Source of the DNA: a phage
Length of the DNA stretch: 50,709 bases
Sequence record: NC_105617.1
Direction: 5' to 3' (one strand)
Part shown: positions 1-50,709 of the stretch, in pieces
Numbering within the stretch: the first letter of the stretch is position 1
Layout of the letters: each line of letters opens with the position of its first letter
Notes under the pieces: generated by a model
Told to the model about the DNA's origin: nothing
Databases searched by the model: none
Seen by the model: the letters and a program-made list of their open reading frames with translations, nothing else
Position numbers and translations under genes: made by a program

Positions 1-525
1 ATGAGTGAACCTAAGAACGCCCCTGTAGTTCAGGGAGGTAATTTCAAAGAGCTATACAAGAAAAAGTTTGGCACTGTTCTTGCGAAGAATCGGGCAATGA
101 CTCCTGAGCAATTATTCGATCTGTCAGTGAAGTATTTTGAATGGGCCGAAGATAATGCGATCAAGGCGTCAGAATCAGCCAGCTTCCAGGGTGGCGTTTA
201 CGAGTCACTTGTTCATAAGCCGCGCGTCTTCACTTGGACCGGATACCGACTATTCATAGGAGCAAGCGAGGCCGCAATCATTAAATGGAAACGCGAGGAA
301 GAATACAGTGAGGTTATGGAGTTCGTGGAATCTGTAATCAACGAGCAAAAATTCCAGCTTGCTGCCAACGGTGTGATTAACGCCTCCTTTATCGGTAAGG
401 ATTTGGGAATCGATAAACCAGCCTCAATCAATATCGAAAACTCGTCAGCTTCCGCATCGACAGTAGTCGCCACTACTGAGGATGCAATGAAAGAGGCAGT
501 AAACAGCATTCTTGATATGCTTTAA
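1..525 (+). CDS. Terminase small subunit (putative)
   Basis: 174-aa ORF immediately upstream of the large terminase; ATG at window position 1 is preceded by an RBS (gaagagga) at the window end if the genome is circular; no diagnostic motif seen. Confidence 0.45.
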   Translation: MSEPKNAPVVQGGNFKELYKKKFGTVLAKNRAMTPEQLFDLSVKYFEWAEDNAIKASESASFQGGVYESLVHKPRVFTWTGYRLFIGASEAAIIKWKREEEYSEVMEFVESVINEQKFQLAANGVINASFIGKDLGIDKPASINIENSSASASTVVATTEDAMKEAVNSILDML

Positions 526-563
526 CGTTAGGGGCGCGCAAGCGCCCATACAGGAGAATTGAT

Positions 564-2132
564 ATGATTCAATGGGAAGAACTCGACGCAACTCAGAAGT
601 TAGCGATCAAGAAAATGAGCGAGGCCAATTTCGAAAAAATGATTCGGATCTGGTTCCAGCTTATGCAGGCGCAGCAGTTCCAACCTAACTGGCATCACCT
701 TTACCTATGCCACGAAGTGGAGGAAATTATTGCAGGCCGACGCGGGAATACTATCTTTAACGTCACGCCCGGTTCCGGTAAGACTGAGGTGTTCTCAATC
801 CACCTTCCGGTTTACGCGATGCTCAAGTGTAAGAAGGTGCGAAACCTTAACGTGTCGTTTGCCGATAGCCTGGTTAAGCGTAACAGTAAGCGAGTGCGTG
901 AGATTATCAGCAGCAACGAGTTCCAGGAGCTATGGCCCTGTAAGTTCGGCACATCAAAAGACGAAGAGATGCAAGTCCTTAACAGCGACGGTAAGGTCTG
1001 GTTCGAACTAATCTCCGCAGCGGCTGGCGGTCGAATTACAGGTTCGCGTGGCGGCTACATGACGCCAGGATTCTCCGGGATGGTAATGCTCGACGATATA
1101 GACAAGCCTGACGATATGTTCTCAAAGGTTAAGCGTGAGCGTACTCACATGCTATTAAAGAACACCATACGATCCCGTCGTATGCACAACGAGACGCCTA
1201 TTATCGCAATCCAGCAGCGACTGCACGCGCAGGATTCAACTTGGTTTATGATGAATGGAGGTATGGGTATTGAGTTTGATCAGATCTCGATTCCGGCACT
1301 AGTAACTGAGGAATACGGAAAGACGCTTCCTGACTGGTTACAACCATACTTCGAGCGCGACGTTTTGTCGTCTGAGTATGTAGAATTGGATGGAGTTAAG
1401 CATTACTCATTCTGGCCCAGCAAGGAGAGTGTTCACGACCTATTGGCTTTGCGCGAAGCGGACCAGTACACCTTTGATTCTCAGTATCAACAGAAGCCGA
1501 TAGCGCTTGGTGGCTCCGTGTTTAACTCGGAGTGGTGGACTTATTACGGAAGCAGCCTTGACGCTGACGAGCCAGATCCGGGTAAATATGATTACCGTTT
1601 TATCACCGCTGATACCGCTCAGAAGACAGGTGAGCTAAACGACTACACAGTCTTTTGTTTATGGGGTAAGAAAAACGATAAGGTTTACTTTATCGACGGC
1701 ATTCGCGGAAAGTGGGAAGCGCCTGATATGGAGAAACAATTTACCGCCTTCGTGAATCAGGCATGGAGGCACAATAAATCAATGGGTGTGCTTCGCAAAA
1801 TCTACGTGGAAGATAAGGCGAGCGGGACGGGATTGATTCAGAACTTAAGGAAAAAGACTCCGATCTCAATCACACCATTGCAGCGTAACAAAGATAAGGT
1901 TACCCGAGCTATGGATGCTCAGCCAGTAATTAAGGCCGGGCGCGTGGTTCTTCCAGAAGAGCACCCTATGCTTGCGGAAATCATCGCAGAACATAGCGCC
2001 TTCACTTACGATGACACCCATCCGCATGATGATATCGTCGATAACTTCATGGATGCGGCGAACATCGAATTGCTGACCATTGATGATCCTATCGAGAGAA
2101 TGAAGCGACTCGCCGGGATGGTTAAGCGGTAA
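564..2132 (+). CDS. Terminase large subunit
   Basis: 522 aa; Walker A-like TPGSGKTE and Walker B-like VMLDDID; C-terminal acidic nuclease-like region; position before portal. Confidence 0.85.
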   Translation: MIQWEELDATQKLAIKKMSEANFEKMIRIWFQLMQAQQFQPNWHHLYLCHEVEEIIAGRRGNTIFNVTPGSGKTEVFSIHLPVYAMLKCKKVRNLNVSFADSLVKRNSKRVREIISSNEFQELWPCKFGTSKDEEMQVLNSDGKVWFELISAAAGGRITGSRGGYMTPGFSGMVMLDDIDKPDDMFSKVKRERTHMLLKNTIRSRRMHNETPIIAIQQRLHAQDSTWFMMNGGMGIEFDQISIPALVTEEYGKTLPDWLQPYFERDVLSSEYVELDGVKHYSFWPSKESVHDLLALREADQYTFDSQYQQKPIALGGSVFNSEWWTYYGSSLDADEPDPGKYDYRFITADTAQKTGELNDYTVFCLWGKKNDKVYFIDGIRGKWEAPDMEKQFTAFVNQAWRHNKSMGVLRKIYVEDKASGTGLIQNLRKKTPISITPLQRNKDKVTRAMDAQPVIKAGRVVLPEEHPMLAEIIAEHSAFTYDDTHPHDDIVDNFMDAANIELLTIDDPIERMKRLAGMVKR

Positions 2133-2150
2133 TAAATGAGATATAATCAA

Positions 2151-2176
2151 GGCTGTCAATTGACGGCCTTTTTTTA
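2151..2176 (+). terminator. Intrinsic terminator-like hairpin between terL and portal
   Basis: ggctgtcaa/ttgacggcc stem then T7 run. Confidence 0.45.
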
Positions 2177-2189
2177 TTGGAGGGAAAGT

Positions 2190-3473
2190 ATGAAAATTGT
2201 TAAGCATGATGGTTATAACGATATCTTTAACGGCGGCGCGGACGGCTCACCTAAACCATTTTTTATGGTTGATGCGTCATATAACGTCGGCTCATTCTAT
2301 AACGATAACGCGACAGCGAAAAGAATTGTAGACGTGATCCCTGAAGAGATGGTTACGGCTGGTTTTAAAATATCAGGAGTCAAGGATGAAAAGGAGTTCA
2401 AATCTCTGTGGGATAGTTACAAAATTGATCCTAGCTTGGTTGATGTTCTTTGCTGGGCGCGCCTATACGGTGGAGCGGCTATTGTAGCGATCATTAATGA
2501 CAACAGAATGTTAACCAGCCCTGTTAAACCTGGAGCTAAACTTGAAGGTGTGCGTGTTTATGATAGATTCGCAATTACAATCGAAAAAAGAGTAACTAAT
2601 GCTCGATCGCCTCGCTATGGTGAACCTGAGATCTATAAGGTGTCTCCTGGTGACAATATTCAACCTTACTTAATCCACCACACAAGAATTTTTATTGCTG
2701 ATGGTGAGCGAGTAACACCTCAGATTCGAAAGCAGAATCAAGGGTGGGGTGCTTCAGTTTTGAATAAGTCACTGATTGATGCGATCTGCGATTACGACTA
2801 CTGCGAATCTCTAGCGACTCAGATCCTGAGGCGTAAGCAGCAGGCGGTATGGAAAGTCAAAGGTCTTGCTGAAATGTGTGATGATGATGATGCTCAGTAT
2901 GCAGCGCGCTTGAGACTGGCTCAGGTTGACGATAATTCAGGTGTTGGCCGTGCGATCGGTATCGATGCCGAGACGGAAGAATACGACGTTTTAAACTCTG
3001 ATATCAGCGGAGTTCCTGAGTTCCTATCAAGCAAGATGGACCGCATTGTCTCGCTTTCTGGTATCCATGAGATTATCATCAAGAATAAGAACGTAGGCGG
3101 CGTATCAGCGAGCCAAAACACAGCGCTTGAGACTTTCTATAAGCTAGTCGATCGCAAGCGAGAGGAAGATTACAGGCCGCTTCTTGAGTTCTTGTTGCCG
3201 TTCATTGTTGACGAAGAAGAGTGGTCCATCGAGTTTGAGCCGCTGTCGGTCCCGAGCAAGAAAGAAGAATCCGAGATCACGAAGAACAACATTGAGTCGG
3301 TAACGAAAGCTATCACCGAGCAAATCATCGATCTGGAAGAAGCTCGCGACACGTTACGATCCATTGCGCCTGAGTTCAAACTCAAGGATGGTAATAACAT
3401 CAACATTCGCGAACCGGAAGAAACAACAGAGCCGGAACCGGGATTAGGGGAGAAGTTAGAAGATGAAAATTAA
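2190..3473 (+). CDS. Portal protein
   Basis: 427 aa directly after terL; start placed at ATG 2190 behind RBS GGAGGG (track ORF from 2136 has no RBS); acidic C-terminus. Confidence 0.7.
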   Translation: MKIVKHDGYNDIFNGGADGSPKPFFMVDASYNVGSFYNDNATAKRIVDVIPEEMVTAGFKISGVKDEKEFKSLWDSYKIDPSLVDVLCWARLYGGAAIVAIINDNRMLTSPVKPGAKLEGVRVYDRFAITIEKRVTNARSPRYGEPEIYKVSPGDNIQPYLIHHTRIFIADGERVTPQIRKQNQGWGASVLNKSLIDAICDYDYCESLATQILRRKQQAVWKVKGLAEMCDDDDAQYAARLRLAQVDDNSGVGRAIGIDAETEEYDVLNSDISGVPEFLSSKMDRIVSLSGIHEIIIKNKNVGGVSASQNTALETFYKLVDRKREEDYRPLLEFLLPFIVDEEEWSIEFEPLSVPSKKEESEITKNNIESVTKAITEQIIDLEEARDTLRSIAPEFKLKDGNNINIREPEETTEPEPGLGEKLEDEN

Positions 3474-4224
3474 TGGCGTTGCAACACAGTGGCGCTATCC
3501 TGAAATGAGCGAGCGCGCAATGTCGCGCTCCTTACAGGATGTTGCAGCCAGACTAACAGAAAGAATGCGTGACGAATTAAAGCCGATGAAATTTGACGCT
3601 ACCGACGAAGAGATAGACCAAGCGGAAAGGTCATTGCTTGATTACGTCGAATCTCTAATCGCGCCGATTATCGGATCTCTATCATCCGTCGCGCTAACTA
3701 TCTATAAATTCAACTCTAAGCAGTGGTTGCGAATAGCTCGAAATGCTGGAGGTAAGAAGAATCAAGCCGTAATGCTACTTGCCCTGATTGGTCCTACCGC
3801 TGCCGAAAACTGGTACTCAGGACAATATAATCTGTGGAGATCGCAGGTGACTACTTCTATCAGGAAATTTGCCGCCAACATGGTTACTGATTTCACTGAT
3901 AAACTTCGTGCGGCATCCGGTCAGGGTAAAAGCAAGGATTTTGTTGTTGAACTTGCTAAGGAGAGATTTGGTATTTACCGGAATTGGGCCAAAAACAGAG
4001 CGTCGGGGATTGTCGGAACATGGAACAGTAGACTGATGCGGCAGCGCATAAAAGACGCTGGAGTCTCTTACTATTTCTGGCGAGGGGTGATGGATTTACG
4101 TGAACGTGAAAAGCATGTAAGATGGGAAGGTAAGCGTATAGCGGTAGATTCCGATCACGTATTCCCGGGTGAAGAATACAATTGCCGCTGTTGGGCTGTT
4201 CCAGACTTTTCTACAGGAGATTAA
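3463..4224 (+). CDS. Minor head / head morphogenesis protein (putative)
   Basis: 253 aa, overlaps portal stop; conserved position after portal in siphovirus head modules. Confidence 0.45.
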   Translation: MKINGVATQWRYPEMSERAMSRSLQDVAARLTERMRDELKPMKFDATDEEIDQAERSLLDYVESLIAPIIGSLSSVALTIYKFNSKQWLRIARNAGGKKNQAVMLLALIGPTAAENWYSGQYNLWRSQVTTSIRKFAANMVTDFTDKLRAASGQGKSKDFVVELAKERFGIYRNWAKNRASGIVGTWNSRLMRQRIKDAGVSYYFWRGVMDLREREKHVRWEGKRIAVDSDHVFPGEEYNCRCWAVPDFSTGD

Positions 4225-4226
4225 AA

Positions 4227-5339
4227 ATGAAGGCAAAACAAAGATTCGATTCCGTAAAAATCAAGGCGCACTTTGATGATAATGGTTTTTTGGTTGACCG
4301 TCCCATCGTGGCGAGAATCGGCGCTCAGGTTTACAATACTCCCCACGGCGATCGCGTCGAGTTCCGTCCGGCGTCCGAAGTTTTCAAGCAAGATTCCTTG
4401 CAAAGTTTTGCAGGCAAGCCGATCACAGTCGGTCACGTAACTGTGACTCCGCAAAATGCTAAGGACGTTGTTGTAGGATCGTGCGCTGGCGCTGGTATTG
4501 CTTCAGGCGTTGGAGTTGAAGTCCCTTTGAGCATTTACAGCGACTACGCGATCAGCAAGGCTAAAGCAAAAGAAGCTGGTGAATTATCTGTTGGCTACAC
4601 GTCAGTAGATATTGATAAGCCGGGATGGGGTTCAAATGAGACTGGAGAATATATCTTCGAAGAGGATATGAAACAGGACGAAGCGCCGCCTGAAGGTTGG
4701 GTTAAATTCGATGCTGTTCAAACAAACATCAAGGTAAACCACATTGCACTTGTTTTCAAGGGTCGCGCTGGAATTGCTAAATTAAACCTTGATGCCGAGC
4801 AGGAGTTCCCGTATGATAATAACGTTCAATTAACTAACGAGGACAAGCAAATGAAAAAAATTAAGATCGACTCAGTTGATGTGGAAGTGACCGAAGATGT
4901 TGCGAACCATATCGAAAAATTAACCGCGCAGATTGCCGCCATTCAGGGGAAAGCTGATGGCTTCGAAGCTGAGCGCGATGCGCTGAAGGTTAAGGTTGAC
5001 TCCCTGCCGGAACTGGTGAAGGCCGAAGTAGAGAAGCAAAAAGCTGACGCCGCAGCGCGTGCTGAAGTCACCGCAGTAGCGGAAACCGCAGGCGTTAAGC
5101 ATGATGGTCTTGATATCAAAGACGTTAAGGTAGCTGTTGTCAAAGCCATGCTTGATAAAGATGTTAGCGAAAAATCAGACGCATATATCGACGCTATGTT
5201 TGATGTTGCTAAGGATTCTGATATTATGGCTATTCAGCGTAAGGCGGTAAAAGGCGATTCTATCGAAGGCGGTAAGCCGGAAGAGAAAAACGACGCCGCA
5301 CCTGTTACGCCAAATTCACGTTTAAGCAAAGTAATGTAA
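4227..5339 (+). CDS. Prohead protease/scaffold-like protein (putative)
   Basis: Start at ATG 4227 with RBS GGAG; globular N-terminal half plus C-terminal coiled-coil rich in E/K/A; located between portal and capsid genes. Confidence 0.4.
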   Translation: MKAKQRFDSVKIKAHFDDNGFLVDRPIVARIGAQVYNTPHGDRVEFRPASEVFKQDSLQSFAGKPITVGHVTVTPQNAKDVVVGSCAGAGIASGVGVEVPLSIYSDYAISKAKAKEAGELSVGYTSVDIDKPGWGSNETGEYIFEEDMKQDEAPPEGWVKFDAVQTNIKVNHIALVFKGRAGIAKLNLDAEQEFPYDNNVQLTNEDKQMKKIKIDSVDVEVTEDVANHIEKLTAQIAAIQGKADGFEAERDALKVKVDSLPELVKAEVEKQKADAAARAEVTAVAETAGVKHDGLDIKDVKVAVVKAMLDKDVSEKSDAYIDAMFDVAKDSDIMAIQRKAVKGDSIEGGKPEEKNDAAPVTPNSRLSKVM

Positions 5340-5350
5340 GGGGAAATATC

Positions 5351-5827
5351 ATGGCACAGATTAATGCATCTTATCAGCGAGACATGGCTATTGCGCTTCC
5401 GGGTATGGTTGCGGATACTTCGAAGTATAATATTGATGGCGCTTGCGTCGTTAACGAAGGTGATGTTTTTGTTGGCGCTGCCGTACAGGTTGTTCAAGCC
5501 CAAGCCGTTGACGGCCATAAATTGGTTAAGGCTATGGAATCGTCTAAAGTGCCGTATGGCGTAGCTATTCGATCTCACTGGCAGACTGTGAACAAAGATA
5601 ATCAGATGATTTACGAAGATGGCGGTGCTATCAACGTCATGACCTCCGGGCGAGTCTGGATGCTTTCCAAATCAGAAGAAGCACCAACTTTCGGGACCGC
5701 TGTAAAACTTGACGTTGACGGTCAAGAGAAATCTGATGGTACGATCGAAACAACTTGGACCTACGCTGGCGGCTGGACCAAATATAAAGACATTCAGCTT
5801 GTTGAAGTTCAGTTGCATCAACTGTAA
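5351..5827 (+). CDS. Capsid-associated protein, paralog 1
   Basis: 158 aa; shares motifs YNIDG-CV, PYG-A-RS, GRVW, W-T-AGG with the next gene; followed by an intrinsic terminator. Confidence 0.35.
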   Translation: MAQINASYQRDMAIALPGMVADTSKYNIDGACVVNEGDVFVGAAVQVVQAQAVDGHKLVKAMESSKVPYGVAIRSHWQTVNKDNQMIYEDGGAINVMTSGRVWMLSKSEEAPTFGTAVKLDVDGQEKSDGTIETTWTYAGGWTKYKDIQLVEVQLHQL

Positions 5828-5842
5828 TTAGTGTTTAATATG

Positions 5843-5873
5843 GGGACTATCCTTTTGGGTAGTCCTTTTTTTA
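5843..5873 (+). terminator. Intrinsic terminator
   Basis: ggactatcc-tttt-gggtagtcc hairpin followed by T-run. Confidence 0.6.
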
Positions 5874-5886
5874 TGGAGAAAATACT

Positions 5887-6654
5887 ATGCCTTACGAAAA
5901 TTTAATGTTACGCCCGGCGTGCCCTGGTAATCTTTCGGATACTTCAACCTACAATATTGATGGATCTTGTGTTGCTCAAGGCGATATTGAGTTCGGCTCC
6001 GCTGTTAAAGTTATCGGTATTGTTGACGGCGTTAAGGTTGTTTCCACGCTTACTGATGGTGAAACACCTTACGGAATCGCTTTCCGTTCCCAATATGAAC
6101 ACCTGAGCGGTAAAATCCTCGACGGTGAAGTTTGCAACGTCGTTTCTCATGGTCGCGTGTGGACGCTAACTTCTCTTGATGAAGCTCCGGCCTTGTTCTC
6201 AAAGTTACAATTTGGATCTGGTGGTGTTGTTACTGGTAGCTCTGGTTCCGTAGGTTGGACTTTTGCTGGTGGATTTGTTAAGCACGAGGACGGGTACATT
6301 ATTGAGGTTCAGGTTAAGCAAAATGCCTTTATTGTTCCACCTCCACCCCCTCCCGTGGTTCTTGTTGAGTCTGCGACGATTACAACTAACAAGGAGAGTC
6401 CTCAGCCAAACAATGCACCTGTGCAATTTAACGTTGCTGTAAAACCTGACAATGCCACCGATAAAACTGGCGTGTGGTCTGTTGATGCTGAAAATATTGC
6501 GACAATAGATCCAAAATCTGGCGTTCTTACTCCAATTGGTGGAGATGCGGCAGGTAGCGTAATCGTAAATTGGACGGCTAACGATGCCAGCAAAACTAAA
6601 GAATCGATCACTTATGTTTTTGATGCTGCGCCAGCCGAAGAAGAAGAGTCATAA
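5887..6654 (+). CDS. Capsid decoration-like protein with C-terminal Ig-like domain, paralog 2
   Basis: 255 aa; N-terminal domain paralogous to 5351-5827, poly-proline linker (PPPPPPP), C-terminal Ig-like segment. Confidence 0.4.
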   Translation: MPYENLMLRPACPGNLSDTSTYNIDGSCVAQGDIEFGSAVKVIGIVDGVKVVSTLTDGETPYGIAFRSQYEHLSGKILDGEVCNVVSHGRVWTLTSLDEAPALFSKLQFGSGGVVTGSSGSVGWTFAGGFVKHEDGYIIEVQVKQNAFIVPPPPPPVVLVESATITTNKESPQPNNAPVQFNVAVKPDNATDKTGVWSVDAENIATIDPKSGVLTPIGGDAAGSVIVNWTANDASKTKESITYVFDAAPAEEEES

Positions 6655-6674
6655 CACAAAAATACTTTGACGCT

Positions 6675-6696
6675 TTAACAAAAAGTGCTATTATTG
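6675..6696 (+). promoter_or_regulatory. Reverse-oriented TAGCAC box forming extended -10 (TGcTATTAT) upstream of major capsid gene
   Basis: ttaacaaaaagtgctattattg; box is the reverse complement of the early-cassette box. Confidence 0.4.
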
Positions 6697-6697
6697 A

Positions 6698-6727
6698 AGC
6701 CGTGAACATAATCACGGCTTTTTTTAT
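6698..6727 (+). terminator. Intrinsic terminator
   Basis: agccgtga...cacggct hairpin plus T-run, upstream of capsid gene RBS. Confidence 0.55.
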
Positions 6728-6746
6728 TAACTAAGGAGAAGTAATC

Positions 6747-7706
6747 ATGACTACTAAAAAATTTGATGAAGCAGATAAGAGCAATGTTGAAATGTATCTG
6801 ATCCAGGCTGGCGTAAAACAGGATGCAGCCGCAACGATGGGTATCTGGACCGCTCAGGAACTACACCGCATCAAAAGCCAGTCCTATGAAGAAGACTACC
6901 CGGTAGGCTCCGCACTTCGAGTATTCCCGGTTACTACCGATCTATCTCCGACCGACAAGACGTTTGAGTATATGACCTTTGATAAGGTTGGTACTGCGCA
7001 GATTATCGCTGACTATACAGATGACCTGCCTCTGGTTGATGCGCTTGGTACTTCTGAGTTCGGTAAGGTGTTCCGCTTGGGTAACGCGTACCTGATTTCA
7101 ATCGACGAAATCAAAGCAGGTCAGGCAACTGGTCGACCGCTGTCAACCCGCAAGGCAAGCGCGTGTCAGTTAGCGCATGACCAACTGGTTAACCGTCTGG
7201 TGTTCAAAGGTTCCGCGCCGCACAAGATCGTGTCCGTGTTCAACCATCCGAACATCACCAAAATTACCTCCGGTAAGTGGATGAATGTCTCAACTCCGAA
7301 GCCGGAAACGGCTGAAGCGGAATTGACTCAGGCGATTGAAACCATCGAGACGATTACTCGCGGTCAGCATCGTGCAACCAACATTCTGATCCCGCCGTCC
7401 ATGCGTAAGGTTCTGGCGATCCGTATGCCTGAAACTACCATGTCTTACCTGGACTATTTCAAGTCTCAGAATGCTGGTATCGAAATCGACTCTATCGCAG
7501 AGCTTGAAGATATCGACGGTGCGGGTACTAAAGGCGTACTGGTGTACGAAAAAAATCCGATGAATATGTCCATCGAGATCCCGGAAGCATTTAACATGCT
7601 GCCAGCGCAGCCGAAAGACCTTCACTTTAAAGTGCCTTGCACCTCCAAGTGTACTGGCCTTACAATTTATCGTCCGATGACTATTGTCTTAATCACTGGC
7701 GTGTAA
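6747..7706 (+). CDS. Major capsid protein
   Basis: 319 aa ORF bracketed by intrinsic terminators, strong RBS AAGGAG; position and size typical of a siphovirus coat protein. Confidence 0.65.
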   Translation: MTTKKFDEADKSNVEMYLIQAGVKQDAAATMGIWTAQELHRIKSQSYEEDYPVGSALRVFPVTTDLSPTDKTFEYMTFDKVGTAQIIADYTDDLPLVDALGTSEFGKVFRLGNAYLISIDEIKAGQATGRPLSTRKASACQLAHDQLVNRLVFKGSAPHKIVSVFNHPNITKITSGKWMNVSTPKPETAEAELTQAIETIETITRGQHRATNILIPPSMRKVLAIRMPETTMSYLDYFKSQNAGIEIDSIAELEDIDGAGTKGVLVYEKNPMNMSIEIPEAFNMLPAQPKDLHFKVPCTSKCTGLTIYRPMTIVLITGV

Positions 7707-7713
7707 TATTATA

Positions 7714-7741
7714 GGGACTAACTTAGTTGGTCCCTTTTTTA
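7714..7741 (+). terminator. Intrinsic terminator after major capsid gene
   Basis: gggactaac...gttggtccc hairpin plus T6. Confidence 0.6.
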
Positions 7742-7755
7742 TTGGAGAAATCAAA

Positions 7756-8046
7756 ATGGCTAAAGAAAAAACTGTTGTTATCGTAAACGTTGGTGTAGCG
7801 CTTCAGATGTTCCGTCTTGAAGATGGCTCATTCGCAAAGGTTCTCCCGGATGAAGAGGTGACACTCCCAGCATCCGCACTTGAATTGCCCGGGCTGCGTT
7901 GCTTGATTGCTCGCGAAGAAATCGAAGTAAAAGACGACAGTGCCACCAACCGGGAAATCCGCGCAGAGATGGCTAAACTTAAAAAACCTGATCCGTGGGA
8001 TAAGATGAGCGTAAAAGAGCTTGAAGACGGCGGCGAATACTATTAA
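7756..8046 (+). CDS. Hypothetical structural protein
   Basis: 96-aa ORF with RBS, flanked by terminators on both sides. Confidence 0.35.
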   Translation: MAKEKTVVIVNVGVALQMFRLEDGSFAKVLPDEEVTLPASALELPGLRCLIAREEIEVKDDSATNREIRAEMAKLKKPDPWDKMSVKELEDGGEYY

Positions 8047-8052
8047 TCAACA

Positions 8053-8076
8053 AGGCGCTTAATGCGCCTTTTTTTA
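8053..8076 (+). terminator. Intrinsic terminator
   Basis: aaggcgc-ttaat-gcgcctt hairpin plus T7. Confidence 0.6.
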
Positions 8077-8088
8077 TAGGTGGAAATT

Positions 8089-8502
8089 ATGGATCAAGAA
8101 ACATTAAACAAAGTGGTCGAGCAAATGAGAAAGCTGGTTCCGGCACTTCGCAAGGTTCCAGACGAAACGCTTTATGCATGGGTAGAAATGGCTGAGCTAT
8201 TTGTATGCCAGAAGACCTTTAAAGATGCATACGTCAAGGCGCTTGCTCTTTATGCATTGCACCTTGCTTTCCTTGATGGGGCGCTAAAAGGTGAAGATGA
8301 GGATCTTGAATCGTACTCACGACGCGTTACGTCATTCTCCCTGAGCGGTGAATTTAGCCAGACTTTTGGAGAGGTGACGAAGAACCAGTCAGAGAACATG
8401 ATGCTTTCGACGCCGTGGGGTAAGATGTTCGAACAGCTTAAAGCGCGACGCCGTGGTCGATTCGCATTAATGACAGGACTCCGTGGAGGATGCCACCAAT
8501 GA
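8089..8502 (+). CDS. Head-tail connector/adaptor (putative)
   Basis: ATG 8089 behind RBS AGGTGGA; position between capsid and tail genes. Confidence 0.35.
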   Translation: MDQETLNKVVEQMRKLVPALRKVPDETLYAWVEMAELFVCQKTFKDAYVKALALYALHLAFLDGALKGEDEDLESYSRRVTSFSLSGEFSQTFGEVTKNQSENMMLSTPWGKMFEQLKARRRGRFALMTGLRGGCHQ

Positions 8503-8870
8503 ACTACTCACAGATCGAAAGGATGGCTCGCAAAGGCGTGGCTTTCTTCACCGATGCATCAAGACCTATGAACCTGATAAAGCAAGGTGAATACGGATAT
8601 GATGAAAACGGATTCGAGATCCCACCGATGGAACAGGTTATTCCAATATCCGGCGCGACGCGAAGACCGAACGCGCGTGAGATTGACGGGGAGACTATCC
8701 GCGCCTCAGACCTTTTGGGGATCTTCAATAACGACCATGAAATAAACGAAGGTGACTATATAGAGATTGACGGCGTTCGTCATGTTGTCGTTGATGCTCG
8801 CCCGGTTCAGGCGTCACTGAAACCAGTCGCCTATCGCCCAGTATTGCGGAGGGTATCAGTAGGTGGCTAA
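8499..8870 (+). CDS. Head completion protein (putative)
   Basis: ATGA start/stop overlap with upstream gene; RBS GGAGGA 8 nt upstream. Confidence 0.35.
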   Translation: MNYSQIERMARKGVAFFTDASRPMNLIKQGEYGYDENGFEIPPMEQVIPISGATRRPNAREIDGETIRASDLLGIFNNDHEINEGDYIEIDGVRHVVVDARPVQASLKPVAYRPVLRRVSVGG

Positions 8871-9306
8871 TTATCAGATTCGTAGATTTCAAGGTGAGAT
8901 TGATGCGTGGATTAAGGCCGCTGAAAGCACGTTAGAACATTCCATTGAGATATTTGTAAGGGATGTTCACGACGCGCTCGTTAGCCGTTCTCCCGTCGAC
9001 ACGGGGCGCTTTAAGGGTAACTGGCAGATAACTTTTAACGAAACCCCTAACTACGCATTAAATCGATACGATAAAACTGGCGGCGTCGTCCGTAGTGAGG
9101 AGCAAGCCAAAACTTATGGCATGTTCAGCCGTGGGGGCGCGATAACATCCGTTCACTTCTCAAACATGTTGATTTATGCAAACTCTCTTGAGTACGGTCA
9201 TTCACAACAAGCGCCAAACGGCGTCGTCGGGCTGGTTGCATTGAGATTGCGATCGTATATGGCAGACGCAATAAAGCAAGCAAGGAGACAACAAAATGCA
9301 CTATGA
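8863..9306 (+). CDS. Head-tail joining / neck protein (putative)
   Basis: 147 aa, GTG start overlapping upstream stop; position in neck module. Confidence 0.35.
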   Translation: MANYQIRRFQGEIDAWIKAAESTLEHSIEIFVRDVHDALVSRSPVDTGRFKGNWQITFNETPNYALNRYDKTGGVVRSEEQAKTYGMFSRGGAITSVHFSNMLIYANSLEYGHSQQAPNGVVGLVALRLRSYMADAIKQARRQQNAL

Positions 9307-9694
9307 GTTATCAGCGGCGGCGCGAGCCGCCTTTCTGTCGAAGTATAGAGACTTTCCTCACTACATGGAAAACAGGAACTTTACACCACCGAAGGATGGC
9401 GGCATGTGGCTAAGGTTCAACTACATTGAAGGGGATACGCTTTATCTATCAATTGACAGAAAGTGTAAATCTTACATTGCAATAGTTCAGATCGGAGTTG
9501 TGTTCCCTCCTGGTTCCGGCGTTGATGAGGCAAGATTGAAAGCAAAAGAGATTGCTGATTTTTTCAAAGATGGTAAAATGCTTAACGTTGGTTATATTTT
9601 CGAAGGTGCAATCGTGCATCAAATTGTTAAACACGAAAGCGGATGGATGATTCCGGTTCGCTTTACAGTACGAGTAGATACAAAGGAGACTTAA
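9296..9694 (+). CDS. Tail terminator/completion protein (putative)
   Basis: 132 aa; precedes putative major tail protein. Confidence 0.35.
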   Translation: MHYELSAAARAAFLSKYRDFPHYMENRNFTPPKDGGMWLRFNYIEGDTLYLSIDRKCKSYIAIVQIGVVFPPGSGVDEARLKAKEIADFFKDGKMLNVGYIFEGAIVHQIVKHESGWMIPVRFTVRVDTKET

Positions 9695-9695
9695 T

Positions 9696-10364
9696 ATGCA
9701 CTTACCAAATGGCGCGCAAATTTTCGTGGAAACCTCTCGCGGAGAAGAGATCGAGGCGACCGCTGTCACTAACGCAAAAAATCCTGTTGCTACAGTTGCA
9801 TCTAAGGGCGACTTGGCAAAAGGTGATTACGTTATTGTAACTCAGTCAACTTGGGCTAAGATGGTTAGTCGAGTACTTATTGTTACCGATGCTCAGGAAA
9901 CAAGCATTACTCTTGCTGGAATTGACACTACTGATACTCTTGTTTTCCCGGCTGGCGGTACGATGAGCTTTGCAAAAGTTACTGGCTGGACTGAGATTCC
10001 TTGCGTACAGGAGATTGGTCAGGACGGCGGTGAGCAGCAGTACTACACTTATCAGTGTTTGTCCGACGATAAAGAGCAGCAGATCCCGACGTTTAAATCT
10101 GCAATCTCGCTAACTTACACCTTCGCGCACGAATTTGATAACCCGATCTACCCTATTCTGCGTAAGCTGGATTCTTCTGGTCAGGTAACTTCGGTTCGTA
10201 TGTATGTTCCAAAAGCGAACGAGATGCGCATGTGGGCTGGCATCTTGTCTTTTAACGACATTCCGTCTACGCAAGTAAACGAAATGGAAACGGTACAACT
10301 AGCCGTATCCCTGAAGGGTGATTTCACTTTCGTTTCATCCTCTCTGGCATCACCTGGTGCCTAA
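9696..10364 (+). CDS. Major tail protein (putative)
   Basis: 222 aa, followed by GC hairpin; located just upstream of chaperone/tape-measure genes. Confidence 0.5.
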   Translation: MHLPNGAQIFVETSRGEEIEATAVTNAKNPVATVASKGDLAKGDYVIVTQSTWAKMVSRVLIVTDAQETSITLAGIDTTDTLVFPAGGTMSFAKVTGWTEIPCVQEIGQDGGEQQYYTYQCLSDDKEQQIPTFKSAISLTYTFAHEFDNPIYPILRKLDSSGQVTSVRMYVPKANEMRMWAGILSFNDIPSTQVNEMETVQLAVSLKGDFTFVSSSLASPGA

Positions 10365-10376
10365 ATCATATCCACA

Positions 10377-10400
10377 GGGGGCTTGCGCCCCCTTATTCAT
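10377..10400 (+). terminator. Terminator-like hairpin after putative major tail gene
   Basis: gggggc-ttgc-gccccc followed by T-rich tract. Confidence 0.35.
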
Positions 10401-10438
10401 TTCTGTAAAATCATCGTATCAACTTTTCACTATTCTCT

Positions 10439-10470
10439 TTTAACAAAAAGTGCTATTAACCAATCAGGAG
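10439..10470 (+). promoter_or_regulatory. Reverse-oriented TAGCAC box plus CCAATCAGGAG leader upstream of tail chaperone gene
   Basis: tttaacaaaaagtgctattaaccaatcaggag. Confidence 0.4.
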
Positions 10471-10477
10471 AAATATC

Positions 10478-10795
10478 ATGGCTAAATTTAATTTCGTTCT
10501 TGGTCAACTTCCAGACTTCAAACTTCCAGTCACCTTCACCATGCCTAACGGTGAAGATGCAACGATCATTTTCACTGTACGCCACCTTTCCAGTAAAGAA
10601 GTTCAGGATATGTATGCCAACCAGGGAGAAATGAACGATAGCGAGTTCATTACCAAGATCGCGTCAGGATGGAACCTTGAAGAAGAATTTAACGAAGAAA
10701 ATGCGCGAAAACTGGTTCAGTATTATCCTTCAGCAGCGTACAACCTGACAGCGACTTACATCAAGGCTCTCGCCGGACACCGCGCAAAAAACTAA
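10478..10795 (+). CDS. Tail assembly chaperone (G-like)
   Basis: 105 aa directly upstream of tape measure; ends in slippery heptamer A_AAA_AAC. Confidence 0.55.
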   Translation: MAKFNFVLGQLPDFKLPVTFTMPNGEDATIIFTVRHLSSKEVQDMYANQGEMNDSEFITKIASGWNLEEEFNEENARKLVQYYPSAAYNLTATYIKALAGHRAKN

Positions 10796-11112
10796 AAAGG
10801 GCGGTCTATCTGTTATATCAGAAGCCGCCAACAGAGGAACAATTGCGATCGGTTGGCTTAAGTCTTTCCGACTATGAAGACGAGGAGCCTGAAACGATAA
10901 TTGGCGACGCTGAAATGGTGAAGGCTTGGAATGTTTTTACATCAATGCTCACTCAGTGGAGAAGTTCAGGCGCTGGCGCTTACGGTCTTGATTATAATGT
11001 TTTGCCTATGTTGTTTAAAATCTATAAAATAGAAGATGAAGAACTGGCATTGCAGGACGTTAGGATCATGGAAGCGAAAGCGCTTGAAATGATTGCTAAG
11101 CAGAATAACTAA
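10478..11112 (+). CDS. Tail assembly chaperone, -1 frameshift fusion (GT-like)
   Basis: The -1 frame is open from the slippery site at 10786-10792 to 11112 with no stop; classic G/GT arrangement before the tape measure gene. Confidence 0.45.
10786..10792 (+). other. Candidate -1 programmed ribosomal frameshift slippery heptamer
   Basis: A_AAA_AAC in the zero frame of the chaperone gene, 1 codon before its stop; -1 frame open to 11112. Confidence 0.45.
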
Positions 11113-11113
11113 G

Positions 11114-11134
11114 CCGCCGTTTGGCGGTTTTTTT
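11114..11134 (+). terminator. Intrinsic terminator before tape measure gene
   Basis: ccgcc-gttt-ggcgg hairpin plus T7. Confidence 0.55.
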
Positions 11135-11151
11135 GTATATAAGGGGGTTAT

Positions 11152-14025
11152 ATGGTTGATAAGGTAGCAGGTCTATCGCTTGACGTTGATGTGTCGACAG
11201 TACAGCGCGCCGTCAAGTCATTGAAAGAGTTTTCAAAAGCTAACGACCAAGCCGCTGACTCTATGGGGTCTTTAATCAATGAGGCCGAGGTTGCAAAACA
11301 GAAGGCTAAAGAACACGCTGAGCAACTTAAGCGCCAGCGCAAAGAGTACGAGGCTGTAGAAAAGGCAATCGATCCTACAGTATCAAAAATGGAAAGGCTG
11401 AAGATTGCATCTCAGCAGCTTGATAAACTCTGGCAAAAGGGCATTGTTCCAGATGAAACATTTTTCCGTTTGGGTGAAATGCTGGACATGCAAAATGCAA
11501 AACTTGCTCGCAGCCGGGCCATGCTTACTGAAGAGGGGCAGGCAGCATTGCAGGAAGCGAAAGCAAAAGAGCAGGCAGCAGCGAAAAACAAAGCGTTCAT
11601 GGATTCCCTTAACAGTCAGGTTAACGCTATTGGCAAAACTCACGCAGAGTTAATGGAACTGAAAGCGGCTCAGCTTGGGCTATCAAATGAAGCAGCGCCA
11701 CTGATCGCAAAACTGAAAGAGCAGGGTCGAGCCATGAATGCCGCAGGTATTAGCGCGGGGCAATATAGGCAGGCAATGCGAATGCTTCCTGCACAGATTA
11801 CCGACGTCGTTACATCTCTTGCGTCCGGTATGCCAGTTTGGATGGTTGCCATCCAGCAAGGCGGTCAAATTAAGGACTCGTTCGGAGGGATCGGGAATAC
11901 GTTTAAGGTATTGCTCAGCTATATTAATCCGGTCACAGTTGGCGTTGGTGTTCTTGTCGGCTCTTTAGGACTTCTTGCGAAAGCTGGTTATGACTCTTAC
12001 AAGTCAATAACTGATATGCAGAAGGCTCTTGTTGAGACTGGAGGTTACGCAGGAGTCACGGCTGAAGAACTTGATTCTGTTGCTAAAAAGGTGGCTCAGA
12101 CGAGCAACTCAACAATTTCAAGCATTCGTGAGATTGTTACTGAACTTGCCAGTACGGGGAAGTATACGCGAGAGCAGATTCAGAACATCACAAAGGCTAC
12201 CGCTGAGTGGTCGACAGCAACCGGAAAATCAGCAAGTAAAATCATCGCTGAGTTCGATAAAATCGCAAGCGATCCTGTAAAGGGTCTGGCTAAACTTAAC
12301 GAGCAATACAACTTTTTAGAAAAAGGTCAACTGACATATATCGATACGCTAAGCCGTACTAAGGGTGAAACGGAGGCAGTGTCTGAAGCAACAAAATTAT
12401 TCGCCGAAGTTATGGAGAAGCGAATGAAGTCGATCGCAGACAATGCCACTCCTCTTGAAAAAATGTGGAACGATATTAAGCAGTGGGCCTCTGATGCGTG
12501 GGGGTGGGTTGGGGATCATACTCTCGGAGCATTAAACCTGATTATTGACGTAGTTCAGGGTACGGTAATTCAGGTAAAAATGATTCTGGCGAAGGGCGAT
12601 GAGTACATATCAAACTTTATAGCCTCTGCAATTAAGGCTACGCAGTCTCTGCCTGGAATGAGTGATTTCGGCGCTGATGTACTAAAGGAACAGGAGAATA
12701 TTGTAAAAAGTTCTCGTGACAACTACGATCAGTTAGCTTCAGAGCTTGATGCCATCAACGCCCGTGTTGAAAAAGGTGAGATGGGATACATTGAAGCAAT
12801 GAAGCAGCGCCGTACTCTTGAAAAGCAGTATAGCCAGGAAACTAAGGACGCTATCAAGGAAGAAGCTGAAGAGATCGAAAAGCGAAACCGTGAACGAAAT
12901 AAGCAGTCGAAAATTTTACGCTCACCTACAGAGCAATTCGATAAGGAGTTAATTTCACTCAAAGCACAGCTTAAGGTTTTGCAGGAGCACAAGGAGATAG
13001 GGCAAAAACTATCAGCACAGAGAAAGGCGCTGTTTACGACTGAGGCTACAATTGCCGTTCTTAGAGAAGCTAGTTCTAAGCGTCAGTTATCTGCGGAAGA
13101 AAAAGCACTACTTGCAAACCAGGAGAAAGTTTTAGAGCTTGCGAAACAAAAGGCCGAGATTGGCGATCAGATTGTTAAGCAGCAGCAGTTGAACGCTCTT
13201 ACTGATAAATCACTGAAGTTTGTCAATGATTTGACGGCAGCTACAGAGCAGCTAAACGCGTCTCGCGGGATGAGCACCCGAGAAATGGAGCGACAAGCGG
13301 AGTTGGCTAAGATCACCACTGACTATATTAATGCGGGTGGCAGCGAAGGGGATGAAAAACTCCAGAACATGATCAAGGCGCAAAATGATTACTATGCTGC
13401 GGAAGATGCCAAGCGTGCTGACTGGTTGGCAGGTGCTGAAAGCGCATTTGCAGATTACGGCGATTCCGCAATGGATATGTATGGTAACGTATATGATATA
13501 GCGTCAAGTTCACTTAACGGAATGAGTGATATGATGACCCAATTCCTGACTACAGGTAAGGCAAACTTTGAGGACTTTGCGAAAAACATCATTAGCATGA
13601 TTATAAAGATGATTGCTCAGATGGTAATCTTCAATACGATCTCAGGCATGATGGGCGGTAAGACGTGGAGCTTTGCTGGAGTGGCGTCGTCTGGTGCTTC
13701 TGCGGCATCACAGGCAACCCCTACGCCTGCCGCCTCCGGTTTTAGGTCTTTATCATCGGGCGTTGCTGTTACCTCGCTTGCTGCCGCAGCTGGTAGTGTG
13801 GCAACATCTGGATTTAACGCATCTAAAGCAGCGCCGAAGGCAGTAAACCAATCAGCAGGTGGGACGGTCGTTGACGTTAGGGGCATGGAGGTTAAAGTTG
13901 ACAATGGTTCAGATCCGAGAGGAATTTCTCAGGGCGTAGAGATGATGTTCAAAAAAATGATTCGCGAATCTTGTTCTCAGGGCGGTGAGGTTTACAATTA
14001 CATTCAGGAAAAAACAGGAGGCTAA
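11152..14025 (+). CDS. Tail tape measure protein
   Basis: 957 aa, long coiled-coil regions, Gly/Ala/Ser-rich C-terminal part; position between chaperones and M/L/K/I/J-like genes. Confidence 0.9.
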
Positions 14026-14027
14026 TA

Positions 14028-14381
14028 ATGGCGGCACTTGATACTTTTAGTTGGTGTACGCAGGTTCAAGGGGGCGGCGGCTCCCTTACCACTACCAACA
14101 ATGACAGATCCATACAGTTTGGCAACGGCTACATGCAGCTTGCATCTTCTGGATTTAACACCACGAGACGCGAGTATTCGGTTGTCTACGCTGGTGATGA
14201 TTTCATGGCTGTTTACAACTTCTGTGATTCTCATCGAATTAAACCTTTCGCATGGACACCTCCAGACGGGAAGATCGGGGTATGGGTAGTTAAGCCAAAT
14301 AGTTTGGGAGCGAAACCTGTATCACGGGACGTGATGGAAATTAACGTAACGTTTATGGAGCAGTTTACATCTATGCAATAG
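14028..14381 (+). CDS. Minor tail protein (lambda M-like)
   Basis: 117 aa immediately after tape measure; size and position match lambda gpM. Confidence 0.55.
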   Translation: MAALDTFSWCTQVQGGGGSLTTTNNDRSIQFGNGYMQLASSGFNTTRREYSVVYAGDDFMAVYNFCDSHRIKPFAWTPPDGKIGVWVVKPNSLGAKPVSRDVMEINVTFMEQFTSMQ

Positions 14382-14397
14382 CACTTAGTGACAAAAG

Positions 14398-14419
14398 CCC
14401 GCCTTGCGCGGGTTTTTTT
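14398..14419 (+). terminator. Intrinsic terminator (copy 1 of identical element)
   Basis: cccgccttgcgcggg + T7; preceded by TAGCAC box overlapping upstream stop; followed by TAGAAT. Confidence 0.6.
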
Positions 14420-14460
14420 GTAGCTGTAGAATGGTTGCAACTAAACAAGAGGAAAAGAAA

Positions 14461-15243
14461 ATGAGCGGAAACAAAAAACTTTATGATGAAGAAAGCGGAA
14501 AGAGCCTGTTTCATAACTGCCTTCAGTCACTGTATCCAGGGGAGATAATCACCCTTATTGAAGTTGATGGTAGCAAGTTCGGCGCTCAGGTTTATCGATT
14601 CCACGGAGAGAACATCCAGTACACTCCAGAGGAAATCATGCAGGCCCAGCAAACTGGAACGCTGCCGCCGAAAGAAATTACATTCCGTGGCGAGCAATAC
14701 GGAGCGCGACCGTTCGGTATATCCGGGATCTCGTTCGACAGTTCCGGTAAGGCCACAAAACCACAGTTGACGGTGGCGAACATTGATAGCCGAGTATCTG
14801 CAATGATTCGATCATATAACGGATTGATGCAAGCTAAGGTGACAATCTGGATCACTCAAAAGGACTTAATTCAACCTGACGGCTCAATAGCTGACGGCGC
14901 TTACCGCAAACTGGTATACTATATCGAACGCCCGAGCTATGTCGATAAGAGCGTCGCCCGATTCGATCTCACGTCGCCGTATGATATGGATGGCATCATG
15001 ATCCCGTCTCGACTAACGCAAAGCGTTTGCTATTGGGCGCAGCGGGGATGGTATAAAACCGGGAAAGGCTGCGGATACAACGGGCAAAACGGTTATTTTG
15101 ACAAAGACAACAACAAGGTAGGCGATCCATCCCTAGACTTCTGCCCTGGAACGGTAACTGCGTGCCGACTTAGATTTGGTGCAAATAATGAATTGGATTT
15201 TGGCGGTTGTGCTGTCGCTTCACTACAGAGGAAAAATCAATGA
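14461..15243 (+). CDS. Minor tail protein (lambda L-like)
   Basis: Start at ATG 14461 with RBS GAGGAAAAG; Cys-rich C-terminal region as in gpL-type proteins. Confidence 0.6.
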   Translation: MSGNKKLYDEESGKSLFHNCLQSLYPGEIITLIEVDGSKFGAQVYRFHGENIQYTPEEIMQAQQTGTLPPKEITFRGEQYGARPFGISGISFDSSGKATKPQLTVANIDSRVSAMIRSYNGLMQAKVTIWITQKDLIQPDGSIADGAYRKLVYYIERPSYVDKSVARFDLTSPYDMDGIMIPSRLTQSVCYWAQRGWYKTGKGCGYNGQNGYFDKDNNKVGDPSLDFCPGTVTACRLRFGANNELDFGGCAVASLQRKNQ

Positions 15244-15974
15244 TTAATGCAAAAATTAAACTTGAAATCATGACTCACGCTCAAGAAGAATACCCCCGAG
15301 AATGCTGCGGGGTAGTTACCCAAAAAGGACGCGTGCAAAAATACCATCGCATTGATAACGTGCATCGCGATCCTGAGAATCATTTCATGATGGACGCAGT
15401 GCAATACGCATGTATTGAGGATGACGCAGACTCAACCACGATTGCGATCGTTCACAGCCACACAGGAGACGGGGCTACAACTCTTCCCAGTGCGCACGAC
15501 ACATGCATGTGCAACGAGATGGAAGTTACCTGGATTATTGTTAGCGTACCGGAAGGAGATATGCGATTTGTTAAGCCTGAGAAATTACCTCTGATTGGTC
15601 GACCGTGGTCGTTAGGCTCATTTGACTGTTACGGTCTAGTAATGGCGTGGCACAAAGAGCACGGCGTAGAGTTACGCGATCGCCGATTGAATTTTGAATG
15701 GTGGAAACCTGAGTACGGAATTAATCTCTATCAGGATTATTACAAGCAAGATGGATTCGTTGAGATTCCAGATCAGAATAACCCATCATTCGGGGATATG
15801 GTAATCATGCAGATAGGGCAAAATGTTCCGGTATGGAACCACGCAGGGATTTACCTTGGTGATAATCAGATCTTGCATCACGCCTTTGGCAAACTTTCGA
15901 GACGTGATATCTATTCCGGCTGGTATCAGGATCATACTGTTTTAATTGTTCGCCATAAGGATCTTAAATTATGA
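15240..15974 (+). CDS. Tail assembly protein (lambda K-like, JAMM/MPN + NlpC/P60)
   Basis: JAMM-type motif HSHTGDGATTLPSAHD (H-x-H-x7-S-x2-D); ATGA overlap with upstream gene. Confidence 0.65.
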   Translation: MINAKIKLEIMTHAQEEYPRECCGVVTQKGRVQKYHRIDNVHRDPENHFMMDAVQYACIEDDADSTTIAIVHSHTGDGATTLPSAHDTCMCNEMEVTWIIVSVPEGDMRFVKPEKLPLIGRPWSLGSFDCYGLVMAWHKEHGVELRDRRLNFEWWKPEYGINLYQDYYKQDGFVEIPDQNNPSFGDMVIMQIGQNVPVWNHAGIYLGDNQILHHAFGKLSRRDIYSGWYQDHTVLIVRHKDLKL

Positions 15975-16570
15975 ATGATGTAAAAGTAATCAAATTATCC
16001 GGTTCACTTGGAAGGCGCTTCGGCGTCTTCCACCGATTCGCTGTTGACTCTTACCCGGAAGCTATCCGGGCGCTATCCAGTCAGGTGGATGGGTTCAAAG
16101 AATATATGCAAAGTGAGGTCGGCTCGCGTAGCAAGTTTGCAATATTTGTGGACGGCGTTAACGTAGGCCACCATGAAGAGGAAAAATTCAAGTGTGCTAA
16201 AGAGATAAGAATCGTCCCGATCCCGACTGGCTCTAAGTCTGGAGGTCTATTCCAGGTAGTATTGGGCGCGGCAATAATGGTTGCCGCATTCTATACTGGC
16301 GGCGCATCTCTGGCGTTAATGGGTACAATGTCATCATCTCTGTTTATGATGGGCGGCGCTATGGTGCTGGGAGGTGTAATGCAGATGATTTCACCGCAGC
16401 CGGGTGGCGCAAATTTTGAGGTTCAGTCCAGTAAAAACAAGCCTTCGTACGCATTCGGCGGTGCTGTCAATACGACGGCAGCGGGATACCCCCTTCCGGT
16501 CCCGTATGGATATCGTGCTGGAGGTGGCGCAACATTCTCGGCAGGTTCTTACGCTGAGGATATGAGTTAA
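15971..16570 (+). CDS. Tail assembly protein (lambda I-like)
   Basis: 199 aa, hydrophobic/Gly-rich C-terminal half; ATGA overlap; precedes the J-like gene. Confidence 0.55.
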   Translation: MNDVKVIKLSGSLGRRFGVFHRFAVDSYPEAIRALSSQVDGFKEYMQSEVGSRSKFAIFVDGVNVGHHEEEKFKCAKEIRIVPIPTGSKSGGLFQVVLGAAIMVAAFYTGGASLALMGTMSSSLFMMGGAMVLGGVMQMISPQPGGANFEVQSSKNKPSYAFGGAVNTTAAGYPLPVPYGYRAGGGATFSAGSYAEDMS

Positions 16571-16576
16571 AACCAA

Positions 16577-16611
16577 CCCGCCTTGCGCGGGTTTTTTTTC
16601 GCCTGTATAAT
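16577..16611 (+). terminator. Intrinsic terminator (copy 2, identical 22 nt) with downstream TATAAT
   Basis: cccgccttgcgcggg + T8 then gcctgTATAATgg. Confidence 0.6.
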
Positions 16612-16647
16612 GGGTTAACCGATAAACAGCACAAAAAGGTAAACATC

Positions 16648-19600
16648 ATGATTCAAAAAGTGATAAGTGGTTCGAAAGGCGGCTCTCCTAAGCCTCACAA
16701 TCCAGTTGAAATGGAAGATAACCTGATCTCAATCAACAAAATAAAGATTCTTCTGGCAGTATCTGATGGCGAGATTGACGAAACATTCAACCTCAAGCAG
16801 CTGATGTTTAACTCAGTCCCGGTGCAAAACGAGGATGGCTCTTTCAACTTTGAAGGCGTAACGGCAGAGTTCAGGTCGGGCACGCAGACTCAGGAATACA
16901 TCAAAGGTATGGAGGATAGCTCCAGCGAGGTAACTGTAAACCGTGAGATTACTACCGATAATCCATACACGATCTCAGTAACCAACAAGACGCTGTCGGC
17001 AATCCGTATCAAAATGTTCATGCCTCGCGGCGTACGCATTGAAAGTAACGGCGATAAGAACGGCGTTCGCGTTGAGTACGAAGTGCAGCAAGCGGTTGAT
17101 AGTGGTTCGTTTGAGACTGTTCTCACTGACGTAATCGAAGGCAAAACAATGTCAGGTTACGACCGAAGTCGTCGAATAAACTTACCAAACTTCAACAACC
17201 AGGTGATATTCAGGATTGTTAGAAAGACTCCAGACTCTGATAACTCAAACGTTGTCGATGCAATTCAGGTAAAAAGCTATGCTGAGGTTATCGATGCCAA
17301 GTTCCGTTATCCCCTGACTGGTCTTCTTTTTGTCGAGTTTGATTCGAAAATGTTCCCAAACCAACTACCTACGATCTCAATTCGTAAGCGCTGGAAGATT
17401 ATTAACGTTCCATCGAATTACGACCCTGAATCGCGAACATACAACGGAAATTGGGATGGTACTTTCAAGAAGGCGTGGACTAACAATCCGGCATGGGTTC
17501 TATACGACCTGATGATTAATCAGCGTTATGGACTGGATCAGAAAGAGCTTGGAATCTCCGTAGATAAATGGGCGCTATATGAGGCCGCGCAATATTGCGA
17601 TCAGATGGTTCCAGATGGAAAGGGTGGAACTGAGCCTCGCTACCTTTGCGACGTGATAATTCAGTCACAAACTGATGCATACAAAGTGATTCGAGATATT
17701 TGCTCAATATTCCGAGGTATGAGCTTTTGGAATGGTGAAAGCATTTCTGTAATCATCGACAGACCGCGTGAGCCTGCGTACATCTTCACTAACGACAACG
17801 TTGTTAATGGTGACTTCTCATACACGTTCGCAAGCGAAAAGAGCATGTACACGACGTGTAACGTGATGTTTGATGATGAACAAAACATGTATCAGCAGGA
17901 CGTTGAGCCAGTATTCGATCGAGAGGCCACTCTACGGTTCGGTAACAATGTAACCAGCATTACAGCGATCGGATGTACCAGACGCAGCGAGGCTAACCGA
18001 CGCGGGAGATGGATTCTGAAAACTAACCTCCGCAGCACTACGGTAAACTTCGCTACCGGGCTTGAGGGTATGATCCCGACCATCGGTGATGTGGTGGCGA
18101 TAGCTGACAACTTCTGGTCAAGTAACTTGACTATGAACCTGTCAGGAAGATTGCTCGAAGTGTCTGGACGTCAGATTTTCTTGCCGTTCCGAGTGGATGC
18201 GCGCGCAGGTGACTTTATTATCGTAAATAAGCCAGATGGAAAGCCCGTGAAGCGCACAATCTCAAGCGTTAGTGCAGATGGCAAGACCATAGAGATTAAC
18301 ATCGGCTTTGGCTTTCCTGTTAAGCCTAACACTGTATTCGCAATCGACCGCACTGACCTGGCATTGCAGCAGTACGTCGTGACAAAAATCGACAAGGGTG
18401 ATGACGATGAGGAATTTACCTACAAGATTACTGCGGTGGAGTACGATCCTAACAAGTACGACGAGATTGATTACGGCGTAAACATCGATGACAGACCGAC
18501 GAGCATTGTTGAGCCAGACCAGATTCCTAGACCGGAAAACGTGAAAGTATCCTCAGAGTCTAGAATCGTGCAGGGAATGAGCGTAGAAACGATGATTGTT
18601 AGCTGGGACAAAGTGCCGTACGCAGTTTTCTATGACGTCCAGTGGAGAAAGGATAATGGAAACTGGCAGAACGTCCCGCAGACGGCAAACAAGGAGGTTT
18701 ATGTTGAAGGGATTTACGCTGGAAACTATCAGGTTCGCGTGCGATCAGTAGCTGGTTCCGGAACGACTTCGGGATGGTCAAATATCGTCGCAGCGACGCT
18801 GACAGGTAAGCAGGGTGAGCCTGGTCGACCGATTAACCTTACAGCTACGGATGACGTTGTTTTTGGTATCCGTACAAAGTGGGGGTTCTCTGATGGTTCT
18901 GGAGATACGGCCTATACAGAATTGCAACAGTCACCGGATGGAACGGTTGATAACGCAAGTTTGCTATCTCTTATTCCATACCCGCAGCATGAGTATTATC
19001 ACTCACCGATGCCTGGAGGGAATATTGTGTGGTATCGGGTAAGGACGGTTGACAGGATCGGTAACGTATCTCAGTGGACTGATTTTGTCAGAGGCATGGC
19101 ATCAACAAACGTTGACGATATCATCGGAGAGATTTCTGTCGATATCGAAAACTCGCCGGGTTACGAGTGGCTTGTTGATAACGCAACAGACAACGCGGCG
19201 CAGAACGCAGCTAACGCAGAGGCGGCAATAGAAAACGCGCTCGCCAATGACAAAGATGCGATCTACATGAAGAAGGAGAACGGAAAACGAAAAGCTGAGT
19301 ACACGAAATCACTTAAACTTATTGCTGATGAGACGCAGGCGCGAGTGACGTCGATCGAGCAGTTGAAGGCAAGTTTTGACGATCAGATTAGCGCAAGCAA
19401 TAGCGAGTTGCGTGAAGTTATAGCAACCGAGACTGGAGCGATATCGCGTGAAATTGACCAACTCAAGGCTCAGATTGGTGACGATATTCAGGCGAGCTTG
19501 ACAGATATCAGAGAGGCTATCGCAAACGAGACTGAGGCCAGAACTCAGGCCGACTTAACGTTAAACGCGAGGCTTGGAAATAACGAGGCGGCACTTGCTC

Positions 19601-20100
19601 AAAAACTTGACTCTTGGAGTAATGCGAGTTCTACCGGGGCGATGTACGGCGTTAAGCTGGGGCTGAAATACAACGGGCAGGAATACAGCGCAGGAATGGC
19701 TATGTCCCTGATTGGTTCCGGCGCGGCTGTTAAGGCTCAGATTCTTTTTGAGGCGTCACGATTTGCAATCATGACCGGGATGAATGGAAAGACACAATAC
19801 CCGTTTGTTGTTGAGAATGGTCAGGTTATTTTAAGTAGCGCGATCATTAAAAACGGATTCATCACTAATGCTATGATTGGAAACGTTATTCAATCGAATA
19901 ACTTCTCTTCAGGTAGTGCTGGATGGATGGTTAACAAGAATGGATCGGCTGAGTTTAATGCGGTTACTGTCAGAGGCAAACTTTACGCAAGTAACGGTGA
20001 GTTTGCATTCAACGGAACGGGTAATACCGTTCAGATTAACAATAACGGCATCACGGTAAACTTACCTGGTGGCGGGAAAGTTGTAGTGGGGAGGTGGTAA
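16648..20100 (+). CDS. Tail tip / host specificity protein (lambda J-like)
   Basis: 1150 aa, last gene of the tail operon, fibronectin-III-like segment (WSNIVAATLTG), coiled-coil region, followed by terminator. Confidence 0.85.
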   Translation: MIQKVISGSKGGSPKPHNPVEMEDNLISINKIKILLAVSDGEIDETFNLKQLMFNSVPVQNEDGSFNFEGVTAEFRSGTQTQEYIKGMEDSSSEVTVNREITTDNPYTISVTNKTLSAIRIKMFMPRGVRIESNGDKNGVRVEYEVQQAVDSGSFETVLTDVIEGKTMSGYDRSRRINLPNFNNQVIFRIVRKTPDSDNSNVVDAIQVKSYAEVIDAKFRYPLTGLLFVEFDSKMFPNQLPTISIRKRWKIINVPSNYDPESRTYNGNWDGTFKKAWTNNPAWVLYDLMINQRYGLDQKELGISVDKWALYEAAQYCDQMVPDGKGGTEPRYLCDVIIQSQTDAYKVIRDICSIFRGMSFWNGESISVIIDRPREPAYIFTNDNVVNGDFSYTFASEKSMYTTCNVMFDDEQNMYQQDVEPVFDREATLRFGNNVTSITAIGCTRRSEANRRGRWILKTNLRSTTVNFATGLEGMIPTIGDVVAIADNFWSSNLTMNLSGRLLEVSGRQIFLPFRVDARAGDFIIVNKPDGKPVKRTISSVSADGKTIEINIGFGFPVKPNTVFAIDRTDLALQQYVVTKIDKGDDDEEFTYKITAVEYDPNKYDEIDYGVNIDDRPTSIVEPDQIPRPENVKVSSESRIVQGMSVETMIVSWDKVPYAVFYDVQWRKDNGNWQNVPQTANKEVYVEGIYAGNYQVRVRSVAGSGTTSGWSNIVAATLTGKQGEPGRPINLTATDDVVFGIRTKWGFSDGSGDTAYTELQQSPDGTVDNASLLSLIPYPQHEYYHSPMPGGNIVWYRVRTVDRIGNVSQWTDFVRGMASTNVDDIIGEISVDIENSPGYEWLVDNATDNAAQNAANAEAAIENALANDKDAIYMKKENGKRKAEYTKSLKLIADETQARVTSIEQLKASFDDQISASNSELREVIATETGAISREIDQLKAQIGDDIQASLTDIREAIANETEARTQADLTLNARLGNNEAALAQKLDSWSNASSTGAMYGVKLGLKYNGQEYSAGMAMSLIGSGAAVKAQILFEASRFAIMTGMNGKTQYPFVVENGQVILSSAIIKNGFITNAMIGNVIQSNNFSSGSAGWMVNKNGSAEFNAVTVRGKLYASNGEFAFNGTGNTVQINNNGITVNLPGGGKVVVGRW

Positions 20101-20107
20101 AATATAA

Positions 20108-20129
20108 GGGGCCGAGTGGCCCCTTTTTT
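20108..20129 (+). terminator. Intrinsic terminator after J-like gene
   Basis: ggggcc-gagt-ggcccc plus T6. Confidence 0.6.
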
Positions 20130-21102
20130 AATACATGTTCGGAAGAACTATCAACGGAGATTGAATTGCTATGTTCCTGTTAGGCATCACGAATTGCTGT
20201 CGAGAGTAGTTGCCAACAACCTTATTTTTAGCAACTCTTACCTTGTTTCCAGCCATTCTAATCCCGTTCATCCTTACGTGGTTATATCCTCCATTCCCTT
20301 CAATAAGTGCGCCGCAGTATGATAGCTGAATCAAGCTGTTTCCTATATCCTGATCCCCCGTTCCGATGTTGATTACGCGGTTGTAAACGAATGGCTTATT
20401 TACTGTAGAAAAAGTAACCTGACCTTGCTTGTTTGTCATTGTTATACCGTTACCGCCGCGAGGTGGAGTGTTATTGAATATAACTAAATCCATAGAAACA
20501 GAGGCTGTTACGTCATCTCTCCCCCCGTATGATGCATTCCTTACCGTGATGTTTGAACCGTCAAATCCAACGCTTACATTAGGATCGTCCCATCTGGCGA
20601 AAGGTATGCCGCTTACTGGCAACTTCATGTTTCCATTTACAGTTATACGTTTTGAGTATTGGCACGTCATTAATTTTGCAACGTTTGATATAGCTGTGAA
20701 ATCAGTAGAGTTTGCAACCAGTAAGCCCTCGTTTCTTGTTCCTACTGGCAATATTTCCATGACAGTACCAGCCCATTGAGGTAGCCCGTTATATGCACTC
20801 AATGCATCATCGCCTCTAATTATCACTCCGCTATTGCCATTCCTTGATACCGTCGTCGCATAAAACGGATCTGGTATAACAAGTGTCTGGTCGAACACCT
20901 CAATAACGTCAACAGGTTTTGTGAAAACAACAACAACCTGAGATCCCGGAGTTAATGGAGTATTTACTGTTAACGTCTTGTTTGATTGCGCCCTCTGATT
21001 AAAGTTAGCGCAGAATGACGGTGCGCGAAGCCCTGCCGTTATTTGCATCGCTGGTCGTCCGTCATTGTAGTTTACATATATCCCCTCACCCATAATTACC
21101 AC
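20128..21102 (-). CDS. Hypothetical beta-rich protein; candidate receptor-binding/host-range protein
   Basis: 324 aa, Gly/Asn/Thr/Val-rich; start overlaps the stop of the upstream Cor-like gene (same strand); function inferred from context only. Confidence 0.3.
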   Translation of the reverse strand: MVIMGEGIYVNYNDGRPAMQITAGLRAPSFCANFNQRAQSNKTLTVNTPLTPGSQVVVVFTKPVDVIEVFDQTLVIPDPFYATTVSRNGNSGVIIRGDDALSAYNGLPQWAGTVMEILPVGTRNEGLLVANSTDFTAISNVAKLMTCQYSKRITVNGNMKLPVSGIPFARWDDPNVSVGFDGSNITVRNASYGGRDDVTASVSMDLVIFNNTPPRGGNGITMTNKQGQVTFSTVNKPFVYNRVINIGTGDQDIGNSLIQLSYCGALIEGNGGYNHVRMNGIRMAGNKVRVAKNKVVGNYSRQQFVMPNRNIAIQSPLIVLPNMY

Positions 21103-21326
21103 TCCTTAGTTTTGACTGAGATCTTACCGCTAAAGTTGCCCTGATTGTCGTCTGATGAAAGGCCTTTGAATCGCATGTCAACTTCTCCAGCAGGCACTTT
21201 CTTACCGTCAATGAATCGCATCATGCAAGATCCGTAAGCGTAAGTAACACAGTCGCCATTCTTAAGATTCTGAGCGCAACCAGTCAGGATGAACGCAGCG
21301 GCGATAATGGTGATTAACTTTTTCAT
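21096..21326 (-). CDS. Cor-like outer-membrane lipoprotein (superinfection exclusion candidate)
   Basis: 76 aa; signal peptide with lipobox LTGC (MKKLITIIAAAFILTGC); own sigma70-like promoter upstream; size and position next to tail genes as for cor in T1/phi80-type phages. Confidence 0.5.
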   Translation of the reverse strand: MKKLITIIAAAFILTGCAQNLKNGDCVTYAYGSCMMRFIDGKKVPAGEVDMRFKGLSSDDNQGNFSGKISVKTKEW

Positions 21327-21355
21327 TTGTATGCCCTCGTCGTTAGTGTGTTTGA

Positions 21356-21384
21356 ATTGTATGTCGCATTTACTTTTATTGCAA
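21356..21384 (-). promoter_or_regulatory. Sigma70-like promoter for cor-like operon
   Basis: Minus strand TTGCAA-17 bp-TACAAT, about 25 nt upstream of RBS GAGGG. Confidence 0.5.
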
Positions 21385-21399
21385 TAGTTCGATTACAAT

Positions 21400-21790
21400 T
21401 TTTTTTCGCGTAACAGGTGTCTATTTTTGTAACTGGAAGTGGTGTTACAAAATCGACCTCATTCGACCGCAGGTAGATATGATAAAAACTCTATATAATA
21501 TATATAGATAGATAATATTTAATTTTAGCTTTATATATATAATTATTGCTGTGTAACAGTTGTCTATCATGTAACAGGTGATTTGATTGATTCGTCAAAT
21601 TTCTATCATATATGTTCAAAATTTAATCAATCTTGGTTCTATTCATGGATATCTGTGTATTTATAAGAAAAAGCGGTTACAAGTGTTACACAATATACAC
21701 CACATAAAATCAGTGTTAATCTATTGATTCCATTGATGCTGGTTGTAACTTGAGCGATATAGACACACGATTACACACCAATTACATGTA
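21400..21790. repeat. AT-rich divergent control region with iteron-like repeats (hub 1)
   Basis: GTAACAG(G/T)TGTCTAT at 21411 and 21556, further GTAACAGGTG/GTTACAA copies, long (TA)n tracts 21490-21545. Confidence 0.5.
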
Positions 21791-21795
21791 TTCGA

Positions 21796-21823
21796 TTGAC
21801 TAAACGCTGTTAATGGCTATAAT
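21796..21823 (+). promoter_or_regulatory. Consensus-like sigma70 promoter for exonuclease-erf-ssb operon
   Basis: TTGACT-16 bp-TATAAT, 31 nt upstream of the start codon at 21855. Confidence 0.55.
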
Positions 21824-21854
21824 GGATTCATCGTAAACGAAGGAGATAAACGAA

Positions 21855-22919
21855 ATGTTCCAGGTATTCACATCAAACCAGCTTTCTAATGACGAGTATC
21901 ATAGCAATGAAGGTTGGGCGGCAGAGTATGTAAGCGGATCGAGCCTTGCAGAAATTTATCAGACCTGCCCGGCTAACTGGCGATTCAAGAAAAACGAGAC
22001 AACGAAAGCGCTGGAGTTCGGTACTCAGTCTCATACCAACTTCGAGAGTCGCGATCTGTTTACTGCAACTTATGCTCGTTGTCCGGCTCCGTCAGAGTTT
22101 AAAGATCTCATTACTTCGCAAGCTGCACTGGCGGCAAAATTAAAATCCTTTGGCCTGAAAGGTACATCCGGTAAGCAGTACCCTGACCTCATCAAAATGA
22201 TGGTTGATTGTGGTGAAGAACTCAATGTCCAATACCTGATTGAACTGATCGCAGAGGCTGAGGCGCGCGCTGAAGGAAAGCAACTCGTTGACGCTGATAA
22301 ATACGACGCCTGCATGAAGATGAGAGCCATACTTGAGCAAAACCCTGATCACGAAGCGTGCATCAACAGCGAAACGGCGCAGCGGGAGATCTCAATCTTT
22401 GGCGAGATATCCGGCGTCAAGGTTAAGGTTAGACTTGACCATCTGGACTACAAAGAGAATGTTCCAGGCCGCGTGCTGACTGGTTATGATGAGAATGGTG
22501 ATCCTGTATTTGAAGACGTGATTTTCCCTGAAGCGCTGATTATTACTGACTTCAAAACCACGATGAGCGCCAACCCGTTAGAGTTCCCGAGACTGGCATA
22601 CAATCACGGGTATTATCTTAAAATGGCCTTGCAGCATGACTTATTGCGGCGTGCAATTCAGGCTGGAGCATTTGAAGGAAACTTCCCGGAAGATATCCCG
22701 ATCGTAGTTCGATTACTGGCACAGGAGAAAAAGGAACCTTACATTGCCCTTGCTTATCGCATGACTATGGAGCAAATCAGGATCGGTCGTAACCAGTACA
22801 TTAGCGTAGTCCACACTTACAAGGCTTGCTCTGAGATGGATGTATGGCCTGGATATGCTGGCGACGCAAGCGAGATCGAACTCGAAACGCCGTCATGGGT
22901 ACGATATCAAAACAAGTAA
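21855..22919 (+). CDS. Recombination-associated exonuclease (putative)
   Basis: 354 aa, first gene after a consensus sigma70 promoter, immediately upstream of Erf-like and SSB genes; possible PD-(D/E)xK signature (IITDFKT); weak on sequence alone. Confidence 0.4.
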   Translation: MFQVFTSNQLSNDEYHSNEGWAAEYVSGSSLAEIYQTCPANWRFKKNETTKALEFGTQSHTNFESRDLFTATYARCPAPSEFKDLITSQAALAAKLKSFGLKGTSGKQYPDLIKMMVDCGEELNVQYLIELIAEAEARAEGKQLVDADKYDACMKMRAILEQNPDHEACINSETAQREISIFGEISGVKVKVRLDHLDYKENVPGRVLTGYDENGDPVFEDVIFPEALIITDFKTTMSANPLEFPRLAYNHGYYLKMALQHDLLRRAIQAGAFEGNFPEDIPIVVRLLAQEKKEPYIALAYRMTMEQIRIGRNQYISVVHTYKACSEMDVWPGYAGDASEIELETPSWVRYQNK

Positions 22920-22929
22920 ACGGCACAAA

Positions 22930-22985
22930 TAGCTAAACAAATAATTAATGAGGTGTTATAATGCACCTCATACACCAATCAGGAG
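22930..22985 (+). promoter_or_regulatory. Degenerate box-hairpin cassette upstream of erf-like gene
   Basis: tagctaaac box, hairpin gaggtg/cacctc with TATAAT in loop, then CACCAATCAGGAG leader. Confidence 0.4.
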
Positions 22986-22993
22986 AAGTTAAG

Positions 22994-23641
22994 ATGCAAT
23001 TATCACCGGAAACAAACGAAATCCTCCCAGCACTGTTTAATGCTCGCAATAAATTCGCTAAGGCAAAGAAGGACGCTAAAAACAATCACCTGAAAAATTC
23101 ATACGCAACTCTTGATGCAATGATGGCGGCAGTTAGTCCGGCGTTAACTGATAACGATATCATGATCCTGCAATCAATGCTTGATACCAGCACGGAAACA
23201 ACATTCCATCTTGAGACTATGCTGATTCACAAATCAGGGCAATGGGCCAAATTCTTCATGATGATGCCTATTGCAAAACGCGATCCGCAAGGTGTAGGTT
23301 CAGCAATGACTTATGCGCGACGTTACTCTCTTGCCGCAGCGCTGGGAATTAGCCAAAGTGACGATGACGCTCAGCTTGCTGTGAAATCTGTCAAGGACTG
23401 GAAGAAAGAACTTGATGCGTGCGAAGATATCGAATCACTGAAGGATGTTTGGGCCAATGCTTACCGCCAGACTGACACGGCTAGCAAGTCAATAATTCAG
23501 GATCATTACAACGCACTGAAGGCGAAGTTTGAGATCGGCAAGGCTCGCGGCATTCGCCCGGCGCAACCGGAACGGAAAAAACAGGTTGAAGCAACAAGCG
23601 CGAAACCTGTACAATCTCAATCAATAACAAACTTCGAATAA
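22994..23641 (+). CDS. ERF-family single-strand annealing protein
   Basis: Motifs KNSYATL and GSAMTYARRYSLAAALGISQSDDDA resemble the ERF signature as recalled; adjacent to SSB. Confidence 0.6.
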   Translation: MQLSPETNEILPALFNARNKFAKAKKDAKNNHLKNSYATLDAMMAAVSPALTDNDIMILQSMLDTSTETTFHLETMLIHKSGQWAKFFMMMPIAKRDPQGVGSAMTYARRYSLAAALGISQSDDDAQLAVKSVKDWKKELDACEDIESLKDVWANAYRQTDTASKSIIQDHYNALKAKFEIGKARGIRPAQPERKKQVEATSAKPVQSQSITNFE

Positions 23642-23687
23642 TCACCCGGGCGGCTTTGGTCGCCCATAAATTTTAGGAGAGAAAATC

Positions 23688-24104
23688 ATGCATATTATCA
23701 CTGGCGAGATCCGAAAAGAACCTAAGATTCTTGAACGCAACGGCGGCAACACTTATATCATCGAAATGGCAGAAAGCTACAAGCCTCGTGATGGAGATCG
23801 CGAATACACCAACTACACATTCTTTTTTAGCGACGGTGGAAAACCTGGGCTTGCTGATTGGTATCGTGAGGCGTTCCAAGTTGGTCGGGTAATCTCAGTA
23901 TCGTGCGAGACGTTGAAGATCTCATCCCGTGAACATAACGGAACGGTTTATAATTCATTACAGGCAGCTGACTTCCCTAAGCTGGTATTCAGTCAGCGAG
24001 GTCAAAGCAACCAGCAGCAACGATCGCCACAGCAACACGCTAATCAGCAGTCACAACCACAACCAAATCCTCAATCAACTTTCGACGACGATATTCCATT
24101 CTAA
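23688..24104 (+). CDS. ssb: Single-stranded DNA-binding protein
   Basis: 138 aa, Q/P-rich linker and canonical acidic tail ...FDDDIPF at the C-terminus. Confidence 0.8.
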   Translation: MHIITGEIRKEPKILERNGGNTYIIEMAESYKPRDGDREYTNYTFFFSDGGKPGLADWYREAFQVGRVISVSCETLKISSREHNGTVYNSLQAADFPKLVFSQRGQSNQQQRSPQQHANQQSQPQPNPQSTFDDDIPF

Positions 24105-24135
24105 CAAAAAGCCCCGCAATGCGGGGCGTCTTTTT
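24105..24135. terminator. Bidirectional intrinsic terminator between ssb and tail fiber
   Basis: gccccgcaatgcggggc hairpin flanked by A-run and T-run. Confidence 0.65.
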
Positions 24136-26107
24136 ACTTACTATTAAGTAAAGATTTTACAATCAATTTCAATTCCTCAACTTCATTCCTTAATGAAACA
24201 ATTTCCTCCTCCTGCTCTTTGCACACCTGTAGCGTGTAGGCCGTTACAGCTCCATAGTCAACAGTGTAATATCGCTCTTCAAGAAAAAGAGGAGTCCCAT
24301 CCTGATTAACACCGTAAACACCATCCTCTTTCCTTCTGTAAGTTGTTCCAACAGCCTCCGGAACAACATCCATGAACTCCTGAGCTATAACCCCAGCATA
24401 AGGTAGTCCATCGTCCTTAAATGTGTACGTGTATCCTCCAACCTTTGACAGACCGCTCCTTGCGTTCTCTATAACCTTTATGTTTTCCTTTAAATCCCTG
24501 TCAGAGGTCTGATTAAAGGCTTTCGCCTCAGCAGTTCCTGATATGTTTAGAACGTGGCTATTATCGCTGTTTCTCTGTATATACATAGCGTAAGCCGAAG
24601 CGCCACCAGTCTCAAATAGAAATTCTATAACCCCAGGTCGCCCGGTATTGTTTCCCCACAATCTCTGTATTCCGTTAAGAGACGGAGATTGAACTTGGTG
24701 CGCCATGCTTCTTGAGCCATTGACATGATTAATGTTTCCAGCATTAACCCTTACCGCCCTTCCGGATTGTGCTGTTATTGCAACATCCCCAGGACCTTCA
24801 AGAGTTAATGAGTTTTTACCAATATCTGAATAAAGCGTTATATTTGTTGTTTCATTTGAACCCTTACCCAAAAAGAACGCTCTTGTTTTGTTTTTCCTGT
24901 AACCAGATAGAATTGGAGCGTCGTTACTCTCTGGTCTTATGTCTAAATATGAATTAGTGGTTAGACCTTTCGCGGCAGATAAAGCTCCTGGAACTCTTAA
25001 GTCACCGTTCTTTGAAAAATCAAGGAATTGAGGGTTGTTATTATCACTCCTGTTAATTAATGAAAAATTACCACCGCCGCTAGCCCTGATCTCACCTTGA
25101 GAAATAACATCCCCTCCGATAGATCCGGAGTAGTGAACCCATACAGTTGACGGCCCTACAGTGTTTAACTGCCCGACAGATTGGTTTACAATGCTCCCGT
25201 TCGTGTTCTTAATACCTAAAAACTCAGGTGTATTTTTTTTACCTAACCCCAAATTATCACGGGACTTTGATGCATCCTGAACATCACTAAGGTTTTTATC
25301 CTTGCGAAGTAGATTCGCTGCATCAACGCTATTTGCTGCGTCCTTAGCTTCCTGCGCGCTTACTGACGCCGCACCCTTTGCGCTAACCGCAGAATCACGC
25401 GCCGCCTGGGCGTCGTTTTTTGCTGAGGTTGCAGTTTGCGCCGCCGCCTGGGCGTTGTTAACGTAACCTGACAGATCTCCTTTGGCGTCATTGATTGCTT
25501 TAATGGCTGCTTTCTCTTCCGTGTCGATGTGCGTAATCGCCGCTGATTCTTTAGAGCCTACATCTGTGATCGCTTGTTCTTTTGCTGCATTGATGCTACC
25601 GACTGCCCCGTCAACAATTTGCTGAACTTGGCCTTTGGTGGCTTTAGCTTCGTCACGTGCTGCATTCGCTGAGTCGCGAGCAAGTTCCGCTTGATTCTGT
25701 GCAGATTCAGCGGCTGATTTGTTCGCCTTAATTTCTTCAACGATGCGGTTAAGGTTATCCATATCCAGACTCGCAATGATATCCATTGCCCCGGCAATCT
25801 CAGTCTCTTTGCTTTGATAGTATCGAAGCGTCTCAGCGACGTTTTGAGCCAATCCGTTAACAGTCAGTGAATCGTTAAGCAAGATCACATACTTACCGTC
25901 AGAGGCAGTCTGACCGTCGGTAGAGATAGCCTTTAATTCTGTGTCGCTAACGATATCGCTAATCACCGCCAGCTTAATTGGTTGCTCAAGGAATACGATA
26001 GTTGCACCTACGCGAATTAGAGCAAGCTGATCTTTCCATTTTGTATCGGTTCCGTGAACCGTTCCGTCTGCATCCATCGATGCTGTACCGCGTCTGTATA
26101 AAGCCAT
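24134..26107 (-). CDS. Tail fiber with C-terminal intramolecular chaperone (peptidase S74-like) domain
   Basis: 657 aa; C-terminal segment SGLSKVGGYTYTFKDDGLPYAGVIAQEFMDVVPEAV typical of self-cleaving fiber chaperone domains; Ala/Gln-rich coiled-coil shaft. Confidence 0.7.
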   Translation of the reverse strand: MALYRRGTASMDADGTVHGTDTKWKDQLALIRVGATIVFLEQPIKLAVISDIVSDTELKAISTDGQTASDGKYVILLNDSLTVNGLAQNVAETLRYYQSKETEIAGAMDIIASLDMDNLNRIVEEIKANKSAAESAQNQAELARDSANAARDEAKATKGQVQQIVDGAVGSINAAKEQAITDVGSKESAAITHIDTEEKAAIKAINDAKGDLSGYVNNAQAAAQTATSAKNDAQAARDSAVSAKGAASVSAQEAKDAANSVDAANLLRKDKNLSDVQDASKSRDNLGLGKKNTPEFLGIKNTNGSIVNQSVGQLNTVGPSTVWVHYSGSIGGDVISQGEIRASGGGNFSLINRSDNNNPQFLDFSKNGDLRVPGALSAAKGLTTNSYLDIRPESNDAPILSGYRKNKTRAFFLGKGSNETTNITLYSDIGKNSLTLEGPGDVAITAQSGRAVRVNAGNINHVNGSRSMAHQVQSPSLNGIQRLWGNNTGRPGVIEFLFETGGASAYAMYIQRNSDNSHVLNISGTAEAKAFNQTSDRDLKENIKVIENARSGLSKVGGYTYTFKDDGLPYAGVIAQEFMDVVPEAVGTTYRRKEDGVYGVNQDGTPLFLEERYYTVDYGAVTAYTLQVCKEQEEEIVSLRNEVEELKLIVKSLLNSK

Positions 26108-26120
26108 AGTATAAACTCCT

Positions 26121-26143
26121 TAAGTAAATAGCACGAATTGCTA
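26121..26143 (-). promoter_or_regulatory. Reverse-oriented TAGCAC box upstream of tail fiber gene
   Basis: Minus strand reads ttagcaattcgtgctatttact directly before RBS GGAG of the fiber gene. Confidence 0.4.
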
Positions 26144-26185
26144 AGCATTGATTTTATCATTGCGCTATGAGTCTTGCAACGGGCA

Positions 26186-26207
26186 ACAAAAAACCGCCCT
26201 AAGGCGG
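26186..26207 (-). terminator. Intrinsic terminator after primase gene
   Basis: ccgccctaaggcgg hairpin; T-run on minus strand. Confidence 0.55.
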
Positions 26208-27143
26208 TTATAGTAGATCGCTTGCTGAGAATAGCTTGGCTTGCATTCCTGAACGGTATCCTCCAGGATTCGGGATGATTATTTTTAATTGTCGGTCATC
26301 GGCCATGTATAAAGTCTCCTTATCTGAAGGTTCGCACGCCACTCTTACCTCTCGATCCCCTTTGTATCTGTACGCAACCATTTCGAGATTTTCAGGAGTG
26401 AAACAGGACCACACCTCTTGTTTTGTGTGAAAAGCTATGTGCTGAGCGTCAATCCAGTTTAGACACAAGTAGATCGCCTTTTCAGTTTTACCAGTCACGG
26501 CAACCGAGCAACTCGTGTATTTCTTCGCGTAAAATGACTCCCTTCCTTCTTCATCAATAATCAAAATATTGCAAAACTCATCATCAAGTCCATCCTCGTG
26601 CACAAGTTGACACGGGATAGTGTGAAATACGCTCTCCCCGCCATCTTCGCGACGCTTTACCCCAACGTCGAATGATTCAGTAGGTAGCGATTCAAACATG
26701 CTTAGAGGCGTGTTTACGCGCTTCTCTGTGCGCTCCATGACTTTCATCACCGCTTCATGATCTGCCATCATGACATTGACGCCCGATACCGGAGTCCGGC
26801 GCGCTTTCTTGTTTGCCTTGACGATGTATTCCTGCGGAACTTTTCCGAGAAATCTTCCCAGGATATTTATGCACTCGCTATACGGCATACCAGTTAATTT
26901 CATCAACCAACCTATCCCGGAGTCGTTACCGCATGAGTTGCAGATTGCACCGCCGTCTCCTGGGGTATTCAGATTGTCGGTCCAGCGAAAACGGTCTTTA
27001 CCTCCACAGTTAGGGCAAGGTTGATGCTTCTTGTTGAATACCTCGTTAGGTAATCCGCATACCGACTGGAAGGCATCTCGCCATAACCCCTTCATATACG
27101 GCAAGACGTCCTCTTTCTGAAACATCATAAACTCTTCGTTCAC
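26208..27143 (-). CDS. DNA primase (zinc-ribbon type, putative)
   Basis: CPNCGGKDRFRW...CNSCG zinc-ribbon near N-terminus; neighbours helicase; start codon uncertain (GTG 27143 or ATG 27128). Confidence 0.5.
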   Translation of the reverse strand: MNEEFMMFQKEDVLPYMKGLWRDAFQSVCGLPNEVFNKKHQPCPNCGGKDRFRWTDNLNTPGDGGAICNSCGNDSGIGWLMKLTGMPYSECINILGRFLGKVPQEYIVKANKKARRTPVSGVNVMMADHEAVMKVMERTEKRVNTPLSMFESLPTESFDVGVKRREDGGESVFHTIPCQLVHEDGLDDEFCNILIIDEEGRESFYAKKYTSCSVAVTGKTEKAIYLCLNWIDAQHIAFHTKQEVWSCFTPENLEMVAYRYKGDREVRVACEPSDKETLYMADDRQLKIIIPNPGGYRSGMQAKLFSASDLL

Positions 27144-27155
27144 TTCCAGATCTCC

Positions 27156-27195
27156 AAATAAAAAACGCGTAGAAGGATGTTAACCCGCTACGCGT
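27156..27195 (-). terminator. Terminator-like hairpin after regulator gene
   Basis: acgcgtag/ctacgcgt stem with long loop; T-run on minus strand. Confidence 0.35.
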
Positions 27196-27203
27196 AGTTT
27201 GTT

Positions 27204-27656
27204 TTAACTAAAAATGCTATTTGTCGTTCCAATATCTTCCTTCTTCACGACCCGCATAAACTTCTTGTTTTTGCAGCGCTTCTCAAGGCACTTGCCGTTC
27301 CCATCAAACTTCAGATCGAATCGCAGCCATGCGGCCCGAAATCCTTTGCAACCCTGTCGGCGATAAGCACGATGCGCCGCTTCAGCGCCTTGCCAGGAAA
27401 TCATATTTCGATCCTTCCAACCTTGAACCGTCTGGTTGCTAACTTTCAGAGCCTTTGCACAAGCCGCCGGACCACCATAATATTCAATAAGAGCATCCAA
27501 TCGCGCCCTCAGTCCTGCGCGCGTTTCTTCTTTATGGATATAAAATCCGCAGCGCTGGCGGGGCTTTTTGTCTTTACCGCGTCGTGTTCCGTTGTTACCA
27601 TTGATGTGACGCTTATCGATTTCACCAGTTGACTCTGCGATACGTTTCATATTCAT
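27204..27656 (-). CDS. Cro/YdaS-like HTH transcriptional regulator
   Basis: Start at ATG 27656 with RBS AGGAGAG; segment YYGGPAACAKALKVSNQTVQGW matches Cro/YdaS-type HTH pattern; basic N-terminal region. Confidence 0.45.
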   Translation of the reverse strand: MNMKRIAESTGEIDKRHINGNNGTRRGKDKKPRQRCGFYIHKEETRAGLRARLDALIEYYGGPAACAKALKVSNQTVQGWKDRNMISWQGAEAAHRAYRRQGCKGFRAAWLRFDLKFDGNGKCLEKRCKNKKFMRVVKKEDIGTTNSIFS

Positions 27657-27669
27657 CCTAACTCTCCTG

Positions 27670-27720
27670 TAGCACTTTTTGCTAAAAACGTTTACTGTAT
27701 GCCGTGTATTATATCGTAAA
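27670..27720 (+). promoter_or_regulatory. Box-hairpin-(-10) cassette upstream of helicase
   Basis: tagcactttttgctaaaa, 22-nt spacer, TATTAT; hairpin cgtttac/gtaaacg. Confidence 0.5.
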
Positions 27721-27750
27721 CGATACAACGATTCAAAGGATTAAATAGCC

Positions 27751-29769
27751 GTGACAATTAACATCAAAAAGCAAATCGCATTACTTGGCGATGACTATAT
27801 AAAACGCACTCAAGAACGATTCACTGTTGGTGAGGTCGTTCCGTATCCGTACCAGGTTGTTGCTTATGCTGAGATCGCAAAACGCCTATCAAATTACGAG
27901 CATCCATTCTTTGTTAAGGCGTCAGTGTCTGCTGGTAAGACAATCATTTTCGCTATGGTTGCAAAGCAGTGTCAAAAAATGGGCTTAAAAATGCTTGTGC
28001 TGGCTCGCCAGGGTGAGATTGTCGATCAGGATAGCGAAGAGATCGATAACTTCGGGGTAACTAACTCCATATTCTCAGCGTCACTTGGAATCAAGTCCTG
28101 CTACTTCCCGATCGTGGTTGGCTCTGAGGGCACTGTTGCAAATGGTTTAAATAATGAGTTGGCTGATTTTGTCCCTCACGTAATCGGGATAGATGAATGT
28201 CACCAGGTGGATTGGGAAGACCTTGCGCAAGCCATAGACGGAAAGGAAACGATGGAACAGATGCGGGGAGAAAAAGGGAAAATTATCATGGACGGTGATA
28301 TTCCTCTGATTGGTAATGATGGAAAGCCTCTTCTTGGAACTAAGCGCAGTCAGTACACGATCGTAATCATGGAAATGATGCGACGCTGTAAAGAGGTTCA
28401 CGGTCACGACCTTAGAATATTTGGTATGACTGGTTCTGAATTTAGGGGCGTAGTTCCTATTCTTGTTGAGAATCCAAAGGCGTTAGGCTTCTGGCGTGAG
28501 CGCGTTACTGATATAGACACCAACTACCTTATTGAGTTTGGCTCAGTCGTTCCGACTATATTCGGTTCTACGGACGGAGTTCACTACGATCTTGATAAAT
28601 TTAAGGCATCAAGCGAGGATGGGGTACAGGACTTTGCAGAGAAAGATATGAAGGCAATGGAAGATGAGATCCTTCATGATAAATCTCTTACTCAGCGAAT
28701 CATGCAAATGGTTGCCAAAAAGGCTGAAGAGCGTAACGCAGTTCTGATCACATGCGCCGGGGTGCGTCACTGCAAAGAGGCAGCGGCGGCACTACCACCA
28801 GGAAGCACATATGCAATTATTACTGGCGACACAGACACTAAAACGCGCAAGAAGATTCTTGATGATGTTAGGGCCGGGAAAATTAAATACACCTTTCAGG
28901 TCATGGCGCTAACTACTGGCGTTAACGTTCCAAATTGGGATTTCAGTGTAATACTTCGCAAGATAGGATCTCTTACCTTGCTGATTCAGCTTTTGGGTAG
29001 AGGTATGCGACTTCTTAAATCCTGGCAGGTTGCTGAAGGGATGGTTAAGCAAGACCATCTTGTATGGGATTTCGCAGGCACGATGGATGAGTTGGGGCAG
29101 CTTTATTTCGATCCTATACTTGAGCAGGCTCAGTTCCAGAAGCGATTTGAGAACGGAAAAGACCCTAAAACGTGCCCGAAATGTGGTTGCGTAAATAGCT
29201 TCTATGCTCGCCGATGCGTTAACGTTATCGACGGTGAGCGCTGTGATCATTTCTGGACTTCTCAGATTTGCGAGGACCAGGTTGATGAGCGCACTGGGAA
29301 AATTCTTGTCAAAGGGTGCGGTGCCGAGAATGACGTTGTGGCCCGAGTCTGTCGCTGTTGCGATGTTTCTCTTGTTGATCCTAACCTTAAGTTATCCGGT
29401 AAGGCTTACACCAAGAATGACTGGTACGAGGTCAAGAATTTTGAAGTTACGTTAACCAAAAACCAAAAGGGTGTGATATACAAATACACGCTTATTAATG
29501 ATGAGGGTGATGAGTTCAAGGCGTATGAAAAATTCTTCCCTGAGTCAGACTCTAAGATTTGCGGTACGCTATGGAAAACTAAAGGAGTATTACCTCACGT
29601 ATCAGATCCTAAAATGCGTCGATACTTTATCGGAATGAAGAACGCTATCAAGATCGTGCAATACTCTCATCATATAGCGCATCCGGTACGCGTTACTCAT
29701 AGGCGCAACCAGAAGAAGGAAGATATTATTTCACGCAAAGATTTCGGTATGGAGGATATCCCGGAATGA
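27751..29769 (+). CDS. SF2 DEAH-box helicase
   Basis: GTG start; motif I SAGKT, motif II GIDECHQ, motif VI QLLGRGMR; C-terminal Cys-rich zinc-ribbon-like region. Confidence 0.8.
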   Translation: MTINIKKQIALLGDDYIKRTQERFTVGEVVPYPYQVVAYAEIAKRLSNYEHPFFVKASVSAGKTIIFAMVAKQCQKMGLKMLVLARQGEIVDQDSEEIDNFGVTNSIFSASLGIKSCYFPIVVGSEGTVANGLNNELADFVPHVIGIDECHQVDWEDLAQAIDGKETMEQMRGEKGKIIMDGDIPLIGNDGKPLLGTKRSQYTIVIMEMMRRCKEVHGHDLRIFGMTGSEFRGVVPILVENPKALGFWRERVTDIDTNYLIEFGSVVPTIFGSTDGVHYDLDKFKASSEDGVQDFAEKDMKAMEDEILHDKSLTQRIMQMVAKKAEERNAVLITCAGVRHCKEAAAALPPGSTYAIITGDTDTKTRKKILDDVRAGKIKYTFQVMALTTGVNVPNWDFSVILRKIGSLTLLIQLLGRGMRLLKSWQVAEGMVKQDHLVWDFAGTMDELGQLYFDPILEQAQFQKRFENGKDPKTCPKCGCVNSFYARRCVNVIDGERCDHFWTSQICEDQVDERTGKILVKGCGAENDVVARVCRCCDVSLVDPNLKLSGKAYTKNDWYEVKNFEVTLTKNQKGVIYKYTLINDEGDEFKAYEKFFPESDSKICGTLWKTKGVLPHVSDPKMRRYFIGMKNAIKIVQYSHHIAHPVRVTHRRNQKKEDIISRKDFGMEDIPE

Positions 29770-30182
29770 TTACAGATAAAGGCGATTACTTAGAGTTTTA
29801 CGAGCGAGATCCTAGCGACACGAGAAAGGAGGACGCTCATCAAGTAGACTGCGTGTCTTGGTTGAAATACAATTTTCCTCAGCTTCTATTTTGGCACACA
29901 GTTAACGAAGGTGAAAAAACAATCACATCGGCGCTCAGGGACGAGCAAGCCGGATTGCTTAAAGGTGTTTCGGACTTCGTTATCCTGATTGGTGTAAACT
30001 CACGTTACCCGTTCGCAGCTATCGAACTCAAACGGGTTAATAAGTCCGGCAAGGGAAAGGCGTCACCAGTCAGCGATAAGCAAAGGGAGTTTCTCAAAAA
30101 GGTTCGGGATCGCGGTGGATTCTCTGCCGTTGCATACGGATTTGAGCAATTCAAGCTGGCAATATACGATTTAACTAAATAG
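29766..30182 (+). CDS. VRR-NUC domain nuclease
   Basis: 138 aa with D...ELK signature (SDFVILIG...AIELK) typical of VRR-NUC PD-(D/E)xK nucleases; overlaps helicase stop. Confidence 0.55.
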   Translation: MITDKGDYLEFYERDPSDTRKEDAHQVDCVSWLKYNFPQLLFWHTVNEGEKTITSALRDEQAGLLKGVSDFVILIGVNSRYPFAAIELKRVNKSGKGKASPVSDKQREFLKKVRDRGGFSAVAYGFEQFKLAIYDLTK

Positions 30183-30228
30183 CACTTTTTGTTAAAACTG
30201 CCTGAATGGAATCTGGCATTATTATCCC
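30180..30228 (+). promoter_or_regulatory. Box-hairpin-(-10) cassette upstream of dam
   Basis: TAG stop of upstream gene = box start; ttgtta + 22 nt + CATTAT; near-duplicate of minus cassette 40057-40099. Confidence 0.5.
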
Positions 30229-30249
30229 ACCGAAACGAGAGGATTAAAA

Positions 30250-30963
30250 ATGAAAGACTTTAAAGATATCGAAACAATCGACTTTGCAGAAACCGGGTGC
30301 TCATTCACTCGCGAAGCAATAGCATCAGGCGGTTATTATCAAGCATTGAAAACGCCAACCTGCAAAGAGATTTCAGGACGTCGATACAAGGGAACAAATA
30401 CACCTGACGCAGTTCGTGATTTATGGTCAACCCCACGCGAGGTTATCGCATACCTTGAGGGTCGCTACGGAAAATATGATCTCGACGCTGCGGCAAGCGA
30501 AGAAAATAAAGTTTGCGAGAAGTTTTATTCCCAGGAAACAAACTGCTTAAAACGTTGGTGGGGTAAAAATAAGCACGTATGGTTAAACCCTCCTTACAGT
30601 CGACCTGATATATTCGTCAAGAAAGCGATTGAGCAAATGGAGCACAACAACCAGATCGATATTCTTTTACCTGCCGATAACTCGACTGCGTGGTTTACTG
30701 AGGCTCGACAGCACGCGGCTGAAATCATCTGGATTGAAGCTGATTTGACTGAGGATATTGACGGCAATGAATACGCACGATCCGGTCGCTTGGCTTTCAT
30801 ATCCGGTGAAACTGGAAAGGCGGTTGACGGCAATAACAAAGGTTCGGTAATTTTCATTATGCGCGAACTTAAAGAGGGTGAGACACAGCAAACTCACTAT
30901 ATCCCAATCACAAGCATTTGCCCTTCGGTGAAAAACAAGCGCGCAAAAGTGAGGAAAGTATGA
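30250..30963 (+). CDS. dam: DNA N6-adenine methyltransferase (phage Dam family)
   Basis: 237 aa; catalytic NPPY motif (WLNPPYS); architecture of phage orphan Dam enzymes. Confidence 0.8.
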   Translation: MKDFKDIETIDFAETGCSFTREAIASGGYYQALKTPTCKEISGRRYKGTNTPDAVRDLWSTPREVIAYLEGRYGKYDLDAAASEENKVCEKFYSQETNCLKRWWGKNKHVWLNPPYSRPDIFVKKAIEQMEHNNQIDILLPADNSTAWFTEARQHAAEIIWIEADLTEDIDGNEYARSGRLAFISGETGKAVDGNNKGSVIFIMRELKEGETQQTHYIPITSICPSVKNKRAKVRKV

Positions 30964-31211
30964 TGAACGATAAAATGATTCCGGTTAAGTTAACTGATCA
31001 AGGTTTATGGCTGCTTTATCGAGCTACCTGCTGCGAAATTATGGAGAGAAACGGATTGACTCAGGATGTTATTGGTTGCGATCTGTGGGAGTTCACTAGT
31101 TCTCTTGATATGTCTTTCGACGAGATAAAAAGTGAATGCATAGAGAATTGGCCTTCAATCATACAGAAAGACGTGGAAGAACTTAAAGCTGATACAATCG
31201 TAAAGCACTAA
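30960..31211 (+). CDS. Hypothetical protein
   Basis: ATGA overlap with dam stop, RBS GAGGAAAG; 83 aa. Confidence 0.4.
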   Translation: MMNDKMIPVKLTDQGLWLLYRATCCEIMERNGLTQDVIGCDLWEFTSSLDMSFDEIKSECIENWPSIIQKDVEELKADTIVKH

Positions 31212-31250
31212 TTGCTAAAAATACCCGGCGAAAGTCGGGTATAGTTATTT
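31204..31250 (+). promoter_or_regulatory. Box-hairpin-(-10) cassette
   Basis: agcacTAAttgctaaaaa + 22 nt + TATAGT; hairpin tacccg/cgggta. Confidence 0.5.
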
Positions 31251-31277
31251 CATCAAAACGAAATGAGGAATCAGAAG

Positions 31278-31487
31278 ATGGCACGCATTAACGCAAACTT
31301 TTTCAATATCGCTCAACAGTCAGCAAAGATGGCTGTTCATATCACTGACAAGAAAGGCGGCAACTTTGATTGGGATATTGCCATGAACTTCCTTAAAATG
31401 GCTTACTACCTCTGCTCAGTCAAAGATGTTGAGTGTTTTATTGAAAGCGTGGAGAAACTAACCGATGCTTATAAAAAAACAAGGTAA
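31278..31487 (+). CDS. Hypothetical protein
   Basis: 69 aa behind a box-hairpin promoter cassette; RBS GAGGA. Confidence 0.4.
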   Translation: MARINANFFNIAQQSAKMAVHITDKKGGNFDWDIAMNFLKMAYYLCSVKDVECFIESVEKLTDAYKKTR

Positions 31488-31737
31488 ACGAGAGGTTTGG
31501 GAGCACGCGAAGGAATGCGGAATATCAGACGATATAGCACTAATAGCAAAATATTTCGATATAAAGGATGTTAGCATTATCTCAAATGGCAAGATTTCAT
31601 TTATGGAGGATATGCCGAGAAAAATGCATAGAGTGCCAGCAACTCCGTCACTTGAGTTTTATCGTGAAGAGGGAAAGAGAATTGATCGAGAACGAAAAAC
31701 AGCAAAGAACAACAAGTCTTCCAGGCTTAAACATTAA
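31465..31737 (+). CDS. Hypothetical protein
   Basis: 90-aa ORF overlapping upstream gene end; basic C-terminus. Confidence 0.35.
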   Translation: MLIKKQGKREVWEHAKECGISDDIALIAKYFDIKDVSIISNGKISFMEDMPRKMHRVPATPSLEFYREEGKRIDRERKTAKNNKSSRLKH

Positions 31738-31969
31738 CGAAGACGATTACCAGACCATATGGATCGGAAAGAAGCAGGTTAAGCAAATCCCTTTCTCTGA
31801 TTGGTTGCCTCCTGACTTCGTTAACGTGCTGTGTACCATAGGGATCGATCAGGAATTGCATATAGGTTATTACTCACCTGGTCGAAACAGTATGATGCTT
31901 GAGGTTGACGGAAAGCTAGTTGAGTTTAAATCGTCAGATCTAGGATTCTGGTTAAAGGCTGTGGCATGA
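31682..31969 (+). CDS. Hypothetical protein (start uncertain)
   Basis: Open frame 31568-31969 overlaps the previous ORF in another frame; unique coding part 31738-31969; possible TTG start at 31682. Confidence 0.3.
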   Translation: MIENEKQQRTTSLPGLNINEDDYQTIWIGKKQVKQIPFSDWLPPDFVNVLCTIGIDQELHIGYYSPGRNSMMLEVDGKLVEFKSSDLGFWLKAVA

Positions 31970-32047
31970 ATCTTTATTTTGCTGTAGTATTAACACCGCT
32001 AATTTCATTTTCAGTAATGTATTTCATTATCATGTAAGGATTAAAAT

Positions 32048-33199
32048 ATGTCACAAGCTAAAATCACTACCGAGCAACTTATTGAAGAGCGCATGAGCGG
32101 ACTTACACTTCGCGAGATTGCGGAAAAGTACGGCATGCACATTCGCACTGTTGAAGCTCGTCACGCAAAACTTGCAAAGGAAGGTCACTTCCACGGTAAC
32201 GAGCATGTTGCTAAGAACGTACCGGAAGGATTCATGGTAAAAGGCACATCAACGATGATTCGCGGCGATGGGACCGAGGTAGTGCGATGGGTTAAGACCG
32301 ATCAGGACCGTGAGAAGATTGCGGCAATGATGGAAGCAGCGCGTATTGCATTCTGTGAAGACTTGCCGAGAGCAAAACCAACTGAGCTACTCACATCGCA
32401 AGGGCTTACAACCGCTATTGGCAAGCTGGCACTCTACCCGGTGTTCGATCTTCACATTGGCGCGCTCGCTCACAAGCATGAATGCGGAGAGAACTACTCT
32501 ACAGACGTAGCGGAAAAAGTGCTGAATGACTTCTTTAACTACGCGATCGATATTGCCCCGAACGCAGAGAAGGCTGTTCTGTTAATCGGCGGCGACTTCC
32601 TTCACTCAGACGGTCTTGATTCTGTTACCCCGGCAAGCGGTCACGTTCTGGATCAGGATTCACGATATGCGAAATTGGTGCATGTGGCTATTCGATCGGT
32701 GCGAAGAGCTATCGACAAAATGCTGACTAAACACAAAGAGGTCGAAGTTCAGGTTATCGAAGGGAACCACGACCAGGCCGGAATGATTTGGCTACGCGCT
32801 GCAATGGCTGCATACTATGAGGACGAGCCGCGAGTATTCGTTGACGTTAGTCCTATGATTCTGCATAAGACCCGCTGGGGAAATACCTTGTTGGGATACA
32901 CTCACGGTCACACGATGAAAAAGGCAGACACGCGACTTGCAGCGATGGCGGCAGACTTCCGTGCAGACTTCGGTGAAAGCAAATACGTGTATACTCACAG
33001 TGGACACTGGCACCATCAAACAATCACAGAACACTCGTTAGGTATTGATGAGGTTCACGGGCAGTTAGGCGCGAAAGATGCATACGCCGCGCGAGGCGGG
33101 TGGCGCTCATATCGCCAGGCGGCGGTAATCGTTTACGATAAACAGTTTGGTGAAATCGGTCGATTCATCTATCGTCCAGAAATGACAGGATCGCACTAA
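32048..33199 (+). CDS. Calcineurin-like metallophosphoesterase with N-terminal HTH (sigma70 region 4-like)
   Basis: Motifs DLH, GGDFLHSDG, GNHD, GHTH/GHWH; N-terminal LTLREIAEKYGMHIRTVEARHAKL resembles sigma-70 region 4.2 / LuxR-type HTH. Confidence 0.6.
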   Translation: MSQAKITTEQLIEERMSGLTLREIAEKYGMHIRTVEARHAKLAKEGHFHGNEHVAKNVPEGFMVKGTSTMIRGDGTEVVRWVKTDQDREKIAAMMEAARIAFCEDLPRAKPTELLTSQGLTTAIGKLALYPVFDLHIGALAHKHECGENYSTDVAEKVLNDFFNYAIDIAPNAEKAVLLIGGDFLHSDGLDSVTPASGHVLDQDSRYAKLVHVAIRSVRRAIDKMLTKHKEVEVQVIEGNHDQAGMIWLRAAMAAYYEDEPRVFVDVSPMILHKTRWGNTLLGYTHGHTMKKADTRLAAMAADFRADFGESKYVYTHSGHWHHQTITEHSLGIDEVHGQLGAKDAYAARGGWRSYRQAAVIVYDKQFGEIGRFIYRPEMTGSH

Positions 33200-33235
33200 T
33201 CGCCAAAAACTCCCGAAGGGATTCGGGTATATTGA
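33192..33235 (+). promoter_or_regulatory. Box-hairpin-(-10) cassette (degenerate box)
   Basis: cgcacTAAtcgccaaaaac + 22 nt + TATATT; hairpin cccgaa/ttcggg. Confidence 0.45.
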
Positions 33236-33262
33236 CCACATAGAAAACAAAGAGGGTATTTC

Positions 33263-33439
33263 ATGAAACGAGTTAAGTGCATCCGAAATGATTCCAAAAC
33301 GCTTCCATTCCGCGTAAATCAGATCTATAGTGTTGGTTATGATTTCGGAGGTGGATTGTTTGAGATTTACGATGGTAGAGGTTCAACAATACAAGCTCCT
33401 CTGAACGGTCATTACCTAGAATTTATTGAGCTAGATTAA
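33263..33439 (+). CDS. Small hypothetical protein
   Basis: 58-aa ORF below track cutoff with RBS AGAGGG, own promoter cassette upstream and hairpin terminator downstream. Confidence 0.35.
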   Translation: MKRVKCIRNDSKTLPFRVNQIYSVGYDFGGGLFEIYDGRGSTIQAPLNGHYLEFIELD

Positions 33440-33461
33440 CAATATCATTCATAACCTTACG

Positions 33462-33491
33462 GGCTGGCATGGTTTACATGCTGGCCTTTTT
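33462..33491 (+). terminator. Terminator-like hairpin after small ORF
   Basis: ggctggcatg-gttta-catgctggcc (two G-T pairs) plus T5. Confidence 0.4.
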
Positions 33492-33557
33492 GCGTTGTAT
33501 CAAGTAAATTTGAAGGTTAAAATCAACTCACTTGTTCAAAAAATATATGGTGAGATT

Positions 33558-33773
33558 ATGAAAGAATTTTTAACAGCGGCTACGTCAAGCACGGGAGGCG
33601 CTTCATTGGTAGGGGCGGCGACAGGGCAACTTTATATTGCTGGCGCTACATTCATTTGCTTTCTGCTTTTTGGTGCATGGGGCGCATACTGGAAGTATCG
33701 TGATAGTAAGGCAATTCAGGAAGCGTTAAACGATGGCGATCTAAATAAGGCGCTTAAGATCAGGGGGAGATAA
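33558..33773 (+). CDS. Holin (putative pinholin)
   Basis: 71 aa with Gly/Ala-rich weak TM followed by hydrophobic TM ([31 protein letters not shown]), charged C-terminus; TAATG overlap with endolysin. Confidence 0.5.
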
Positions 33774-34261
33774 TGAGCTTAAAAAATAACGTTATAGGCG
33801 CATCGATCGGGGCCGCTTTGACGTTGACGCCTACCCTGCTGGAACGAATCGAAGGGATAGAATACGAAGTGTATTACGATATAGCTGGAGTACCTACCGT
33901 ATGCAGCGGAATAACCGGGCCGGACGTCATACCTGGCAAGAAATACACTAAGCGAGAATGCGATGCATTACTGATAAAGCATATAGGCGTCGCTCAGCGA
34001 TACGTTGACAAGAAGGTTAAGGTTGAAATTCCGGTAACGATGCGCGCCTCACTCTACAGCTTTACTTTCAACGTTGGTACTAGCGCATTCGGATCTTCCA
34101 CAATGCTTAAGCTAATCAATCAGGGTAAGCACAAGGAGGCGTGCAATCAGTTATGGCGATGGGTATACTACTACAATCCAAAAACAAAAAAGCGCGAAGT
34201 ATCGAGAGGCATAAAGAATCGACGCGCTGAAGAATACGCGTATTGCGTTAAGGAATTATGA
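33773..34261 (+). CDS. SAR endolysin (lysozyme, T4 E / P21 R-type)
   Basis: Gly/Ala-rich N-terminal signal-anchor-release segment; catalytic region [20 protein letters not shown]...[10 protein letters not shown]...[10 protein letters not shown] closely matches the P21-type SAR lysozyme pattern as recalled. Confidence 0.85.
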
Positions 34262-34662
34262 TGAAACTGAAGAAAACTTGCATTGCAGTTACTATTGCTG
34301 TTGGCGTTATTTCTCTATCAGGCTGTTCTGCGGCATCTGCCCTGAGCGGTTTAATTGGATCTAAACCGGAAGTTACGGCGCAGATTGGAGAGGAGAACAC
34401 AAAGCAATTAGCAGGAGTAACCGCAAAATCCGAAGATAAGAGAGATGTTAAAGTTGAGAAGTCCAATGTAGGAAAGGTTGACTCTTCCGTGAAAAAATCA
34501 ATTGAAGTGTCAACCATTAAGGCCAACACAGTTAACGCTGAAAGCATCACAGTCACTAAGCCTGGTAATTGGTACGACGCAATTGTAGGGTGGACTCTCG
34601 TTTTTATTGGCCTGTTGATGGTTTATTTTTCAATTCGTAAGTACGAAAAAAAGGAGGCGTAA
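34258..34662 (+). CDS. Unimolecular spanin (T1 gp11-like)
   Basis: N-terminal lipoprotein signal with lipobox LSGC plus C-terminal transmembrane helix ([13 protein letters not shown]) in one 134-aa protein; last gene of lysis cassette. Confidence 0.7.
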
Positions 34663-34678
34663 GCCTCCTTTCTTTTAT
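34644..34678. terminator. Bidirectional intrinsic terminator between lysis cassette and minus-strand block
   Basis: aggaggc-gtaa-gcctcct hairpin flanked by A8 and T-rich run. Confidence 0.6.
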
Positions 34679-34890
34679 GCATCAGCCCACATGTAACTTT
34701 CGTTCGTGAGTTTTGCGTATTCGCGAACCTCAATCTCGCAGGTGTCGCCGTACATCTCAGCGACCTTCTTCTCGTTCGCTACCGCCGTTTCTTCAGTCCA
34801 TCCATCAGCCTTGCTGTAAAGTGTAGGAATCTCACTGCTAGTGCCGTTAGAGTGGTTGTAAACGCGAACTACTAAAAATTTGTTAGCCAT
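34675..34890 (-). CDS. Hypothetical protein
   Basis: 71-aa ORF behind a minus-strand box-hairpin cassette; ends at a bidirectional terminator. Confidence 0.45.
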   Translation of the reverse strand: MANKFLVVRVYNHSNGTSSEIPTLYSKADGWTEETAVANEKKVAEMYGDTCEIEVREYAKLTNESYMWADA

Positions 34891-34927
34891 GATGTTTTCC
34901 TTCAGGTCGTTTCATTTCGATGAAACA

Positions 34928-34970
34928 AATATACCCGATACGAGATCGGGTGTTTTAACAAAAAGTGCTA
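34928..34970 (-). promoter_or_regulatory. Box-hairpin-(-10) cassette (minus)
   Basis: Minus strand tagcactttttgttaaaac + 22 nt + TATATT; hairpin cccgat/atcggg. Confidence 0.5.
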
Positions 34971-35079
34971 TTTGTACCTTTTCACATGAAGGAGCAACTC
35001 GCCATCCTGATCGCAAAGATTGTGTTCGCTGTCATTGTTGGCCCTCATTGAAGTAAGTAACAGGCTGAGTAACCCCTGT

Positions 35080-35487
35080 TCAAATTCTTCCTTTGTAAGC
35101 TGGAGTCTTGCGCACAATTCGACGTTCCGATCTATCAATGTTTCTACGTTCGCCAAACAAATCCTCATCACTCATCTCTCCAATGTGCATCATTTCCCAC
35201 GTATACCGATTGCTGTAGCCATCAATACACAACAGCTTCATCATTACCGGGCGCTTAATCTTTCCCTTGCACCAGTAAACACCATCCTTGCGATCCAAGT
35301 AACCCTCAGTCACGCAACGAGAGCAAAACTCCTTAGATAGCGCACTTGTAAATTCACGGTGAGTCATTCCAGCAGCCTTAGCAAATCGCTCACTTTCCTT
35401 GTGGGCGTATATAAATTTCGCTATGTGCTGTCGGGTGTATTTGTCGTAACCTTCGCAGAACCTGAACAGATCTAAAAGAAGCAGCAT
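35080..35487 (-). CDS. Hypothetical protein, possible winged-helix DNA-binding
   Basis: 135 aa; segment ERFAKAAGMTHREFTSALSKEF...GYLDRKDGVYW has HTH-like character; directly downstream of the P-loop NTPase gene. Confidence 0.35.
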   Translation of the reverse strand: MLLLLDLFRFCEGYDKYTRQHIAKFIYAHKESERFAKAAGMTHREFTSALSKEFCSRCVTEGYLDRKDGVYWCKGKIKRPVMMKLLCIDGYSNRYTWEMMHIGEMSDEDLFGERRNIDRSERRIVRKTPAYKGRI

Positions 35488-35491
35488 ATCA

Positions 35492-37060
35492 TTAACCCAT
35501 CAGTCTAGGATTGATGAAAACAATATCATCAATGCGGCAAGTGTAGTTCATCTCTTCGAGCGTGATCAGCAGGCTATCGATTCGCTCAGATACTTTCTGT
35601 TGACCGTTGAACGGAGTAACGTTCCGGCACTTTGCAACGATGCTATGAATAGGAGCGCGCCCTTTATTCTTCTTTGCGATCTCAGTGATAACATCAATCA
35701 GCTTACGAGATTCAGCCTCATCACCAGCATACCCGGCAGCGCTGGCAGACGACAGATAAGTTCTGGAAAGCTCATTGAAGATCATGATCGCTTCCTGCAT
35801 TGTTTCAAGGTCAATCTCACGGTTGGAACGGTTCGGTGATTCACCCTCCCAATTCTTGATCGTGTGGAGAACTGAAGCAATACGCAATGCGTGCTTATCG
35901 AACTTACCGAGATGACCGCGTAGCATTGAGTGCGAGTATTTGCCACCTGCGGCGAAATCCGGCTCCATTGCCTGACGTGCAAGGTTTAATTCACGCATAG
36001 CATTACGACTTACAGAAAGAACAACGTTTTCCTCCTTCATAATATTGTGCACAAGTCGATAATATTTACTCACCAATCCTCGATCGACTTCCTTGTACAG
36101 TGCATCACCATTTTCATCGCAAAGGATACGAGTACCTAAAAGAGGTTCCTCACGAACAAGAAGGAAACGCTCAGATACACCGATACCTCGTTGGCCTGCG
36201 TCCATGATACCTTTGATTGTTTCATCCTGCGCAATAACGCAGATGGAACCGACAGGGCAAAGGGACAAGTTGTTATCCTGGTTGGAACGCGCTACCTCCA
36301 TATGGTTTTTATCCCACGCCTTAAGGATAAGCTCACTATTTGATTTCTTGTCTGAACCACCATAAGTCAGGCCGAGCAATGTATTGATTGCTGTCGCCTC
36401 ATCAGAGATTACTGAGAAGTGACCTTGAACAGCCGCCACCTTCGCAAGACCTTCAGGTGTAGGATCTGATACCGCGAAAACAATATCAGCCATCTTCTTG
36501 ATCTTCTCTTCCAGTTTTTCTTTGTCTTCGTACAGCGCCGCCGTCGTGTTACCCTTCGGGTCGTTTTTAATTTCCTTCTCGACCTGACGTAGCTGACTGG
36601 TTAAGCGGATACGCTCCTTTTTTCTCTCTTCGTTCAGTCGCTGAATTTCTGCACGCATAGGCGTAATCGCTGCGGAGTTAATCGCAGATTTACCTGTTGA
36701 CGGTGGCTGGCTGATTACCATGTAAAGAGCGGTGGGTTGTTCTTCTCCGTGATATTGCACCCAAAACTTCCCGAGCATCGCGGCTGAGATGCACCCAATG
36801 AAATGAGCGTACGCAGACGAAACAGGGAACTGTACAGACTCAGCCTTTGCTTTTGCATATTCGAATACCAGGTTATCGCCACCTAGCGAAATCAGAGGGA
36901 ACTTATCGTTGCCGCTATTGATATCGATCGGATCTTGCCAAAATGAAACTGAGTCACCATAGCTGTTTTCACGAATTGCGATTGCCACCGGATTAACTCC
37001 AGTGCTATTGGCGATCTCAATAATCTGTTGGTAATTCAGTTTTGGCTTAATATTAAACAT
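35492..37060 (-). CDS. P-loop NTPase (putative replication/helicase-associated)
   Basis: Start at ATG 37060 with RBS AAGGAG; Walker A PPSTGKSA and Walker B-like VIAQDE separated by a coiled-coil insertion. Confidence 0.45.
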   Translation of the reverse strand: MFNIKPKLNYQQIIEIANSTGVNPVAIAIRENSYGDSVSFWQDPIDINSGNDKFPLISLGGDNLVFEYAKAKAESVQFPVSSAYAHFIGCISAAMLGKFWVQYHGEEQPTALYMVISQPPSTGKSAINSAAITPMRAEIQRLNEERKKERIRLTSQLRQVEKEIKNDPKGNTTAALYEDKEKLEEKIKKMADIVFAVSDPTPEGLAKVAAVQGHFSVISDEATAINTLLGLTYGGSDKKSNSELILKAWDKNHMEVARSNQDNNLSLCPVGSICVIAQDETIKGIMDAGQRGIGVSERFLLVREEPLLGTRILCDENGDALYKEVDRGLVSKYYRLVHNIMKEENVVLSVSRNAMRELNLARQAMEPDFAAGGKYSHSMLRGHLGKFDKHALRIASVLHTIKNWEGESPNRSNREIDLETMQEAIMIFNELSRTYLSSASAAGYAGDEAESRKLIDVITEIAKKNKGRAPIHSIVAKCRNVTPFNGQQKVSERIDSLLITLEEMNYTCRIDDIVFINPRLMG

Positions 37061-37089
37061 CACAATAAACTCCTTAGTTGACGGTGTAA

Positions 37090-37132
37090 ATGATACACCG
37101 CCAATGGTATACGCTTTTTGCAAAAAGTGCTA
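37090..37132 (-). promoter_or_regulatory. Box-hairpin-(-10) cassette (minus)
   Basis: Minus strand tagcactttttgcaaaaa + 22 nt + TATCAT. Confidence 0.45.
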
Positions 37133-37136
37133 TTGG

Positions 37137-37562
37137 TTATAAGTATTTGGCCTCAAAGGTTGTGCCGTCTGCGATACTAAAACCAACCTCTTCGCGAAAC
37201 AAGGTCCATCGACAACCATCTTCATCAAAGATGTAACCAGCTACGCCACCGAGAGCGCGACCGCTTTCAACCTGGTAACGCTTGCCAACTTTGAATGATT
37301 TTTTCATTGGGTTGCGATGGTCAAGCCCGGTGCACTTGAGCGTCTTTGTTTTCAACTCAGTGAACTTCGCGAAGAAGATTTCATCAGATCCGTGAATCTG
37401 TAATTCATCATGCTTTTCAAGTTTTAAATACTTGCCGCATTTTAACTTGATTTCACGAGTGCCATCATAGCGCTCTCTACCTTTGTACAGGTTGTTAACT
37501 TCAAATCCTGTGATTTTGTCTGCTGAAGTGCATTTAAGTTTGATGGATTTCATTGCGTTCAC
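37137..37562 (-). CDS. Hypothetical protein
   Basis: 141-aa ORF behind cassette with CCAATCAGGAG leader. Confidence 0.45.
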   Translation of the reverse strand: MNAMKSIKLKCTSADKITGFEVNNLYKGRERYDGTREIKLKCGKYLKLEKHDELQIHGSDEIFFAKFTELKTKTLKCTGLDHRNPMKKSFKVGKRYQVESGRALGGVAGYIFDEDGCRWTLFREEVGFSIADGTTFEAKYL

Positions 37563-37589
37563 TCCTGATTGGTTATCTTGAATAAGGCC

Positions 37590-37632
37590 ACTTTATCAAA
37601 TGACCTTACGGCAATATTAACAAATCGTGCTA
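37590..37632 (-). promoter_or_regulatory. Box-hairpin-(-10) cassette (minus)
   Basis: Minus strand tagcacgatttgttaat + 22 nt + TAAAGT; near-duplicate of plus cassette 45457-45505. Confidence 0.5.
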
Positions 37633-37633
37633 T

Positions 37634-37846
37634 TTACCAGGGAATATAATCGTCGTCGTCATTATCACCAATATCATCGCCGGGCATCTCGAAGTCGGGA
37701 TTATATTCACTTTCTGCGTCCATATCCATATTCCCTAGCGCGTCGTCAAGCGTAATTTCTTTATATGCAACCTTGATACACCATTCCGCACTAAGCCCGG
37801 CATCGAGCGCGGCAAAATAACGAGTCCAGAAATTATCCTGTTCCAT
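37634..37846 (-). CDS. Small acidic protein with SSB-tail-like C-terminus
   Basis: 70 aa; C-terminal 35 residues strongly acidic, ending ...GDNDDDDYIPW, resembling the SSB tail DDDIPF. Confidence 0.5.
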   Translation of the reverse strand: MEQDNFWTRYFAALDAGLSAEWCIKVAYKEITLDDALGNMDMDAESEYNPDFEMPGDDIGDNDDDDYIPW

Positions 37847-37849
37847 TAA

Positions 37850-38074
37850 TTAGCTCCATGAATTAATGTAAATCGAGTTAGCCTCAAGCGTTGCGCGAAC
37901 ATCCGCATCCGTTGCATTTACTAAGCGCGATCCTGGTGTGCTGCCAATAACGTTATTACCGTTCCGAGCCTTAGTTACCGTCATTGAAACAAAACCGGAA
38001 GACTTATCCATTTTGATAACTACACGTCCTTTCGCGTTCAGATGCTTGATGATATTCTCAACTTTAATACTCAT
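37850..38074 (-). CDS. Hypothetical protein
   Basis: 74-aa ORF behind a minus-strand cassette. Confidence 0.45.
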   Translation of the reverse strand: MSIKVENIIKHLNAKGRVVIKMDKSSGFVSMTVTKARNGNNVIGSTPGSRLVNATDADVRATLEANSIYINSWS

Positions 38075-38107
38075 TTTTAATTCCTTTATTTCGTTTGGTG
38101 TGGGAGT

Positions 38108-38151
38108 AATATACCTTACTCCCTATTTATTGTCTTTAGCAATTAGTGCTA
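38108..38151 (-). promoter_or_regulatory. Box-hairpin-(-10) cassette (minus)
   Basis: Minus strand tagcactaattgctaaag, hairpin gggagta/tactccc with TATATT in loop (spacer 23). Confidence 0.45.
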
Positions 38152-38295
38152 TCAGTACTCGGAAATTACTTTACACTCTTTGATTGTTCCACCTAGAACT
38201 ACTTTCTGCATCATTGCTTTTTGGTGGCTATCGTAAACGCGAACATTTTTTACGCTGTTAAATTTGCCAGTATAGAAAGTGTGAATATAAATCAT
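38152..38295 (-). CDS. Small hypothetical protein (micro-ORF)
   Basis: 47-aa ORF below track cutoff; ATGA overlap with upstream stop; its own stop TGA directly abuts a TAGCAC box. Confidence 0.25.
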   Translation of the reverse strand: MIYIHTFYTGKFNSVKNVRVYDSHQKAMMQKVVLGGTIKECKVISEY

Positions 38296-38612
38296 TTTTT
38301 ACCGTCCCATGTTTGATACGCCGTCACAAGGTTAATGCTATGGTCGAACTCGTCAATGCTAAGCGATCCGATTCGAACCAGTTCTTTATCATGCTTAATA
38401 TCTATCATCCGGCTATATGGATGACCTGGCACGTATTTGAACAGTCGCTTGCTGTCAGCAATATCAGCGTTGATTCCATAGAATCGGCCTACCGCCGCCT
38501 TCACGCGCTCCATGATGTTTTTTTCGTGGATTGCTGCCGCGTTATTCAATGCCGCGACCGTGCTTCCGTTAATCTTCGGTGATTTCGTTGTGATTTTATA
38601 AGTGTGGTTCAT
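38292..38612 (-). CDS. Hypothetical protein
   Basis: Start placed at ATG 38612 behind RBS GGGGG; track ORF extends further upstream without RBS. Confidence 0.45.
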   Translation of the reverse strand: MNHTYKITTKSPKINGSTVAALNNAAAIHEKNIMERVKAAVGRFYGINADIADSKRLFKYVPGHPYSRMIDIKHDKELVRIGSLSIDEFDHSINLVTAYQTWDGKK

Positions 38613-38628
38613 TATTCCCCCTAACCAG

Positions 38629-38829
38629 TCAGGATAGCTTTCTCGCTTCATCAATGATAACAGGTTCGAGACGCTCAAGTCGAACGCGGAACGTGTTCAT
38701 AAATCCTTCGTTATTCTTCAGTAGCTCGAATGCGTCTGTTGCCTCAATTGCGCTATTTCCCATGTAGGCAACTACTCTCTTTTGCGTCTTGCGTGAGATC
38801 GCAACCACGCGGTAGATATTATCACTCAT
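38629..38829 (-). CDS. Hypothetical protein
   Basis: Start at ATG 38829 behind strong RBS AAGGAGG; overlaps end of upstream gene. Confidence 0.45.
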   Translation of the reverse strand: MSDNIYRVVAISRKTQKRVVAYMGNSAIEATDAFELLKNNEGFMNTFRVRLERLEPVIIDEARKLS

Positions 38830-39193
38830 ACAATTCCTCCTTAACACGGTCCGCAATGCAGGAGTTTACAGAGATTGAGTAGTTAGCCACGCCCCATAAT
38901 GCAATATTGCCAAGCTCGGTACGCATTGATGGATTATTAAGCTGGATTATTGTCTCTCCAGTATCATTATCAATAAAGCGAGACACGCCTAAATGGTCCA
39001 CGGCGCGGGTTACTCGGTTAACACACTCCATTGCATCACTTACACCATAATAAGCGCTTAGAGCGGCTCTCACGGCATTCTCTTGCTTGTTGTAAATCTT
39101 TCGTGCAATGTTCTCGATCGCTACGTTCTCTTTCTCGTCAGTCTGGATTGCTGTGCTTGCTGAGAAGTCCAGGTCTACGAATTGTTTAAACAT
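38822..39193 (-). CDS. Hypothetical protein
   Basis: Start at ATG 39193 downstream of cassette 39225-39267; the longer track ORF would run through the promoter. Confidence 0.45.
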   Translation of the reverse strand: MFKQFVDLDFSASTAIQTDEKENVAIENIARKIYNKQENAVRAALSAYYGVSDAMECVNRVTRAVDHLGVSRFIDNDTGETIIQLNNPSMRTELGNIALWGVANYSISVNSCIADRVKEELYE

Positions 39194-39224
39194 GGTGATT
39201 GCCTCGTTTTCTGTAGATGGGATA

Positions 39225-39267
39225 ACTATACCAGCCATCCATGCCGTGCGTTTAGCAAAAAGTGCTA
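39225..39267 (-). promoter_or_regulatory. Box-hairpin-(-10) cassette (minus)
   Basis: Minus strand tagcactttttgctaaacg + 22 nt + TATAGT. Confidence 0.5.
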
Positions 39268-39270
39268 TCC

Positions 39271-39375
39271 TCAGCGACCAACTGCATCCATAATGATTGA
39301 GAACATGATCGCGAGCAAGCACCCGGAAAGAGCGAAAATCATTGAGGCTATTGCGTAATCAAAAAACTTTGTCAT
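39271..39375 (-). CDS. Small hydrophobic peptide (micro-ORF)
   Basis: 34-aa ORF MTKFFDYAIASMIFALSGCLLAIMFSIIMDAVGR with RBS GGGGG; stop followed by a TAGCAC box. Confidence 0.3.
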   Translation of the reverse strand: MTKFFDYAIASMIFALSGCLLAIMFSIIMDAVGR

Positions 39376-39377
39376 AA

Positions 39378-39608
39378 TTACCCCCTGAAACTATCAATAG
39401 TGTCATTAATGTATTTCACCTGAGCCTCGACGTCTGACGTGGCGATATACTGAAATGTATCGTAATCCTCCCGCAAGTCGACAAGCTCAATCTTTGTATG
39501 ATGCTCTTTCAAGCCACCCATGTGACCGTAATGCGTTCTGTAGACAATGAATCCCTCATCATTGGCGCGCTGAATTGCCTTCTTCAGCCCGGGGTGTTTA
39601 ATTGCCAT
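39378..39608 (-). CDS. Hypothetical protein
   Basis: 76 aa behind cassette with CCAATCAGGAG leader. Confidence 0.5.
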   Translation of the reverse strand: MAIKHPGLKKAIQRANDEGFIVYRTHYGHMGGLKEHHTKIELVDLREDYDTFQYIATSDVEAQVKYINDTIDSFRG

Positions 39609-39639
39609 CTGTTGATTCTCCTGATTGGTTGATGTGTTA

Positions 39640-39682
39640 ACTATACCCCGATCTCACTCGGGGCGTTTAGCAATTCGTGCTA
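39640..39682 (-). promoter_or_regulatory. Box-hairpin-(-10) cassette (minus)
   Basis: Minus strand TAA stop + tagcacgaattgctaaac + 22 nt + TATAGT; hairpin ccccga/tcgggg. Confidence 0.55.
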
Positions 39683-40018
39683 TTAATCGATATCAAACTC
39701 AGCGGCGTATGCTTTCTTGAAGCCAGCTTCGCGCATAGTGCGCTTGCTGATTTTGCGCGGGAATTTGTACTGGCTGTTAGGCTTGACCCACCAGAAGCAG
39801 GAAGTCTCGCGAACGATTTCATATTTACCGTAACGAGTGAAGGTATCGCGTTCCATATCAGGCTGATTAACACAGGTCAGGAATTTAGCTGCTTTGTCTT
39901 CAGTTTTGATTTCTTCCCAAACGAATGAGTCCATTCCGTTAACCTTGCAAGCAACCATGATGTACTCAACGCCGTTTTCGATTTTGATGATTTCGTTACC
40001 GCGATTTTCGTATTTCAT
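39683..40018 (-). CDS. Hypothetical protein
   Basis: Start at ATG 40018 with RBS AGGAG downstream of cassette 40057-40099. Confidence 0.45.
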   Translation of the reverse strand: MKYENRGNEIIKIENGVEYIMVACKVNGMDSFVWEEIKTEDKAAKFLTCVNQPDMERDTFTRYGKYEIVRETSCFWWVKPNSQYKFPRKISKRTMREAGFKKAYAAEFDID

Positions 40019-40056
40019 TTTCTTGCTCCTGATGTGTATCTCGTTTCGATGAGGTA

Positions 40057-40099
40057 ATAATGCCAGATTCCATTCCGGCAGTTTTAACAAAAAGTGCTA
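40057..40099 (-). promoter_or_regulatory. Box-hairpin-(-10) cassette (minus)
   Basis: Minus strand tagcactttttgttaaaac + 22 nt + CATTAT; box encodes C-terminus of MTase-like gene. Confidence 0.5.
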
Positions 40100-40788
40100 T
40101 TTGCGATCGCTTTAAAAAATCCCCTGGGCGACAGGGATCGTATCAACTTAGTTTTGGCAGATTTGCCGCCTAGCTTACTGTGCTGTGCAGAGTACCCGTC
40201 AGGCAGGCTTACAGGTTTTCTCTCGGGCATGACAAAATCGTCAGAGGTCCAAAGGCAAGTTTTCTTCGGGTAAGCATCGCGCGGCGCAATATACATCGGG
40301 AACCAGGGGTGTGAGTCATTCTCAGGAAGATAGCCGCCATACTCCCAGGGATTGAAGGAGTGATTTGGTTTTCTCCAGGCAGATGACAGGACGCTAACCG
40401 GATTCTCAATGATGTAAGTCACGCCCAGGCTATCGCCAATGTTCGCAGCAATCCGGGCGGTGGCAACAGCCTTCTCCTGGAATAACTGATCGCGTTCACG
40501 CTTTCTTGCGAAGTGAGCGGCACCACTAACAGCTAGGTCAGTGCACGGCGGGAAGGCCATAATGAAATCCGGCTTGCCATACACGCCAGCGATAGCATCA
40601 CGCTCAAACGCTGCGTCAATGAACACGTTCACATACTCAATGTTCGGATGCTCCACTCGGGCATTGTACTTTGCGTAATCTCCGTGATCGGCTCCGTCAA
40701 AGTTGAAGCACATTACCTTGTGACCTTGCTTAGCTAGCTCATGACCAGCAAGACCGGAACCGTCGAATAGGGACCAAATCAACTTCAT
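40084..40788 (-). CDS. DNA cytosine-C5 methyltransferase-like protein (compact, noncanonical)
   Basis: Motif I-like LFDGSGLAG, motif IV-like FPPCTDLAVSGA (PC dipeptide, T in place of Q), motif VI-like IIENPVS; only 234 aa; last five codons (NSTFC-stop) are encoded by a TAGCAC box. Confidence 0.5.
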   Translation of the reverse strand: MKLIWSLFDGSGLAGHELAKQGHKVMCFNFDGADHGDYAKYNARVEHPNIEYVNVFIDAAFERDAIAGVYGKPDFIMAFPPCTDLAVSGAAHFARKRERDQLFQEKAVATARIAANIGDSLGVTYIIENPVSVLSSAWRKPNHSFNPWEYGGYLPENDSHPWFPMYIAPRDAYPKKTCLWTSDDFVMPERKPVSLPDGYSAQHSKLGGKSAKTKLIRSLSPRGFFKAIANSTFC

Positions 40789-40928
40789 TTTGCGATCTCC
40801 TTTTTGTAGTGATTCAGCTTGTCGATGATTGACTTCGACTTGTTGGCTAGCGCCATGTCAGAGAACAGAGCTACGCGATAGATGTGTTCGTAACGATTAA
40901 TGGCTGCGTTGATGTTTGCAATATTCAT
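40785..40928 (-). CDS. Small hypothetical protein
   Basis: 47 aa from ATG 40928 behind CCAATCAGAGGA leader; first gene of the minus-strand block. Confidence 0.35.
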   Translation of the reverse strand: MNIANINAAINRYEHIYRVALFSDMALANKSKSIIDKLNHYKKEIAK

Positions 40929-41018
40929 GTCGATTCCTCTGATTGGTTGATGAGATGAATCATACCCGATCGGCAGTGCTGATGTGTTGCAAAAAATGCT
41001 ATTCCAATAGTTGCTCAT

Positions 41019-41610
41019 TATTCCACCATCAATGGAATATCTGGAATAATTGCGATCCCGATTGATCTCGAATGATGAAATGTGATTGTTGCATGGTGTG
41101 CAACTGTTGATGTGATTGTTTCTTAGAATGCAATGATTGTGAGAGGGGGGATTTAGTGTTACCCGGTTCGCCTGGTGGTCATCTCCATTTTTAGCAAAAC
41201 GTGCTATCGATTACAATTTAACTTGTCACGACTGTAATATTTGTCTAGAATCGCACTTGTGACAAAATTACGCACTGTGACGCATCACAATAGACATATA
41301 GATATATGTATATATATAATATATATAGTGTTTTTTTTATTTATATATATAGATAATTATATTGTAATAGTTGTGTATAGCCGTCTTACATTGTCTAGCG
41401 TACTGTTGGCATATTTCTATCTGCATGTTTATATATACAGTACTTTTTTGAGGGCTATATATTTCTATAGTGACTCTAGACAGCTAGACAAATATTACAC
41501 AGCTTAAAATTGGCTTGCAGTCGTTGACAGCTCTACGTCGCTCTGTCACAATGGCAATTGTTGACATGCTATGACACCATTTACACACCAATAGACAAAG
41601 AGGGCACATT
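41019..41610. repeat. AT-rich divergent control region with repeated TGTCAC/GTGACA and TTGTCTAG/CTAGACAA motifs (hub 2)
   Basis: Repeats tgtgattgtt x2, acttgtcac/acttgtgac, ttgtctag x2, ctagaca x2, atagaca x2; (TA)n tracts 41295-41360. Confidence 0.5.
41524..41552 (+). promoter_or_regulatory. Candidate sigma70 promoter for plus-strand early block
   Basis: TTGACA-17 bp-CACAAT about 58 nt upstream of ATG 41611. Confidence 0.4.
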
Positions 41611-42126
41611 ATGAGCAATACCAATCAGGAATTAAAAATCACCGACATGATTCGACTAACCTGCGATGCAATGTACCGCGACAAAGGCATGACCGAGTTC
41701 TCTTTCGTGGCTGATGATATGGCCCTAGAAGCAGCGCGATTCTACTTTCGTGGCCAGGAGGTAAGTGATAGCGATCTTGAATCTGCCGCTGCCGGATGGG
41801 TGGACCAGAACCAGGGGGAGGTAGAGAAGCGATTCAAATCTGCTTTCATCACTCCAATCATTACCCGACACTTTTGCAAGTATGGCAAGGTGGCAAAGGT
41901 GAAGGTAGGCCGGAATGACGCGGCAATCACGATGATAACCGTTATCGTTACCGACGAAGAGGTTCCGGTGAAGAAGCGCCGCAGCCGGAAAAAAGTTAGC
42001 CTGGCCGACTGCCTTGATTCGTTTGACGTTGATGTTAGCAAGCTATCCGATAGCGAGTTAATGGTTCGTGATGTGAATGAGATCGTGCGCCAGATGAAAG
42101 CACATATTGAAAAGTGTGGACTGTAA
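41611..42126 (+). CDS. Hypothetical protein
   Basis: 171 aa, first gene of the plus-strand early block, RBS AGAGGG; basic patch KKRRSRKK. Confidence 0.5.
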   Translation: MSNTNQELKITDMIRLTCDAMYRDKGMTEFSFVADDMALEAARFYFRGQEVSDSDLESAAAGWVDQNQGEVEKRFKSAFITPIITRHFCKYGKVAKVKVGRNDAAITMITVIVTDEEVPVKKRRSRKKVSLADCLDSFDVDVSKLSDSELMVRDVNEIVRQMKAHIEKCGL

Positions 42127-42138
42127 GGAGAGATGAGT

Positions 42139-42378
42139 ATGAGCAAGATTAAGCATGACGCCCTGAAAGGTATCTTGATGCGACTAAACCCAGGTGAAGC
42201 ATTCCAGCTTAACCCCGAGACGTTTGGATTCAATGGTGATTATCGTACAACCTTCGAATTTGTCCGGTATGTAAAGAAAGAGTTTGGATTCGAAGTTATT
42301 CACGCAGGTCTTATCAATGGCATCCAGACATTCATCTTTAAGCCAAATGAGATTCGTTGCTTCACGCTGATGAAATAG
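42139..42378 (+). CDS. Hypothetical protein
   Basis: ATG 42139 preferred over 42133 for RBS spacing; stop TAG lies in a TAGCAC box. Confidence 0.45.
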   Translation: MSKIKHDALKGILMRLNPGEAFQLNPETFGFNGDYRTTFEFVRYVKKEFGFEVIHAGLINGIQTFIFKPNEIRCFTLMK

Positions 42379-42424
42379 CACTTTTTGTTAAAACCGGAGC
42401 GGGATAACCTGGTATAGTTATCCC
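42376..42424 (+). promoter_or_regulatory. Box-hairpin-(-10) cassette
   Basis: TAG stop = box start; ttgtta + 22 nt + TATAGT; hairpin gggataa/ttatccc. Confidence 0.55.
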
Positions 42425-42449
42425 ATCGACAACGAATGAGGAAACGAAG

Positions 42450-42644
42450 ATGGAAACGCAAATTGACGTAGTGGTTGTTCAGCGTGACTCCACCCATGAA
42501 AAGGGGCTATTCAAGAAAGGAACTGAAATCACGATAGACCTTGAGGATATGGTTGCATATCACTCGGGTCTTACCTGGAACGTGGTGCGCGTAGGCAGCG
42601 ACTACAAACTCAAAGGCTTTAACACTTACTTTGCGGAGGTTTAA
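42450..42644 (+). CDS. Hypothetical protein
   Basis: 64 aa behind cassette 42376-42424. Confidence 0.45.
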   Translation: METQIDVVVVQRDSTHEKGLFKKGTEITIDLEDMVAYHSGLTWNVVRVGSDYKLKGFNTYFAEV

Positions 42645-42646
42645 TT

Positions 42647-43117
42647 ATGACAACCATTACCGTATTTCTTGCTAAAGATGAGCTTGATGGCGAAATGTCA
42701 TTCTTCGCGTTTGAGCACAAGACCGGATCGCACTGGCATGCGTACACTCACTACACGGTTATCTCAATCGAGGCGTTCGAAGGTGATTCACTCACTGATA
42801 AGCTGAGTTATTTTGTTGAAGCGGTTAAGGCTAGCGGCGGCTGTGAGTGGAAAGAAGATCACGAAGTTATGCGAATGCTTGAGATGGTCAATCCGGTTCG
42901 ACTTGAGTCTTTCGAGCTTGATTCTTACGTGAGCATTAAGGTGAGAAAGCCGGGTGAGTTGTTGCCAGGGATGCGTGTGCTGACTGGTTACTCAGGTCGT
43001 AAAGTGTGGCGAACCATATCGAAGATTCGACAGCGCTCAGAAACATGCTACAGCGTGTTCTTTGATGACGGCTGGAATGAGGTTGCTGGTAGTAACGTGA
43101 AGTATCTTACCAAATAG
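42647..43117 (+). CDS. Hypothetical protein
   Basis: 156 aa; stop TAG inside a TAGCAC box. Confidence 0.45.
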   Translation: MTTITVFLAKDELDGEMSFFAFEHKTGSHWHAYTHYTVISIEAFEGDSLTDKLSYFVEAVKASGGCEWKEDHEVMRMLEMVNPVRLESFELDSYVSIKVRKPGELLPGMRVLTGYSGRKVWRTISKIRQRSETCYSVFFDDGWNEVAGSNVKYLTK

Positions 43118-43163
43118 CACGAATTGCTAAAACCGGATCGGGGTATCTTGCTATAGTTACCCC
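43115..43163 (+). promoter_or_regulatory. Box-hairpin-(-10) cassette
   Basis: TAG stop = box start; ttgcta + 22 nt + TGcTATAGT; hairpin ggggta/tacccc. Confidence 0.55.
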
Positions 43164-43196
43164 ATCAAAACGACACACCAATCAGAGGATTTCACC

Positions 43197-43460
43197 ATGT
43201 CAATCGTCAAGAATAGAAACGCAATTGAAGCTACTCGCCACAACAAGCAACACGCGATTTTCATTGCTCGCTACTGCTCAAGCATCAATGGTGGCTTGCA
43301 GTATCGCCGCTATGCAGTGATTGAGCTTTCCCCATACATTTACAAAGAGTATCGAGAGGAGAATGGCAAGTGGATTGAGATTGAGGGCGTAACGAGCTTC
43401 TTGATCTGGAATGGTGAATTTCAGGGGTACGACGATATCAGCACTTTAATTGAGGAATAA
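43197..43460 (+). CDS. Hypothetical protein
   Basis: 87 aa behind cassette 43115-43163 with CCAATCAGAGGA leader. Confidence 0.45.
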   Translation: MSIVKNRNAIEATRHNKQHAIFIARYCSSINGGLQYRRYAVIELSPYIYKEYREENGKWIEIEGVTSFLIWNGEFQGYDDISTLIEE

Positions 43461-43466
43461 ATAATC

Positions 43467-43694
43467 ATGCCACGTTACAGCAACCTAACCAAACTAATCC
43501 GCGTCAACGGGCACATGATCCCGGCTAAATCTACTCACTGCGCGAAAGGCGCAAAGCACGGATTATATTTCAAGTGGCGCGGTCAATGGAACTTCACGGC
43601 GGTGAGCAATTTTTACATGCGCGTTCCTGGTGATGATCCGCAATCGGTAGTAGAAAACTCAATCGGCGACAACAAGATCGAGGTACTAAAATGA
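43467..43694 (+). CDS. Hypothetical protein
   Basis: 75 aa, basic. Confidence 0.45.
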   Translation: MPRYSNLTKLIRVNGHMIPAKSTHCAKGAKHGLYFKWRGQWNFTAVSNFYMRVPGDDPQSVVENSIGDNKIEVLK

Positions 43695-43801
43695 ACTTCA
43701 ATACAATAGCTCTATGGTCTGCCGTCTGGTTCTTCTGCATGGGTCACGTTATGGTCGGCATCGTGGTAATGCTTCTCCTGTGTGCGGGGGCGTTCGAATG
43801 A
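43691..43801 (+). CDS. Small transmembrane peptide (micro-ORF)
   Basis: 36 aa MNFNTIALWSAVWFFCMGHVMVGIVVMLLLCAGAFE; ATGA overlap with both neighbours. Confidence 0.3.
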   Translation: MNFNTIALWSAVWFFCMGHVMVGIVVMLLLCAGAFE

Positions 43802-43971
43802 TGCGAATATTGATTTGCATGATGGCGGCGGTCGCCCTGGCTATCCTGGTAGTGTCAGGATGCGGAGAGGTCAGAGATAGCTGTCATAAGACCGGGAACC
43901 AGGTTACTACGCTTGTGATGGTTGGCAACGTTTTGCTACCAATCACATCAAATGAGATCACTTGCGAATAG
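43798..43971 (+). CDS. Small lipoprotein (putative)
   Basis: 57 aa from ATG 43798; signal peptide MMRILICMMAAVALAILVVSGC with lipobox VSGC. Confidence 0.4.
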   Translation: MMRILICMMAAVALAILVVSGCGEVRDSCHKTGNQVTTLVMVGNVLLPITSNEITCE

Positions 43972-43980
43972 GATTTAAAA

Positions 43981-44172
43981 ATGGCTGATTTTATGCACCA
44001 AATGATTGCAGTATTCAAAGGTAGCGAAGATGAGGAAGTAAAAGAGTGCTTTACTGTCGACAAGCATTATAACGCTTCGCTAACCAGCTTCGGTAACATC
44101 TCATTGCTTGATGATAATGGCGATCCCTGGGTATTCGATGAAGATACGGATTGCTTCGAAATTAAAGAATAG
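43981..44172 (+). CDS. Small acidic protein
   Basis: 63 aa rich in D/E; stop TAG inside a TAGCAC box. Confidence 0.45.
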   Translation: MADFMHQMIAVFKGSEDEEVKECFTVDKHYNASLTSFGNISLLDDNGDPWVFDEDTDCFEIKE

Positions 44173-44218
44173 CACTTTTTGTTAAAACGCGATCATGTGG
44201 TTGCGATATAGTAACCAC
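44170..44218 (+). promoter_or_regulatory. Box-hairpin-(-10) cassette
   Basis: TAG stop = box start; ttgtta + 22 nt + TATAGT; hairpin gtggtt/aaccac. Confidence 0.55.
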
Positions 44219-44243
44219 ATCGACAACGAATGAGGACGAGAAC

Positions 44244-44732
44244 ATGAAAATTAAATTACTGTGCACTGGCGGTTACAAAGGCTTTACTCGCGACCTGGAA
44301 TCAGACCCGATTATCGTTGACGCTGTGAAGTGCGATGATAGCACGGGCGGCTACCGCGTCAAGGTTGACGACCTGGTAAAAGCTGGCGTGTACGATCTGG
44401 ATTACGGCCTATCGGTTAGTCCAGTATTTGGCCCGGCTGACTTCAACGAAAATGACGGAACGATGTTCTTTTTTGAATGGGAAGTCCAGGCAAACATCAA
44501 GCCGCGCAAGGTTCGACTTCTCAACAATGGCGGGTATCCTATGCGCCCTGGTTATGAGAATCGCACGTTCCCGGTTATTGTTGACTTTGAGGAAATTACC
44601 AGCACCCTGGCTTACGTTGGAAATGAACAACTCAATGCTGTAGGTTTTTGGGGTGGGATGAATAAAGAGTCTCTTTGCTTCTTCCATCGCGACACCGAAC
44701 CGTTCTCTATTGAGTGCGAGTTAGTTTACTGA
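44244..44732 (+). CDS. Hypothetical protein
   Basis: 162 aa behind cassette 44170-44218. Confidence 0.5.
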   Translation: MKIKLLCTGGYKGFTRDLESDPIIVDAVKCDDSTGGYRVKVDDLVKAGVYDLDYGLSVSPVFGPADFNENDGTMFFFEWEVQANIKPRKVRLLNNGGYPMRPGYENRTFPVIVDFEEITSTLAYVGNEQLNAVGFWGGMNKESLCFFHRDTEPFSIECELVY

Positions 44733-44780
44733 GCACGAATTGTTAAAAGGGGATTCGTCCTGACTGGTACAATCCACATA
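44730..44780 (+). promoter_or_regulatory. Box-hairpin-(-10) cassette
   Basis: tGAgcacgaattgttaaaag + 22 nt + TGgTACAAT. Confidence 0.5.
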
Positions 44781-44803
44781 TCAACCACTAAGAGGAAATC
44801 ATT

Positions 44804-45310
44804 ATGTTGAAATTAGAAGACGTAAAATTCCCGATTAAATTTATCAGCCTGGGTTGCGGTGAAATTACATTCACCAGTGAAGATAAAGGCAAGTGGGCAA
44901 CTGATGAGGTGTCTCAGCTTAAGTTGGATTGGTTTATCAATAGGCACAATGAAGTAAATCCTGAAAACTCAGCCAAGAAGGATTACCATTACATTATTAG
45001 TGGTAGTCAGGATGTGTACGAAAAGTATGATGGTTGGAAAACTGATCGATCCATCTTCCACCCCGCAAAGCCAGAAATTAAACCGATGTTACAATGCACT
45101 CAGATCGAGAACATGCCATTGAGCGCTACGATAAAGGGCGTCCAACTTGATAGCGAATCCTGGGCCGAGATTACCGCAACACCTAAAACTATTGAGGTGC
45201 ATGATGATGTAGTGATTCTCCTATTGCATTACGGCAGCTTTAAGCACAAAACGGTATCAGGTGAAATAAGCATTAAGCGCGGAACACTTGTACGCTATGA
45301 GGTGAAATAA
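44804..45310 (+). CDS. Hypothetical protein
   Basis: 168 aa behind cassette 44730-44780. Confidence 0.5.
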   Translation: MLKLEDVKFPIKFISLGCGEITFTSEDKGKWATDEVSQLKLDWFINRHNEVNPENSAKKDYHYIISGSQDVYEKYDGWKTDRSIFHPAKPEIKPMLQCTQIENMPLSATIKGVQLDSESWAEITATPKTIEVHDDVVILLLHYGSFKHKTVSGEISIKRGTLVRYEVK

Positions 45311-45459
45311 TGGCTTCATGGGTTTTGATTATCTTAATGAGTACCGGGCCAGATCACGTATACATGGAAAGCCAACAATCATGCAACAAGGCTCGGGAGG
45401 TGATTTCAGAGAACAGGCCGTTCGGATACGAAGTAAAAACGATGTGCGTTAAACGATAG
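45310..45459 (+). CDS. Small hypothetical protein (micro-ORF)
   Basis: 49 aa with hydrophobic N-terminus (MASWVLIILMSTG); TAATG overlap upstream; stop TAG is the TAG of a TAGCAC box. Confidence 0.3.
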   Translation: MASWVLIILMSTGPDHVYMESQQSCNKAREVISENRPFGYEVKTMCVKR

Positions 45460-45505
45460 CACGAATTGATAAACCTTCCGCAAGGCCATTTGATATAGTG
45501 GCCTT
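45457..45505 (+). promoter_or_regulatory. Box-hairpin-(-10) cassette
   Basis: TAG stop of micro-ORF = box start; ttgata + 22 nt + TGaTATAGT; hairpin aaggcca/tggcctt. Confidence 0.55.
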
Positions 45506-45539
45506 ATTGAAGCAAGGCAACCAATCAGAGGAATCAGCT

Positions 45540-45746
45540 ATGGCTACACGACTAACTCAGTGGCAGATTTACGACAAGGCCTCACGCCTACGTGAATCAC
45601 TTCGCGGACTGACGCAGAATGACAGAATGGAGATTATCGGGCACGCATTGCACGAACTCACGCCGCCGGACGTAACCTATCATTCATGCGGCAATAAATT
45701 CTGGAACGTGACATTCGAGGTAAAGAAAGATGAGCAAAACTCATAA
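45540..45746 (+). CDS. Hypothetical protein
   Basis: 68 aa from ATG 45540 behind CCAATCAGAGGA leader. Confidence 0.45.
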   Translation: MATRLTQWQIYDKASRLRESLRGLTQNDRMEIIGHALHELTPPDVTYHSCGNKFWNVTFEVKKDEQNS

Positions 45747-46017
45747 GTTAAAAATCGCCCCGATACATTTCATTGGTGTAATGAACGGAACCAAAACGGC
45801 AGAGTTCCGCATCAATGACCGCAACTTCCAGGTTGGTGATATCCTTGAGCTACGCGAGTTCGATCGTGACGAGTTTACCGGGTGGGAAGTTCACGCAAGG
45901 GTATCCGATGTTACCGATGTGACGCCATACATTAATCGCGGGTATGACGATCAAGGATGCGACTTCACGCAATACGTGATGTTATCAATCAAACCTTACA
46001 GGAAGGTTAGACCATGA
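45730..46017 (+). CDS. ASCH/PUA-like domain protein (putative)
   Basis: 95 aa; N-terminal pattern KTHKLKIAPIHFIGVMNGTKTAEFRINDRNFQVGDIL resembles ASCH-type domains; weak. Confidence 0.35.
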   Translation: MSKTHKLKIAPIHFIGVMNGTKTAEFRINDRNFQVGDILELREFDRDEFTGWEVHARVSDVTDVTPYINRGYDDQGCDFTQYVMLSIKPYRKVRP

Positions 46018-46670
46018 AATTTGAATGCGTATCAAGTAGCGGATCGGGCTTTAAGTGGGGAAAAATCTACGAAGGCGCTCGAGTCAATGACGACAGCTTC
46101 GTTGTCGTGGATGAGAACGGCAGTAACGTTAACATCACCCGTCGTAACGAGTACCAAGAAATTTTCCTGCCGTATGGCGGTAGTTCAAAATATATCTTCC
46201 ATCGAATCGTGGATGGTGTTAAATTTAGAGACGTAATCGAAGCAATCAACCAACTGCATAATAAAGAGGTAAAATTTATGAAATTTGAATGTATCAGCGA
46301 TAACACCAAAAAATTTACTGTTGGAAAAATCTACGACGTTCCTACTGAGCACGCAAAGCACACTGTAGCGCTTACTGACGACACTGGCCGTCACCGCATC
46401 GCTACCGTAACGCATAATGGCGAAGGTCTGCGATGGAATAGCGGCGGCACTAAGTTTGCAACGTTCGGCAAGAAGAAGCAGAAATTTAATACCAGTAGAA
46501 TCAAGGGCGGTTTCCGCATCGAACAGGGTAAGATTCAAAGCGTTAAGCCAATCGAAGTTGATGGTAAAGTCAAGCCTAAGCTGACCAACAAGGACATTGA
46601 TAATCTGGCGAACCTGGCTATGGCTACCGTGCTTCTTATTTCTCTTATCGTGCTGTTTTTCGTAGTTTAA
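46014..46670 (+). CDS. Tail-anchored membrane protein with tandemly duplicated N-terminal domain
   Basis: Two about 88-aa repeats each starting MKFEC(V/I)S...GKIY(E/D), second with its own SD AAGAGG; C-terminal TM LANLAMATVLLISLIVLFFVV. Confidence 0.5.
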   Translation: MKFECVSSSGSGFKWGKIYEGARVNDDSFVVVDENGSNVNITRRNEYQEIFLPYGGSSKYIFHRIVDGVKFRDVIEAINQLHNKEVKFMKFECISDNTKKFTVGKIYDVPTEHAKHTVALTDDTGRHRIATVTHNGEGLRWNSGGTKFATFGKKKQKFNTSRIKGGFRIEQGKIQSVKPIEVDGKVKPKLTNKDIDNLANLAMATVLLISLIVLFFVV

Positions 46671-46677
46671 CTTAAAG

Positions 46678-46709
46678 TGGGAATCGTTCCTGAGCGGTTC
46701 CCTATTTTT
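46678..46709 (+). terminator. Terminator-like hairpin
   Basis: gggaatcg/cggttccc stem (one G-T pair) followed by T-rich tract. Confidence 0.35.
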
Positions 46710-46720
46710 ATGAGGTGAAT

Positions 46721-46843
46721 ATGAATAGCTTTATGCCTGACTTTAAGAACTGGAAAAACGAACCTCCATCATTTCAGGAGTTGCTATTCTGCCTCCTGGT
46801 CCTGACATTATCTCTTAAGGGTGTTTTATGGCTACTATCATGA
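46721..46843 (+). CDS. Small hypothetical protein (micro-ORF)
   Basis: 40-aa ORF with RBS GAGGTG and hydrophobic C-terminal half; overlaps next gene start. Confidence 0.25.
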   Translation: MNSFMPDFKNWKNEPPSFQELLFCLLVLTLSLKGVLWLLS

Positions 46844-47046
46844 CAGCAGAAGATGCAGCACGTGAAGCAGTGGAAGGAATGCGACCAAATACCTCCAGAA
46901 TCGCACACTACTACAAATTTGACGTATCGGCAGTGCAATTGGTCCATGAAATTTTAAGGCTCCCACAAGTCGATTCAGCGCGTGTGGTGGCGTGCTTAAA
47001 AAATTATTTTTGCATCACTATTAAAACGAATAGCACGAATTGCTAA
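46828..47046 (+). CDS. Hypothetical protein
   Basis: 72 aa; last five codons (NSTNC-stop) are encoded by a TAGCAC box. Confidence 0.45.
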   Translation: MATIMTAEDAAREAVEGMRPNTSRIAHYYKFDVSAVQLVHEILRLPQVDSARVVACLKNYFCITIKTNSTNC

Positions 47047-47079
47047 AACCTATCAAGGGGAATGCGCTATGATTCCCCT
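47031..47079 (+). promoter_or_regulatory. Box-hairpin-(-10) cassette
   Basis: Box encodes last codons NSTNC-TAA of upstream gene; ttgcta + 22 nt + TATGAT; hairpin ggggaat/attcccc. Confidence 0.5.
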
Positions 47080-47103
47080 ACACCAACGAACGAGGGAATA
47101 CTC

Positions 47104-47550
47104 ATGAAACACTTGATTTGCATTGATACACCTAACAATGAACACACTCTGCACGGCATTGGGATGTTCAAAGGCCACTACATGACAGCAAGCATTTATG
47201 ATGCGCATCGCGACGATGGCGATCTGATGATTACGTCAAAAGACGTTAATCCGTACATCATGCAGAATCTTGGCAACAATGAATATATGGCTTACGGATG
47301 CAACGCGGTGTACAAGAATGTCAAGATCCGTAAGCGTATTGTTCGCGCATTTAAGAAAATCGCCATGAAGCACTGGAAGATGAGCAAGAAGGAGGCTGGG
47401 CGCTGGGCGCGTAACGTTGCTGATTCATACTTCTATCGTAACGGTGAGTCGTGCCACTTCCTGATCGATGAAATGATGGAAAATTATAGCGGCACATTCC
47501 GCCAAAGTGATTTTGACGCTTGGGCTTACTACGAGGTAGATTGCTGGTAA
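47104..47550 (+). CDS. Hypothetical protein
   Basis: Start at ATG 47104 with RBS GAGGG, downstream of cassette 47031-47079. Confidence 0.45.
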   Translation: MKHLICIDTPNNEHTLHGIGMFKGHYMTASIYDAHRDDGDLMITSKDVNPYIMQNLGNNEYMAYGCNAVYKNVKIRKRIVRAFKKIAMKHWKMSKKEAGRWARNVADSYFYRNGESCHFLIDEMMENYSGTFRQSDFDAWAYYEVDCW

Positions 47551-47597
47551 TAGCACGAATTGCTAAAACTTACTCAAGGGCATTTGGTAGAATGCCC
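47551..47597 (+). promoter_or_regulatory. Box-hairpin-(-10) cassette
   Basis: ttgcta + 22 nt + TGgTAGAAT; hairpin gggcat/atgccc; CCAATCAGAGGA leader downstream. Confidence 0.55.
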
Positions 47598-47633
47598 TTC
47601 GTTGAGTTAAACAACCAATCAGAGGAATAAATC

Positions 47634-48167
47634 ATGGATAAAATTACAATTTGGGGTCAAACTATCAACCTGTTTCTCGGTCCGCGCCGCGTCGCAATCT
47701 TTGACTTTGACGGAACACTGAGTGACGGATCAAAGCGCCTTCACCTGTTGCCAAAAAAGGATTTGCACTTGACTGAAAGCTGGTCTGAGTTTAATCGAGC
47801 CGCAATATTTGATAACCCCATCCAGAGCACGATTGAGGTGATGAACTCATTACGCCAAGCTGGGGTGTATGTAATCATTTTAACCGGGCGAAGCGATGAG
47901 GTGCGTTACGCATCTGAGTTATGGCTTAAGCATCACGGTGCGCGATATGATTACTTAGTCATGCGACCGCACACAGACAACCGGAAAGACACAGTGATGA
48001 AAGAGGAAGCGGTGCGAGCGATCGGTATTGAAAACATCCTCGCGGCTTGGGATGATTCACCGCAAATTATTCCATTATTCCGGTCGCTTGGAATAACCAC
48101 ATATGCTGTAGTTGACTATGGCGATAACGTTCACGATCATTTAAAATCGCACGGGGTAGAGAAATGA
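47634..48167 (+). CDS. HAD-superfamily phosphatase (polynucleotide 3'-phosphatase / nucleotidase-like)
   Basis: HAD motif I FDFDGTL, motif II ILTGRSD, DNRKDTVMKEE segment, motif IV AWDDSPQ; resembles the phosphatase domain of T4 polynucleotide kinase as recalled. Confidence 0.6.
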   Translation: MDKITIWGQTINLFLGPRRVAIFDFDGTLSDGSKRLHLLPKKDLHLTESWSEFNRAAIFDNPIQSTIEVMNSLRQAGVYVIILTGRSDEVRYASELWLKHHGARYDYLVMRPHTDNRKDTVMKEEAVRAIGIENILAAWDDSPQIIPLFRSLGITTYAVVDYGDNVHDHLKSHGVEK

Positions 48168-48274
48168 ACCTATACGAATTTATTGCAGCACATCCGGTAT
48201 TGACGGTTATCATCCTGCTAATCATCAATCACACTATCATAAATGTAGCAAAATTATTTTTAGGGAGATACTGA
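48164..48274 (+). CDS. Small transmembrane peptide (micro-ORF)
   Basis: 36-aa ORF MNLYEFIAAHPVLTVIILLIINHTIINVAKLFLGRY; ATGA overlap with phosphatase stop. Confidence 0.3.
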   Translation: MNLYEFIAAHPVLTVIILLIINHTIINVAKLFLGRY

Positions 48275-48275
48275 C

Positions 48276-48848
48276 ATGAAAACAGCTATCGTTTTAAACG
48301 GCGCGCCTGGAGCGGGAAAAGACACTATCGGATGCATCCTGGCTGACACTTACGATCACGTAGCCTTGCGCAGCTTCAAAGCGCCAATGTTTGAGATTGC
48401 CCGGGCAATCCTGGGTGAAGCTAACTACGAGTATTTCATGTTCTTGTATGAGGACCGTCGATATAAAGAAGAGCCAGCATCCATCCTGAACGGTAAAAGC
48501 CCACGCCAGTTTATGATCTGGATTAGCGAGGAAGTCATCAAGCCGCAGTTCGGAAATCGCTTCTTCGGTATGCGAGCGGAAAGCAAGGTGAAAGAGTCAC
48601 ACTCCCTTTCTGTATTTACTGACGGTGGATTCAAAGATGAGATCTTGCAAATGATTGAAGGCGATATCCAGGTCAAGCTATGCCGCATACATCGCAACGG
48701 CTGCAACTTCGATAACGACAGTCGAGATTATATCTACCTGGATGATATGATCGGTGTCAACGGTTATCAGGAATGTGACTTCTTCTCTGTCGAAGGTCAT
48801 CCAGAAATTACCGCTCAGCACATAGCCGCTACGTTCATCAACAAATAG
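48276..48848 (+). CDS. P-loop nucleoside-monophosphate kinase-like protein (dNMP kinase candidate)
   Basis: Walker A GAPGAGKDT at N-terminus; LNGKSP segment; overall resemblance to phage dNMP kinases as recalled. Confidence 0.5.
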   Translation: MKTAIVLNGAPGAGKDTIGCILADTYDHVALRSFKAPMFEIARAILGEANYEYFMFLYEDRRYKEEPASILNGKSPRQFMIWISEEVIKPQFGNRFFGMRAESKVKESHSLSVFTDGGFKDEILQMIEGDIQVKLCRIHRNGCNFDNDSRDYIYLDDMIGVNGYQECDFFSVEGHPEITAQHIAATFINK

Positions 48849-48895
48849 CACTAATTGCTAAAACGTCGGTGGGGTGATTTGATATAGTCACCTCA
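48846..48895 (+). promoter_or_regulatory. Box-hairpin-(-10) cassette
   Basis: TAG stop = box start; ttgcta + 22 nt + TGaTATAGT; hairpin ggtga/tcacc. Confidence 0.55.
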
Positions 48896-48920
48896 TCGAC
48901 AACGAAGAGAGAAAATAGAA

Positions 48921-49130
48921 ATGATGGTGTCAACTGATAAGTTTTTCACTTGCAATAAAACTTCTGAAGTATTCGAACTCGTTCATACTGATAACGGTGA
49001 TTTCATGCATGACGGTTGCGACGTTTTCATTGAAGTGAAAGAAAGCGACTATGATGACGGGGTTTATTACAACCCGGCAGTGAACACTCAGTTTTTTACA
49101 CCGATCGAAGGTGAGGGAGAAGAGGCATGA
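48921..49130 (+). CDS. Hypothetical protein
   Basis: 69 aa, acidic, behind cassette 48846-48895. Confidence 0.45.
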   Translation: MMVSTDKFFTCNKTSEVFELVHTDNGDFMHDGCDVFIEVKESDYDDGVYYNPAVNTQFFTPIEGEGEEA

Positions 49131-49471
49131 TTACGATTAACCTGTCAGAGAAGCAAGCTCGTGAAATCCTTGATGCGATCGGCGACCAGTTGCATATAAA
49201 AGGAGCAGCCGCCGAGTTGCTAAACCAGGTCGAAAAACAACTTACTCCTGTGTCAACGAATCAAGCTGAGTTTGCAGCCTGGAAAAGCGAGCGAATCCTG
49301 CCCAATATCATCAAGGCATGGAAGCGCAAGCATAAAAAAGAAATCAATGTTGATGACTTATTTACTGATGAATTAAGCCCTTCAAAGGTTGCTCAATATC
49401 AGTTGCGATACATGGAATCAGTTTGCAATCAGGTTTTAGGTGTTAATTTTTCATTTGGGAGAGGTAAATAA
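49127..49471 (+). CDS. Hypothetical protein
   Basis: 114 aa; ATGA overlap upstream. Confidence 0.45.
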   Translation: MITINLSEKQAREILDAIGDQLHIKGAAAELLNQVEKQLTPVSTNQAEFAAWKSERILPNIIKAWKRKHKKEINVDDLFTDELSPSKVAQYQLRYMESVCNQVLGVNFSFGRGK

Positions 49472-49701
49472 TGTTCGGTTTAAGTGAAGCGGAATGGAAC
49501 GTAGTAAAGCGCGCAGCGAAGGAATTGAATAAATTCGTTAGCGGAATGAAGAAAGAAGATCGCAAAAACGAAAAGATTATGATTGACGTAATTTCGACTC
49601 ACCATAAAAAGGTCGAACTACTCATTGACCGCTACAAATTTGTCTGGACTGCCGGGTATATTGCAGGGCGCGTAGGAAACAAAGAAGGGGATTACGAATA
49701 A
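49471..49701 (+). CDS. Hypothetical protein
   Basis: 76 aa; TAATG overlap. Confidence 0.45.
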   Translation: MFGLSEAEWNVVKRAAKELNKFVSGMKKEDRKNEKIMIDVISTHHKKVELLIDRYKFVWTAGYIAGRVGNKEGDYE

Positions 49702-49904
49702 TGGCTAATTTACCGAAGAAAGGCGATCAGGTTCGATGTGTCACCTCACGCAATGGTAATGCTTTCTCGGCGGGGTGCTTGTACGACGTAGAAAAAGTCA
49801 GTAAATCAAAGAGGCTTGTATTCGTGTACGGTGATGATGGAAACCTGCATGAGCTTGATTACCCGCAGGATGTAACTAATGGTCAATTCGAAATTAATGA
49901 TTGA
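49701..49904 (+). CDS. Hypothetical protein
   Basis: 67 aa; TAATG overlap. Confidence 0.45.
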   Translation: MANLPKKGDQVRCVTSRNGNAFSAGCLYDVEKVSKSKRLVFVYGDDGNLHELDYPQDVTNGQFEIND

Positions 49905-50068
49905 CCTAAATACCTGAGCGGTGATAGTATTAATCCCGTAGACAGACGAGGCGCAACTAAGCGCAACGCGTGAGACGATTCTCACACTTCCAGCTAACAA
50001 GCTCGGTTGCATAGTGGTTAAGCAACGCCGCAGACCCGTAAGCGGCAACAATTCAAGAGGGTTGCATA
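49905..50068 (+). repeat. Structured GCAAC/GTTGC repeat-rich intergenic region
   Basis: 164-nt gap in otherwise tight gene packing; GCAAC or its complement 6 times; hairpins gtgaga/tctcac, gccgc/gcggc, gttgc/gcaac. Confidence 0.4.
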
Positions 50069-50230
50069 ATGCAAAAAACTAAAGACGAATCAGTCAAAAT
50101 TGAAATTAAAGTAACTCGCAACGGTGAAACCACTCGTTATAAAAAACGATTAAATCCTGGAGAGGCTGTTATTGGTCGCATTGCTGGCGTTATGGTTAAG
50201 GCGCAGGAAGATGAAGCGATTCAAAGTTAA
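50069..50230 (+). CDS. Small hypothetical protein
   Basis: 53-aa ORF below track cutoff with RBS AGAGGG; start codon sits in a small hairpin (ttgcat/atgcaa). Confidence 0.3.
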   Translation: MQKTKDESVKIEIKVTRNGETTRYKKRLNPGEAVIGRIAGVMVKAQEDEAIQS

Positions 50231-50396
50231 ATTAATTATTCGAAAGATGGGAATGTTTTGCCAGTCGTGCAAGCAATCTTTCGAAACTGAATTATCAGCA
50301 ACCAGTCAGGCAGAAGCCATCGCGAAAGCAAAAAAACTTTCCGGAGCAAACCTTGACACTCACAAAATAAACATTGAATTAATTAAGGAGATTTAA
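50211..50396 (+). CDS. Hypothetical protein
   Basis: Start placed at internal ATG 50211 (MKRFKVK...); basic N-terminus. Confidence 0.35.
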   Translation: MKRFKVKLIIRKMGMFCQSCKQSFETELSATSQAEAIAKAKKLSGANLDTHKINIELIKEI

Positions 50397-50397
50397 C

Positions 50398-50625
50398 ATG
50401 GAAATTTTTTTATGGATTATCGCTGGTATCGTTATTTTTGGTGCTGGTTTATTTTCTGGCTTCGTTCTTGTAGCGTTCGCGATGGCTATGGAAGCAAAAG
50501 ATAAAACTGGCGTGTGGCTGACCTACTCACCTAAGAAGGACCAGTGGGAAATGATTGGTGATCTTGCTCACTGCTATTCTAAAGCACGGCTACACCATAA
50601 AGGCATTAAACGACGATTATCGTGA
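50398..50625 (+). CDS. Small membrane protein
   Basis: 75 aa with N-terminal TM helix (IFLWIIAGIVIFGAGLFSGFVLVAFAMAM); followed by terminator. Confidence 0.45.
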   Translation: MEIFLWIIAGIVIFGAGLFSGFVLVAFAMAMEAKDKTGVWLTYSPKKDQWEMIGDLAHCYSKARLHHKGIKRRLS

Positions 50626-50634
50626 TAATCAATA

Positions 50635-50657
50635 ACCCGCTACGGCGGGTTTTTTTA
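50635..50657 (+). terminator. Intrinsic terminator
   Basis: acccgc-tacg-gcgggt plus T7. Confidence 0.6.
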
Positions 50658-50709
50658 TGCCTGCGATATGGTAAAATAGCACTAAATGTTAAACGAAGAG
50701 GATTGATTT
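50658..50709 (+). promoter_or_regulatory. Post-terminator -10-like element and TAGCAC box leading to window end
   Basis: gcctgcGATATGg then tagcactaaatgttaaac and RBS gaagagga at the window end. Confidence 0.35.

Follow-up and report, generated by a model that had tools for sequence, protein, structure and literature searches.

A 21-nt direct repeat supplies stop codons to upstream genes of a T1-like phage and probably belongs to a composite promoter/stem-loop junction

Introduction

A 21-nt direct repeat, aaATAGCACnnnTTGnTAAAA, has been described from intergenic regions of phage TLS and noted in T1, Rtp, and Rogue1, and a stoperator, an enhancer site, or an UP element have been suggested as its candidate roles (German et al., 2024; PMC11447400). 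The stoperators of mycobacteriophage L5 (Brown et al., 1997, as outlined in PMC11447400) resemble this repeat, according to that outline, in being many short, asymmetric sites that lie between genes and are oriented with transcription; however, they bind the repressor in a temperate phage, whereas T1-like phages are virulent. In T4-like phages, promoter-early stem-loops (PeSLs; Arbiol et al., 2010) place a stem-loop 5' of a near-canonical -35/N17/-10 promoter, without a separate conserved box (Comeau et al., 2014; PMC4122927). In promoter-coupled terminators, the stem-loop itself constitutes the -35, the T-tract is the spacer, and the -10 follows downstream (Fletcher et al., 2026, preprint, 10.64898/2026.08.19.745784). 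The window, i.e., the whole 50,709-nt stretch analyzed (NC_105617.1), is the complete genome of a T1-like phage (Drexlerviridae, Tunavirus).

Results and Discussion

Judged by its sequence, the "TAGCAC box" of a preliminary description of this DNA is the already published repeat of T1-like phages. Its consensus in the window is identical to that of the TLS repeat, and the two agree in the A/T/G subtypes of the central nnn and in being multi-copy, intergenic, co-directional with transcription, and located ~73-83 nt ahead of start codons (PMC11447400). The box is an imperfect inverted repeat, TAGCA-N5-TG(C/T)TA. The bare hexamer TAGCAC was not enriched in the window (27 found vs. 19.4 expected); the full motif, TAGCACNNNTTGNTAA, occurred 19 times vs. 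0.03 expected, and a weight-matrix scan of the window returned about 25-31 copies. The published account (PMC11447400) does not mention that the box overlaps stop codons and encodes protein tails, that a -10-like hexamer lies at a constant 22 nt from it, together with a hairpin, or that it serves, as we propose, as a mosaic junction.

The coordinates given earlier for stop codons within boxes were all confirmed on re-check (Table 1). The box TAG ends genes 29766-30182, 42133-42378, 42647-43117, 43981-44172, 45310-45459, and 48276-48848, and a TGA (44730-44732) inside the variant box cTGAGCAC ends gene 44244-44732. Beyond these, we found box-TAG stops at 14379 (gene 14028-14381) and, on the minus strand, at 34970 (gene 34968-35168). 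As had been claimed, the box contains working stops in two frames, TAG in one and TAA at +13 in the next, and the last five codons of two genes are box-encoded: 46828-47046 ends ...KTNSTNC and 40084-40788 (minus strand) ends ...AIANSTFC, both crossing the box as AAT AGC ACn nnT TGn TAA. A third gene reads through to the +13 TAA (27204-27656, minus strand, ending ...TTNSIFS), and at two boxes with a mutated TAG (31203 and 33191), the gene stops at +6 on a TAA made by the box nnn. In all, 13 window genes have their stop inside a box (8 on TAG, 3 on TAA at +13, and 2 on TAA at +6), and 7 further genes stop 1-7 nt 5' of the box TAG (offsets -1, -3 in three genes, -4 in two, and -7). The TAG frame is used by 13 of the 20 box-abutting genes (binomial p = 0.004), and 8 of these 20 stop on TAG vs. 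1-3 of ~67 other genes (Fisher p = 2e-4 to 2e-5); genome-wide, 8 of about 9 TAG stops are box TAGs. Boxes that head a gene block and have no gene of the same orientation 5' of them retain the TAG.

Among 128 unrelated C-terminal families from 58 T1-like loci, the stop is precisely the box TAG in 64, the +13 TAA in 20, and the +6 TAA in 5, and the TAG frame is used in 83 (p = 3e-13). GenBank CDS annotations of a Webervirus follow the same stop-on-box pattern. The position of the stop in the family of gene 32048-33199 differs among three phages (-3, +6, or +13), and the orthologous TAG of 44170 ends four unrelated upstream genes among relatives. Gene ends are intact, with complete Pfam domains in box-TAG-terminated genes (Phage_min_tail, 1-108/108; VRR_NUC, 2-115/116). 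Since the module holds a TAG and, 13 nt on in the next frame, a TAA, these codons are the working stops of most preceding genes. Upstream genes are packed straight against the box module, where small indels at the junction flip a gene between the TAG and the +13 TAA; no residues are added in the TAG frame, and the +1 frame adds a (N)-S-T-(N/F)-C tail, which accounts for the two read-through genes.

Table 1. Boxes, composite elements, and associated genes in the window.
Feature	Position	Strand	Remarks
Mini C5-methyltransferase-like gene, 234 aa	40084..40788	-	Last 5 codons AAT AGC ACT TTT TGT + TAA in box 40081-40102; family-length
72-aa ORF, phrog_11330, T1-like phages only	46828..47046	+	NSTNC codons + TAA stop in box 47028-47049; extension vs. 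...TK homologues
Box AAATAGCACTTTTTGTTAAAAC	40081..40102	-	+13 TAA stops methylase-like gene; then hairpin + CATTAT, to ~40038
Box GAATAGCACGAATTGCTAAAAC	47028..47049	+	+13 TAA stops ORF 46828-47046; hairpin 47056-47079, TATGAT in loop
Composite element	42373..42449	+	Box TAG 42376 stops 42133-42378; hairpin around TATAGT; CATCGACAACGA leader; SD; ATG 42450
Composite element	43112..43196	+	TAG 43115 stops 42647-43117; site of box-flanked 308-nt insertion in L019
Composite element	44167..44243	+	TAG 44170 stops 43981-44172; partner in L014 box-by-box deletion
Variant element cTGAGCAC	44728..44803	+	TGA 44730-44732 stops 44244-44732; TAAGCAC in relatives
Composite element	45454..45539	+	TAG 45457 stops 45310-45459
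Composite element	47548..47633	+	Gene 47062-47550: own TAA, then in-frame box TAG (tandem stops)
Composite element	48843..48920	+	TAG 48846 stops 48276-48848 (P-loop kinase-like, 190 aa); strongest hairpin, z = -7.3
Box	39664..39685	-	Gene 39683-40018/40090(-) ends TAA, box TAG immediately after
Box	39249..39270	-	5' edge is commonest homology breakpoint (6 relatives); partner of 40081-40102 in L008 deletion
Box	38133..38154	-	Upstream gene ends TGA, then in-frame box TAG
Box	37614..37635	-	TAA of upstream gene overlaps AAA flank of box (offset -4)
Box	37114..37135	-	Upstream gene stop at offset -7
Box	34952..34973	-	TAG 34970 stops 34968-35168(-)
Box	30177..30198	+	TAG 30180 stops VRR-NUC gene 29766-30182; domain complete
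Box variant AAGCAC TAA TTG	31200..31221	+	In-frame +6 TAA stops 30960-31211
Degenerate box TCGCAC TAA TCG	33188..33209	+	+6 TAA stops 32048-33199
Box variant TAGCAT	27201..27222	-	+13 TAA stops regulator-like 27204-27656(-), ending ...NSIFS
Drexlerviridae "transcriptional regulator", conserved; weak Cro/YdaS-like HTH	27204..27656	-	
PDDEXK exonuclease 21855-22919 + ERF single-strand annealing protein 22961-23641	21855..23641	+	Phage's own recombination module
Weak box-like copy	14376..14397	+	TAG stops minor tail gene 14028-14381; ordinary terminator 3' of copy

Breakpoints of homology cluster at box edges and unrelated genes precede the same orthologous box, which bears out the earlier view of the box as a 3' junction. 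Of 53 unique breakpoints (BLAST, relatives), 11 fell in the box (2.0 expected, p = 4e-6) and 14 in the 3' part of the element (4.6 expected, p = 1e-4), relative to a uniform null that overstates the enrichment because BLAST breaks at any conserved motif beside variable genes and viable indels are expected intergenically. A given orthologous box is preceded by three or four unrelated genes in relatives, and the gene directly 5' of the box in 42373..42449 is unrelated or missing in them. Some relatives lack the 49-aa gene 5' of element 45454..45539 and some lack ORF 45540-45746 on its 3' side, the breakpoints coinciding with the edges of the element, and four relatives have insertions of 186-209 nt at the 3' end (47628-47631) of element 47548..47633.

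Such data could reflect compaction alone, i.e., the box would be a regulatory site at a fixed promoter distance, with no recombination role, into which streamlining has pushed stops, and the edge breakpoints would mark a conserved motif beside fast-evolving accessory genes. Stops at -1 to -7 and the tandem TAA-TAG or TGA-TAG stops that occur at box junctions in the window speak of tight packing for which recombination is not needed, many cassettes are boxed at one end only, the other being a plain gene junction (42127, 43971, 45312, 45730), and viable indels are intergenic ones. However, crossovers are located inside elements, and gain and loss at boxes between related genomes, which the preliminary description had proposed to look for, includes box-by-box deletions and one box-flanked insertion. 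In relative L008, the DNA between boxes 39267 and 40099 is deleted, leaving a chimeric box with an overlap of 18 nt; in L014, a deletion between boxes 42376 and 44170 has a mismatched chimeric hairpin whose 5' arm comes from one element and 3' arm from another; and in L019, a 308-nt cassette, the ORF of which ends ...IGSTNC, lies between two boxes. Moreover, the box subtype (TTT or GAA) moves along with the gene on its 5' side, whereas the hairpin remains linked to the gene that follows. We consider compaction by itself unlikely. The elements are identical to one another over 21-22 nt and 75-87% identical over 63-94 nt and therefore represent portable homology, between copies of which recombination would delete, insert, or swap leader-ORF-box cassettes, the stop codon of each cassette traveling with its box half. 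The enzyme responsible is probably the phage's own ERF/exonuclease system.

Of 28 elements, 21 have a -10-like hexamer spaced 22 nt from the box, and TG precedes the hexamer in 10 of those 21. Hairpin z-scores are <= -3 in 12 of 20 elements, and hairpin arms have undergone compensatory changes between orthologues (e.g., TGTGGTT/AACCACA vs. GGGGTT/AACCCC). A standard sigma-70 scan of the window did not call the box-element sites, since the spacing from TTGnTA to the hexamer is 22 nt, as opposed to 16-18 nt. Unlike the L5 stoperators, the box has a fixed geometry relative to the -10-like hexamer, suggesting a promoter function. In the proposed arrangement, the box stands 22 nt 5' of a -10-like hexamer, TATAGT, that is often TG-extended, with a variable hairpin of conserved pairing in or around the spacer, and then a conserved leader, CATCGAnAACGA, and SD. 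Because the box is at a fixed 22 nt from the hexamer, the center of the repeat would be at ~-42 from the putative start site, where a dimeric activator or operator protein might sit on a -35-less promoter. Promoter activity and a box-binding protein are both predicted on these grounds, and the product of 27204-27656 (minus strand) is a speculative candidate for the latter. The reading that we hold to be likely, then, is that the box is a conserved upstream module of small T1-like transcription units, with stop and mosaic-junction roles. Separately, the boxes at 6690, 10455, and 26129 are antisense to neighboring genes, and a simple promoter model does not account for them.

Alternatively, box and hairpin might act in RNA, either as a module for 3'-end formation, termination, or processing of the transcript from upstream or as the target of an RNA-binding protein, with the -10-like hexamer merely a loop or U-rich tail; such a function could coexist with a promoter role. 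The hairpins hold up statistically and have covarying arms, terminator-finding programs called them rho-independent terminators in phage SA30RD (another group's annotation), and a T-rich TATATTTGTTT follows the hairpin in some copies (34970, 31203). Nevertheless, we regard this explanation as unlikely, given that most of the hairpins have no U-tract and fail a terminator scan, that the TAnnnT pattern of the hexamer and its distance from the box are conserved both where the hexamer is in the loop and where it is past the stem, and that boxes also head divergent gene blocks (27670, 41206), where an upstream transcript should not cross.

The preliminary description had further suggested that box cassettes inserted into the 3' ends of existing genes and shortened them, two genes being truncated in this way and the methylase-like protein (234 aa) being short through loss of its C-terminal part. 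Homology of this protein to non-T1-like relatives does end a few residues from the box (97% query coverage), and its match to the PHROG profile extends to position 217 of 247. However, truncation is already contradicted, and we judge it highly improbable. The methylase-like family comprises 4862 homologues and is natively 225-259 aa long among the 120 matches listed, save one 158-aa fragment; proteins of unrelated large phages are among these matches too. The window protein keeps the family's C-terminal motif, ...IRSL(T/S)PRGF.xA(V/I)..AN (present as ...RGFAxAVxxAN), intact up to the box, and at most 2-6 terminal residues have been swapped for box-coded ones. The gene ends on the box TAG as ...LANQK in TLS-like genomes and as ...ANQK, ...ANAK, or ...ANYRE in other T1-like genera, the register being GCA AAT CAG AAA TAG in TLS vs. 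GCA AAT AGC in the window. The 72-aa ORF, for its part, is 3-4 residues longer than its box-free homologue in JohannLBurckhardt (...IVTK) and is also longer than that of IME347 (...IETK), which stops on the box TAG; its NSTNC tail, which lengthens the protein by 4 residues, results from a 1-nt register shift at the box (ACC AAA TAG in IME347 vs. ACG AAT AGC in the window). The complete domains of other box-terminated genes likewise argue against truncation. Both read-through genes encode complete proteins in which a few terminal residues have been swapped or gained. The homologues examined with a (N/G/D/K)ST(N/F)C tail all have a box there in their DNA, so that the tail without a box, which the preliminary description had named as refuting its reading, was not encountered among them.

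Integron cassettes are small or promoterless ORFs bounded 3' by an imperfect inverted repeat (attC) that often holds the stop. That the box is a site-specific recombination site of this kind, with a dedicated recombinase or homing nuclease, is scarcely credible: here too an ORF is closed 3' by a conserved imperfect inverted repeat containing a stop, and cassettes are gained and lost there, but the crossover points vary (in TAGCACTTTTTG, in or after TATAGT, at +58 to +82), as homologous exchange, but not a fixed cleavage site, would predict, no integrase was found among the window proteins scanned (a subset of ORFs), and the box, unlike attC, carries the expression signals of the next gene, of which the fixed 22-nt spacing to the -10-like hexamer and the fixed start-codon distance are properties.

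Taken together, the box, the fixed-spaced hexamer, and the hairpin point to a composite promoter/stem-loop junction comparable to the PeSLs of T4-like phages. Each combines a promoter with a stem-loop in a short motif that recurs between small accessory genes, each is found mostly in plastic regions and at the endpoints of indels, replacements, and deletions, and each is proposed to shuffle cassettes by inter-copy recombination (for PeSLs, PMC4122927). In the T1-like element, however, the -35 gives way to a conserved 21-nt quasi-palindrome spaced 22 nt from the -10-like hexamer, and the hairpin is situated within this spacer or around the -10. The T1-like element also provides the stop codon of the upstream gene, a feature not mentioned for PeSLs in Comeau et al. 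(2014; PMC4122927). As in promoter-coupled terminators (10.64898/2026.08.19.745784), stem-loop DNA physically overlaps promoter elements of adjacent transcription units, but a T-tract is missing from most T1-like hairpins, and the -10 lies within many of them. A repeat family in the late region of the window, at 14398, 16577, and 50635, is a closer match to the promoter-coupled terminator model.

Identity of the repeat

Over 12.7 kb around the focal region, the window was 90-92% identical to Tunavirus genomes (LeonhardEuler, Sfin-1, XJA18, and others) and its gene order was the same as in annotated relatives; its 50.7 kb are a whole T1-like (Drexlerviridae) genome. The bare hexamer TAGCAC showed no significant enrichment in the window (27 occurrences vs. 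19.4 expected). The full motif, TAGCACNNNTTGNTAA, had 19 exact matches (0.03 expected), and a scan of the window with a weight matrix built from these exact copies gave 31 sites, ~25 of them strong. The consensus of these boxes, aaATAGCACnnnTTGnTAAAAc, is an exact match to the published 21-nt direct repeat of phage TLS, and the window carries in multiple copies the consensus aaATAGCACnnnTTGnTAAAA that defines the T1-like 21-nt repeat (German et al., 2024). In TLS, 18 intergenic copies lie ~76 nt upstream of start codons; the same repeat is present in T1, Rtp, and Rogue1, and the 2024 paper names its function among the open questions (PMC11447400). Like the TLS repeat, the window boxes lie between genes and are directed with transcription, and in plus-strand copies between 42 and 49 kb, 73-83 nt separate the box from the ATG. 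Four copies depart from this placement, i.e., the antisense copies 6690-, 10455-, and 26129+, and copy 50677, which has an SD directly after it. The box is therefore a member of the TLS/T1 repeat, and the motif itself was already known. Among the matches listed in a motif scan of IMG/VR, multiple copies occurred only in contigs of about 50 kb, and single matches in unrelated contigs were at the level of chance for 15 specified bases. Searches of the literature on the motif and on Drexlerviridae transcript mapping found nothing beyond the TLS paper.

Box codons as stop codons

Upon re-checking, all coordinates of the preliminary description were correct, including the genes whose stop codon is the box TAG and the one that ends on an overlapping TGA (see table). 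Both focal ORFs, the methylase-like gene and the 72-aa ORF, read AAT AGC ACn nnT TGn TAA through the box, and their last five codons are box-coded. To these we add two further box-TAG stops, a third read-through to the TAA at +13 (counted from the box TAG), and two boxes in which the TAG is mutated and the central nnn forms a TAA that stops one gene each. Thirteen of the 20 box-abutting genes use the TAG frame (p = 0.004), and TAG is the stop in 8 of the 20 as compared to 1-3 of ~67 others (Fisher p = 2e-4 to 2e-5), stop codons in the window being counted from a crude gene caller hand-corrected at 14022-14440 and 34889-35056. Indeed, the amber stops of this genome are box TAGs in nearly every case. 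In seven genes, a separate stop precedes the box TAG by 1-7 nt, and in three of these the two stops form an in-frame tandem (TAA-TAG or TGA-TAG). Since boxes at the head of gene blocks also retain the TAG, it belongs to the motif and is not there for its stop function.

Coordinates of genes, boxes, and other features in the window
Feature	Position	Strand	Observation
Gene	29766-30182		Stops on box TAG
Gene	42133-42378		Stops on box TAG
Gene	42647-43117		Stops on box TAG
Gene	43981-44172		Stops on box TAG
Gene	45310-45459		Stops on box TAG
Gene	48276-48848		Stops on box TAG
Gene	14028-14381		Stops on box TAG (added here)
Gene	34968-35168	-	Stops on box TAG (added here)
Gene	44244-44732		TGA stop overlaps variant box
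Methylase-like gene	40084-40788	-	Read-through, ends ...NSTFC
72-aa ORF	46828-47046	+	Read-through, ends ...NSTNC
Regulator-like gene	27204-27656	-	Read-through to +13 TAA, ends ...NSIFS
TAG-mutated box	31203		Central TAA stops one gene
TAG-mutated box	33191		Central TAA stops one gene
Divergent box	27667-27688	+	Adjoins SD of regulator-like gene
Antisense strong box	6672-6693	-	Within plus-strand structural block
Antisense strong box	10437-10458	-	Within plus-strand structural block
Antisense strong box	26126-26147	+	Between two minus-strand replication genes
PDDEXK exonuclease (DUF3799)	21855-22919	+	Recombination gene
ERF single-strand annealing protein	22961-23641	+	Recombination gene
Late-region repeat	14398-14434
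Late-region repeat	16577-16613
Late-region repeat	50635-50671
AT-rich divergent region	41000-41600		Between minus- and plus-strand early blocks; AT-rich repeats
Sigma-70 promoter match	41223-41251	+	Among best canonical matches of this genome part
Sigma-70 promoter match	41291-41320	+	Among best canonical matches of this genome part
Sigma-70 promoter match	41524-41552	+	Among best canonical matches of this genome part

The same pattern was found well outside the window. Twelve diverse T1-like loci taken from IMG/VR gave 56 boxes with an upstream ORF, and the upstream stop was the box TAG in 34 of these and the +13 TAA in 9 more (tails, e.g., NSTNC, NSTFC, DSTNC, KSTNC). When the C-termini from 58 pooled T1-like loci were clustered into 128 unrelated families, the stop was the box TAG in 64, the +13 TAA in 20, and a TAA at +6 in 5, with 83 of the 128 in the TAG frame (p = 3e-13). 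GenBank CDS annotations of one Klebsiella Webervirus give the same stop pattern. Each protein found with such a tail has a box there in its DNA; the refuting case named in the preliminary description, the same residues with no box, was thus not encountered, and the reading of the tail as box-encoded stands. A selected NST(N/F)C peptide can be rejected, considering that the tail occurs on unrelated proteins and is missing from orthologues in another register. The original observation is thus confirmed and generalized, and none of the literature that could be searched was found to describe the stop-codon overlap, the box-coded tails, or the box's role as a junction. In the Shigella phage vB_SsoS_008 (loci L006 and L021), the 72-aa ORF homologue has an internal stop. 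The methylase homologue appears disrupted, in that an ORF of 72 aa continues across the box in the third frame and stops at +29.

Ends of the two focal genes

The preliminary description further proposed that the box had truncated both focal genes, and this reading proved wrong, both gene ends being intact or extended. The methylase-like protein (234 aa) matches phrog_757 'DNA methyltransferase' (1.7e-83) and belongs to a family of 4862 homologues, of which the 120 listed, including proteins of unrelated 150-kb phages, are 225-259 aa long, save one 158-aa fragment. Its length is within this range and it keeps the conserved C-terminus, as the family ends ...IRSLTPRGFAxAVxxAN plus 1-3 or, in some cases, more residues, and the window protein ends ...IRSLSPRGFFKAIAN-STFC. 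In TLS-type phages, the gene ends GCA AAT CAG AAA TAG (ANQK) on the box TAG, and in two other genera it ends ...ANAK and ...ANYRE, also on the box TAG. A homologue of 64% identity, from a phage of 44 kb, reads GCG AAT AGC ACT AAT TGC TAA (ANSTNC), with the box in its DNA. This codon-level comparison indicates that the window gene has a junction ~7 nt shorter, which puts its end in the TAA instead of the TAG frame, and that 2-6 terminal residues at most were exchanged.

Homologues of the 72-aa ORF were found in T1-like phages only. In IME347, the homologue stops at the box TAG (ACC AAA TAG) and has the C-terminus ...IETK. In JohannLBurckhardt, no box lies 3' of the gene, which has a TGA stop of its own and the C-terminus ...IVTK. 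The reading ACG AAT AGC... is shared by the window and SRT8, giving ...KTNSTNC and ...EVNSTKS. Since homologues end at ...TK with and without a box, the natural end is evidently ...TK, and NSTNC corresponds to a 4-residue extension arising from a 1-nt register difference. Pfam domains of other box-terminated genes are likewise complete (Phage_min_tail 1-108/108; VRR_NUC 2-115/116).

Neither focal ORF had a Pfam match. For the methylase-like protein, this includes PF00145 (C5 cytosine DNA methyltransferase, a profile that takes in the target-recognition region and motifs VIII-X) at E < 0.1; a precomputed PF00145 match exists for a few homologues, and the only sequence motifs visible are FDGSG, PPC, and ENP. 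The protein, one of a large family of ~230 aa, leaves no space for a target-recognition domain.

The box as a junction of gene gain and loss

The proposal that the box is a universal 3' junction closing two frames was supported by comparison with relatives. Alignment of 34 to 50.7 kb of the window to 17 relatives gave 53 unique homology breakpoints, 25 of which fell within elements (box, hairpin, -10-like hexamer, leader, and SD; ~80 nt), although these make up 12.5% of the region. The box contained 11, against 2.0 expected (p = 4e-6), 8 of them 1-4 nt before the TAG, and the 3' portion of the element contained 14, against 4.6 expected (p = 1e-4); the null for these values is uniform and hence generous, since a conserved motif beside variable genes and intergenic viability draw breakpoints there. 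With orthologous boxes defined by anchoring on the downstream gene, unrelated genes were found to precede the same box across relatives, all ending on its TAG. For example, box 42376 is preceded by ...CFTLMK, ...VEFTVE, or no extra gene, and box 44170 by ...CFEIKE, ...CVGAFE, ...NEITCE, or ...CFTLMK. Box-flanked gain and loss was also found. In one related locus (L008), a box-by-box deletion joined the methylase gene, which retains ...ANSTFC, to the box 39267 orthologue, the two sides overlapping over 18 nt within the box. In a second (L014), a deletion fused boxes 42376 and 44170, leaving a hairpin whose 5' arm is from one element and 3' arm from the other, now mismatched. A third (L019) has a 308-nt insertion between two boxes; it comprises a leader, a -10-like hexamer of its own at the 22-nt distance, and an ORF with the C-terminus ...RWIGSTNC, another unrelated box read-through.

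Since the box subtype (TTT or GAA) travels with the upstream gene and the hairpin remains with the downstream gene, crossovers lie within the element and the stop is carried with the cassette. Between paralogous elements, 21-22 nt are exactly identical and 63-94 nt align at 75-87% identity. In many cassettes, only one end has a box, and therefore not all events were box-by-box. The ERF protein and PDDEXK exonuclease of the phage make up a recombination module that could use the short homologies of the boxes and are a plausible engine of this recombination. At the junction orthologous to 42127-42373, three relatives (L002, L015, L016) lack the 81-aa gene, and the upstream gene ends TGAGCACTGAACGGTAAA right before a full box; this looks like a degenerate tandem second box and may be a scar of cassette loss.

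Promoter-like architecture

The box holds an imperfect dyad, TAGCA-N5-TG(C/T)TA, and a -10-like hexamer, usually TATAGT, lies exactly 22 nt past TTGnTA in 21 of 28 copies, with TG ahead of the hexamer in 10 of these 21. A conserved leader, CATCGAnAACGA, and then an SD follow 3' of the hexamer. A standard sigma-70 and terminator scan did not call the elements, and at a spacing of 22 nt TTGnTA cannot be an ordinary -35. Class II activators bind near -42. If transcription starts ~7 nt past the hexamer, the dyad is centered at ~ -42, close to the ~ -41.5 that, with TGn, characterizes class II/extended -10 promoters. We infer that the element is probably a factor-dependent promoter module. To our knowledge, the box fits none of the E. 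coli CRP, FNR, IHF, Fis, LexA, or DnaA sites, nor the T4 MotA box, in sequence or spacing, and so no host factor is proposed. A speculative candidate is the regulator encoded at 27204-27656, a conserved Drexlerviridae 'transcriptional regulator' (824 phage records) with a weak Cro/YdaS-like HTH, since its gene reads through a box variant at its 3' end and has a divergent box at its SD, an arrangement that suggests autoregulation. The three antisense boxes could drive antisense transcripts or be relics; a simple promoter model does not explain them. The fixed spacing also places the TAG of TATAGT at +39 in the box-TAG frame (e.g., 42376-42417), and amber read-through would therefore stop again after 13 codons.

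The interval from box to hexamer contains a hairpin, which ends at the hexamer or has it in the loop. Its arms are not conserved but covary, with compensatory changes between orthologues, and its z-score is <= -3 in 12 of 20 copies. Another group has annotated these hairpins as terminators. Between 37 and 50.7 kb, box hairpins lack the T-run of intrinsic terminators, bar one opposite-strand call at the 38151(-) hairpin; most box hairpins are without a U-tract, and T-rich tails occur in a few copies elsewhere (34970, 31203, 27219). The hairpins may punctuate or stabilize upstream transcripts.

Comparison with known systems and significance

The closest functional system is the PeSL of T4-like phages, a composite promoter/stem-loop motif found at indel endpoints in plastic regions and proposed to serve modular shuffling (PMC4122927). 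Box elements are likewise placed at the endpoints of indels and replacements between close relatives. However, PeSLs have sigma-70-like -35 and -10 hexamers ~17 nt apart, as opposed to 22 nt in 21 of 28 box copies, and their stem-loop lies just upstream of the promoter, whereas that of the box element is in the spacer or encloses the -10-like hexamer; the box element also adds the stop-codon overlap. The finding is best filed as a PeSL-like variant of a known repeat, of which the stop-codon overlap and related features are a moderately interesting new facet. Promoter-coupled terminators and integron attC sites are looser analogies. Sites of the attC type have a fixed crossover and a tyrosine recombinase, whereas crossover positions at the box vary, and no integrase was found in a scan of part of the window's proteins.

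A tentative reading, which we regard as rather unlikely as a whole, is that the element is a self-contained gene-cassette adaptor. One ~80-nt module would close upstream translation in two of three frames, its hairpin would end or punctuate the upstream transcript, and transcription would restart under a family-wide regulator, the candidate being the Cro-like protein 27204-27656. Its short homology would be used by the phage ERF recombinase for ORF capture, deletion, and exchange, making it a homologous-recombination counterpart, in virulent siphoviruses, of integron attC/Pc. If true, this would answer the TLS paper's question on the purpose of the 21-nt repeat, the most conspicuous non-coding feature of the Drexlerviridae, a large and heavily sequenced family with many therapeutic candidates. 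The question is now testable through the fixed geometry to the -10-like hexamer, the candidate regulator, and the box-by-box recombinants. For annotation, many small T1-like genes truly end on a box TAG or with an STNC/STFC tail, box hairpins should not be labeled terminators by default, and mosaic accessory regions can be divided into cassettes by their boxes.

Two other promoter-like features were observed. The late region contains a second family of repeats, in which a GC hairpin and 7-8 T are followed by TGTAGAAT, TGTATAAT, or TGCGATAT; these have the appearance of a terminator joined to an extended -10 promoter, similar to recently described promoter-coupled terminators. The sigma-70 promoter matches in the AT-rich divergent region are probably immediate-early promoters of the host RNAP.

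Follow-up and report, generated by a model that had tools for sequence, protein, structure and literature searches.

The 50,709 nucleotides of phage record NC_105617.1 (the window) carry a short minus-strand gene with C5-cytosine-methyltransferase motifs. Its product might be a working DNA methyltransferase or, as an earlier note had suggested, an altered or truncated enzyme. Our analysis indicates that the gene likely codes for a complete and probably active C5-methyltransferase (C5-MTase) that acts on DNA with SAM as methyl donor and belongs to the compact, phage-borne phrog_757 family. The reading frame, motifs, family, fold and context discussed below were established here, and 5mC formation and the retron trigger are taken from the literature on a homologue with 55% identity; what is said of the activity, recognition sequence and anti-restriction role of the window protein is inferred.

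Reading frame, motifs and family of the compact methyltransferase

The coding sequence (40084-40788, minus strand) is the only ATG-started open reading frame (ORF) at this position and specifies 234 aa plus a stop codon, which lies within the end coordinate. A Shine-Dalgarno element, AGGAG (40797-40801, minus strand), was read from the sequence 8 nt 5' of the ATG. The earlier note had described a 234-aa ORF containing LFDGSGLAG, FPPCTDLAVSGA and IIENPVS; this description agreed with the ORF list and the translation, and the three motif strings were confirmed by hand on the DNA sequence.

Motif I, the SAM-binding loop LFDGSGLAG (40744-40770, minus strand; residues 7-15), lies immediately past β1 (residues 3-7), with F8-D-G10-S-G12 providing the FxGxG pattern. 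The Pro-Cys nucleophile of motif IV (P81-C82) follows β4 (residues 75-78) within the catalytic loop FPPCTDLAVSGA (40519-40554, minus strand; residues 79-90), and Cys82 is the nucleophile. Motif VI, IIENPVS (40393-40413, minus strand; residues 126-132), includes Glu128 and places E128-N129-P130 on β5 (residues 124-130), with Pro in the position of Val. The QxRxR pattern of motif VIII was not found, as the sequence preceding β7 reads P-K175-K176-T177-C and has no Q/R pattern. The segment RDAYPKKTCLWT (40246-40281, minus strand; residues 170-181), which runs into β7 (residues 177-181), is our candidate for the motif VIII equivalent, with K175, K176 and T177 in place of QxRxR, and K175 may be its functional substitute.

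Fifty-three residues are left C-terminal to β7, consisting of a variable stretch followed by a highly conserved block. The variable segment (40171-40233, minus strand; residues 186-206) occupies the position of the target-recognition domain (TRD) and has ~20 residues, compared to the usual ~80-100. The conserved block, GGKSAKTKLIRSLSPRGFFKAIA (40102-40170, minus strand; residues 207-229), forms two helices and is a putative equivalent of motif IX and/or X. Only ~25 residues separate the end of β7 (residue 181) from this block (from ~206), and a sizeable TRD was not found between them.

The earlier note had proposed a profile and structure search, which returned a full-length family match and a confident class I methyltransferase model. 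Residues 1-231 matched positions 14-217 of the 247-position phrog_757 profile ('DNA methyltransferase') with an E-value of 1.7e-83, supporting the note's reading of the product as a methyltransferase. A search of 5.8 billion proteins found 4,862 homologous clusters, with lengths among those listed of mostly 225-260 aa, and an exhaustive search of 50%-identity representatives found 939 clusters, whose proteins are typically ~232 aa long. By tblastn the methyltransferase matched 1,520 phage records, mainly from phages of Escherichia, Klebsiella, Salmonella, Shigella, Campylobacter, Vibrio and Arthrobacter hosts. Matches of this strength and number go well beyond chance. The compact family has no Pfam or NCBIfam model and is, to our knowledge, among the smallest C5-MTase architectures. 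Its small size is ancestral. Thus the 234 aa given by the earlier note were correct, but the suggestion of truncation was not supported, as the family norm is ~225-260 aa.

We next considered conservation. When 108 diverse members were aligned, residues P80, C82, T83, G89, E128, N129, P130, K175, T177, W180, P188, R217, P221 and G223 were conserved at about 84-99% (92-98% for E128, N129 and P130). Thr follows Pro-Cys in 91/108 members, and the Pro of ENP replaces Val in 106/108. PCT and ENP are thus the forms that motifs IV and VI normally take in the family; the earlier note's 'PCT instead of PCQ' is accurate as a description, T83 being the residue usual in the family. In family alignments, conservation was at least 90% for D171, Y173, K175, T177 and W180, and likewise for R217, P221, G223 and A227 of the C-terminal block, the consensus of which is KLGGKSxxTKxIRSxTPRGFAxAV. 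All elements of the phrog_757 signature (FPPCT, ENP, K175, T177, W180, P188, R217, P221 and G223) are present in the window protein. Family-wide, motif I is reduced to [FY]-D-x-[TS]-G in the 108-member alignment. Across the family alignment, segment 186-206 shows the lowest conservation and the greatest variation in length, and some members have insertions of 30-40 residues there.

One position departs from the wider family. Position 29 in motif II (40702-40704, minus strand) is Asp in 95/108 wider-family members and Asn in all 60 close members from enterobacterial phages, including the window protein and the K42-type homologue. A D-x-A-D-H-G-x-Y stretch after Asn29 is conserved in the close members and absent from distant ones. 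Asn29 would count against the proposed enzyme, yet the active K42-type homologue carries the same Asn.

Compact methyltransferase domains were also observed fused inside helicase-like phage proteins (A0A6J5SE15, 1397 aa, and A0A6J5NPY6, 1126 aa; BFVD, TMq ~0.6), and in Dhillonvirus phages the stand-alone methyltransferase gene directly adjoins, or overlaps, one for a DNA helicase. These fusions and the Dhillonvirus adjacency may link the compact methyltransferase to a helicase.

Predicted fold and genome context

An AlphaFold2 model built with 60 homologues (pLDDT 88.9, pTM 0.88) predicted a compact single domain of seven strands alternating with helices and no disordered tail. In the model, motif I lies past β1, Pro-Cys past β4 and ENP at the end of β5; the catalytic loop (residues ~81-100) is predicted with lower confidence. 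In a Foldseek search of the model, the catalytic domains of DNMT3A/B ranked first and CmoX was the second-best structural match, and the class I methyltransferase fold was closest to solved C5-MTases. Within a viral structure library, entries for other compact 'DNA-cytosine methylases' of phages came closest (TM 0.8-0.86). As modeled, the overall architecture is closest to a small DNMT3-type catalytic domain.

The window belongs to a T1-like Tunavirus (Drexlerviridae). The region has 92-97% DNA identity to T1-like coliphages and Shigella phages, with CLB_P3 the closest at the DNA level. The methyltransferase is 99.6% identical to a 'hypothetical protein' of CLB_P3, 98% identical to bas13_0055 of LeonhardEuler ('Dcm-like C5 cytosine methyltransferase') and 94% identical to a 'DNA methyltransferase' of JMPW2. 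It is 55% identical, over its full length, to bas06_0055 of KarlJaspers (711-bp gene), in which C82, E128, K175 and K176 carry the same numbers. Segment 186-206 is 33% identical to its KarlJaspers counterpart, compared to 55% overall, and falls into a different class ('GYSxQH' here, 'NPGW' in K42/KarlJaspers).

The T1 reference (NC_005833) gave no tblastn match to the methyltransferase, and blastn synteny against the same record delimited an accessory segment, 39233-41087, that T1 lacks. Since T1 has neither a homologue nor a counterpart of 39233-41087, the methyltransferase is an accessory gene of this T1-like phage. Besides the methyltransferase, the 1.85-kb segment includes three small ORFs (76 aa, 111 aa and 77 aa), and it adjoins a divergent intergenic region (41019-41610). 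The methyltransferase gene sits beside that region, close to where a minus-strand gene block has its upstream end. Sequences flanking 39233-41087 match both ends of the linear T1 record.

The ORF upstream of the methyltransferase (40785-41018, minus strand; 77 aa by its longest start) overlaps the methyltransferase start by ATGA, suggesting translational coupling of the two. It had no match in Pfam or PHROG; the annotation of CLB_P3 has it in a shorter form of 47 aa, and LeonhardEuler has no annotation there. The downstream gene (39683-40018, minus strand; 111 aa from an internal ATG) belongs to phrog_29431, the PHROG match beginning at residue 25 of a TTG-started ORF, and corresponds to the 336-bp bas13_0054 of LeonhardEuler. 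A terminator-like GC-rich hairpin with a T-run (40121-40137, minus strand) lies within the last ~20 methyltransferase codons, just 5' of this next gene; in a promoter and terminator scan of 39200-41700, counts were within chance expectation.

The earlier note had also placed a Dam enzyme at 30250-30963, and this assignment held. The plus-strand gene encodes a Dam-type N6-adenine DNA methyltransferase of 237 aa (PF05869 'Dam', E 4.8e-69; phrog_111, E 4.6e-85) and is syntenic with ST20, the T1 gene annotated 'DNA methyltransferase'. A gene for a VRR-NUC domain nuclease (29766-30182, plus strand; PF08774, E 6.4e-14) separates the Dam gene from the large helicase gene, whose stop it overlaps by 4 nt.

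Activity, recognition and alternative readings

Evidence on activity comes from phage K42, a close relative of the BASEL phage KarlJaspers, which was studied together with retron Ec86 (10.1101/2023.08.16.553469; cited in its journal version as Wang et al., Cell Rep 2024). In all four Ec86 escapers a 711-bp 'dcm' gene was disrupted or potentially disrupted, and such a gene was present in 34/35 Ec86-sensitive phages (10.1101/2023.08.16.553469). Expression of K42 dcm was toxic only in cells with Ec86, LC-MS showed that K42 Dcm raised 5mC on msDNA, and activity on the msDNA of Ec86 (Retron-Eco1) led to abortive infection (10.1101/2023.08.16.553469). A C82A/E128A/K175A/K176A mutant of K42 Dcm was inert, K175 and K176 being termed substrate-binding, and altering CCTGG in the msDNA stem abolished defence (10.1101/2023.08.16.553469). 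Since the K42/KarlJaspers homologue is active, is 55% identical and has its catalytic residues at the same numbers, there is good indirect evidence, by analogy, for m5C methyltransferase activity of the window protein on DNA, and for its potential to trigger Retron-Eco1.

In the proposed mechanism, the FDGSG loop past β1 would bind SAM and the target cytosine would be flipped out. Cys82 in the PCT loop would then attack C6 as Glu128 of ENP protonates N3, and transfer of the methyl group to C5 would be followed by release of the enzyme through β-elimination. The catalytic core from β1 to β7 is complete, with segment 186-206 and the two-helix C-terminus taking the place of a large TRD. Together, the methyltransferase and Dam would place m5C and m6A on phage DNA as it replicates, and on host DNA, from which the phage would likely gain protection against methylation-sensitive restriction enzymes. 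The cost, documented in the homologue, would be that activity on msDNA triggers abortive infection by Ec86. An anti-restriction role is plausible; in the BASEL study, resistance of Drexlerviridae to restriction was not linked in any simple way to their methyltransferase genes, and a literature search for Drexlerviridae methylome data found nothing relevant. The phage probably has DNA with both m6A and m5C, which affects restriction mapping, cloning in mcr+ hosts and nanopore basecalling, and we predict that Retron-Eco1 (Ec86) would act against it, as in hosts such as E. coli B/BL21.

We likewise questioned whether the K42 specificity applies to the window protein. Because segment 186-206 differs in class and is only 33% identical, CCWGG cannot, judging from the sequences, simply be transferred. 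That K42 Dcm acts on CCWGG, at the inner C, was deduced solely from msDNA mutants tested in MG1655. MG1655 is dcm+ and should already methylate CCWGG, so that an assignment from msDNA mutants in this strain leaves room for another specificity of K42 Dcm. CCWGG is not avoided in the window (1-50709), with 94 sites observed compared to ~71 expected (O/E 1.3). Because T1, which lacks the gene, displays the same ratio, the frequency of CCWGG is uninformative on specificity.

Other sites were strongly depleted. RCCGGY was absent from 1-50709 (0 observed, ~37 expected, z ~ -6): ACCGGT, GCCGGC, ACCGGC and GCCGGT all had counts of 0, with 147 CCGG sites in the genome and RCCGGR contexts common. T1 has 1 RCCGGY site compared to 43 expected. 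This gap suggests strong past selection by a restriction enzyme of the Cfr10I/BsrFI type. The 6-bp palindromes AAGCTT (0 observed/17.6 expected), GGCGCC (0/11.1), GAATTC (0/10), GGATCC (0/8), CCATGG (0/6.5) and CTGCAG (0/5.4) were missing as well; GGCC, GGWCC and CTAG were depleted, GATC was mildly low (243/308) and CCNGG, like CCWGG, was over-represented (O/E 1.5).

A recognition mode unlike that of classical bacterial C5-MTases is unlikely, though it merits consideration because of the ~20-residue TRD segment, the lack of detectable Dcm kinship and the distinct classes of variable segment. The enzyme might use a very short or relaxed site, read DNA as a DNMT3-like dimer or prefer stem-loop DNA; acceptance of host carboxy-SAM would be a less likely option. 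DNA reading in the absence of a normal TRD, and the specificities that go with it, are modest questions that concern the family as a whole.

That last option, taken on its own, holds that C5-MTase chemistry is used with a carboxymethyl group from host carboxy-SAM, giving 5-carboxymethylcytosine instead of or alongside 5mC, and we consider it very improbable. CmoX (PDB 8YF3) is a phage DNA cytosine C5-carboxymethyltransferase of ~370 aa with a full TRD; its type is defined by SPPC together with an Arg at the position of HhaI Asn304 (CmoX Arg350, motif X) and is usually encoded beside cmoA and an amide ligase (PMC12783734). Carboxymethyl transfer is also carried out by the engineered M.MpeI N374K. 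The rank of CmoX as second-best structural match, the production of carboxy-SAM by E. coli and the presence in the family of FPPC (SPPC in CmoX) with conserved basic residues in the C-terminal block are consistent with this idea, but PPC also occurs in M.HaeIII, and DNMT3A, which uses SAM, has an Arg in its GRS motif X (read from the sequence). Moreover, neither cmoA nor an amide-ligase gene is annotated in related genomes, and LC-MS on the K42 homologue revealed raised 5mC, 5cxmC apparently not having been sought.

A slightly smaller probability attaches to the view that the physiological substrate is not the duplex phage genome but either RNA (e.g. tRNA, the Dnmt2 substrate) or only DNA of an unusual form, single-stranded or hairpin: DNMT3B, DNMT3A, CmoX and M.HhaI, all of them DNA enzymes, scored above Dnmt2, and the stem that contains the msDNA site is double-stranded. 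Least probable of all is the 'truncated, possibly inactive' enzyme of the earlier note, a decayed, catalytically dead remnant of a normal-sized C5-MTase that lost its TRD and C-terminal motifs, for although the 234 aa (327-472 aa in M.HhaI and E. coli Dcm), the sub-threshold PF00145 match restricted to profile positions 5-93 and the lack of a recognizable QxRxR or GN(S/A)V motif would fit such a remnant, thousands of clusters from many phage groups share this length and architecture, few parts of the family are as well conserved as the C-terminal block, AlphaFold2 gives one compact domain that lacks a disordered tail, the same-size K42 homologue is reported active, and close relatives displayed no frameshift excess or relaxed selection, the closest clusters being full length and 86-97% identical.

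Comparison with known C5-methyltransferases

An intact compact C5-MTase is thus our preferred reading, and it differs from canonical enzymes in several respects. M.HhaI, M.HaeIII and Dcm (PF00145) have PCQ, ENV and QxRxR, in contrast to PCT, ENP and KKT here; canonical C5-MTases have a TRD of 80-100 residues, compared to a variable segment of ~20. The PF00145 profile scored 11.4 bits against the methyltransferase (cut-off 22, E 0.22), and only 4/88 family members matched it at E <= 0.01. An NCBIfam search with the methyltransferase gave no match, and sequence searches of solved chains with the single protein and with 60- and 88-sequence profiles gave no significant match, the best being motifs I-IV of M.HaeIII (family profile, E 0.16). 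The family HMM scored ~2 bits against Dcm and HhaI in hmmsearch. The Pro-Cys of the methyltransferase aligns with PCQ of E. coli Dcm, PPCQ of M.HaeIII and PCN of DNMT3A.

Sequence kinship with E. coli Dcm, including its TRD, was not detected. As the profile-profile match (hhalign) covered just 23 columns around motif IV with a probability of 0.85%, the label 'Dcm-like' refers to the chemistry, not to relatedness with E. coli Dcm.

The C-terminal block resembles both RRLTPRECARL of Dcm (motif IX) and LLGRSWSVPVIRHL of DNMT3A (motif X), and could be the equivalent of either. In PSSM scans with shuffling controls, comparisons of the block with Dcm, HhaI and DNMT3A were all non-significant: the best-scoring window for IRSLSPRGFFKAI was Dcm motif IX (p = 0.12), and the likeness of KLGGKS...IRSL to the motif X region of DNMT3A gave p = 0.43. 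PSSM scans of Dcm, HhaI and DNMT3A for a motif VIII counterpart found none, and a Pfam scan of ten isolated C-terminal fragments gave no match. We also considered a split C5-MTase in which a partner subunit supplies the TRD or motif X, and rejected it: the flanking ORFs are small and have no MTase similarity, the flanks differ between phage groups, and K42 Dcm works when expressed alone.

Of the characterized enzymes, DNMT3 offers the closest comparison. With the DNMT3A catalytic domain (query sequence checked to be identical to PDB 5yx2_A), hhalign gave a probability of 81% over motifs I-IV only, with SLFDG and PCxDL in common. Identity to the DNMT3A/DNMT3B catalytic domain is 12-17%; DNMT3 has ~93 residues from the motif VIII Trp (FWGN) to the GRS of motif X, compared to ~25 here, and its regulatory domains and partner proteins have no counterpart for the phage methyltransferase. 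Nothing indicates direct ancestry with DNMT3. The gene is an ordinary member of a known, partly characterized phage family, already annotated in T1-like phages, and it shares with the Drexlerviridae KarlJaspers and LeonhardEuler a like neighbourhood of small early genes and a separate Dam-like gene.

Follow-up and report, generated by a model that had tools for sequence, protein, structure and literature searches.

Phage lambda carries two operator regions, OL and OR, of three sites each, at which one pair of proteins, the repressor and Cro, acts through 17-bp dyad-symmetric sites lying over promoter cores, with the regulator genes next to them. In the Bacillus phage SPP1, oriL and oriR share G38P boxes beside an AT-rich region, as is also seen with ori and crr of P4; origin activity and initiator binding have been demonstrated in these cases, and SPP1 oriL lies inside a gene. 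The herpes simplex oriS and oriL and the SV40 origin display an AT-rich palindrome with inverted initiator sites, located between divergent promoters and present in several copies per genome. In oriF and oriG of T4 and in the primary origin of T7, a promoter is followed by an AT-rich unwinding element, and iteron-like arrays are absent. T1 belongs to the seven original T phages, and laboratories know T1-like phages as notorious contaminants.

The window analyzed here, sequence record NC_105617.1 (50,709 nt), is the genome of a T1-like phage (Tunavirus, Drexlerviridae). It contains two regions, referred to as hub 1 and hub 2, whose sequence features mark them as paired, family-wide control regions that would serve shared early-promoter control, replication initiation, or both (Table 1). 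The gap occupied by hub 2 has no annotated CDS in most relatives, and the non-coding stretch probably reaches left to 40931, since relatives annotate only an ORF of 41-47 aa there. This conserved non-coding DNA exceeds 500 bp, which is more than promoters and operators usually need and counts against its being read by a transcription regulator. Hub 2 is made up of two parts, a left third (~40985-41215) and a remainder (41216-41610) that is paralogous to hub 1. No known RNA family was found in 40700-41800 at E values up to 1, and no homologues of the hubs outside phages were found in E. coli genomes or plasmids. The searchable literature yielded neither a description of such paired control regions nor a transcriptome of a T1-like phage.

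Table 1. Features of the two hubs and of the genes discussed in the text (coordinates of the window)
Feature	Position	Strand	Description
Hub 1	21327-21854		Paralogous module, flanked by the genes for Cor (-) and exonuclease VIII (+)
Hub 1 promoter-like element	21384-21356	-	TTGCAA-N17-TACAAT
Hub 1 cluster A	21409-21433	+	
Hub 1 AT core	21485-21547		
Hub 1 cluster B	21550-21576	+	
Hub 1 cluster C	21676-21699	-	
Hub 1 cluster D	21760-21786	-	
Hub 1 promoter-like element	21796-21823	+	TTGACT-N16-TATAAT
Cro-like helix-turn-helix (HTH) "transcriptional regulator" gene	27207-27656	-	Candidate binding protein; just upstream of primase
Hub 2 near-invariant left block	40985-41215		Putative pac/genome-end region and leader of leftward transcript
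Drexlerviridae 21-nt intergenic repeat copy	41189-41207	-	ATAGCACGTTTTGCTAAAA; 19/19 match, 0 mismatches
Rightward promoter-like element	41223-41251	+	TTGTCA-N17-TAGAAT, aimed into AT core; scan 10/12 positions
Hub 2 cluster A	41233-41248	+	Bipartite site TGTAATATTTGTCTAG, left arm of perfect 16-nt inverted repeat
Hub 2 A+T core	41296-41362		62/67 bases A/T (92%); imperfect palindrome; (TA)n tract
Hub 2 cluster B	41363-41398	+	TGTAATAGTTGTGTATAG immediately past AT core, plus TGTCTAG at 41392-41398
Conserved island	41425-41440		ATGTTTATATATACAG, LexA-box-like palindrome, one mismatch
Hub 2 cluster C	41476-41501	-	CTAGACAGCTAGACAAATATTACACA, three units phased 8-9 nt; includes right arm of 16-nt inverted repeat
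Predicted rightward promoter	41524-41566	+	TTGACA (41524-41529)-N17-CACAAT (41547-41552), upstream TG
Hub 2 cluster D	41581-41597	-	TTACACACCAATAGACA
First rightward gene	41611-42126	+	171 aa, PHROG 11083; diverges together with cluster C array type

A preliminary description of this DNA had listed the repeated words of hub 2 as one set and had suggested that one regulator acts on both hubs. All of the words exist: TGTGATTGTT at 41081 and 41111 (the tgtgattgtt repeats), ACTTGTCAC at 41221, ACTTGTGAC at 41255, TTGTCTAG at 41241 and 41391, CTAGACA at 41476 and 41484 and, in hub 1, GGTGTCTAT at 21416 and TTGTCTATC at 21560. The two ATAGACA words, placed at 41289 and 41590, were each 1 nt off and start at 41290 and 41591. 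The words do not, however, belong together, as the tgtgattgtt pair resides in the separate, near-invariant block at the T1 genome end. This block, which is almost identical across eight Tunaviruses (including T1 and AV106) despite diverged flanks, contains the direct repeats ATGTGATTGTT at 41080-41090 and 41110-41120 and the palindrome GTTGCATGGTGTGCAAC at 41088-41104. T1 records begin at the base equivalent to window position 41088, with T1 1-2800 annotated as a repeat region, and other records begin at positions equivalent to 41142-41178. The pac site of T1 has been placed in the untranslated region equivalent to this block (PMC7718038). By homology, the block coincides with the first packaged genome end, and it is probably packaging-related, representing the start of the packaging series and the physical left end of T1 DNA.

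The same block carries a copy of the Drexlerviridae 21-nt intergenic repeat, aaATAGCACnnnTTGnTAAAA, which was described in the TLS paper (PMC11447400). This copy matches ATAGCACnnnTTGnTAAAA on the minus strand, that is, in the direction of leftward transcription, and the window holds 27 copies at three or fewer mismatches compared with 2.1 expected. A start codon at a distance of ~76 nt is not found for this copy, from which the leftward starts lie 171 nt (41018) or 259 nt (40930) away, and there is no TATAGT-like hexamer 19-20 nt downstream of it. The predicted leftward promoter of hub 2 comprises TTGTAA (41216-41211), a 17-nt gap and TAAAAA (41193-41188). A structured leader RNA was also considered and rejected, as the fold of the 252-nt leftward leader is not above that of shuffled sequence (z -0.06).

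Enrichment of TGTCTA over a shuffled genome, proposed earlier as a check on the shared core, is not seen for the genome as a whole, where 16 sites on both strands compare with 20.0 +/- 4.3 in shuffles. The placement of these sites is nevertheless strongly non-random, with six in hub 2 and three in hub 1, or 9/16 in 2.2% of the genome (binomial p 1.3e-11). Among 670 hexamers, TGTCTA ranks third for hub enrichment, behind TATATA and ATATAT. Dinucleotide shuffles of hub 2 contain a mean of 0.45 copies, and 0/5000 reach the six observed; the three copies in hub 1 compare with 0.36 in shuffles, 27/5000 of which reach three. TGTCTA is the commonest hexamer in the clusters from a class (TGTCTA, TGTATA, TGTGTA, TGTAAY) that has 34 of its 101 members within the 2.2% of the genome constituted by the two hubs. 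The claim that a TGTCTA core is common to both hubs is borne out far beyond chance, and the resemblance extends to a larger, 15-nt bipartite unit, TGTAAY-N3-TGTMTA, with three copies per hub in a common order and orientation (+, +, -).

Each hub displays four clusters of two to three hexamers, phased at 8-11 nt, with a single orientation switch: hexamers are read on the top strand to the left of the switch and on the bottom strand to its right. Together with the motif sites they are spread over ~370 bp and do not form a single tandem array. A perfect 16-nt inverted repeat, TGTAATATTTGTCTAG, which is absent from the preliminary description, has its arms at 41233-41248 and 41484-41499. Relative to the ATG, the cluster A site is at -378 in 8 of 11 scanned genomes of the window type, and at -376 to -379 in the others that have it. 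The 12-mer TTACACACCAAT of cluster D has an exact copy in hub 1 at 21771-21782, and the two hubs align as colinear blocks consisting of CGATTACAATTT, the AT core, site B and TTACACACCAAT. In hub 1, the three motif sites have a fixed position and orientation in 16 Tunavirus genomes, with variation in the 3-nt spacer; IME347 has three sites at shifted positions, and SRT8 has one. The divergent point near 27.7 kb was considered as a possible third hub and discarded, the gap there being only ~95 nt, with no AT core and no motif.

That the hubs can be aligned, in a phage with recombination genes of its own (exonuclease VIII and Erf), could indicate that their resemblance is the neutral remnant of an old duplication whose copies gene conversion has kept alike, and that the motifs are functionless. 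This seems scarcely credible: the similarity is concentrated in short motifs and layout rather than extending along the whole sequence, spacers vary while the motifs hold fixed positions (in 16 hub 1 copies and in 8/11 window-type hub 2 copies), the architecture persists across genera with different motifs, and compact lytic genomes rarely retain 0.5 kb of neutral DNA.

Similar comparisons across lineages bear on how the hexamers are recognized. All 10 of the hub 1 loci inspected in Drexlerviridae show the hub architecture, with an AT core 314-361 nt upstream of the ATG of the exonuclease gene and with hexamers that differ between lineages; those of Tlsvirus are TTGTTC, GGAACA and AAACAA. Hexamers repeated in hub 1 recur in hub 2 of the same genome, both in the window (37 vs 14.5 +/- 4.4) and in TLS (23 vs 7.8 +/- 3.2), counts that 0/2000 shuffles reach in either case. 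Between the two genera, Tunavirus and Tlsvirus, the hub 1 hexamers of one are not over-represented in hub 2 of the other (9 vs 9.9 and 4 vs 4.5). One recognition system for both hubs predicts hexamer sharing within a genome, as found for Tunavirus and Tlsvirus, and the hub-to-hub co-variation thus supports such a system.

The suggestion of one regulator acting on both hubs is thus partly supported. Hub 2 of the T1 and AV106 types is without the TGTCTA-type right-hand array, although hub 1 retains the motif. At the position of cluster C, T1-type phages have three copies of CGATTAACA, AV106 and phiL have two of TCGGTTGCA plus CTGGTTACA, and the arrays of IME347 and SRT8 are again distinct. Because the right arrays of T1-type and AV106-type hub 2 lack it, the presence of TGTCTA in both hubs is a sub-lineage trait. 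In addition, T1 has TGTATA at several of the sites that are TGTCTA in the window, so that the central C is not essential. A concerted C-to-A change, with TGTATA in T1 at sites A and B of hub 1 and site A of hub 2, was rejected, as in AV106 the hexamer is TGTATA in hub 2 and still TGTCTA in hub 1.

Despite differing flanks, the A+T core of hub 2 is near-identical between T1 and the window, and it resembles both the core of hub 1 and those of other genera. The 500-nt segment containing it has a GC content of 0.336 compared with about 0.45 for the genome, and thus provides the AT-rich segment looked for in an origin. A cruciform in the core was considered and set aside, its single-strand fold not exceeding shuffles (z -0.79). 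Candidate -35/-10 pairs are situated at the hub edges, at 41216-41188 (-) and 41524-41552 (+) in hub 2 and, in hub 1, at the two elements listed in Table 1; in total, promoter-like matches in the hubs are about as many as in shuffles, and the early-promoter label given to the hubs in the preliminary description is a prediction. The site homologous to 41524-41552 is annotated as a predicted promoter in vB_EcoS_SA30RD, and the region of this predicted promoter also contains the palindrome ACAATGGCAATTGT (41548-41561) and a second TTGACA (41561-41566). Cluster C, at its lineage-specific position, lies 23-48 nt upstream of the -35 hexamer. The geometry of the rightward element that points into the core, TTGNNN-N17-TANNAT, is conserved in an alignment of five diverged lineages (window, T1, LHE71, ISF001 and AV106). 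Motif site A falls in the spacer and -10 hexamer of this element and is the only site to overlap a promoter-like core, the other motif sites being located upstream of or between promoters. A compensatory inverted repeat around site A, with arms TTGTCAC/GTGACAA in the window and GATTGCG/CGCAATC in T1, was rejected, as its arms occupy different alignment columns and ISF001 is without it.

Conceivably, no dedicated factor is involved, and the hexamers (TAGACA, ATTACA and GTTACA, compared with TTGACA) are -35-like words of overlapping outward sigma-70 promoters, RNA polymerase being the shared "regulator". The hexamers of each half read TNNACA toward the flanking transcription unit, TAGACA serves as the -35 of predicted promoters at 41291-41320 (11/12) and 21566-21539, and the arrays of other lineages likewise end in ACA (TTAACA, GTTGCA, TATACA). 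However, the invariant part is ACA rather than TTG, the part most important for -35 recognition, and for most hexamers a -10 partner is missing at a distance of 16-18 nt. Promoter-like matches do not exceed shuffles (5 vs 4.1 in hub 2 and 6 vs 3.6 in hub 1), the Tlsvirus hexamers are poor -35 matches yet occur in the same layout with the same hub-to-hub co-variation, and the specificity of RNA polymerase is constant across lineages with the same host. Such an arrangement is considered distinctly improbable.

If a phage protein reads the hexamers, the product of the Cro-like HTH gene is a candidate. It belongs to PHROG 2856 (E 5.5e-76), with a weak Pfam P22_Cro match, and its gene, preceded by TTGAAT-N17-TATAAT (27735-27707), is found across Drexlerviridae genera and in 824 phage records. 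Placed as in Cro-type HTH proteins, its putative recognition helix would be SNQTVQGWK in 12/13 Tunavirus loci and TNQTVQGWK in the remaining one, TNQNVNEWK in SRT8 and NLKTVWGWK in TLS. Its candidacy is based on its being the one predicted regulator among 22 products scanned, on its occurrence across genera and on a putative helix that differs in three lineages with three motif types. Counting against it, the gene is 13.5 kb from hub 2 and has no motif at its own promoter. The ten products around hub 2 (five per side) have no DNA-binding family match, and no regulator gene adjoins the sites at hub 2 in the manner of lambda.

Within Tunavirus, the HTH protein is 95-100% identical. The cluster C arrays of the T1 and AV106 types (9-nt and unrelated) differ though this protein and hub 1 are unchanged, so that cluster C, at least, is not read by it there. 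Two proteins might read hub 2, with sites A and B common with hub 1 and cluster C acting as an autoregulatory site for the product of the first rightward gene. Relative to the window, that product is 45-59% identical in the T1 type and 24% in the AV106 type, and family members at least 74% identical keep the window-type array; three array types thus pair with three protein types (window, T1 and AV106). The protein also has a conserved basic stretch, KKRRSRKK. Nevertheless, the array adjoins the gene, and joint inheritance by recombination explains the association without binding; a chimeric junction is present in this region of the Shigella phage vB_SsoS_008. Division of hub 2 between two proteins is regarded as rather unlikely.

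The explanation that is favored, with middling confidence, combines a composite hub 2 with one lineage-specific DNA-binding protein that would read phased hexamers at both hubs. The left third of hub 2 would correspond to the packaging-end block together with the leader of a leftward transcript from the 21-nt-repeat promoter, and in 41216-41610 outward promoter-like elements bracket the 67-bp A+T core and the four hexamer clusters. A single sequence-specific protein, its specificity differing by lineage, would bind the phased hexamers cooperatively at both hubs and thereby co-ordinate two pairs of divergent early transcription units, from clusters lying at or just upstream of predicted promoter cores and from site A, which overlaps the conserved promoter-like element. 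The best candidate for this role would be the family-conserved Cro-like HTH protein encoded upstream of primase. This nucleoprotein complex may, in addition, melt the A+T core so that replication can start there. Binding, the identity of the binder and the effect of binding are what we infer here.

The IHF consensus is absent from hub 2 and occurs once in hub 1, and neither hub has a CRP site, TGTGAcgcaTCACA being wrongly spaced. The only LexA-like box found in a LexA scan carries one mismatch. The LexA-box-like island ATGTTTATATATACAG is identical in window-type and T1-type hubs amid diverged sequence and is located at the switch in hexamer orientation; SRT8 has a perfect CTGTGTATATATACAG at the equivalent position. 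For the DnaA box, TTWTNCACA, there is no 9/9 match in the hubs; 8/9 matches number seven in the hubs and 82 in the whole genome, and about two would be expected in the hubs by length. The heptamer TTACACA, which yields 8/9 DnaA-box-like 9-mers, occurs five times, always within a hub.

A replication-origin role fits the anatomy of the hubs about as well as a transcription regulator does. Both hubs would then be origins in which iteron-like arrays on either side of an easily melted A+T core are bound by a lineage-specific initiator, possibly the HTH protein and possibly with help from host DnaA; flanking promoters, such as that at 41223-41251, would activate or prime the origin. The motif common to the hubs would then point to a single initiator and not to a transcription regulator. 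This is a possibility that we entertain only tentatively, and it is compatible with the favored explanation. Consistent with it, the 92% A+T core is kept family-wide while the flanking repeats are lineage-specific, the repeats flank the core on both sides in inverted orientation, and two copies with common repeats occur, as in SPP1 oriL and oriR. Hub 1 heads the exonuclease-Erf-SSB cluster, the HTH gene is directly upstream of primase, the TTACACA words are confined to the hubs, a promoter-like element that is conserved points into the core, and the conserved non-coding DNA is unusually long. Moreover, papers on T1-like genomes report neither an origin nor iterons, having found none (PMC11447400, PMC7718038). 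On the other hand, the sites form small clusters over ~370 bp rather than one tight iteron array, the core part of neither hub has a perfect DnaA box or a GATC cluster, and the AT core is conserved in sequence too, whereas an unwinding element needs composition only. No recognized initiator fold was found, and in sequence searches the helicase matched no solved structure or origin-binding domain; a helicase with a P4-alpha-like origin-binding domain was discarded for this reason. It is also possible, though doubtful, that the hubs are specifically the origin pair of T1-like phages, with the HTH protein as initiator, the hub 2 origin beside the packaging start and early promoters that fire the origins.

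Should the favored explanation be true, questions of the T1 origin and of early transcription could be tested directly with two defined regions of ~400 bp, their motif and a candidate protein identified by name, and the lineage-differing motifs would offer a ready natural experiment. Separating the packaging-end block from the control module within a region that is blank in annotations would also aid rebooting and engineering of T1-like phages.

Among described elements, the Drexlerviridae 21-nt repeat resembles part of this locus in that hub 2 has one perfect copy, oriented with leftward gene transcription, but it is an element separate from the hexamers, with ~27 copies genome-wide that are not confined to the hubs. 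Like lambda OL and OR, the hubs have related sites in two regions kilobases apart, three main sites in each, at promoters of early transcription (the promoter role being predicted here). They differ in having bipartite direct hexamers over ~370 bp around an AT core, in a virulent phage with its candidate regulator encoded 13.5 kb away. TGTAAY-N3-TGTMTA, the motif, is non-palindromic, and hence is without the dyad symmetry of classical HTH operators; no dyad-symmetric operators over promoter cores were found in the hubs. With herpes simplex oriS and oriL and the SV40 origin, the hubs have in common an AT-rich imperfect palindrome with opposed sites on each side, divergent units and more than one copy, although those are eukaryotic viruses with unrelated proteins, and in the hubs orientation switches not at the centre of the AT core but to its right. 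SPP1 oriL/oriR and P4 ori/crr likewise consist of two distant, non-identical regions with common short repeats and an AT-rich segment alongside; they have been demonstrated experimentally to be origins, whereas the hubs are candidate origins. The iteron-like arrays of the hubs distinguish them from the T4 and T7 origins, yet the promoter-like element at 41223-41251 is similarly aimed at an AT-rich tract 45-110 nt downstream, in a phage that depends on the RNA polymerase of its host and itself encodes primase, helicases and recombination functions.

The region and both hubs are matched by 60-70 Tunavirus (Drexlerviridae) records at 80-99% identity, among them the T1-like phages LeonhardEuler, CLB_P3, Shfl1 and T1, so that the window amounts in essence to a complete T1-like genome. 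Hub 1 is flanked by the leftward Cor lipoprotein gene and the rightward exonuclease VIII gene, and hub 2 by a leftward block ending in a Dcm-like methyltransferase gene and one small ORF, and by a rightward block of small genes without assigned function. The third gene of this rightward block encodes a full-length member of Pfam PF25180 (E 2.6e-36; "Gp54, phage antiviral trigger protein"). Inside hub 1, the curated T1 record has a 46-aa CDS (T1 30110-30250) annotated together with a ribosome-binding site; its counterpart in the window is a TTG-start ORF, a putative gene.

All of the repeats listed in the preliminary description are present, two ATAGACA coordinates having been 1 nt off (Table). 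Across the genome as a whole, TGTCTA shows no excess on the two strands combined (16 sites vs 20.0 ± 4.3 in shuffles), but its placement is strongly non-random: 9 of the 16 sites fall in the two hubs, which make up 2.2% of the genome (binomial p 1.3e-11), and in an unbiased ranking of 670 hexamers by hub enrichment only TATATA and ATATAT precede it. Hub 2 holds six copies (mean of 0.45 in shuffles of hub 2 alone, 0/5000 reaching six) and hub 1 three (0.36 in shuffles, reached in 27/5000). Because the signal sits in placement, background frequency across the genome, proposed earlier as grounds for refutation, is the wrong test.

TGTCTA makes up one half of a bipartite 15-nt motif, TGTAAY-N3-TGT(C/A/G)TA; with up to one mismatch allowed, the genome contains seven copies, six of them in the hubs. 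The three copies in each hub (site A, site B and a third site) have the same order and orientation, and the second directly follows the AT core in both; in hub 2, sites one and three are the arms of a perfect inverted repeat of 16 nt and lie 235 nt apart. When the word class is widened to TGT[ACG]TA or TGTAA[CT], 34 of 101 genomic matches lie in the hubs, and the two 500-nt bins with most hub matches contain 14 each vs a genome mean of 1.0. These matches form four clusters per hub (A-D), each of 2-3 units spaced by 8-11 nt, with top-strand hexamers on the left, bottom-strand hexamers on the right, and a single switch in each hub.

Table. Coordinates of hub features and associated elements in the window
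Feature	Coordinates (strand)
Hub 1	21327..21854
Hub 1 motif sites	21409 (+), 21552 (+), 21772 (-)
Hub 1 orientation switch	between 21654 and 21676
Counterpart of T1 46-aa CDS	21587-21727 (+)
Hub 2	~40985-41610
Hub 2 motif sites	41233 (+), 41363 (+), 41485 (-)
Hub 2 clusters A, B, C, D	41233..41248 (+), 41363..41398 (+), 41476..41501 (-), 41581..41597 (-)
Hub 2 orientation switch	between 41392 and 41434
ATAGACA	41290, 41591
Zone 1	about 40985-41215
ATGTGATTGTT	41080, 41110
Palindrome GTTGCATGGTGTGCAAC	41088-41104
Base aligned to four T1 record starts	41088
Equivalents of other record starts	41142, 41143, 41156, 41176
Promoter-like element containing site A	41223-41251
Zone 2 (AT core)	41296-41362
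Zone 3	right of about 41448
ATGTTTATATATACAG	41425-41440
Palindrome ACAATGGCAATTGT	41548-41561
TTACACA/TGTGTAA	21550, 21684, 21771, 41493, 41579
21-nt repeat, examples	39665-39683 (-), 41189-41207 (-), 42375-42393 (+)
First rightward gene	41611..42126 (+)
Third gene right of hub 2	42450-42644 (+)
Cro-like HTH gene	27207-27656 (-)
Promoter-like element before HTH gene	27735-27707

Judged from their sequences, the two hubs are paralogous modules, alignable in colinear blocks that comprise an exact 12-mer (CGATTACAATTT) including the -35 of a leftward promoter-like element, the AT core, site B (14/16 identical) and a second exact 12-mer (TTACACACCAAT). In hub 1, the motif sites lie at -446, -303 and -84 from the exonuclease ATG, fixed in position and orientation across 16 Tunavirus genomes (one copy has no match at the third site), and their 3-nt spacer varies (AGG, AAG, GGG, AGT). 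Such constancy of the half-sites, combined with freely varying spacers, is the hallmark of a recognised motif. In related genera, the three sites of IME347 hub 1 are displaced and have other spacers, and SRT8 hub 1 has a single site. Window-type hub 2 carries the three sites at -376 to -379, -247 to -249 and -127 to -128 in 8 of 11 cases; of the others, a partial contig and a chimera have the third site only, and one lay outside the site scan. Hub 2 of Shigella phage vB_SsoS_008 (L006 about 1020-1070) is a chimera in which promoter and leader are both of window type but the ribosome-binding-site segment inserted between them is of T1 type, and recombination therefore occurs inside hub 2.

The arrangement of hub 1 extends well beyond Tunavirus. 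All ten homologues sampled from 46 IMG/VR contigs, including TLS (genus Tlsvirus) and more distant genera, have a common layout, with an AT-rich core lying 314-361 nt before the exonuclease ATG, a predicted rightward-facing, consensus-like sigma-70 promoter, and short repeated words with opposite reading directions to left and right. Of the six more distant loci inspected, five also have a leftward-facing promoter with the Drexlerviridae 21-nt intergenic repeat, which TLS itself lacks at this place. The words depend on lineage (TTGTTC, TGTTCAC and TTTTGT in TLS-like genera), and the second hub of TLS, at its genome ends, carries the same TLS-specific words. Hexamers present at least three times in hub 1, excluding pure A/T words, were then counted in hub 2. 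The window set scores 37 in its own hub 2 (shuffles 14.5 ± 4.4, 0/2000 reaching this) and 9 in that of TLS (shuffles 9.9); the TLS set scores 23 in its own (7.8 ± 3.2, 0/2000) and 4 in that of the window (4.5). Because the hubs co-vary across genera, this is the strongest support for a single recognition system serving both. The earlier proposal of one regulator for the two hubs is supported to that extent, but the repeats it listed do not all belong to one set.

When hub 2 is aligned across eight Tunaviruses, T1 and AV106 among them, three zones become apparent. Zone 1 is almost invariant in all eight and contains the tgtgattgtt pair, within ATGTGATTGTT. Previously taken for promoter-control elements, these repeats more probably belong to a packaging-end block, since four T1 records start inside the first ATGTGATT|GTT (one annotates a repeat region at 1-2800), other records start nearby, the T1 pac site has been placed in this untranslated region (PMC7718038), and the TLS record start, which was set by pac mapping (PMC11447400), precedes a TGTGATTG by about 6 nt. 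The TLS start sits in a run of TGATTG/GATTTG repeats; TLS hub 2, at the junction of the genome ends (L092 1409-1603 plus L091 1-588), also has a perfect 16-bp palindrome, TAGACCGATTGGTCTA, twice in tandem beside a 21-nt-repeat copy. Zone 1 is probably transcribed leftward, as it lies downstream of a perfect minus-strand copy of the 21-nt repeat; the leftward RNA has no significant fold and no Rfam match. Zone 2, the AT core, is nearly identical in all but AV106, with diverged flanks, and is constrained in sequence as well as in composition.

Zone 3 is lineage-specific. Cluster C of the window reads CTAGACA-GCTAGACA-AATATTACA, 23-48 nt upstream of the rightward -35 TTGACA, and relatives have different three-unit arrays at this position, with units of about 9 nt: CGATTAACA three times in T1, JMPW2, ISF001/ISF002, LHE71 and ULIM2; TCGGTTGCA twice plus CTGGTTACA in AV106 and phiL; GTGACA, TATACA and TGTACA units in IME347; and TTACAT and TATACAT units in SRT8. 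T1 hub 2 has no TGTCTA to the right of the record start; T1 hub 1, 90.6% identical to that of the window (BLAST), retains the motif sites, two of which contain TGTATA. Divergence of the first rightward gene parallels that of the array (identity 53% in T1, 24% in AV106), for which linkage is a sufficient explanation because the two are adjacent; the model of its product (pLDDT 85) gave no convincing fold match. Two palindromes occur to the right of the AT core in hub 2. ATGTTTATATATACAG (L026 about 810-830) is LexA-box-like with one mismatch, in its CTGT half, and is fully conserved in window-type and T1-type phages amid a diverged stretch; in SRT8, the corresponding position is occupied by a perfect CTGTGTATATATACAG. 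The 14-bp ACAATGGCAATTGT overlaps the rightward -10, abuts a second TTGACA, and is present in window-type and absent from T1-type hubs; its ACAA-N6-TTGT form is the pattern of phage 434 operators.

A candidate reader emerged from 22 predicted products of the two hub-flanking blocks and the replication/recombination region, of which one, a 150-aa Cro-like HTH protein, bears a DNA-binding signature. It matches PHROG 2856 ("transcriptional regulator") and, weakly, Pfam P22_Cro, and occurs, at 50-100% identity, in 824 records of phages belonging to many Drexlerviridae genera. Its gene lies directly upstream of primase, behind a near-consensus sigma-70 promoter-like element (TTGAAT-N17-TATAAT). The putative recognition helix, placed by analogy with Cro-type HTH proteins, is SNQTVQGWK in 12 of 13 Tunavirus loci and TNQTVQGWK in the other, TNQNVNEWK in SRT8 and NLKTVWGWK in TLS, the last two having different hub words. 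This parallel, drawn across just three lineages, offers a lead toward the HTH protein as reader. The variable cluster C arrays cannot be explained by it, since phages with different arrays share 95-100% identity in this protein.

The 21-nt repeat, whose function is listed as an open question (PMC11447400), fits the E. coli soxbox/marbox consensus AYNGCACNNWNNRYYAAAYN as quoted in PMC2064960, with 22 matches at no more than one mismatch vs 1.2 expected. The window has 27 copies, most with a TATAGT-like -10 hexamer 19-20 nt downstream and, in between, a short, GC-rich inverted repeat that varies in sequence. Such spacing is like that of class II MarA/SoxS/Rob-dependent promoters, and, on this resemblance and the consensus match, activation of these phage promoters may depend on a host protein of the AraC family or on a phage mimic of one.

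The anatomy of the hubs fits both transcription control and a replication origin. We give roughly even chances to one lineage-specific factor that would bind phased arrays in two paralogous modules with divergent promoters. Transcription control is favoured by the position of the clusters at or just upstream of promoter-like cores, with site A inside an element whose TTGNNN-N17-TANNAT geometry is retained in five diverged lineages; promoter predictions weigh little either way, since matches in AT-rich hub DNA do not exceed shuffles. That the hubs are origins is a more doubtful, non-exclusive possibility, consistent with an A+T core between oppositely oriented, lineage-specific repeats, two copies with common repeats, recombination and replication genes adjoining hub 1, and a conserved promoter-like element aimed at the AT core. 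In addition, the heptamer TTACACA, with five occurrences in the hubs and none elsewhere in 50.7 kb, yields 9-mers matching the DnaA box TTWTNCACA at 8/9 positions, and no origin was found in T1-like genomes according to published genome papers (PMC11447400, PMC7718038). The hubs would be of greater interest were they origins. Overall, the preliminary observation is confirmed and extended, and its interpretation partly supported.

The searchable literature yielded no description of these hubs, the nearest published element being the 21-nt repeat of the TLS paper (PMC11447400), which is unrelated to the hub hexamers. Membership of an operator family fails on two tested features, as the hub sites are not dyad-symmetric and there is no adjacent regulator gene. 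One regulator acting at two three-site regions would resemble lambda OL/OR in its logic, and as origins the hubs would resemble either SPP1 oriL/oriR or the origins of herpes simplex virus and SV40.

Follow-up and report, generated by a model that had tools for sequence, protein, structure and literature searches.

Two long-diverged beta-barrel modules in a tail-anchored early protein of a T1-like phage, with a putative ancestral start site retained between them

The DNA analysed in this study is a stretch of 50,709 nucleotides from a phage (NC_105617.1), the whole of which is referred to here as the window. At 46014-46670 on the forward strand it carries an ORF of 218 aa, pointed out by an earlier note and found here in full, which starts with ATG and encodes a pair of beta-barrel modules joined by a basic linker to a membrane anchor at the C-terminus. 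The product belongs to phrog_10580 (profile match at E = 3.7e-113, residues 1-217 against profile positions 1-211 of 212). The window is a T1-like genome (Tunavirus, Drexlerviridae), and the region around the ORF is 91-97% identical to many Escherichia/Shigella phages of this genus, including Sfin-1, DELF2, ADB-2 and SH6. The intact ORF (212-220 aa) was found in more than 40 protein clusters and in approximately 53 phage records covering at least 80% of the query, and a search of 5.8 billion proteins returned 43 homologous clusters, all from T1-like phages and mostly two-module proteins of 212-220 aa, with T1 CPTT1_010 included.

The ORF is the last gene of a short early operon, all features of which are on the forward strand. 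The intergenic motif TAGCACGAATTGATAAA, which the phage repeats, has its closest upstream copy at 45457-45473; this copy, with a hairpin after it, likely marks the start of a transcription unit that comprises a 68-aa gene, a DUF3850/ASCH-like gene and the ORF. There are 16 copies of this motif in the window against 0.28 expected, and the repeated element has also been described in phage TLS (PMC11447400). The DUF3850/ASCH-like gene (45730-46017; 95 aa; Pfam DUF3850 at 2.8e-16) runs into the ORF, its TGA stop overlapping the ATG start in the tetranucleotide ATGA, and the two genes may be translationally coupled through this overlap. A Shine-Dalgarno (SD)-like GGAAGGT, read from the sequence and conserved in relatives, is located at 46001-46007, 6 nt before the first ATG. 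A terminator-like hairpin followed by a T-run (46679-46712) stands directly 3' of the ORF and closes the operon; a rho-independent terminator is annotated at the equivalent place in T1 and Chapo.

Within the ORF, codons 1-57 (46014-46184) encode module 1, a beta-barrel. It is paralogous to module 2, from which it has diverged, and varies more. Codons 58-88 (46185-46277; SSKYIFHRIVDGVKFRDVIEAINQLHNKEVKF) form a leader-like segment that has no counterpart in module 2 and carries an internal SD, AAGAGGT, at 46264-46270. Seven nucleotides further on is an internal in-frame ATG (46278-46280; Met89), orthologous to the start codon of T1 ORF68, which opens the second beta-barrel, module 2 (codons 89-154; 46278-46475), nearly invariant at the protein level. 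A Lys/Arg-rich linker follows at 46476-46604 and is predicted to be disordered (pLDDT <50 at residues 153-190). This linker occurs in two allelic forms among the relatives in our alignment A3 and is also a peak of diversity; many megablast matches lack approximately 20% of the query because the linker region differs. The C-terminal transmembrane anchor proposed by the earlier note was confirmed: the segment LANLAMATVLLISLIVLFFVV at 46605-46667, followed only by the stop codon, places hydrophobic residues 198-218 at the extreme C-terminus and is modelled as a helix at residues 192-217. The N-terminus, MKFECVSSSGSG, is polar and has no signal sequence, and the protein is thus of the tail-anchored type. 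Since a Lys/Arg-rich segment precedes the helix (positive-inside rule) and a signal peptide is absent, the product is predicted to be an inner-membrane protein of N-in orientation with both barrels facing the cytoplasm.

The model of the full-length protein was mediocre (pLDDT 63.5) and consisted of two beta domains, a weak helix at residues 71-82, the disordered stretch at 153-190 and the terminal helix. Module 1 formed six strands in this model (pLDDT 72-83) and codons 58-88 were modelled at low confidence (pLDDT 48-58). Module 2 modelled alone reached a pLDDT of 91.5 and a pTM of 0.76, its six strands forming a barrel in which the beta1-beta2 loop is long. Both modules have the fold of a small SH3-like beta-barrel, and fold and topology agree with those of the solved structure of Gp54 of Bas11 (PDB 9axb). 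Gp54 is a non-essential protein of 66 aa that directly activates the defence protein CapRel-SJ46, and its topology was termed very rare by its authors (PMC11578894). The likeness is structural: Gp54 of Bas11 and the modules share 11% identity and no detectable sequence relationship, and Gp54 is a free-standing, single-domain, soluble protein, unlike the anchored two-barrel ORF. The window encodes a Gp54 homologue of its own at 42450-42644, to which hhalign assigned the modules a probability of 0.1%; sequence homology of the modules to this homologue or to the window's other small barrels was not significant. Searching the PDB by Foldseek with the full-length model gave nothing significant, with weak matches to tandem Tudor, KOW and SH3-like domains only, and a profile search of PDB sequences gave nothing relevant and did not find 9axb. 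The BFVD search returned uncharacterised small phage proteins only, and PADLOC one spurious weak match.

A second point of comparison is DUF7244, a member of the SH3 clan that occurs as a stand-alone SH3 protein beside the lysis genes of T1-like phages (PMC13164509). The modules resemble DUF7244 and DUF6501 in the hallmark [K]xC[IV]...F.xGKxY...DDxG and in the small SH3-like barrel. Against DUF7244 the whole protein scored 16.6 bits, with a cut-off of 27, and each module alone gave no match even at E values up to 1. A profile of both modules found P0048, P0049 and P0071 at E = 1e-12 to 1e-3; these proteins match DUF6501 at 1e-10, 2e-20 and 6e-7, and P0049 scores 30.1 bits against DUF7244, above the cut-off of 27, the modules' own link to this family being transitive only. 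Tandem arrays of 2-9 copies are common in the remote homologues, and repetition is therefore typical of this barrel domain. The modules described here differ from DUF7244 in belonging to an early operon rather than a lysis cassette and in being fused to a membrane anchor.

Selection was analysed in 18 distinct two-module genes. Module 1 had a dN/dS ratio of 0.16-0.19, module 2 one of 0.04-0.06, and codons 58-88 between them one of 0.18-0.27; dS was 0.45-0.84 in both modules. These values imply an old arrangement in which module 1 is translated and under constraint, and in which module 2 is constrained most strongly. The stretch of module 1 also shows high nucleotide diversity. In close relatives the dS of codons 58-88 was 0.11 against 0.45-0.55 in the flanks, i.e. 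4-5 times lower, and this synonymous dip was weaker in distant comparisons. Nucleotide diversity is equally low in the neighbouring 3' half of the ASCH-like gene and at 46750-47090; because these nearby stretches match it, the dip ahead of the internal ATG was not counted as evidence of an overlapping signal.

Comparison with related phages, which the earlier note had proposed, brought out both one- and two-module versions of the gene. The best known of the former is T1 ORF68 (CPTT1_010, AAP49932; 124 aa), the orthologue of residues 89-218, which starts at the Met89 equivalent. By tblastn it is 58% identical over query residues 73-204, the barrel itself being nearly identical. It has in common with the ORF an SD (GGAGGT, on which its ribosome-binding site is annotated), the ATGAAATTCGAATG start, the basic linker, the C-terminal anchor and a terminator after the gene. 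In linker and anchor it represents the other allelic type, and it is annotated as 'single transmembrane domain predicted N-in and C-out'. T1 differs in having no module 1, ASCH-like gene or 68-aa gene, so that ORF68 stands directly behind the repeated promoter-associated motif. The three were lost by a deletion between two GAAGCA..CAACCAA microhomologies, and at the junction the leader of the 68-aa gene is joined to the last ~25 nt before the module-2 ATG. The T1 upstream region was also considered as a decayed 3' end of module 1; the alignment resolved it mostly into the leader of the 68-aa gene and the ~25-nt junction end.

Outside this pair, IME347 (Badaguanvirus) has a 126-aa single-module version behind a leader of its own, and P0050 and P0054, recovered by a profile search of 1.8 billion representatives, each combine a single barrel, a basic linker and a C-terminal transmembrane segment at less than 50% identity to the query. 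As single-barrel tail-anchored proteins thus occur in T1, in IME347 and in distant phages, theirs is the wider and presumably older architecture.

In other relatives module 1 is missing or broken by lesions of different kinds. Chapo and the relatives L029 and L030 are without codons 1-57, the stop of the ASCH-like gene being followed directly by the sequence of codons 58-88. In L028 codon 16 has changed from GGA to TGA. L027 has lost one nucleotide from the A-run at codon 58, a deletion present on six contigs that results in separate ORFs of 73 and 124 aa, and the N-terminus of P0030 is frameshifted. With the T1 deletion, at least five independent lesions were counted, and despite these lesions of module 1 the SD, the ATG and module 2 are all intact. 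To judge from these cases, the recurring event in Tunavirus is secondary loss or inactivation of module 1. Module 2 is sometimes broken as well: a 14-nt deletion lies within it in ADB-2, and therefore either the whole gene is dispensable or this record is erroneous. We take it that the gene is dispensable, at least in culture.

These variants bear directly on the internal start. The earlier note had assigned the second repeat an SD of its own, and this holds, the AAGAGGT motif standing at a functional spacing of 7 nt from the in-frame ATG (46278). In T1, Chapo, L027, L028 and L029/L030 this SD-ATG pair is the only usable start. The internal SD corresponds to the annotated ribosome-binding site (GGAGGT) of T1 ORF68; the 18 nt that precede the module-2 ATG in L026-L030 are identical to those of the window; and GAGG is kept in all two-module sequences examined except L024, which carries AAAGATGT. 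Met89 is invariant in alignment A3, from which P0029 (record ISF001), with Leu at this position and many other apparent errors, had been left out. Of the 306 internal in-frame ATGs in the long ORFs of this genome, 10 (3.3%) are preceded at 4-10 nt by an SD-like 5-mer, so that the motif by itself is within chance and its meaning comes from the comparative evidence. No stable RNA structure was detected around the internal start (z = +0.49). The sequence was also inspected for an internal sigma-70 promoter for module 2 and gave no convincing match. The literature on expression of T1-like phages (ribosome profiling, transcriptome and proteome studies) yielded nothing usable. The AAGAGGT sequence encodes Lys-Glu-Val, and may have been retained merely on that account.

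On the comparative evidence, the SD (46264) and the ATG (46278) are best read as the gene's original start site, retained rather than newly acquired. This site probably also yields, in the phage of the window, a 130-aa product equivalent to T1 ORF68; we consider such a product likely because the ancestral site suffices in several relatives and the RNA is unstructured. In the relatives without an intact module 1, whose sequence here is identical or nearly so, the internal site must be the one that is used, and L024 represents a two-module form without the SD.

Production of a long and a short protein by in-frame internal initiation is familiar from T7 gene 4A/4B and from S107/S105 and C/Nu3 of lambda. 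The ORF resembles these pairs in having an in-frame SD and ATG inside a reading frame, with the short form corresponding to the C-terminal part of the long one. It differs in that the two predicted forms would be set apart by a whole domain, and in that the internal site would be an ancestral start that a later N-terminal extension reads through.

The principal alternative is that the 218-aa protein is the sole product. The internal SD and ATG would then be an inert relic of the ancestral start that is kept for the coding of Lys-Glu-Val...Met and for the position of Met89, which opens strand 1 of barrel 2. The purifying selection on module 1 and on codons 58-88 indicates that the long product is seen by selection; L024 has two modules and yet has lost the SD; internal SD-like motifs before ATGs are not rare; and low diversity at the junction is not unique in the region. 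Each of these points agrees with a single, full-length product. However, the same sequence is the one start left in at least five lineages with module 1 deleted or broken, and is thus a competent initiation region; the region is, moreover, unstructured, and the residue equivalent to Met89 varies (V, Y, M) in the internal repeats of remote homologues, whereas it is invariant in A3. We regard exclusive production of the full-length protein as unlikely, though it deserves to be kept in mind, and retain as the preferred reading that the ancestral start is still in use.

As to how the two modules came to share one gene, their likeness has to be considered first. The 14-mer ATGAAATTTGAATG is present exactly at 46014 and 46278, and the 14-mer GGAAAAATCTACGA exactly at 46059 and 46323, in both cases 264 nt apart and in phase; the period of 264 nt and the identical starts reported earlier are thus correct. 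By hhalign, module 1 and module 2 match with 95% probability and 29% identity over 56 columns, and the homology stops at the same Gly-Gly in both. BLASTP aligned the first 20 residues only (55% identity), and no pairwise similarity was found from residue 21 to the end of the modules (z = -0.3). Local alignment of the two 264-nt units at the DNA level likewise recovered only ~20 nt at the starts (z = 6). On this evidence the repeated part is a domain of approximately 57 aa rather than an 88-aa unit; of the two repeats of about 88 aa that had been proposed, the in-frame domain duplication stands and the length does not.

The exact identity of the 14-mers is in part a peculiarity of this genome. 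Where module 1 reads TTT and GGA, module 2 of most relatives reads TTC and GGC, i.e. the two copies of each 14-mer are one synonymous base apart. Since the 14-mers are mostly not identical in relatives, their identity here is attributable to a conserved peptide motif (MKFEC...GKIY) together with codon coincidence. Gene conversion between the module starts was considered as well and ruled out: from one relative to the next, the TTT/TTC state changes independently of the GGA/GGC state. P0050, a homologue from an unrelated phage, is about as similar to module 1 as module 2 is. By these measures the duplication is old and its copies are long diverged.

Codons 58-88 offer a clue to the route. In Chapo and L029/L030 the same ~90 nt lie between the stop of the ASCH-like gene and the module-2 ATG, where they contain no ATG-initiated frame. 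In the divergent two-module phages L024 and L025, a degenerate copy of the leader with indels is found between the ASCH-like gene and module 1 (z = 12.6 and 10.0 respectively), which gives the order leader, barrel, leader, barrel, tail. The repeat unit is exactly 88 codons, and this layout together with the 88-codon unit fits an old tandem duplication of the leader and the first 57 codons. The junction leader was also compared with the standard leaders that follow the repeated motif; similarity to that of the 68-aa gene was weak (z = 4.1) and to that of pnk absent, and this comparison was not relied upon.

The two barrels could instead have been brought together by fusion of neighbouring paralogous genes, through a lost stop codon and read-through of the leader, or by recombination of a foreign paralogue at the shared ATGAAATTYGAATG. 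Such a history would be consistent with the equal distance of module 1 from P0050 and from module 2, and possible donors exist in the window's other barrels with the same motif (33263-33439, 49701-49904 and 37137-37562); the leader copy of L024 and L025, in addition, resembles the window-type leader more closely than it does the leader at their own junction, as recombination would have it. We nevertheless consider fusion or acquisition the less likely route. The homologue searches found no stand-alone gene of the module-1 type with its own stop outside the frameshift variants, and the unit of exactly 88 codons with homology ending at the same Gly-Gly speaks against this route, as does the leader-domain-leader-domain pattern of L024 and L025. 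The earlier note's reading of a recent tandem duplication still being resolved, for which the two exact 14-mers 264 nt apart in phase and the coexistence of one- and two-module versions in close relatives might speak, is very improbable in view of an identity of only 29% over 56 columns and of pairwise similarity that ends at residue 20, the lack of conservation of the exact 14-mers in relatives, the conservation of the two-module form at a dS of ~0.5-0.8 with both modules under purifying selection, and the nature of the Tunavirus single-module forms as secondary deletions that retain the leader or the ASCH junction.

The preferred account, old tandem duplication with a retained start, can then be put together as follows. 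The second barrel, with the basic linker and the anchor, would be the older gene. A first barrel would have been added upstream of it long ago, most likely by tandem duplication of a 264-nt unit that consisted of the 5' leader and 57 codons, whereby the old leader with its SD came to be read in frame as codons 58-88. The 218-aa two-barrel form would start at 46014, coupled to the ASCH-like gene via ATGA, and a 130-aa one-barrel form, the equivalent of T1 ORF68, would arise from the retained start at 46278. The barrels would bind a cytoplasmic ligand and keep it at the membrane early in infection, and the role may be an accessory one in host interaction. For this explanation as a whole, namely two old barrels and a retained, still used ancestral start in a tail-anchored accessory protein, we put the probability at roughly 0.6.

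More specific statements on function are weaker. That the long and the short form, each carrying its barrel or barrels on a long basic tether, both bind a cytoplasmic partner, and have a putative early accessory role in host interaction, anti-defence or exclusion, is a tentative suggestion at best. By analogy with holin and antiholin, which arise from a dual start, the two forms might also constitute a built-in long/short pair that shares an anchor and acts mutually, e.g. with the long form, which has the additional and faster-evolving barrel, masking or redirecting the short one, the conserved core, but we consider this improbable. In that event codons 58-88, a former leader, would double as protein linker and translation initiation region, and the variability of module 1, like the rare Gp54-type fold, would be in keeping with an arms race against host defence sensors.

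In general terms, this otherwise unannotated early gene is an accessory gene of an ordinary sort whose evolutionary history is clear, and does not constitute a new class of system; SH3-like barrels in tandem are of a known kind, and so is an N-terminal extension in which the old start site survives. It provides a worked example of a phage gene that gains an N-terminal domain while the original ribosome-binding site is kept inside the new ORF, and shows that such N-terminal extensions are lost again through several different lesions. T1 ORF68 and its relatives can be regarded as membrane-tethered versions of the rare six-stranded barrel of Bas11 Gp54, a trigger of a host defence protein.

In a search confined to the window, the module profile, built from both SH3-like beta-barrel modules of the 218-aa ORF (46014-46670, +), matched a 141-aa ORF on the opposite strand (37137-37562, -) with an E value of 5e-5. 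This ORF carries two tandem copies of the barrel motif, IKLKCTS...F.V..LY and KTLKCTG...FKVGKRYQV...DEDG, and is thereby a second tandem-barrel protein of the genome; its match to DUF7244, a small phage beta-barrel domain of the SH3 clan, is weak. The KxC...Y motif of the modules also occurs in a 58-aa ORF (MKRVKCIRNDSKTLPFRVNQIYSV...; 33263-33439, +) that has a weak hhalign match to them (3.5%) and sits directly upstream of a small ORF (33558-33773, +) which, judged by sequence alone, looks like a holin. In T1-like phages a stand-alone DUF7244 SH3 protein adjoins the lysis genes (PMC13164509), and the 58-aa ORF is probably this protein. A further small protein with the barrel motif, of 67 aa (..VRCVTSRNGNAFSAGCLYDVEKV...VYGDDGNLHEL; 49701-49904, +), gave weak profile matches only (E = 0.013 with the module profile; hhalign 14%). 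Internal duplication also seems to have occurred in the 162-aa ORF at 44244-44732 (+; phrog_9595), to which phrog_13367, a profile of 74 positions, aligns in two stretches and whose halves have similar starts (KIKLLCTGGY.. and RKVRLLNNGGY..).

Two sharply distinct allelic forms of the linker-anchor part of the 218-aa ORF (46465-46660) occur among relatives that are otherwise close. Module 2 just upstream is nearly invariant. The window has the KKQKFNTSRIKGGFRIEQ...LISLIVLFFVV type, and the related phages SH6 and T1 have the RKRTFRVNGKINTSK...LVASISLMFIM type. In phage ADB-2 (locus L021, JX912252) a 14-nt deletion, which may be genuine or a sequencing error, shifts the reading frame of module 2 after 45 codons, and in DELF2 (locus L009) the start codon of module 1 is GTG rather than ATG. 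Downstream of the 218-aa ORF, the sequence is highly conserved among relatives. Two small overlapping ORFs lie there, both 3' of the terminator-like hairpin that follows the 218-aa ORF. The first (46715-46843, +) encodes 42 aa, including a hydrophobic segment, and its T1 counterpart, ORF67, is annotated as single-TM; the second (46828-47046, +) encodes a 72-aa protein of phrog_11330.

With up to 3 mismatches allowed, the motif TAGCACGAATTGCTAAA was found in 16 copies in the window, against 0.28 expected. The copies are located at 26129, 27670, 31203, 31535, 43115, 44731, 45457, 47031, 47551, 48846 and 50677 on the + strand and at 37616, 38135, 39251, 39666 and 41190 on the - strand, in every case in the orientation of the genes. 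Approximately 10 nt downstream of the copies is a hairpin with a stem that varies from copy to copy and a loop containing a -10-like hexamer (TATAGT, TAGAAT), and next comes a leader that contains CAACCAATCAGAGGAAT. As a 21-nt repeat, the same element has also been described in phage TLS (PMC11447400).

A 64-aa ORF of the window (METQIDVVVVQRDSTHEKGLFKKGTEITIDLEDMVAYHSGLTWNVVRVG...; 42450-42644, +) is clearly homologous to Gp54 from phage Bas11 (E = 3.7e-13 against 9axb), a protein of solved structure that is the trigger of the CapRel-SJ46 defence protein.

Follow-up and report, generated by a model that had tools for sequence, protein, structure and literature searches.

A putative Pnkp-type phosphatase and a putative T4 gp1-family kinase form a conserved gene pair in a T1-like coliphage

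The stretch of DNA analysed here, referred to as the window, is the whole of sequence record NC_105617.1 (50,709 nucleotides), which is a complete Tunavirus genome from a T1-like coliphage. Over the region of the three ORFs considered below, its DNA is 90-94% identical to many Tunavirus (Drexlerviridae) genomes, and Escherichia phage vB_EcoS_SA12KD encodes exact copies of both window proteins, the phosphatase and the kinase. The three ORFs (Table 1) have exactly the coordinates given in a preliminary description made from the letters alone, and the motifs quoted there are found in the translations, namely FDFDGTL (residues 23-29), TGRSD (84-88), DNRKDTVMKEE (115-125) and AWDDSPQ (138-144) in the HAD protein and GAPGAGKDT (9-17) and LNGKSP (71-76) in the kinase. 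The ATG of the micro-ORF overlaps the phosphatase stop codon as ATGA and the kinase ATG lies one base past the micro-ORF stop.

Table 1. Features of the phosphatase-kinase locus and its distant partner in the window
Feature	Coordinates	Strand	Remark
Upstream boundary element: TAGCA-N5-TGCTA, then hairpin with -10-like TAGAAT	47551..47599	+	fold z-score -4.6
ORF1, putative standalone Pnkp-type HAD (DxDxT) 3'-phosphatase, 177 aa	47634..48167	+	homologue of T1 'pnk' (ST64)
Micro-ORF, single-pass membrane micro-protein gene, 36 aa	48164..48274	+	
ORF3, putative T4 gp1-family (dNMP-kinase fold) P-loop kinase, 190 aa	48276..48848	+	homologue of T1 ST62
Downstream boundary element, like the upstream one	48846..48892	+	begins at kinase stop codon; fold z-score -7.2
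Putative HTH + metallophosphoesterase 'DNA repair exonuclease' (phrog_704), distant partner	32048..33199	+	

The trio is bracketed by two copies of a boundary element (47551-48892), with zero copies inside it. The mini-palindrome TAGCA-N5-TGCTA of this element is conserved while the strong hairpin that comes after it is variable, and the hairpin holds a -10-like hexamer 22 nt downstream of TTGCTA. T1 shows the identical arrangement at the same position. Given that the element brackets the trio and is not found within it, the three ORFs look like one expression cassette. The 'PeSL' of T4-type phages are promoter-plus-stem-loop cassettes, and the common feature is a repeated intergenic promoter-like sequence with a hairpin bracketing small gene cassettes; the window element differs from them in its sequence, in the 22-nt spacing from the -35-like to the -10-like hexamer and in the conserved TAGCA-N5-TGCTA palindrome.

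In a Pfam scan the strongest match of ORF1 is PF25109 (HAD_PNKP), which scores 61.3 bits where the cut-off is 27.6 and is covered from position 3 to position 141 of 143, the rest being weaker HAD-superfamily matches and one chance-level unrelated match. ORF1 also matches phrog_415 at 3e-65, and a profile of 22 of its relatives, when compared with PDB sequences, retrieved Pnkp1 (4xrp) and T4 Pnkp (5uj0, 1ltq) only. Foldseek was run with an AF2 model of the protein (pLDDT 84.9) and the best 20 matches are all T4 Pnkp or Pnkp1 chains, the phosphatase of 5uj0 being found at 1.3e-9; the class B acid phosphatase AphA also comes up among the structural neighbours, with a weaker match. Among the relatives D24, D26, T28, R35, T84, R86, D119, K123, D140 and D141 are invariant or nearly so, and the DxDxT motif, D24-F-D26-G-T28, is invariant in all 22 and aligns with T4 residues 165-169.

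The catalytic residues of the T4 Pnkp phosphatase are D165, the Asp nucleophile, D167, the Asp general acid, S211, K258 and D278 (PMC3592404). On alignment these correspond to D24, D26, T84, K123 and D141 of ORF1 respectively. R176, R213, D254 and D277 are also important in T4 Pnkp and correspond to R35, R86, D119 and D140, and the equivalents of the T4 phosphate and Mg2+ ligands (T84/R86, D119/K123, D140/D141) are conserved. ORF1 is therefore predicted to be a standalone Pnkp-type HAD phosphatase in which none of the T4 catalytic residues is lacking, and as a family assignment made from sequence this prediction is far beyond chance. The likeness to the phosphatase half of T4 Pnkp, which had been noted in the preliminary description, is borne out by the Pfam score, the catalytic residues and the Foldseek matches.

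With the 3'-phosphatase domain of T4 Pnkp/PseT and with Capnocytophaga Pnkp1, ORF1 has in common PF25109, the fold, the DxDxT nucleophile and acid, the Ser/Thr, the Lys and the Asp-Asp pair. In contrast to T4 Pnkp it stands alone, with neither a Pnkp-type kinase domain nor a ligase partner, and its cap segment is longer, the segment RLHLLPxKDLHLTESWSEFN being strongly conserved and specific to the subfamily and missing from the T4 enzyme. It is paired instead with a downstream gp1-type kinase; the phosphatase domain of T4 Pnkp occupies residues 157-297/301 of the protein, hence the order is indeed opposite to that of T4, as had been claimed. Since a kinase domain is absent, the label 'polynucleotide kinase' carried by the ORF1 family is a misnomer. 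In some relatives 78 extra nt in the slot between the two genes lengthen the phosphatase by a CxH...CxxC zinc-ribbon-like tail.

ORF3 gave a different picture from that expected of a Pnkp kinase. It matches phrog_139 at 5.5e-46 over profile positions 82-260, and T4 gp1, taken from the T4 genome, matches the same profile at 1.8e-65 over positions 83-261, that is over the same span. An hhalign comparison of ORF3 with T4 gp1 alone reached 70.7% probability, over the N-terminal half, while Pfam and PDB sequence searches yielded P-loop noise only, with no Pfam family above threshold; in NCBIfam, neither the trio nor the metallophosphoesterase gene had a specific match. The best fold match of ORF3 is a characterised dNMP kinase, and a P-loop core, an inserted helical domain and a lid are found, as in the fold of 1DEK. 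ORF3 would thus belong to the T4 gp1 dNMP-kinase family and not to the Pnkp kinase family, an assignment that again appears far beyond chance. The preliminary description was right to liken the P-loop protein to phage dNMP kinases, as the span of phrog_139 common to ORF3 and gp1 attests. The profile and structure searches that it proposed place ORF1 in the Pnkp family and ORF3 in the gp1 family; a 'split Pnkp' consequently fails as homology.

In order to compare the active sites, the residue table of 1DEK (PMC10653934) was mapped onto the ORF3 family alignment through hhalign and the strand order of the model. In T4 gp1 the phosphate of the dNMP is bound by Lys37, Arg68, Arg132 and Arg177 (PMC10653934, Table 2). 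The P-loop of the ATP site is G12-A-G14-K15-D16-T17 in ORF3, of which G14, K15 and D16 are invariant in the family alignment, and besides the P-loop R68 (R61 in ORF3), R132 (R77) and M135 (M80) are retained. For the C-terminal half, where the mapping is inferred from motif and strand order because MAFFT with T4 gp1 misplaces it, D175 (D116), E181 (E122), R197 (R140) and D204 (D148) appear to be retained; R140 comes after strand 4, at the place of the gp1 lid R197 according to the order of secondary-structure elements. By the same mapping the position of R177 is taken by G118, which is invariant within a DGGF motif, that of H206 by R150 and that of K37 by F39, with K35 close by. ORF3 would therefore differ from T4 gp1 in having an invariant DGGF where gp1 has DTRQ, so that R177 is missing, in F39 for K37 and in a lid DSR for the DTH of gp1. 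It is also shorter than T4 gp1 (PDB 1DEK; 190 aa against 241 aa), as is its helical domain; T5 Dnk and Pseudomonas putida PP_1964 are further close counterparts. On this basis ORF3 would be a clear member of the gp1 family with a modified acceptor pocket. Given that by this mapping two of the four phosphate-binding residues of gp1, R177 and K37, are not conserved in place, its acceptor might not be a dNMP. In Pseudomonas putida a kinase of the gp1 family provides the essential thymidylate-kinase function (PMC10653934).

The association of the two genes was examined in other phages. When 1.84 billion representatives were searched with the kinase profile, 5363 relatives came up, and the best 150 of these include two long proteins with PF25109 as their N-terminal half; a third fusion was found later. 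These metagenomic fusions, P0218 (403 aa), P0388 (413 aa) and P0239 (461 aa), all have the phosphatase N-terminal and the kinase C-terminal and are 37-74% identical to one another. A GPELHG linker motif occurs in both fusions for which the sequence was inspected, P0218 and P0239, and one fusion is encoded on a 60.7-kb contig. As separate genes, the phosphatase lies upstream of the kinase on the same strand at 83 of 91 loci, with a gap from -1 to about 2200 nt. The pair recurs in the Aeromonas podovirus Lolek (Autographiviridae) and in the unclassified Yersinia myovirus 526-1, and it adjoins the lysis genes in Webervirus and Sauletekiovirus while it lies in the early arm in Tunavirus, a difference in genomic placement that has also been noted elsewhere (PMC13164509). 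The pair has thus moved as a unit between genome regions.

The two genes could nevertheless be independent of each other and be neighbours through inherited synteny only, as successive early genes, the phosphatase serving for example in host takeover or against host defences and the kinase being a dNMP kinase of the ordinary sort. Such a reading would account for the highly variable spacer between them (absent in some phages and filled in others by a micro-ORF, by an HNH gene or by as much as 2.2 kb of small ORFs), for the kinase being frequently alone and for the much faster evolution of the phosphatase within Tunavirus, where its amino-acid identity is 85-93% compared to 98-99% for the kinase. 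We consider it very unlikely, given that the pair was relocated together between the Webervirus lysis-gene side and the Tunavirus early arm, that it recurs in three unrelated phage lineages and that it is fused into a single polypeptide, an arrangement persisting down to 37% identity. The fusions are rare and argue strongly for a shared pathway of both enzymes. Because gene order is conserved across phage families and natural fusions exist, the two enzymes are likely to be functionally coupled, and phosphatase followed by kinase is the conserved unit.

The micro-ORF between them was next considered. Its 15 distinct alleles have 24 variable sites, 16 of which are at third codon positions; the amino acid varies in 4 of 37 codons, whereas each of the other two frames has 18-19 such codons of 36, and the pN/pS ratio amounts to 0.10. 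The micro-ORF is therefore a genuine coding gene. Its product has one hydrophobic helix, with the core PVLTVIILLII and a maximum 15-residue Kyte-Doolittle score of 2.69, and a basic C-terminus, so that the 36-aa transmembrane micro-ORF of the preliminary description is real. No family was found for it in Pfam, PHROG or NCBIfam, and it is already a 'hypothetical protein' in several GenBank records of relatives. Among the relatives and loci compared, its occurrence is limited to close Tunavirus relatives. In T1 the very same slot is taken by ST63, a gene for a 164-aa HNH endonuclease, Tlsvirus and others have a spacer of 0.7-2.2 kb of unrelated small ORFs, and in Webervirus and Sauletekiovirus the phosphatase and kinase genes abut or overlap. 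Hence the slot is variable, the micro-ORF fills it in this lineage only and stands outside the conserved pair, and the notion of a trio bridged by a membrane peptide is not supported. The evidence is for an insert which is under selection and yet dispensable, and in whose place a homing endonuclease may be found. The possibility that the micro-ORF arose by decay of the T1 HNH gene was discarded, as the similarity between the window and the T1 slot is not beyond chance. In one relative (L058) the slot is a patchwork of window-type and T1-type sequence.

A third gene is found with the pair in several phages. The metallophosphoesterase gene, which in the window lies 15 kb from the pair, encodes a protein that matches phrog_704, 'DNA repair exonuclease', at 7e-157 and displays in alignment the DxH/GD/GNHD/H/GHxH metallophosphoesterase motifs behind an HTH-like N-terminus. 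Neither a Pfam match nor a PDB sequence match was obtained for it, and its assignment rests on the PHROG labels together with the motifs read in the alignment. Homologues lie directly 5' of the pair in Webervirus (72% identity), Sauletekiovirus (67%) and Yersinia phage 526-1 (37%), and at one fusion locus (L104) the gene adjoining the fusion is 44% identical to it. Two Aeromonas podoviruses have an unrelated metallophosphatase at the equivalent place. The putative metallophosphoesterase nuclease thus appears as a recurrent third partner of the pair.

Gene content in the T1-type genomes and in other phages bears on what the pair may do. Apart from the pair, the annotations of T1 and of the close relative phiL list no polymerase, reductase, thymidylate synthase or other nucleotide-metabolism gene, and no hydroxymethylase, glycosyltransferase or deazaguanine genes. 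They list no ligase either, and tblastn of three phage RNA/DNA ligases against the window gave no match better than E 0.24, in keeping with the earlier remark that no RNA ligase was seen. No Pnkp-type 5'-kinase domain was found in the ORF1/ORF3 system. In Vequintavirus, Chaseviridae, Lahexavirus and others the kinase is present alone near ribonucleotide reductase, thymidylate synthase, dUTPase, DNA ligase and exonuclease genes. In Krischvirus FL15 a standalone phosphatase directly follows nrdA-nrdB, overlapping the nrdB end, while a complete pseT and an RNA ligase are found a few kilobases off; because this phage keeps the full classical set, the standalone phosphatase would do another job than classical tRNA repair. 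A role in tRNA repair against anticodon nucleases was dropped given the lack of a ligase and the separate full Pnkp of Krischvirus, and base modification or pool remodelling was dropped given that modification genes are absent from the T1 and phiL annotations. The retron Eco2 paper was also set aside, polynucleotide kinase being used there as a reagent only. The preliminary description had held nucleotide-pool remodelling to be at least as likely as end healing: a nucleotide-pool role does fare better, but base modification finds no evidence.

The reading that we favour, with a confidence that is about even, is that the pair are co-transcribed enzymes of a recurrent phage module which recycles DNA-derived nucleotides, the substrates being putative. 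Both T1 and TLS break down the DNA of the host and use its nucleotides again, through genes that are as yet unassigned (PMC11447400); for the same pair a role in boosting nucleotide supply has been proposed (PMC13164509). Recycling is suggested by the fact that T1-type phages rebuild their DNA from the host chromosome and yet have no polymerase, reductase or thymidylate synthase. In such a route a nuclease, probably the phrog_704 metallophosphoesterase, would degrade the DNA, after which the HAD enzyme would strip 3'-phosphates that otherwise block further processing or use, its candidate substrates being 3'-phosphorylated ends, deoxynucleoside 3',5'-bisphosphates and 3'-dNMPs. The gp1-type kinase would turn the resulting 5'-dNMPs into dNDPs and the host nucleoside-diphosphate kinase would finish the path to dNTPs.

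Salvage of host DNA by T4 proceeds through the Mre11-like gp47 with the gp46 exonuclease and then gp1. With this route and with T5 Dmp/Dnk, the proposed pathway would have in common the logic by which a phage consuming the DNA of its host employs a nuclease, followed by a phosphatase and finally by a dNMP kinase. It differs from the T4 route in that the nuclease is a single HTH-metallophosphoesterase with no Rad50-like partner, and from T5 in that Dmp, a 5'-nucleotidase, belongs to another HAD family whereas the best Pfam match of the window phosphatase is the Pnkp phosphatase family. The distance of the nuclease gene from the pair in the window and the frequent occurrence of the kinase without the phosphatase count against recycling, as would an acceptor other than a dNMP, which the changes mapped at R177 and K37 make conceivable. 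Moreover, metallophosphoesterase nucleases normally leave a 3'-OH and a 5'-phosphate, which leaves the source of the 3'-phosphates in this route unexplained.

Part of the same evidence could be read as end healing by non-orthologous enzymes, that is, Pnkp-like repair with a different kinase and a reversed domain order. The phosphatase would clear 3'-phosphates from DNA or RNA breaks, the gp1-fold kinase would be retargeted to 5'-OH ends, a host ligase (LigA for DNA) would seal and the metallophosphoesterase would trim the ends. The phosphatase is indeed, by its sequence, a genuine Pnkp-family member with its catalytic residues complete, the fusions mimic the bifunctional layout of Pnkp, the pair occurs together with a gene that bears the label DNA repair exonuclease, R177 and K37, which in gp1 bind the acceptor phosphate, would not be conserved in place, and some relatives carry the zinc-ribbon-like tail. 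We nonetheless judge end healing unlikely: the PHROG and the best fold match of the kinase are those of a characterised dNMP kinase, in other phages its family has ribonucleotide reductase, thymidylate synthase and dUTPase genes as neighbours, a ligase gene is absent from the phage, and the complete pseT and RNA ligase that Krischvirus has besides its standalone phosphatase imply a different job for the latter. A related and quite unlikely proposal is that phosphatase, gp1-fold kinase and HTH-metallophosphoesterase together make up an unrecognised three-enzyme system which acts on nucleic-acid ends instead of free dNMPs, a functional analogue of Pnkp with a non-orthologous kinase and its domains in reverse. 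If true, it could mend phage DNA in which host nucleases have made nicks with 3'-phosphate/5'-OH ends or, alternatively, prime the host chromosome for exonucleolytic consumption, and DGGF in place of DTRQ would reflect a switch of acceptor from phosphate to hydroxyl.

A further reading, which we regard as highly improbable, is a conversion of 3'- to 5'-nucleotides, in which the phosphatase would make nucleosides from 3'-(deoxy)nucleotides and ORF3 would be a nucleoside kinase making 5'-nucleotides, thereby salvaging the products of nucleases that leave 3'-phosphates. Phosphatases of the T4 Pnkp type are reported to act on 3'-mononucleotides, which counts in its favour, and AphA, the weaker structural neighbour of ORF1, acts on nucleotides; furthermore, fusing two sequential enzymes would be natural and part of the dNMP-phosphate-binding set of gp1 would be lost in ORF3. 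On the other hand, R61 and R77, equivalent to the phosphate-binding R68 and R132, are kept, neither Pfam nor NCBIfam places ORF3 in a deoxynucleoside kinase family, and no 3'-phosphate-producing nuclease was identified in the phage. We therefore retain the recycling of DNA-derived nucleotides as the preferred reading.

Both genes have long been annotated in T1 relatives and a role in nucleotide supply is in print (PMC13164509). What is new here is that the kinase is predicted to be of the gp1 type and not of the Pnkp type, together with the fusions, the three-gene association with the nuclease and the evidence on the micro-ORF. With regard to annotation, the phosphatase is called 'polynucleotide kinase' across thousands of phage records though it has no kinase domain, while the kinase is labelled 'hypothetical' in several, the apparent source record of the window among them. 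If the acceptor were a 5'-OH end, the pair would represent a new way to build a Pnkp-like enzyme; otherwise it would be ordinary phage housekeeping. The finding is best seen as solid but ordinary housekeeping, with a modest chance of a new end-processing enzyme. T1-type phages are classic, abundant coliphages that dismantle the chromosome of their host and recycle its nucleotides, and the putative phosphatase and kinase are the sole recognisable nucleotide-metabolism enzymes in the genome. For these phages the pairing, the fusions and the nuclease neighbour together provide a concrete three-gene candidate pathway.

Protein comparison of the phosphatase-kinase region (window 47634-48848) with its Tunavirus relatives (L001-L007) gave 98-99.5% identity for the kinase, T1 included, but only 85-93% for the phosphatase. 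This is a sharp contrast in constraint or history over ~ 100 nt. In some relatives the phosphatase is extended at its C-terminus by a 26-aa tail, owing to a 78-nt indel that the window lacks at 48165. The tail has a zinc-ribbon-like motif (CxH...CxxC) and is present twice in P0187, a 245-aa relative. In the tail-bearing phages a GTG stands where the micro-ORF of the window has its start codon, and the micro-ORF may begin six codons further upstream.

The slot between the two genes is itself variable, being occupied by the 36-aa micro-ORF, by an HNH homing endonuclease gene or, in one relative, by a patchwork ORF in which micro-ORF-like and HNH-like segments are mixed. The micro-ORF and the HNH gene may be kin, or they may be mere competitors for one insertion site. 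The record of Escherichia phage vB_EcoS_SA12KD holds phosphatase and kinase proteins identical to those of the window under consecutive accessions; hence the micro-ORF is seemingly unannotated there.

On metagenomic phage-like contigs the two domains are found as natural single-polypeptide fusions, with a Pnkp-type phosphatase at the N-terminus and a gp1-type kinase at the C-terminus. The inter-domain linkers measure ~ 65 aa in P0218 and ~ 110 aa in P0239, and share a GPELHG motif. The T4-like Escherichia phage FL15 (Krischvirus) encodes a standalone Pnkp-type phosphatase and, not far from it, also a complete pseT and an RNA ligase; this suggests that the standalone form is a distinct nucleotide-metabolism paralogue.

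Elsewhere in the window, the product of 32048-33199 has an N-terminus resembling an HTH and shows the clear motifs of a metallophosphoesterase; Pfam and PDB sequence searches with it returned no match. Its homologues recurrently adjoin the phosphatase-kinase pair in other phages. The DUF3850 ORF, which one relative labels ASCH-like, precedes the cassette by 1.6 kb.

Positions of the features in the window and in related loci
Feature	Record	Position	Strand	Remarks
'DNA repair exonuclease'	window	32048-33199		383 aa; phrog_704
DUF3850 ORF	window	45730-46017		95 aa; PF12961, 2.8e-16; phrog_986 'RNA-binding protein'
Intergenic repeat	window	31203-31262, 43115-43174, 47031-47090, 47551-47610, 48846-48905	+	
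Intergenic repeat, weaker	window	27679	+	
Intergenic repeat, weaker	window	37123, 41197	-	
Micro-ORF in slot	window	48164-48274		
HNH endonuclease in slot	L003 (T1)	5465-5959		
Patchwork ORF in slot	L058	5780-6004		
Tail-encoding indel	L001	5166-5246		
Tail-encoding indel	L002	4163-4246		
Tail-encoding indel	L007	1468-1548		
Fusion P0218	L104	6001-7212		
Fusion P0388				
Fusion P0239	L105	498-1883		
Standalone phosphatase	L101 (FL15)	3998-4474		overlaps nrdB end

The cassette is bracketed by copies of an intergenic repeat, in which a conserved TAGCA-N5-TGCTA palindrome is followed after ~ 7-10 nt by a hairpin whose pairing is kept and whose sequence varies (fold z-scores of -3.3 to -7.2). A -10-like TAnnnT lies exactly 22 nt past TTGCTA. 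Five matches were observed in the window against 0.42 expected by chance, and T1 carries the repeat at the same sites. Some copies are annotated as terminators in relatives despite the absence of a T-run. Candidate roles of the repeat are promoter/operator, processing site and cassette boundary.
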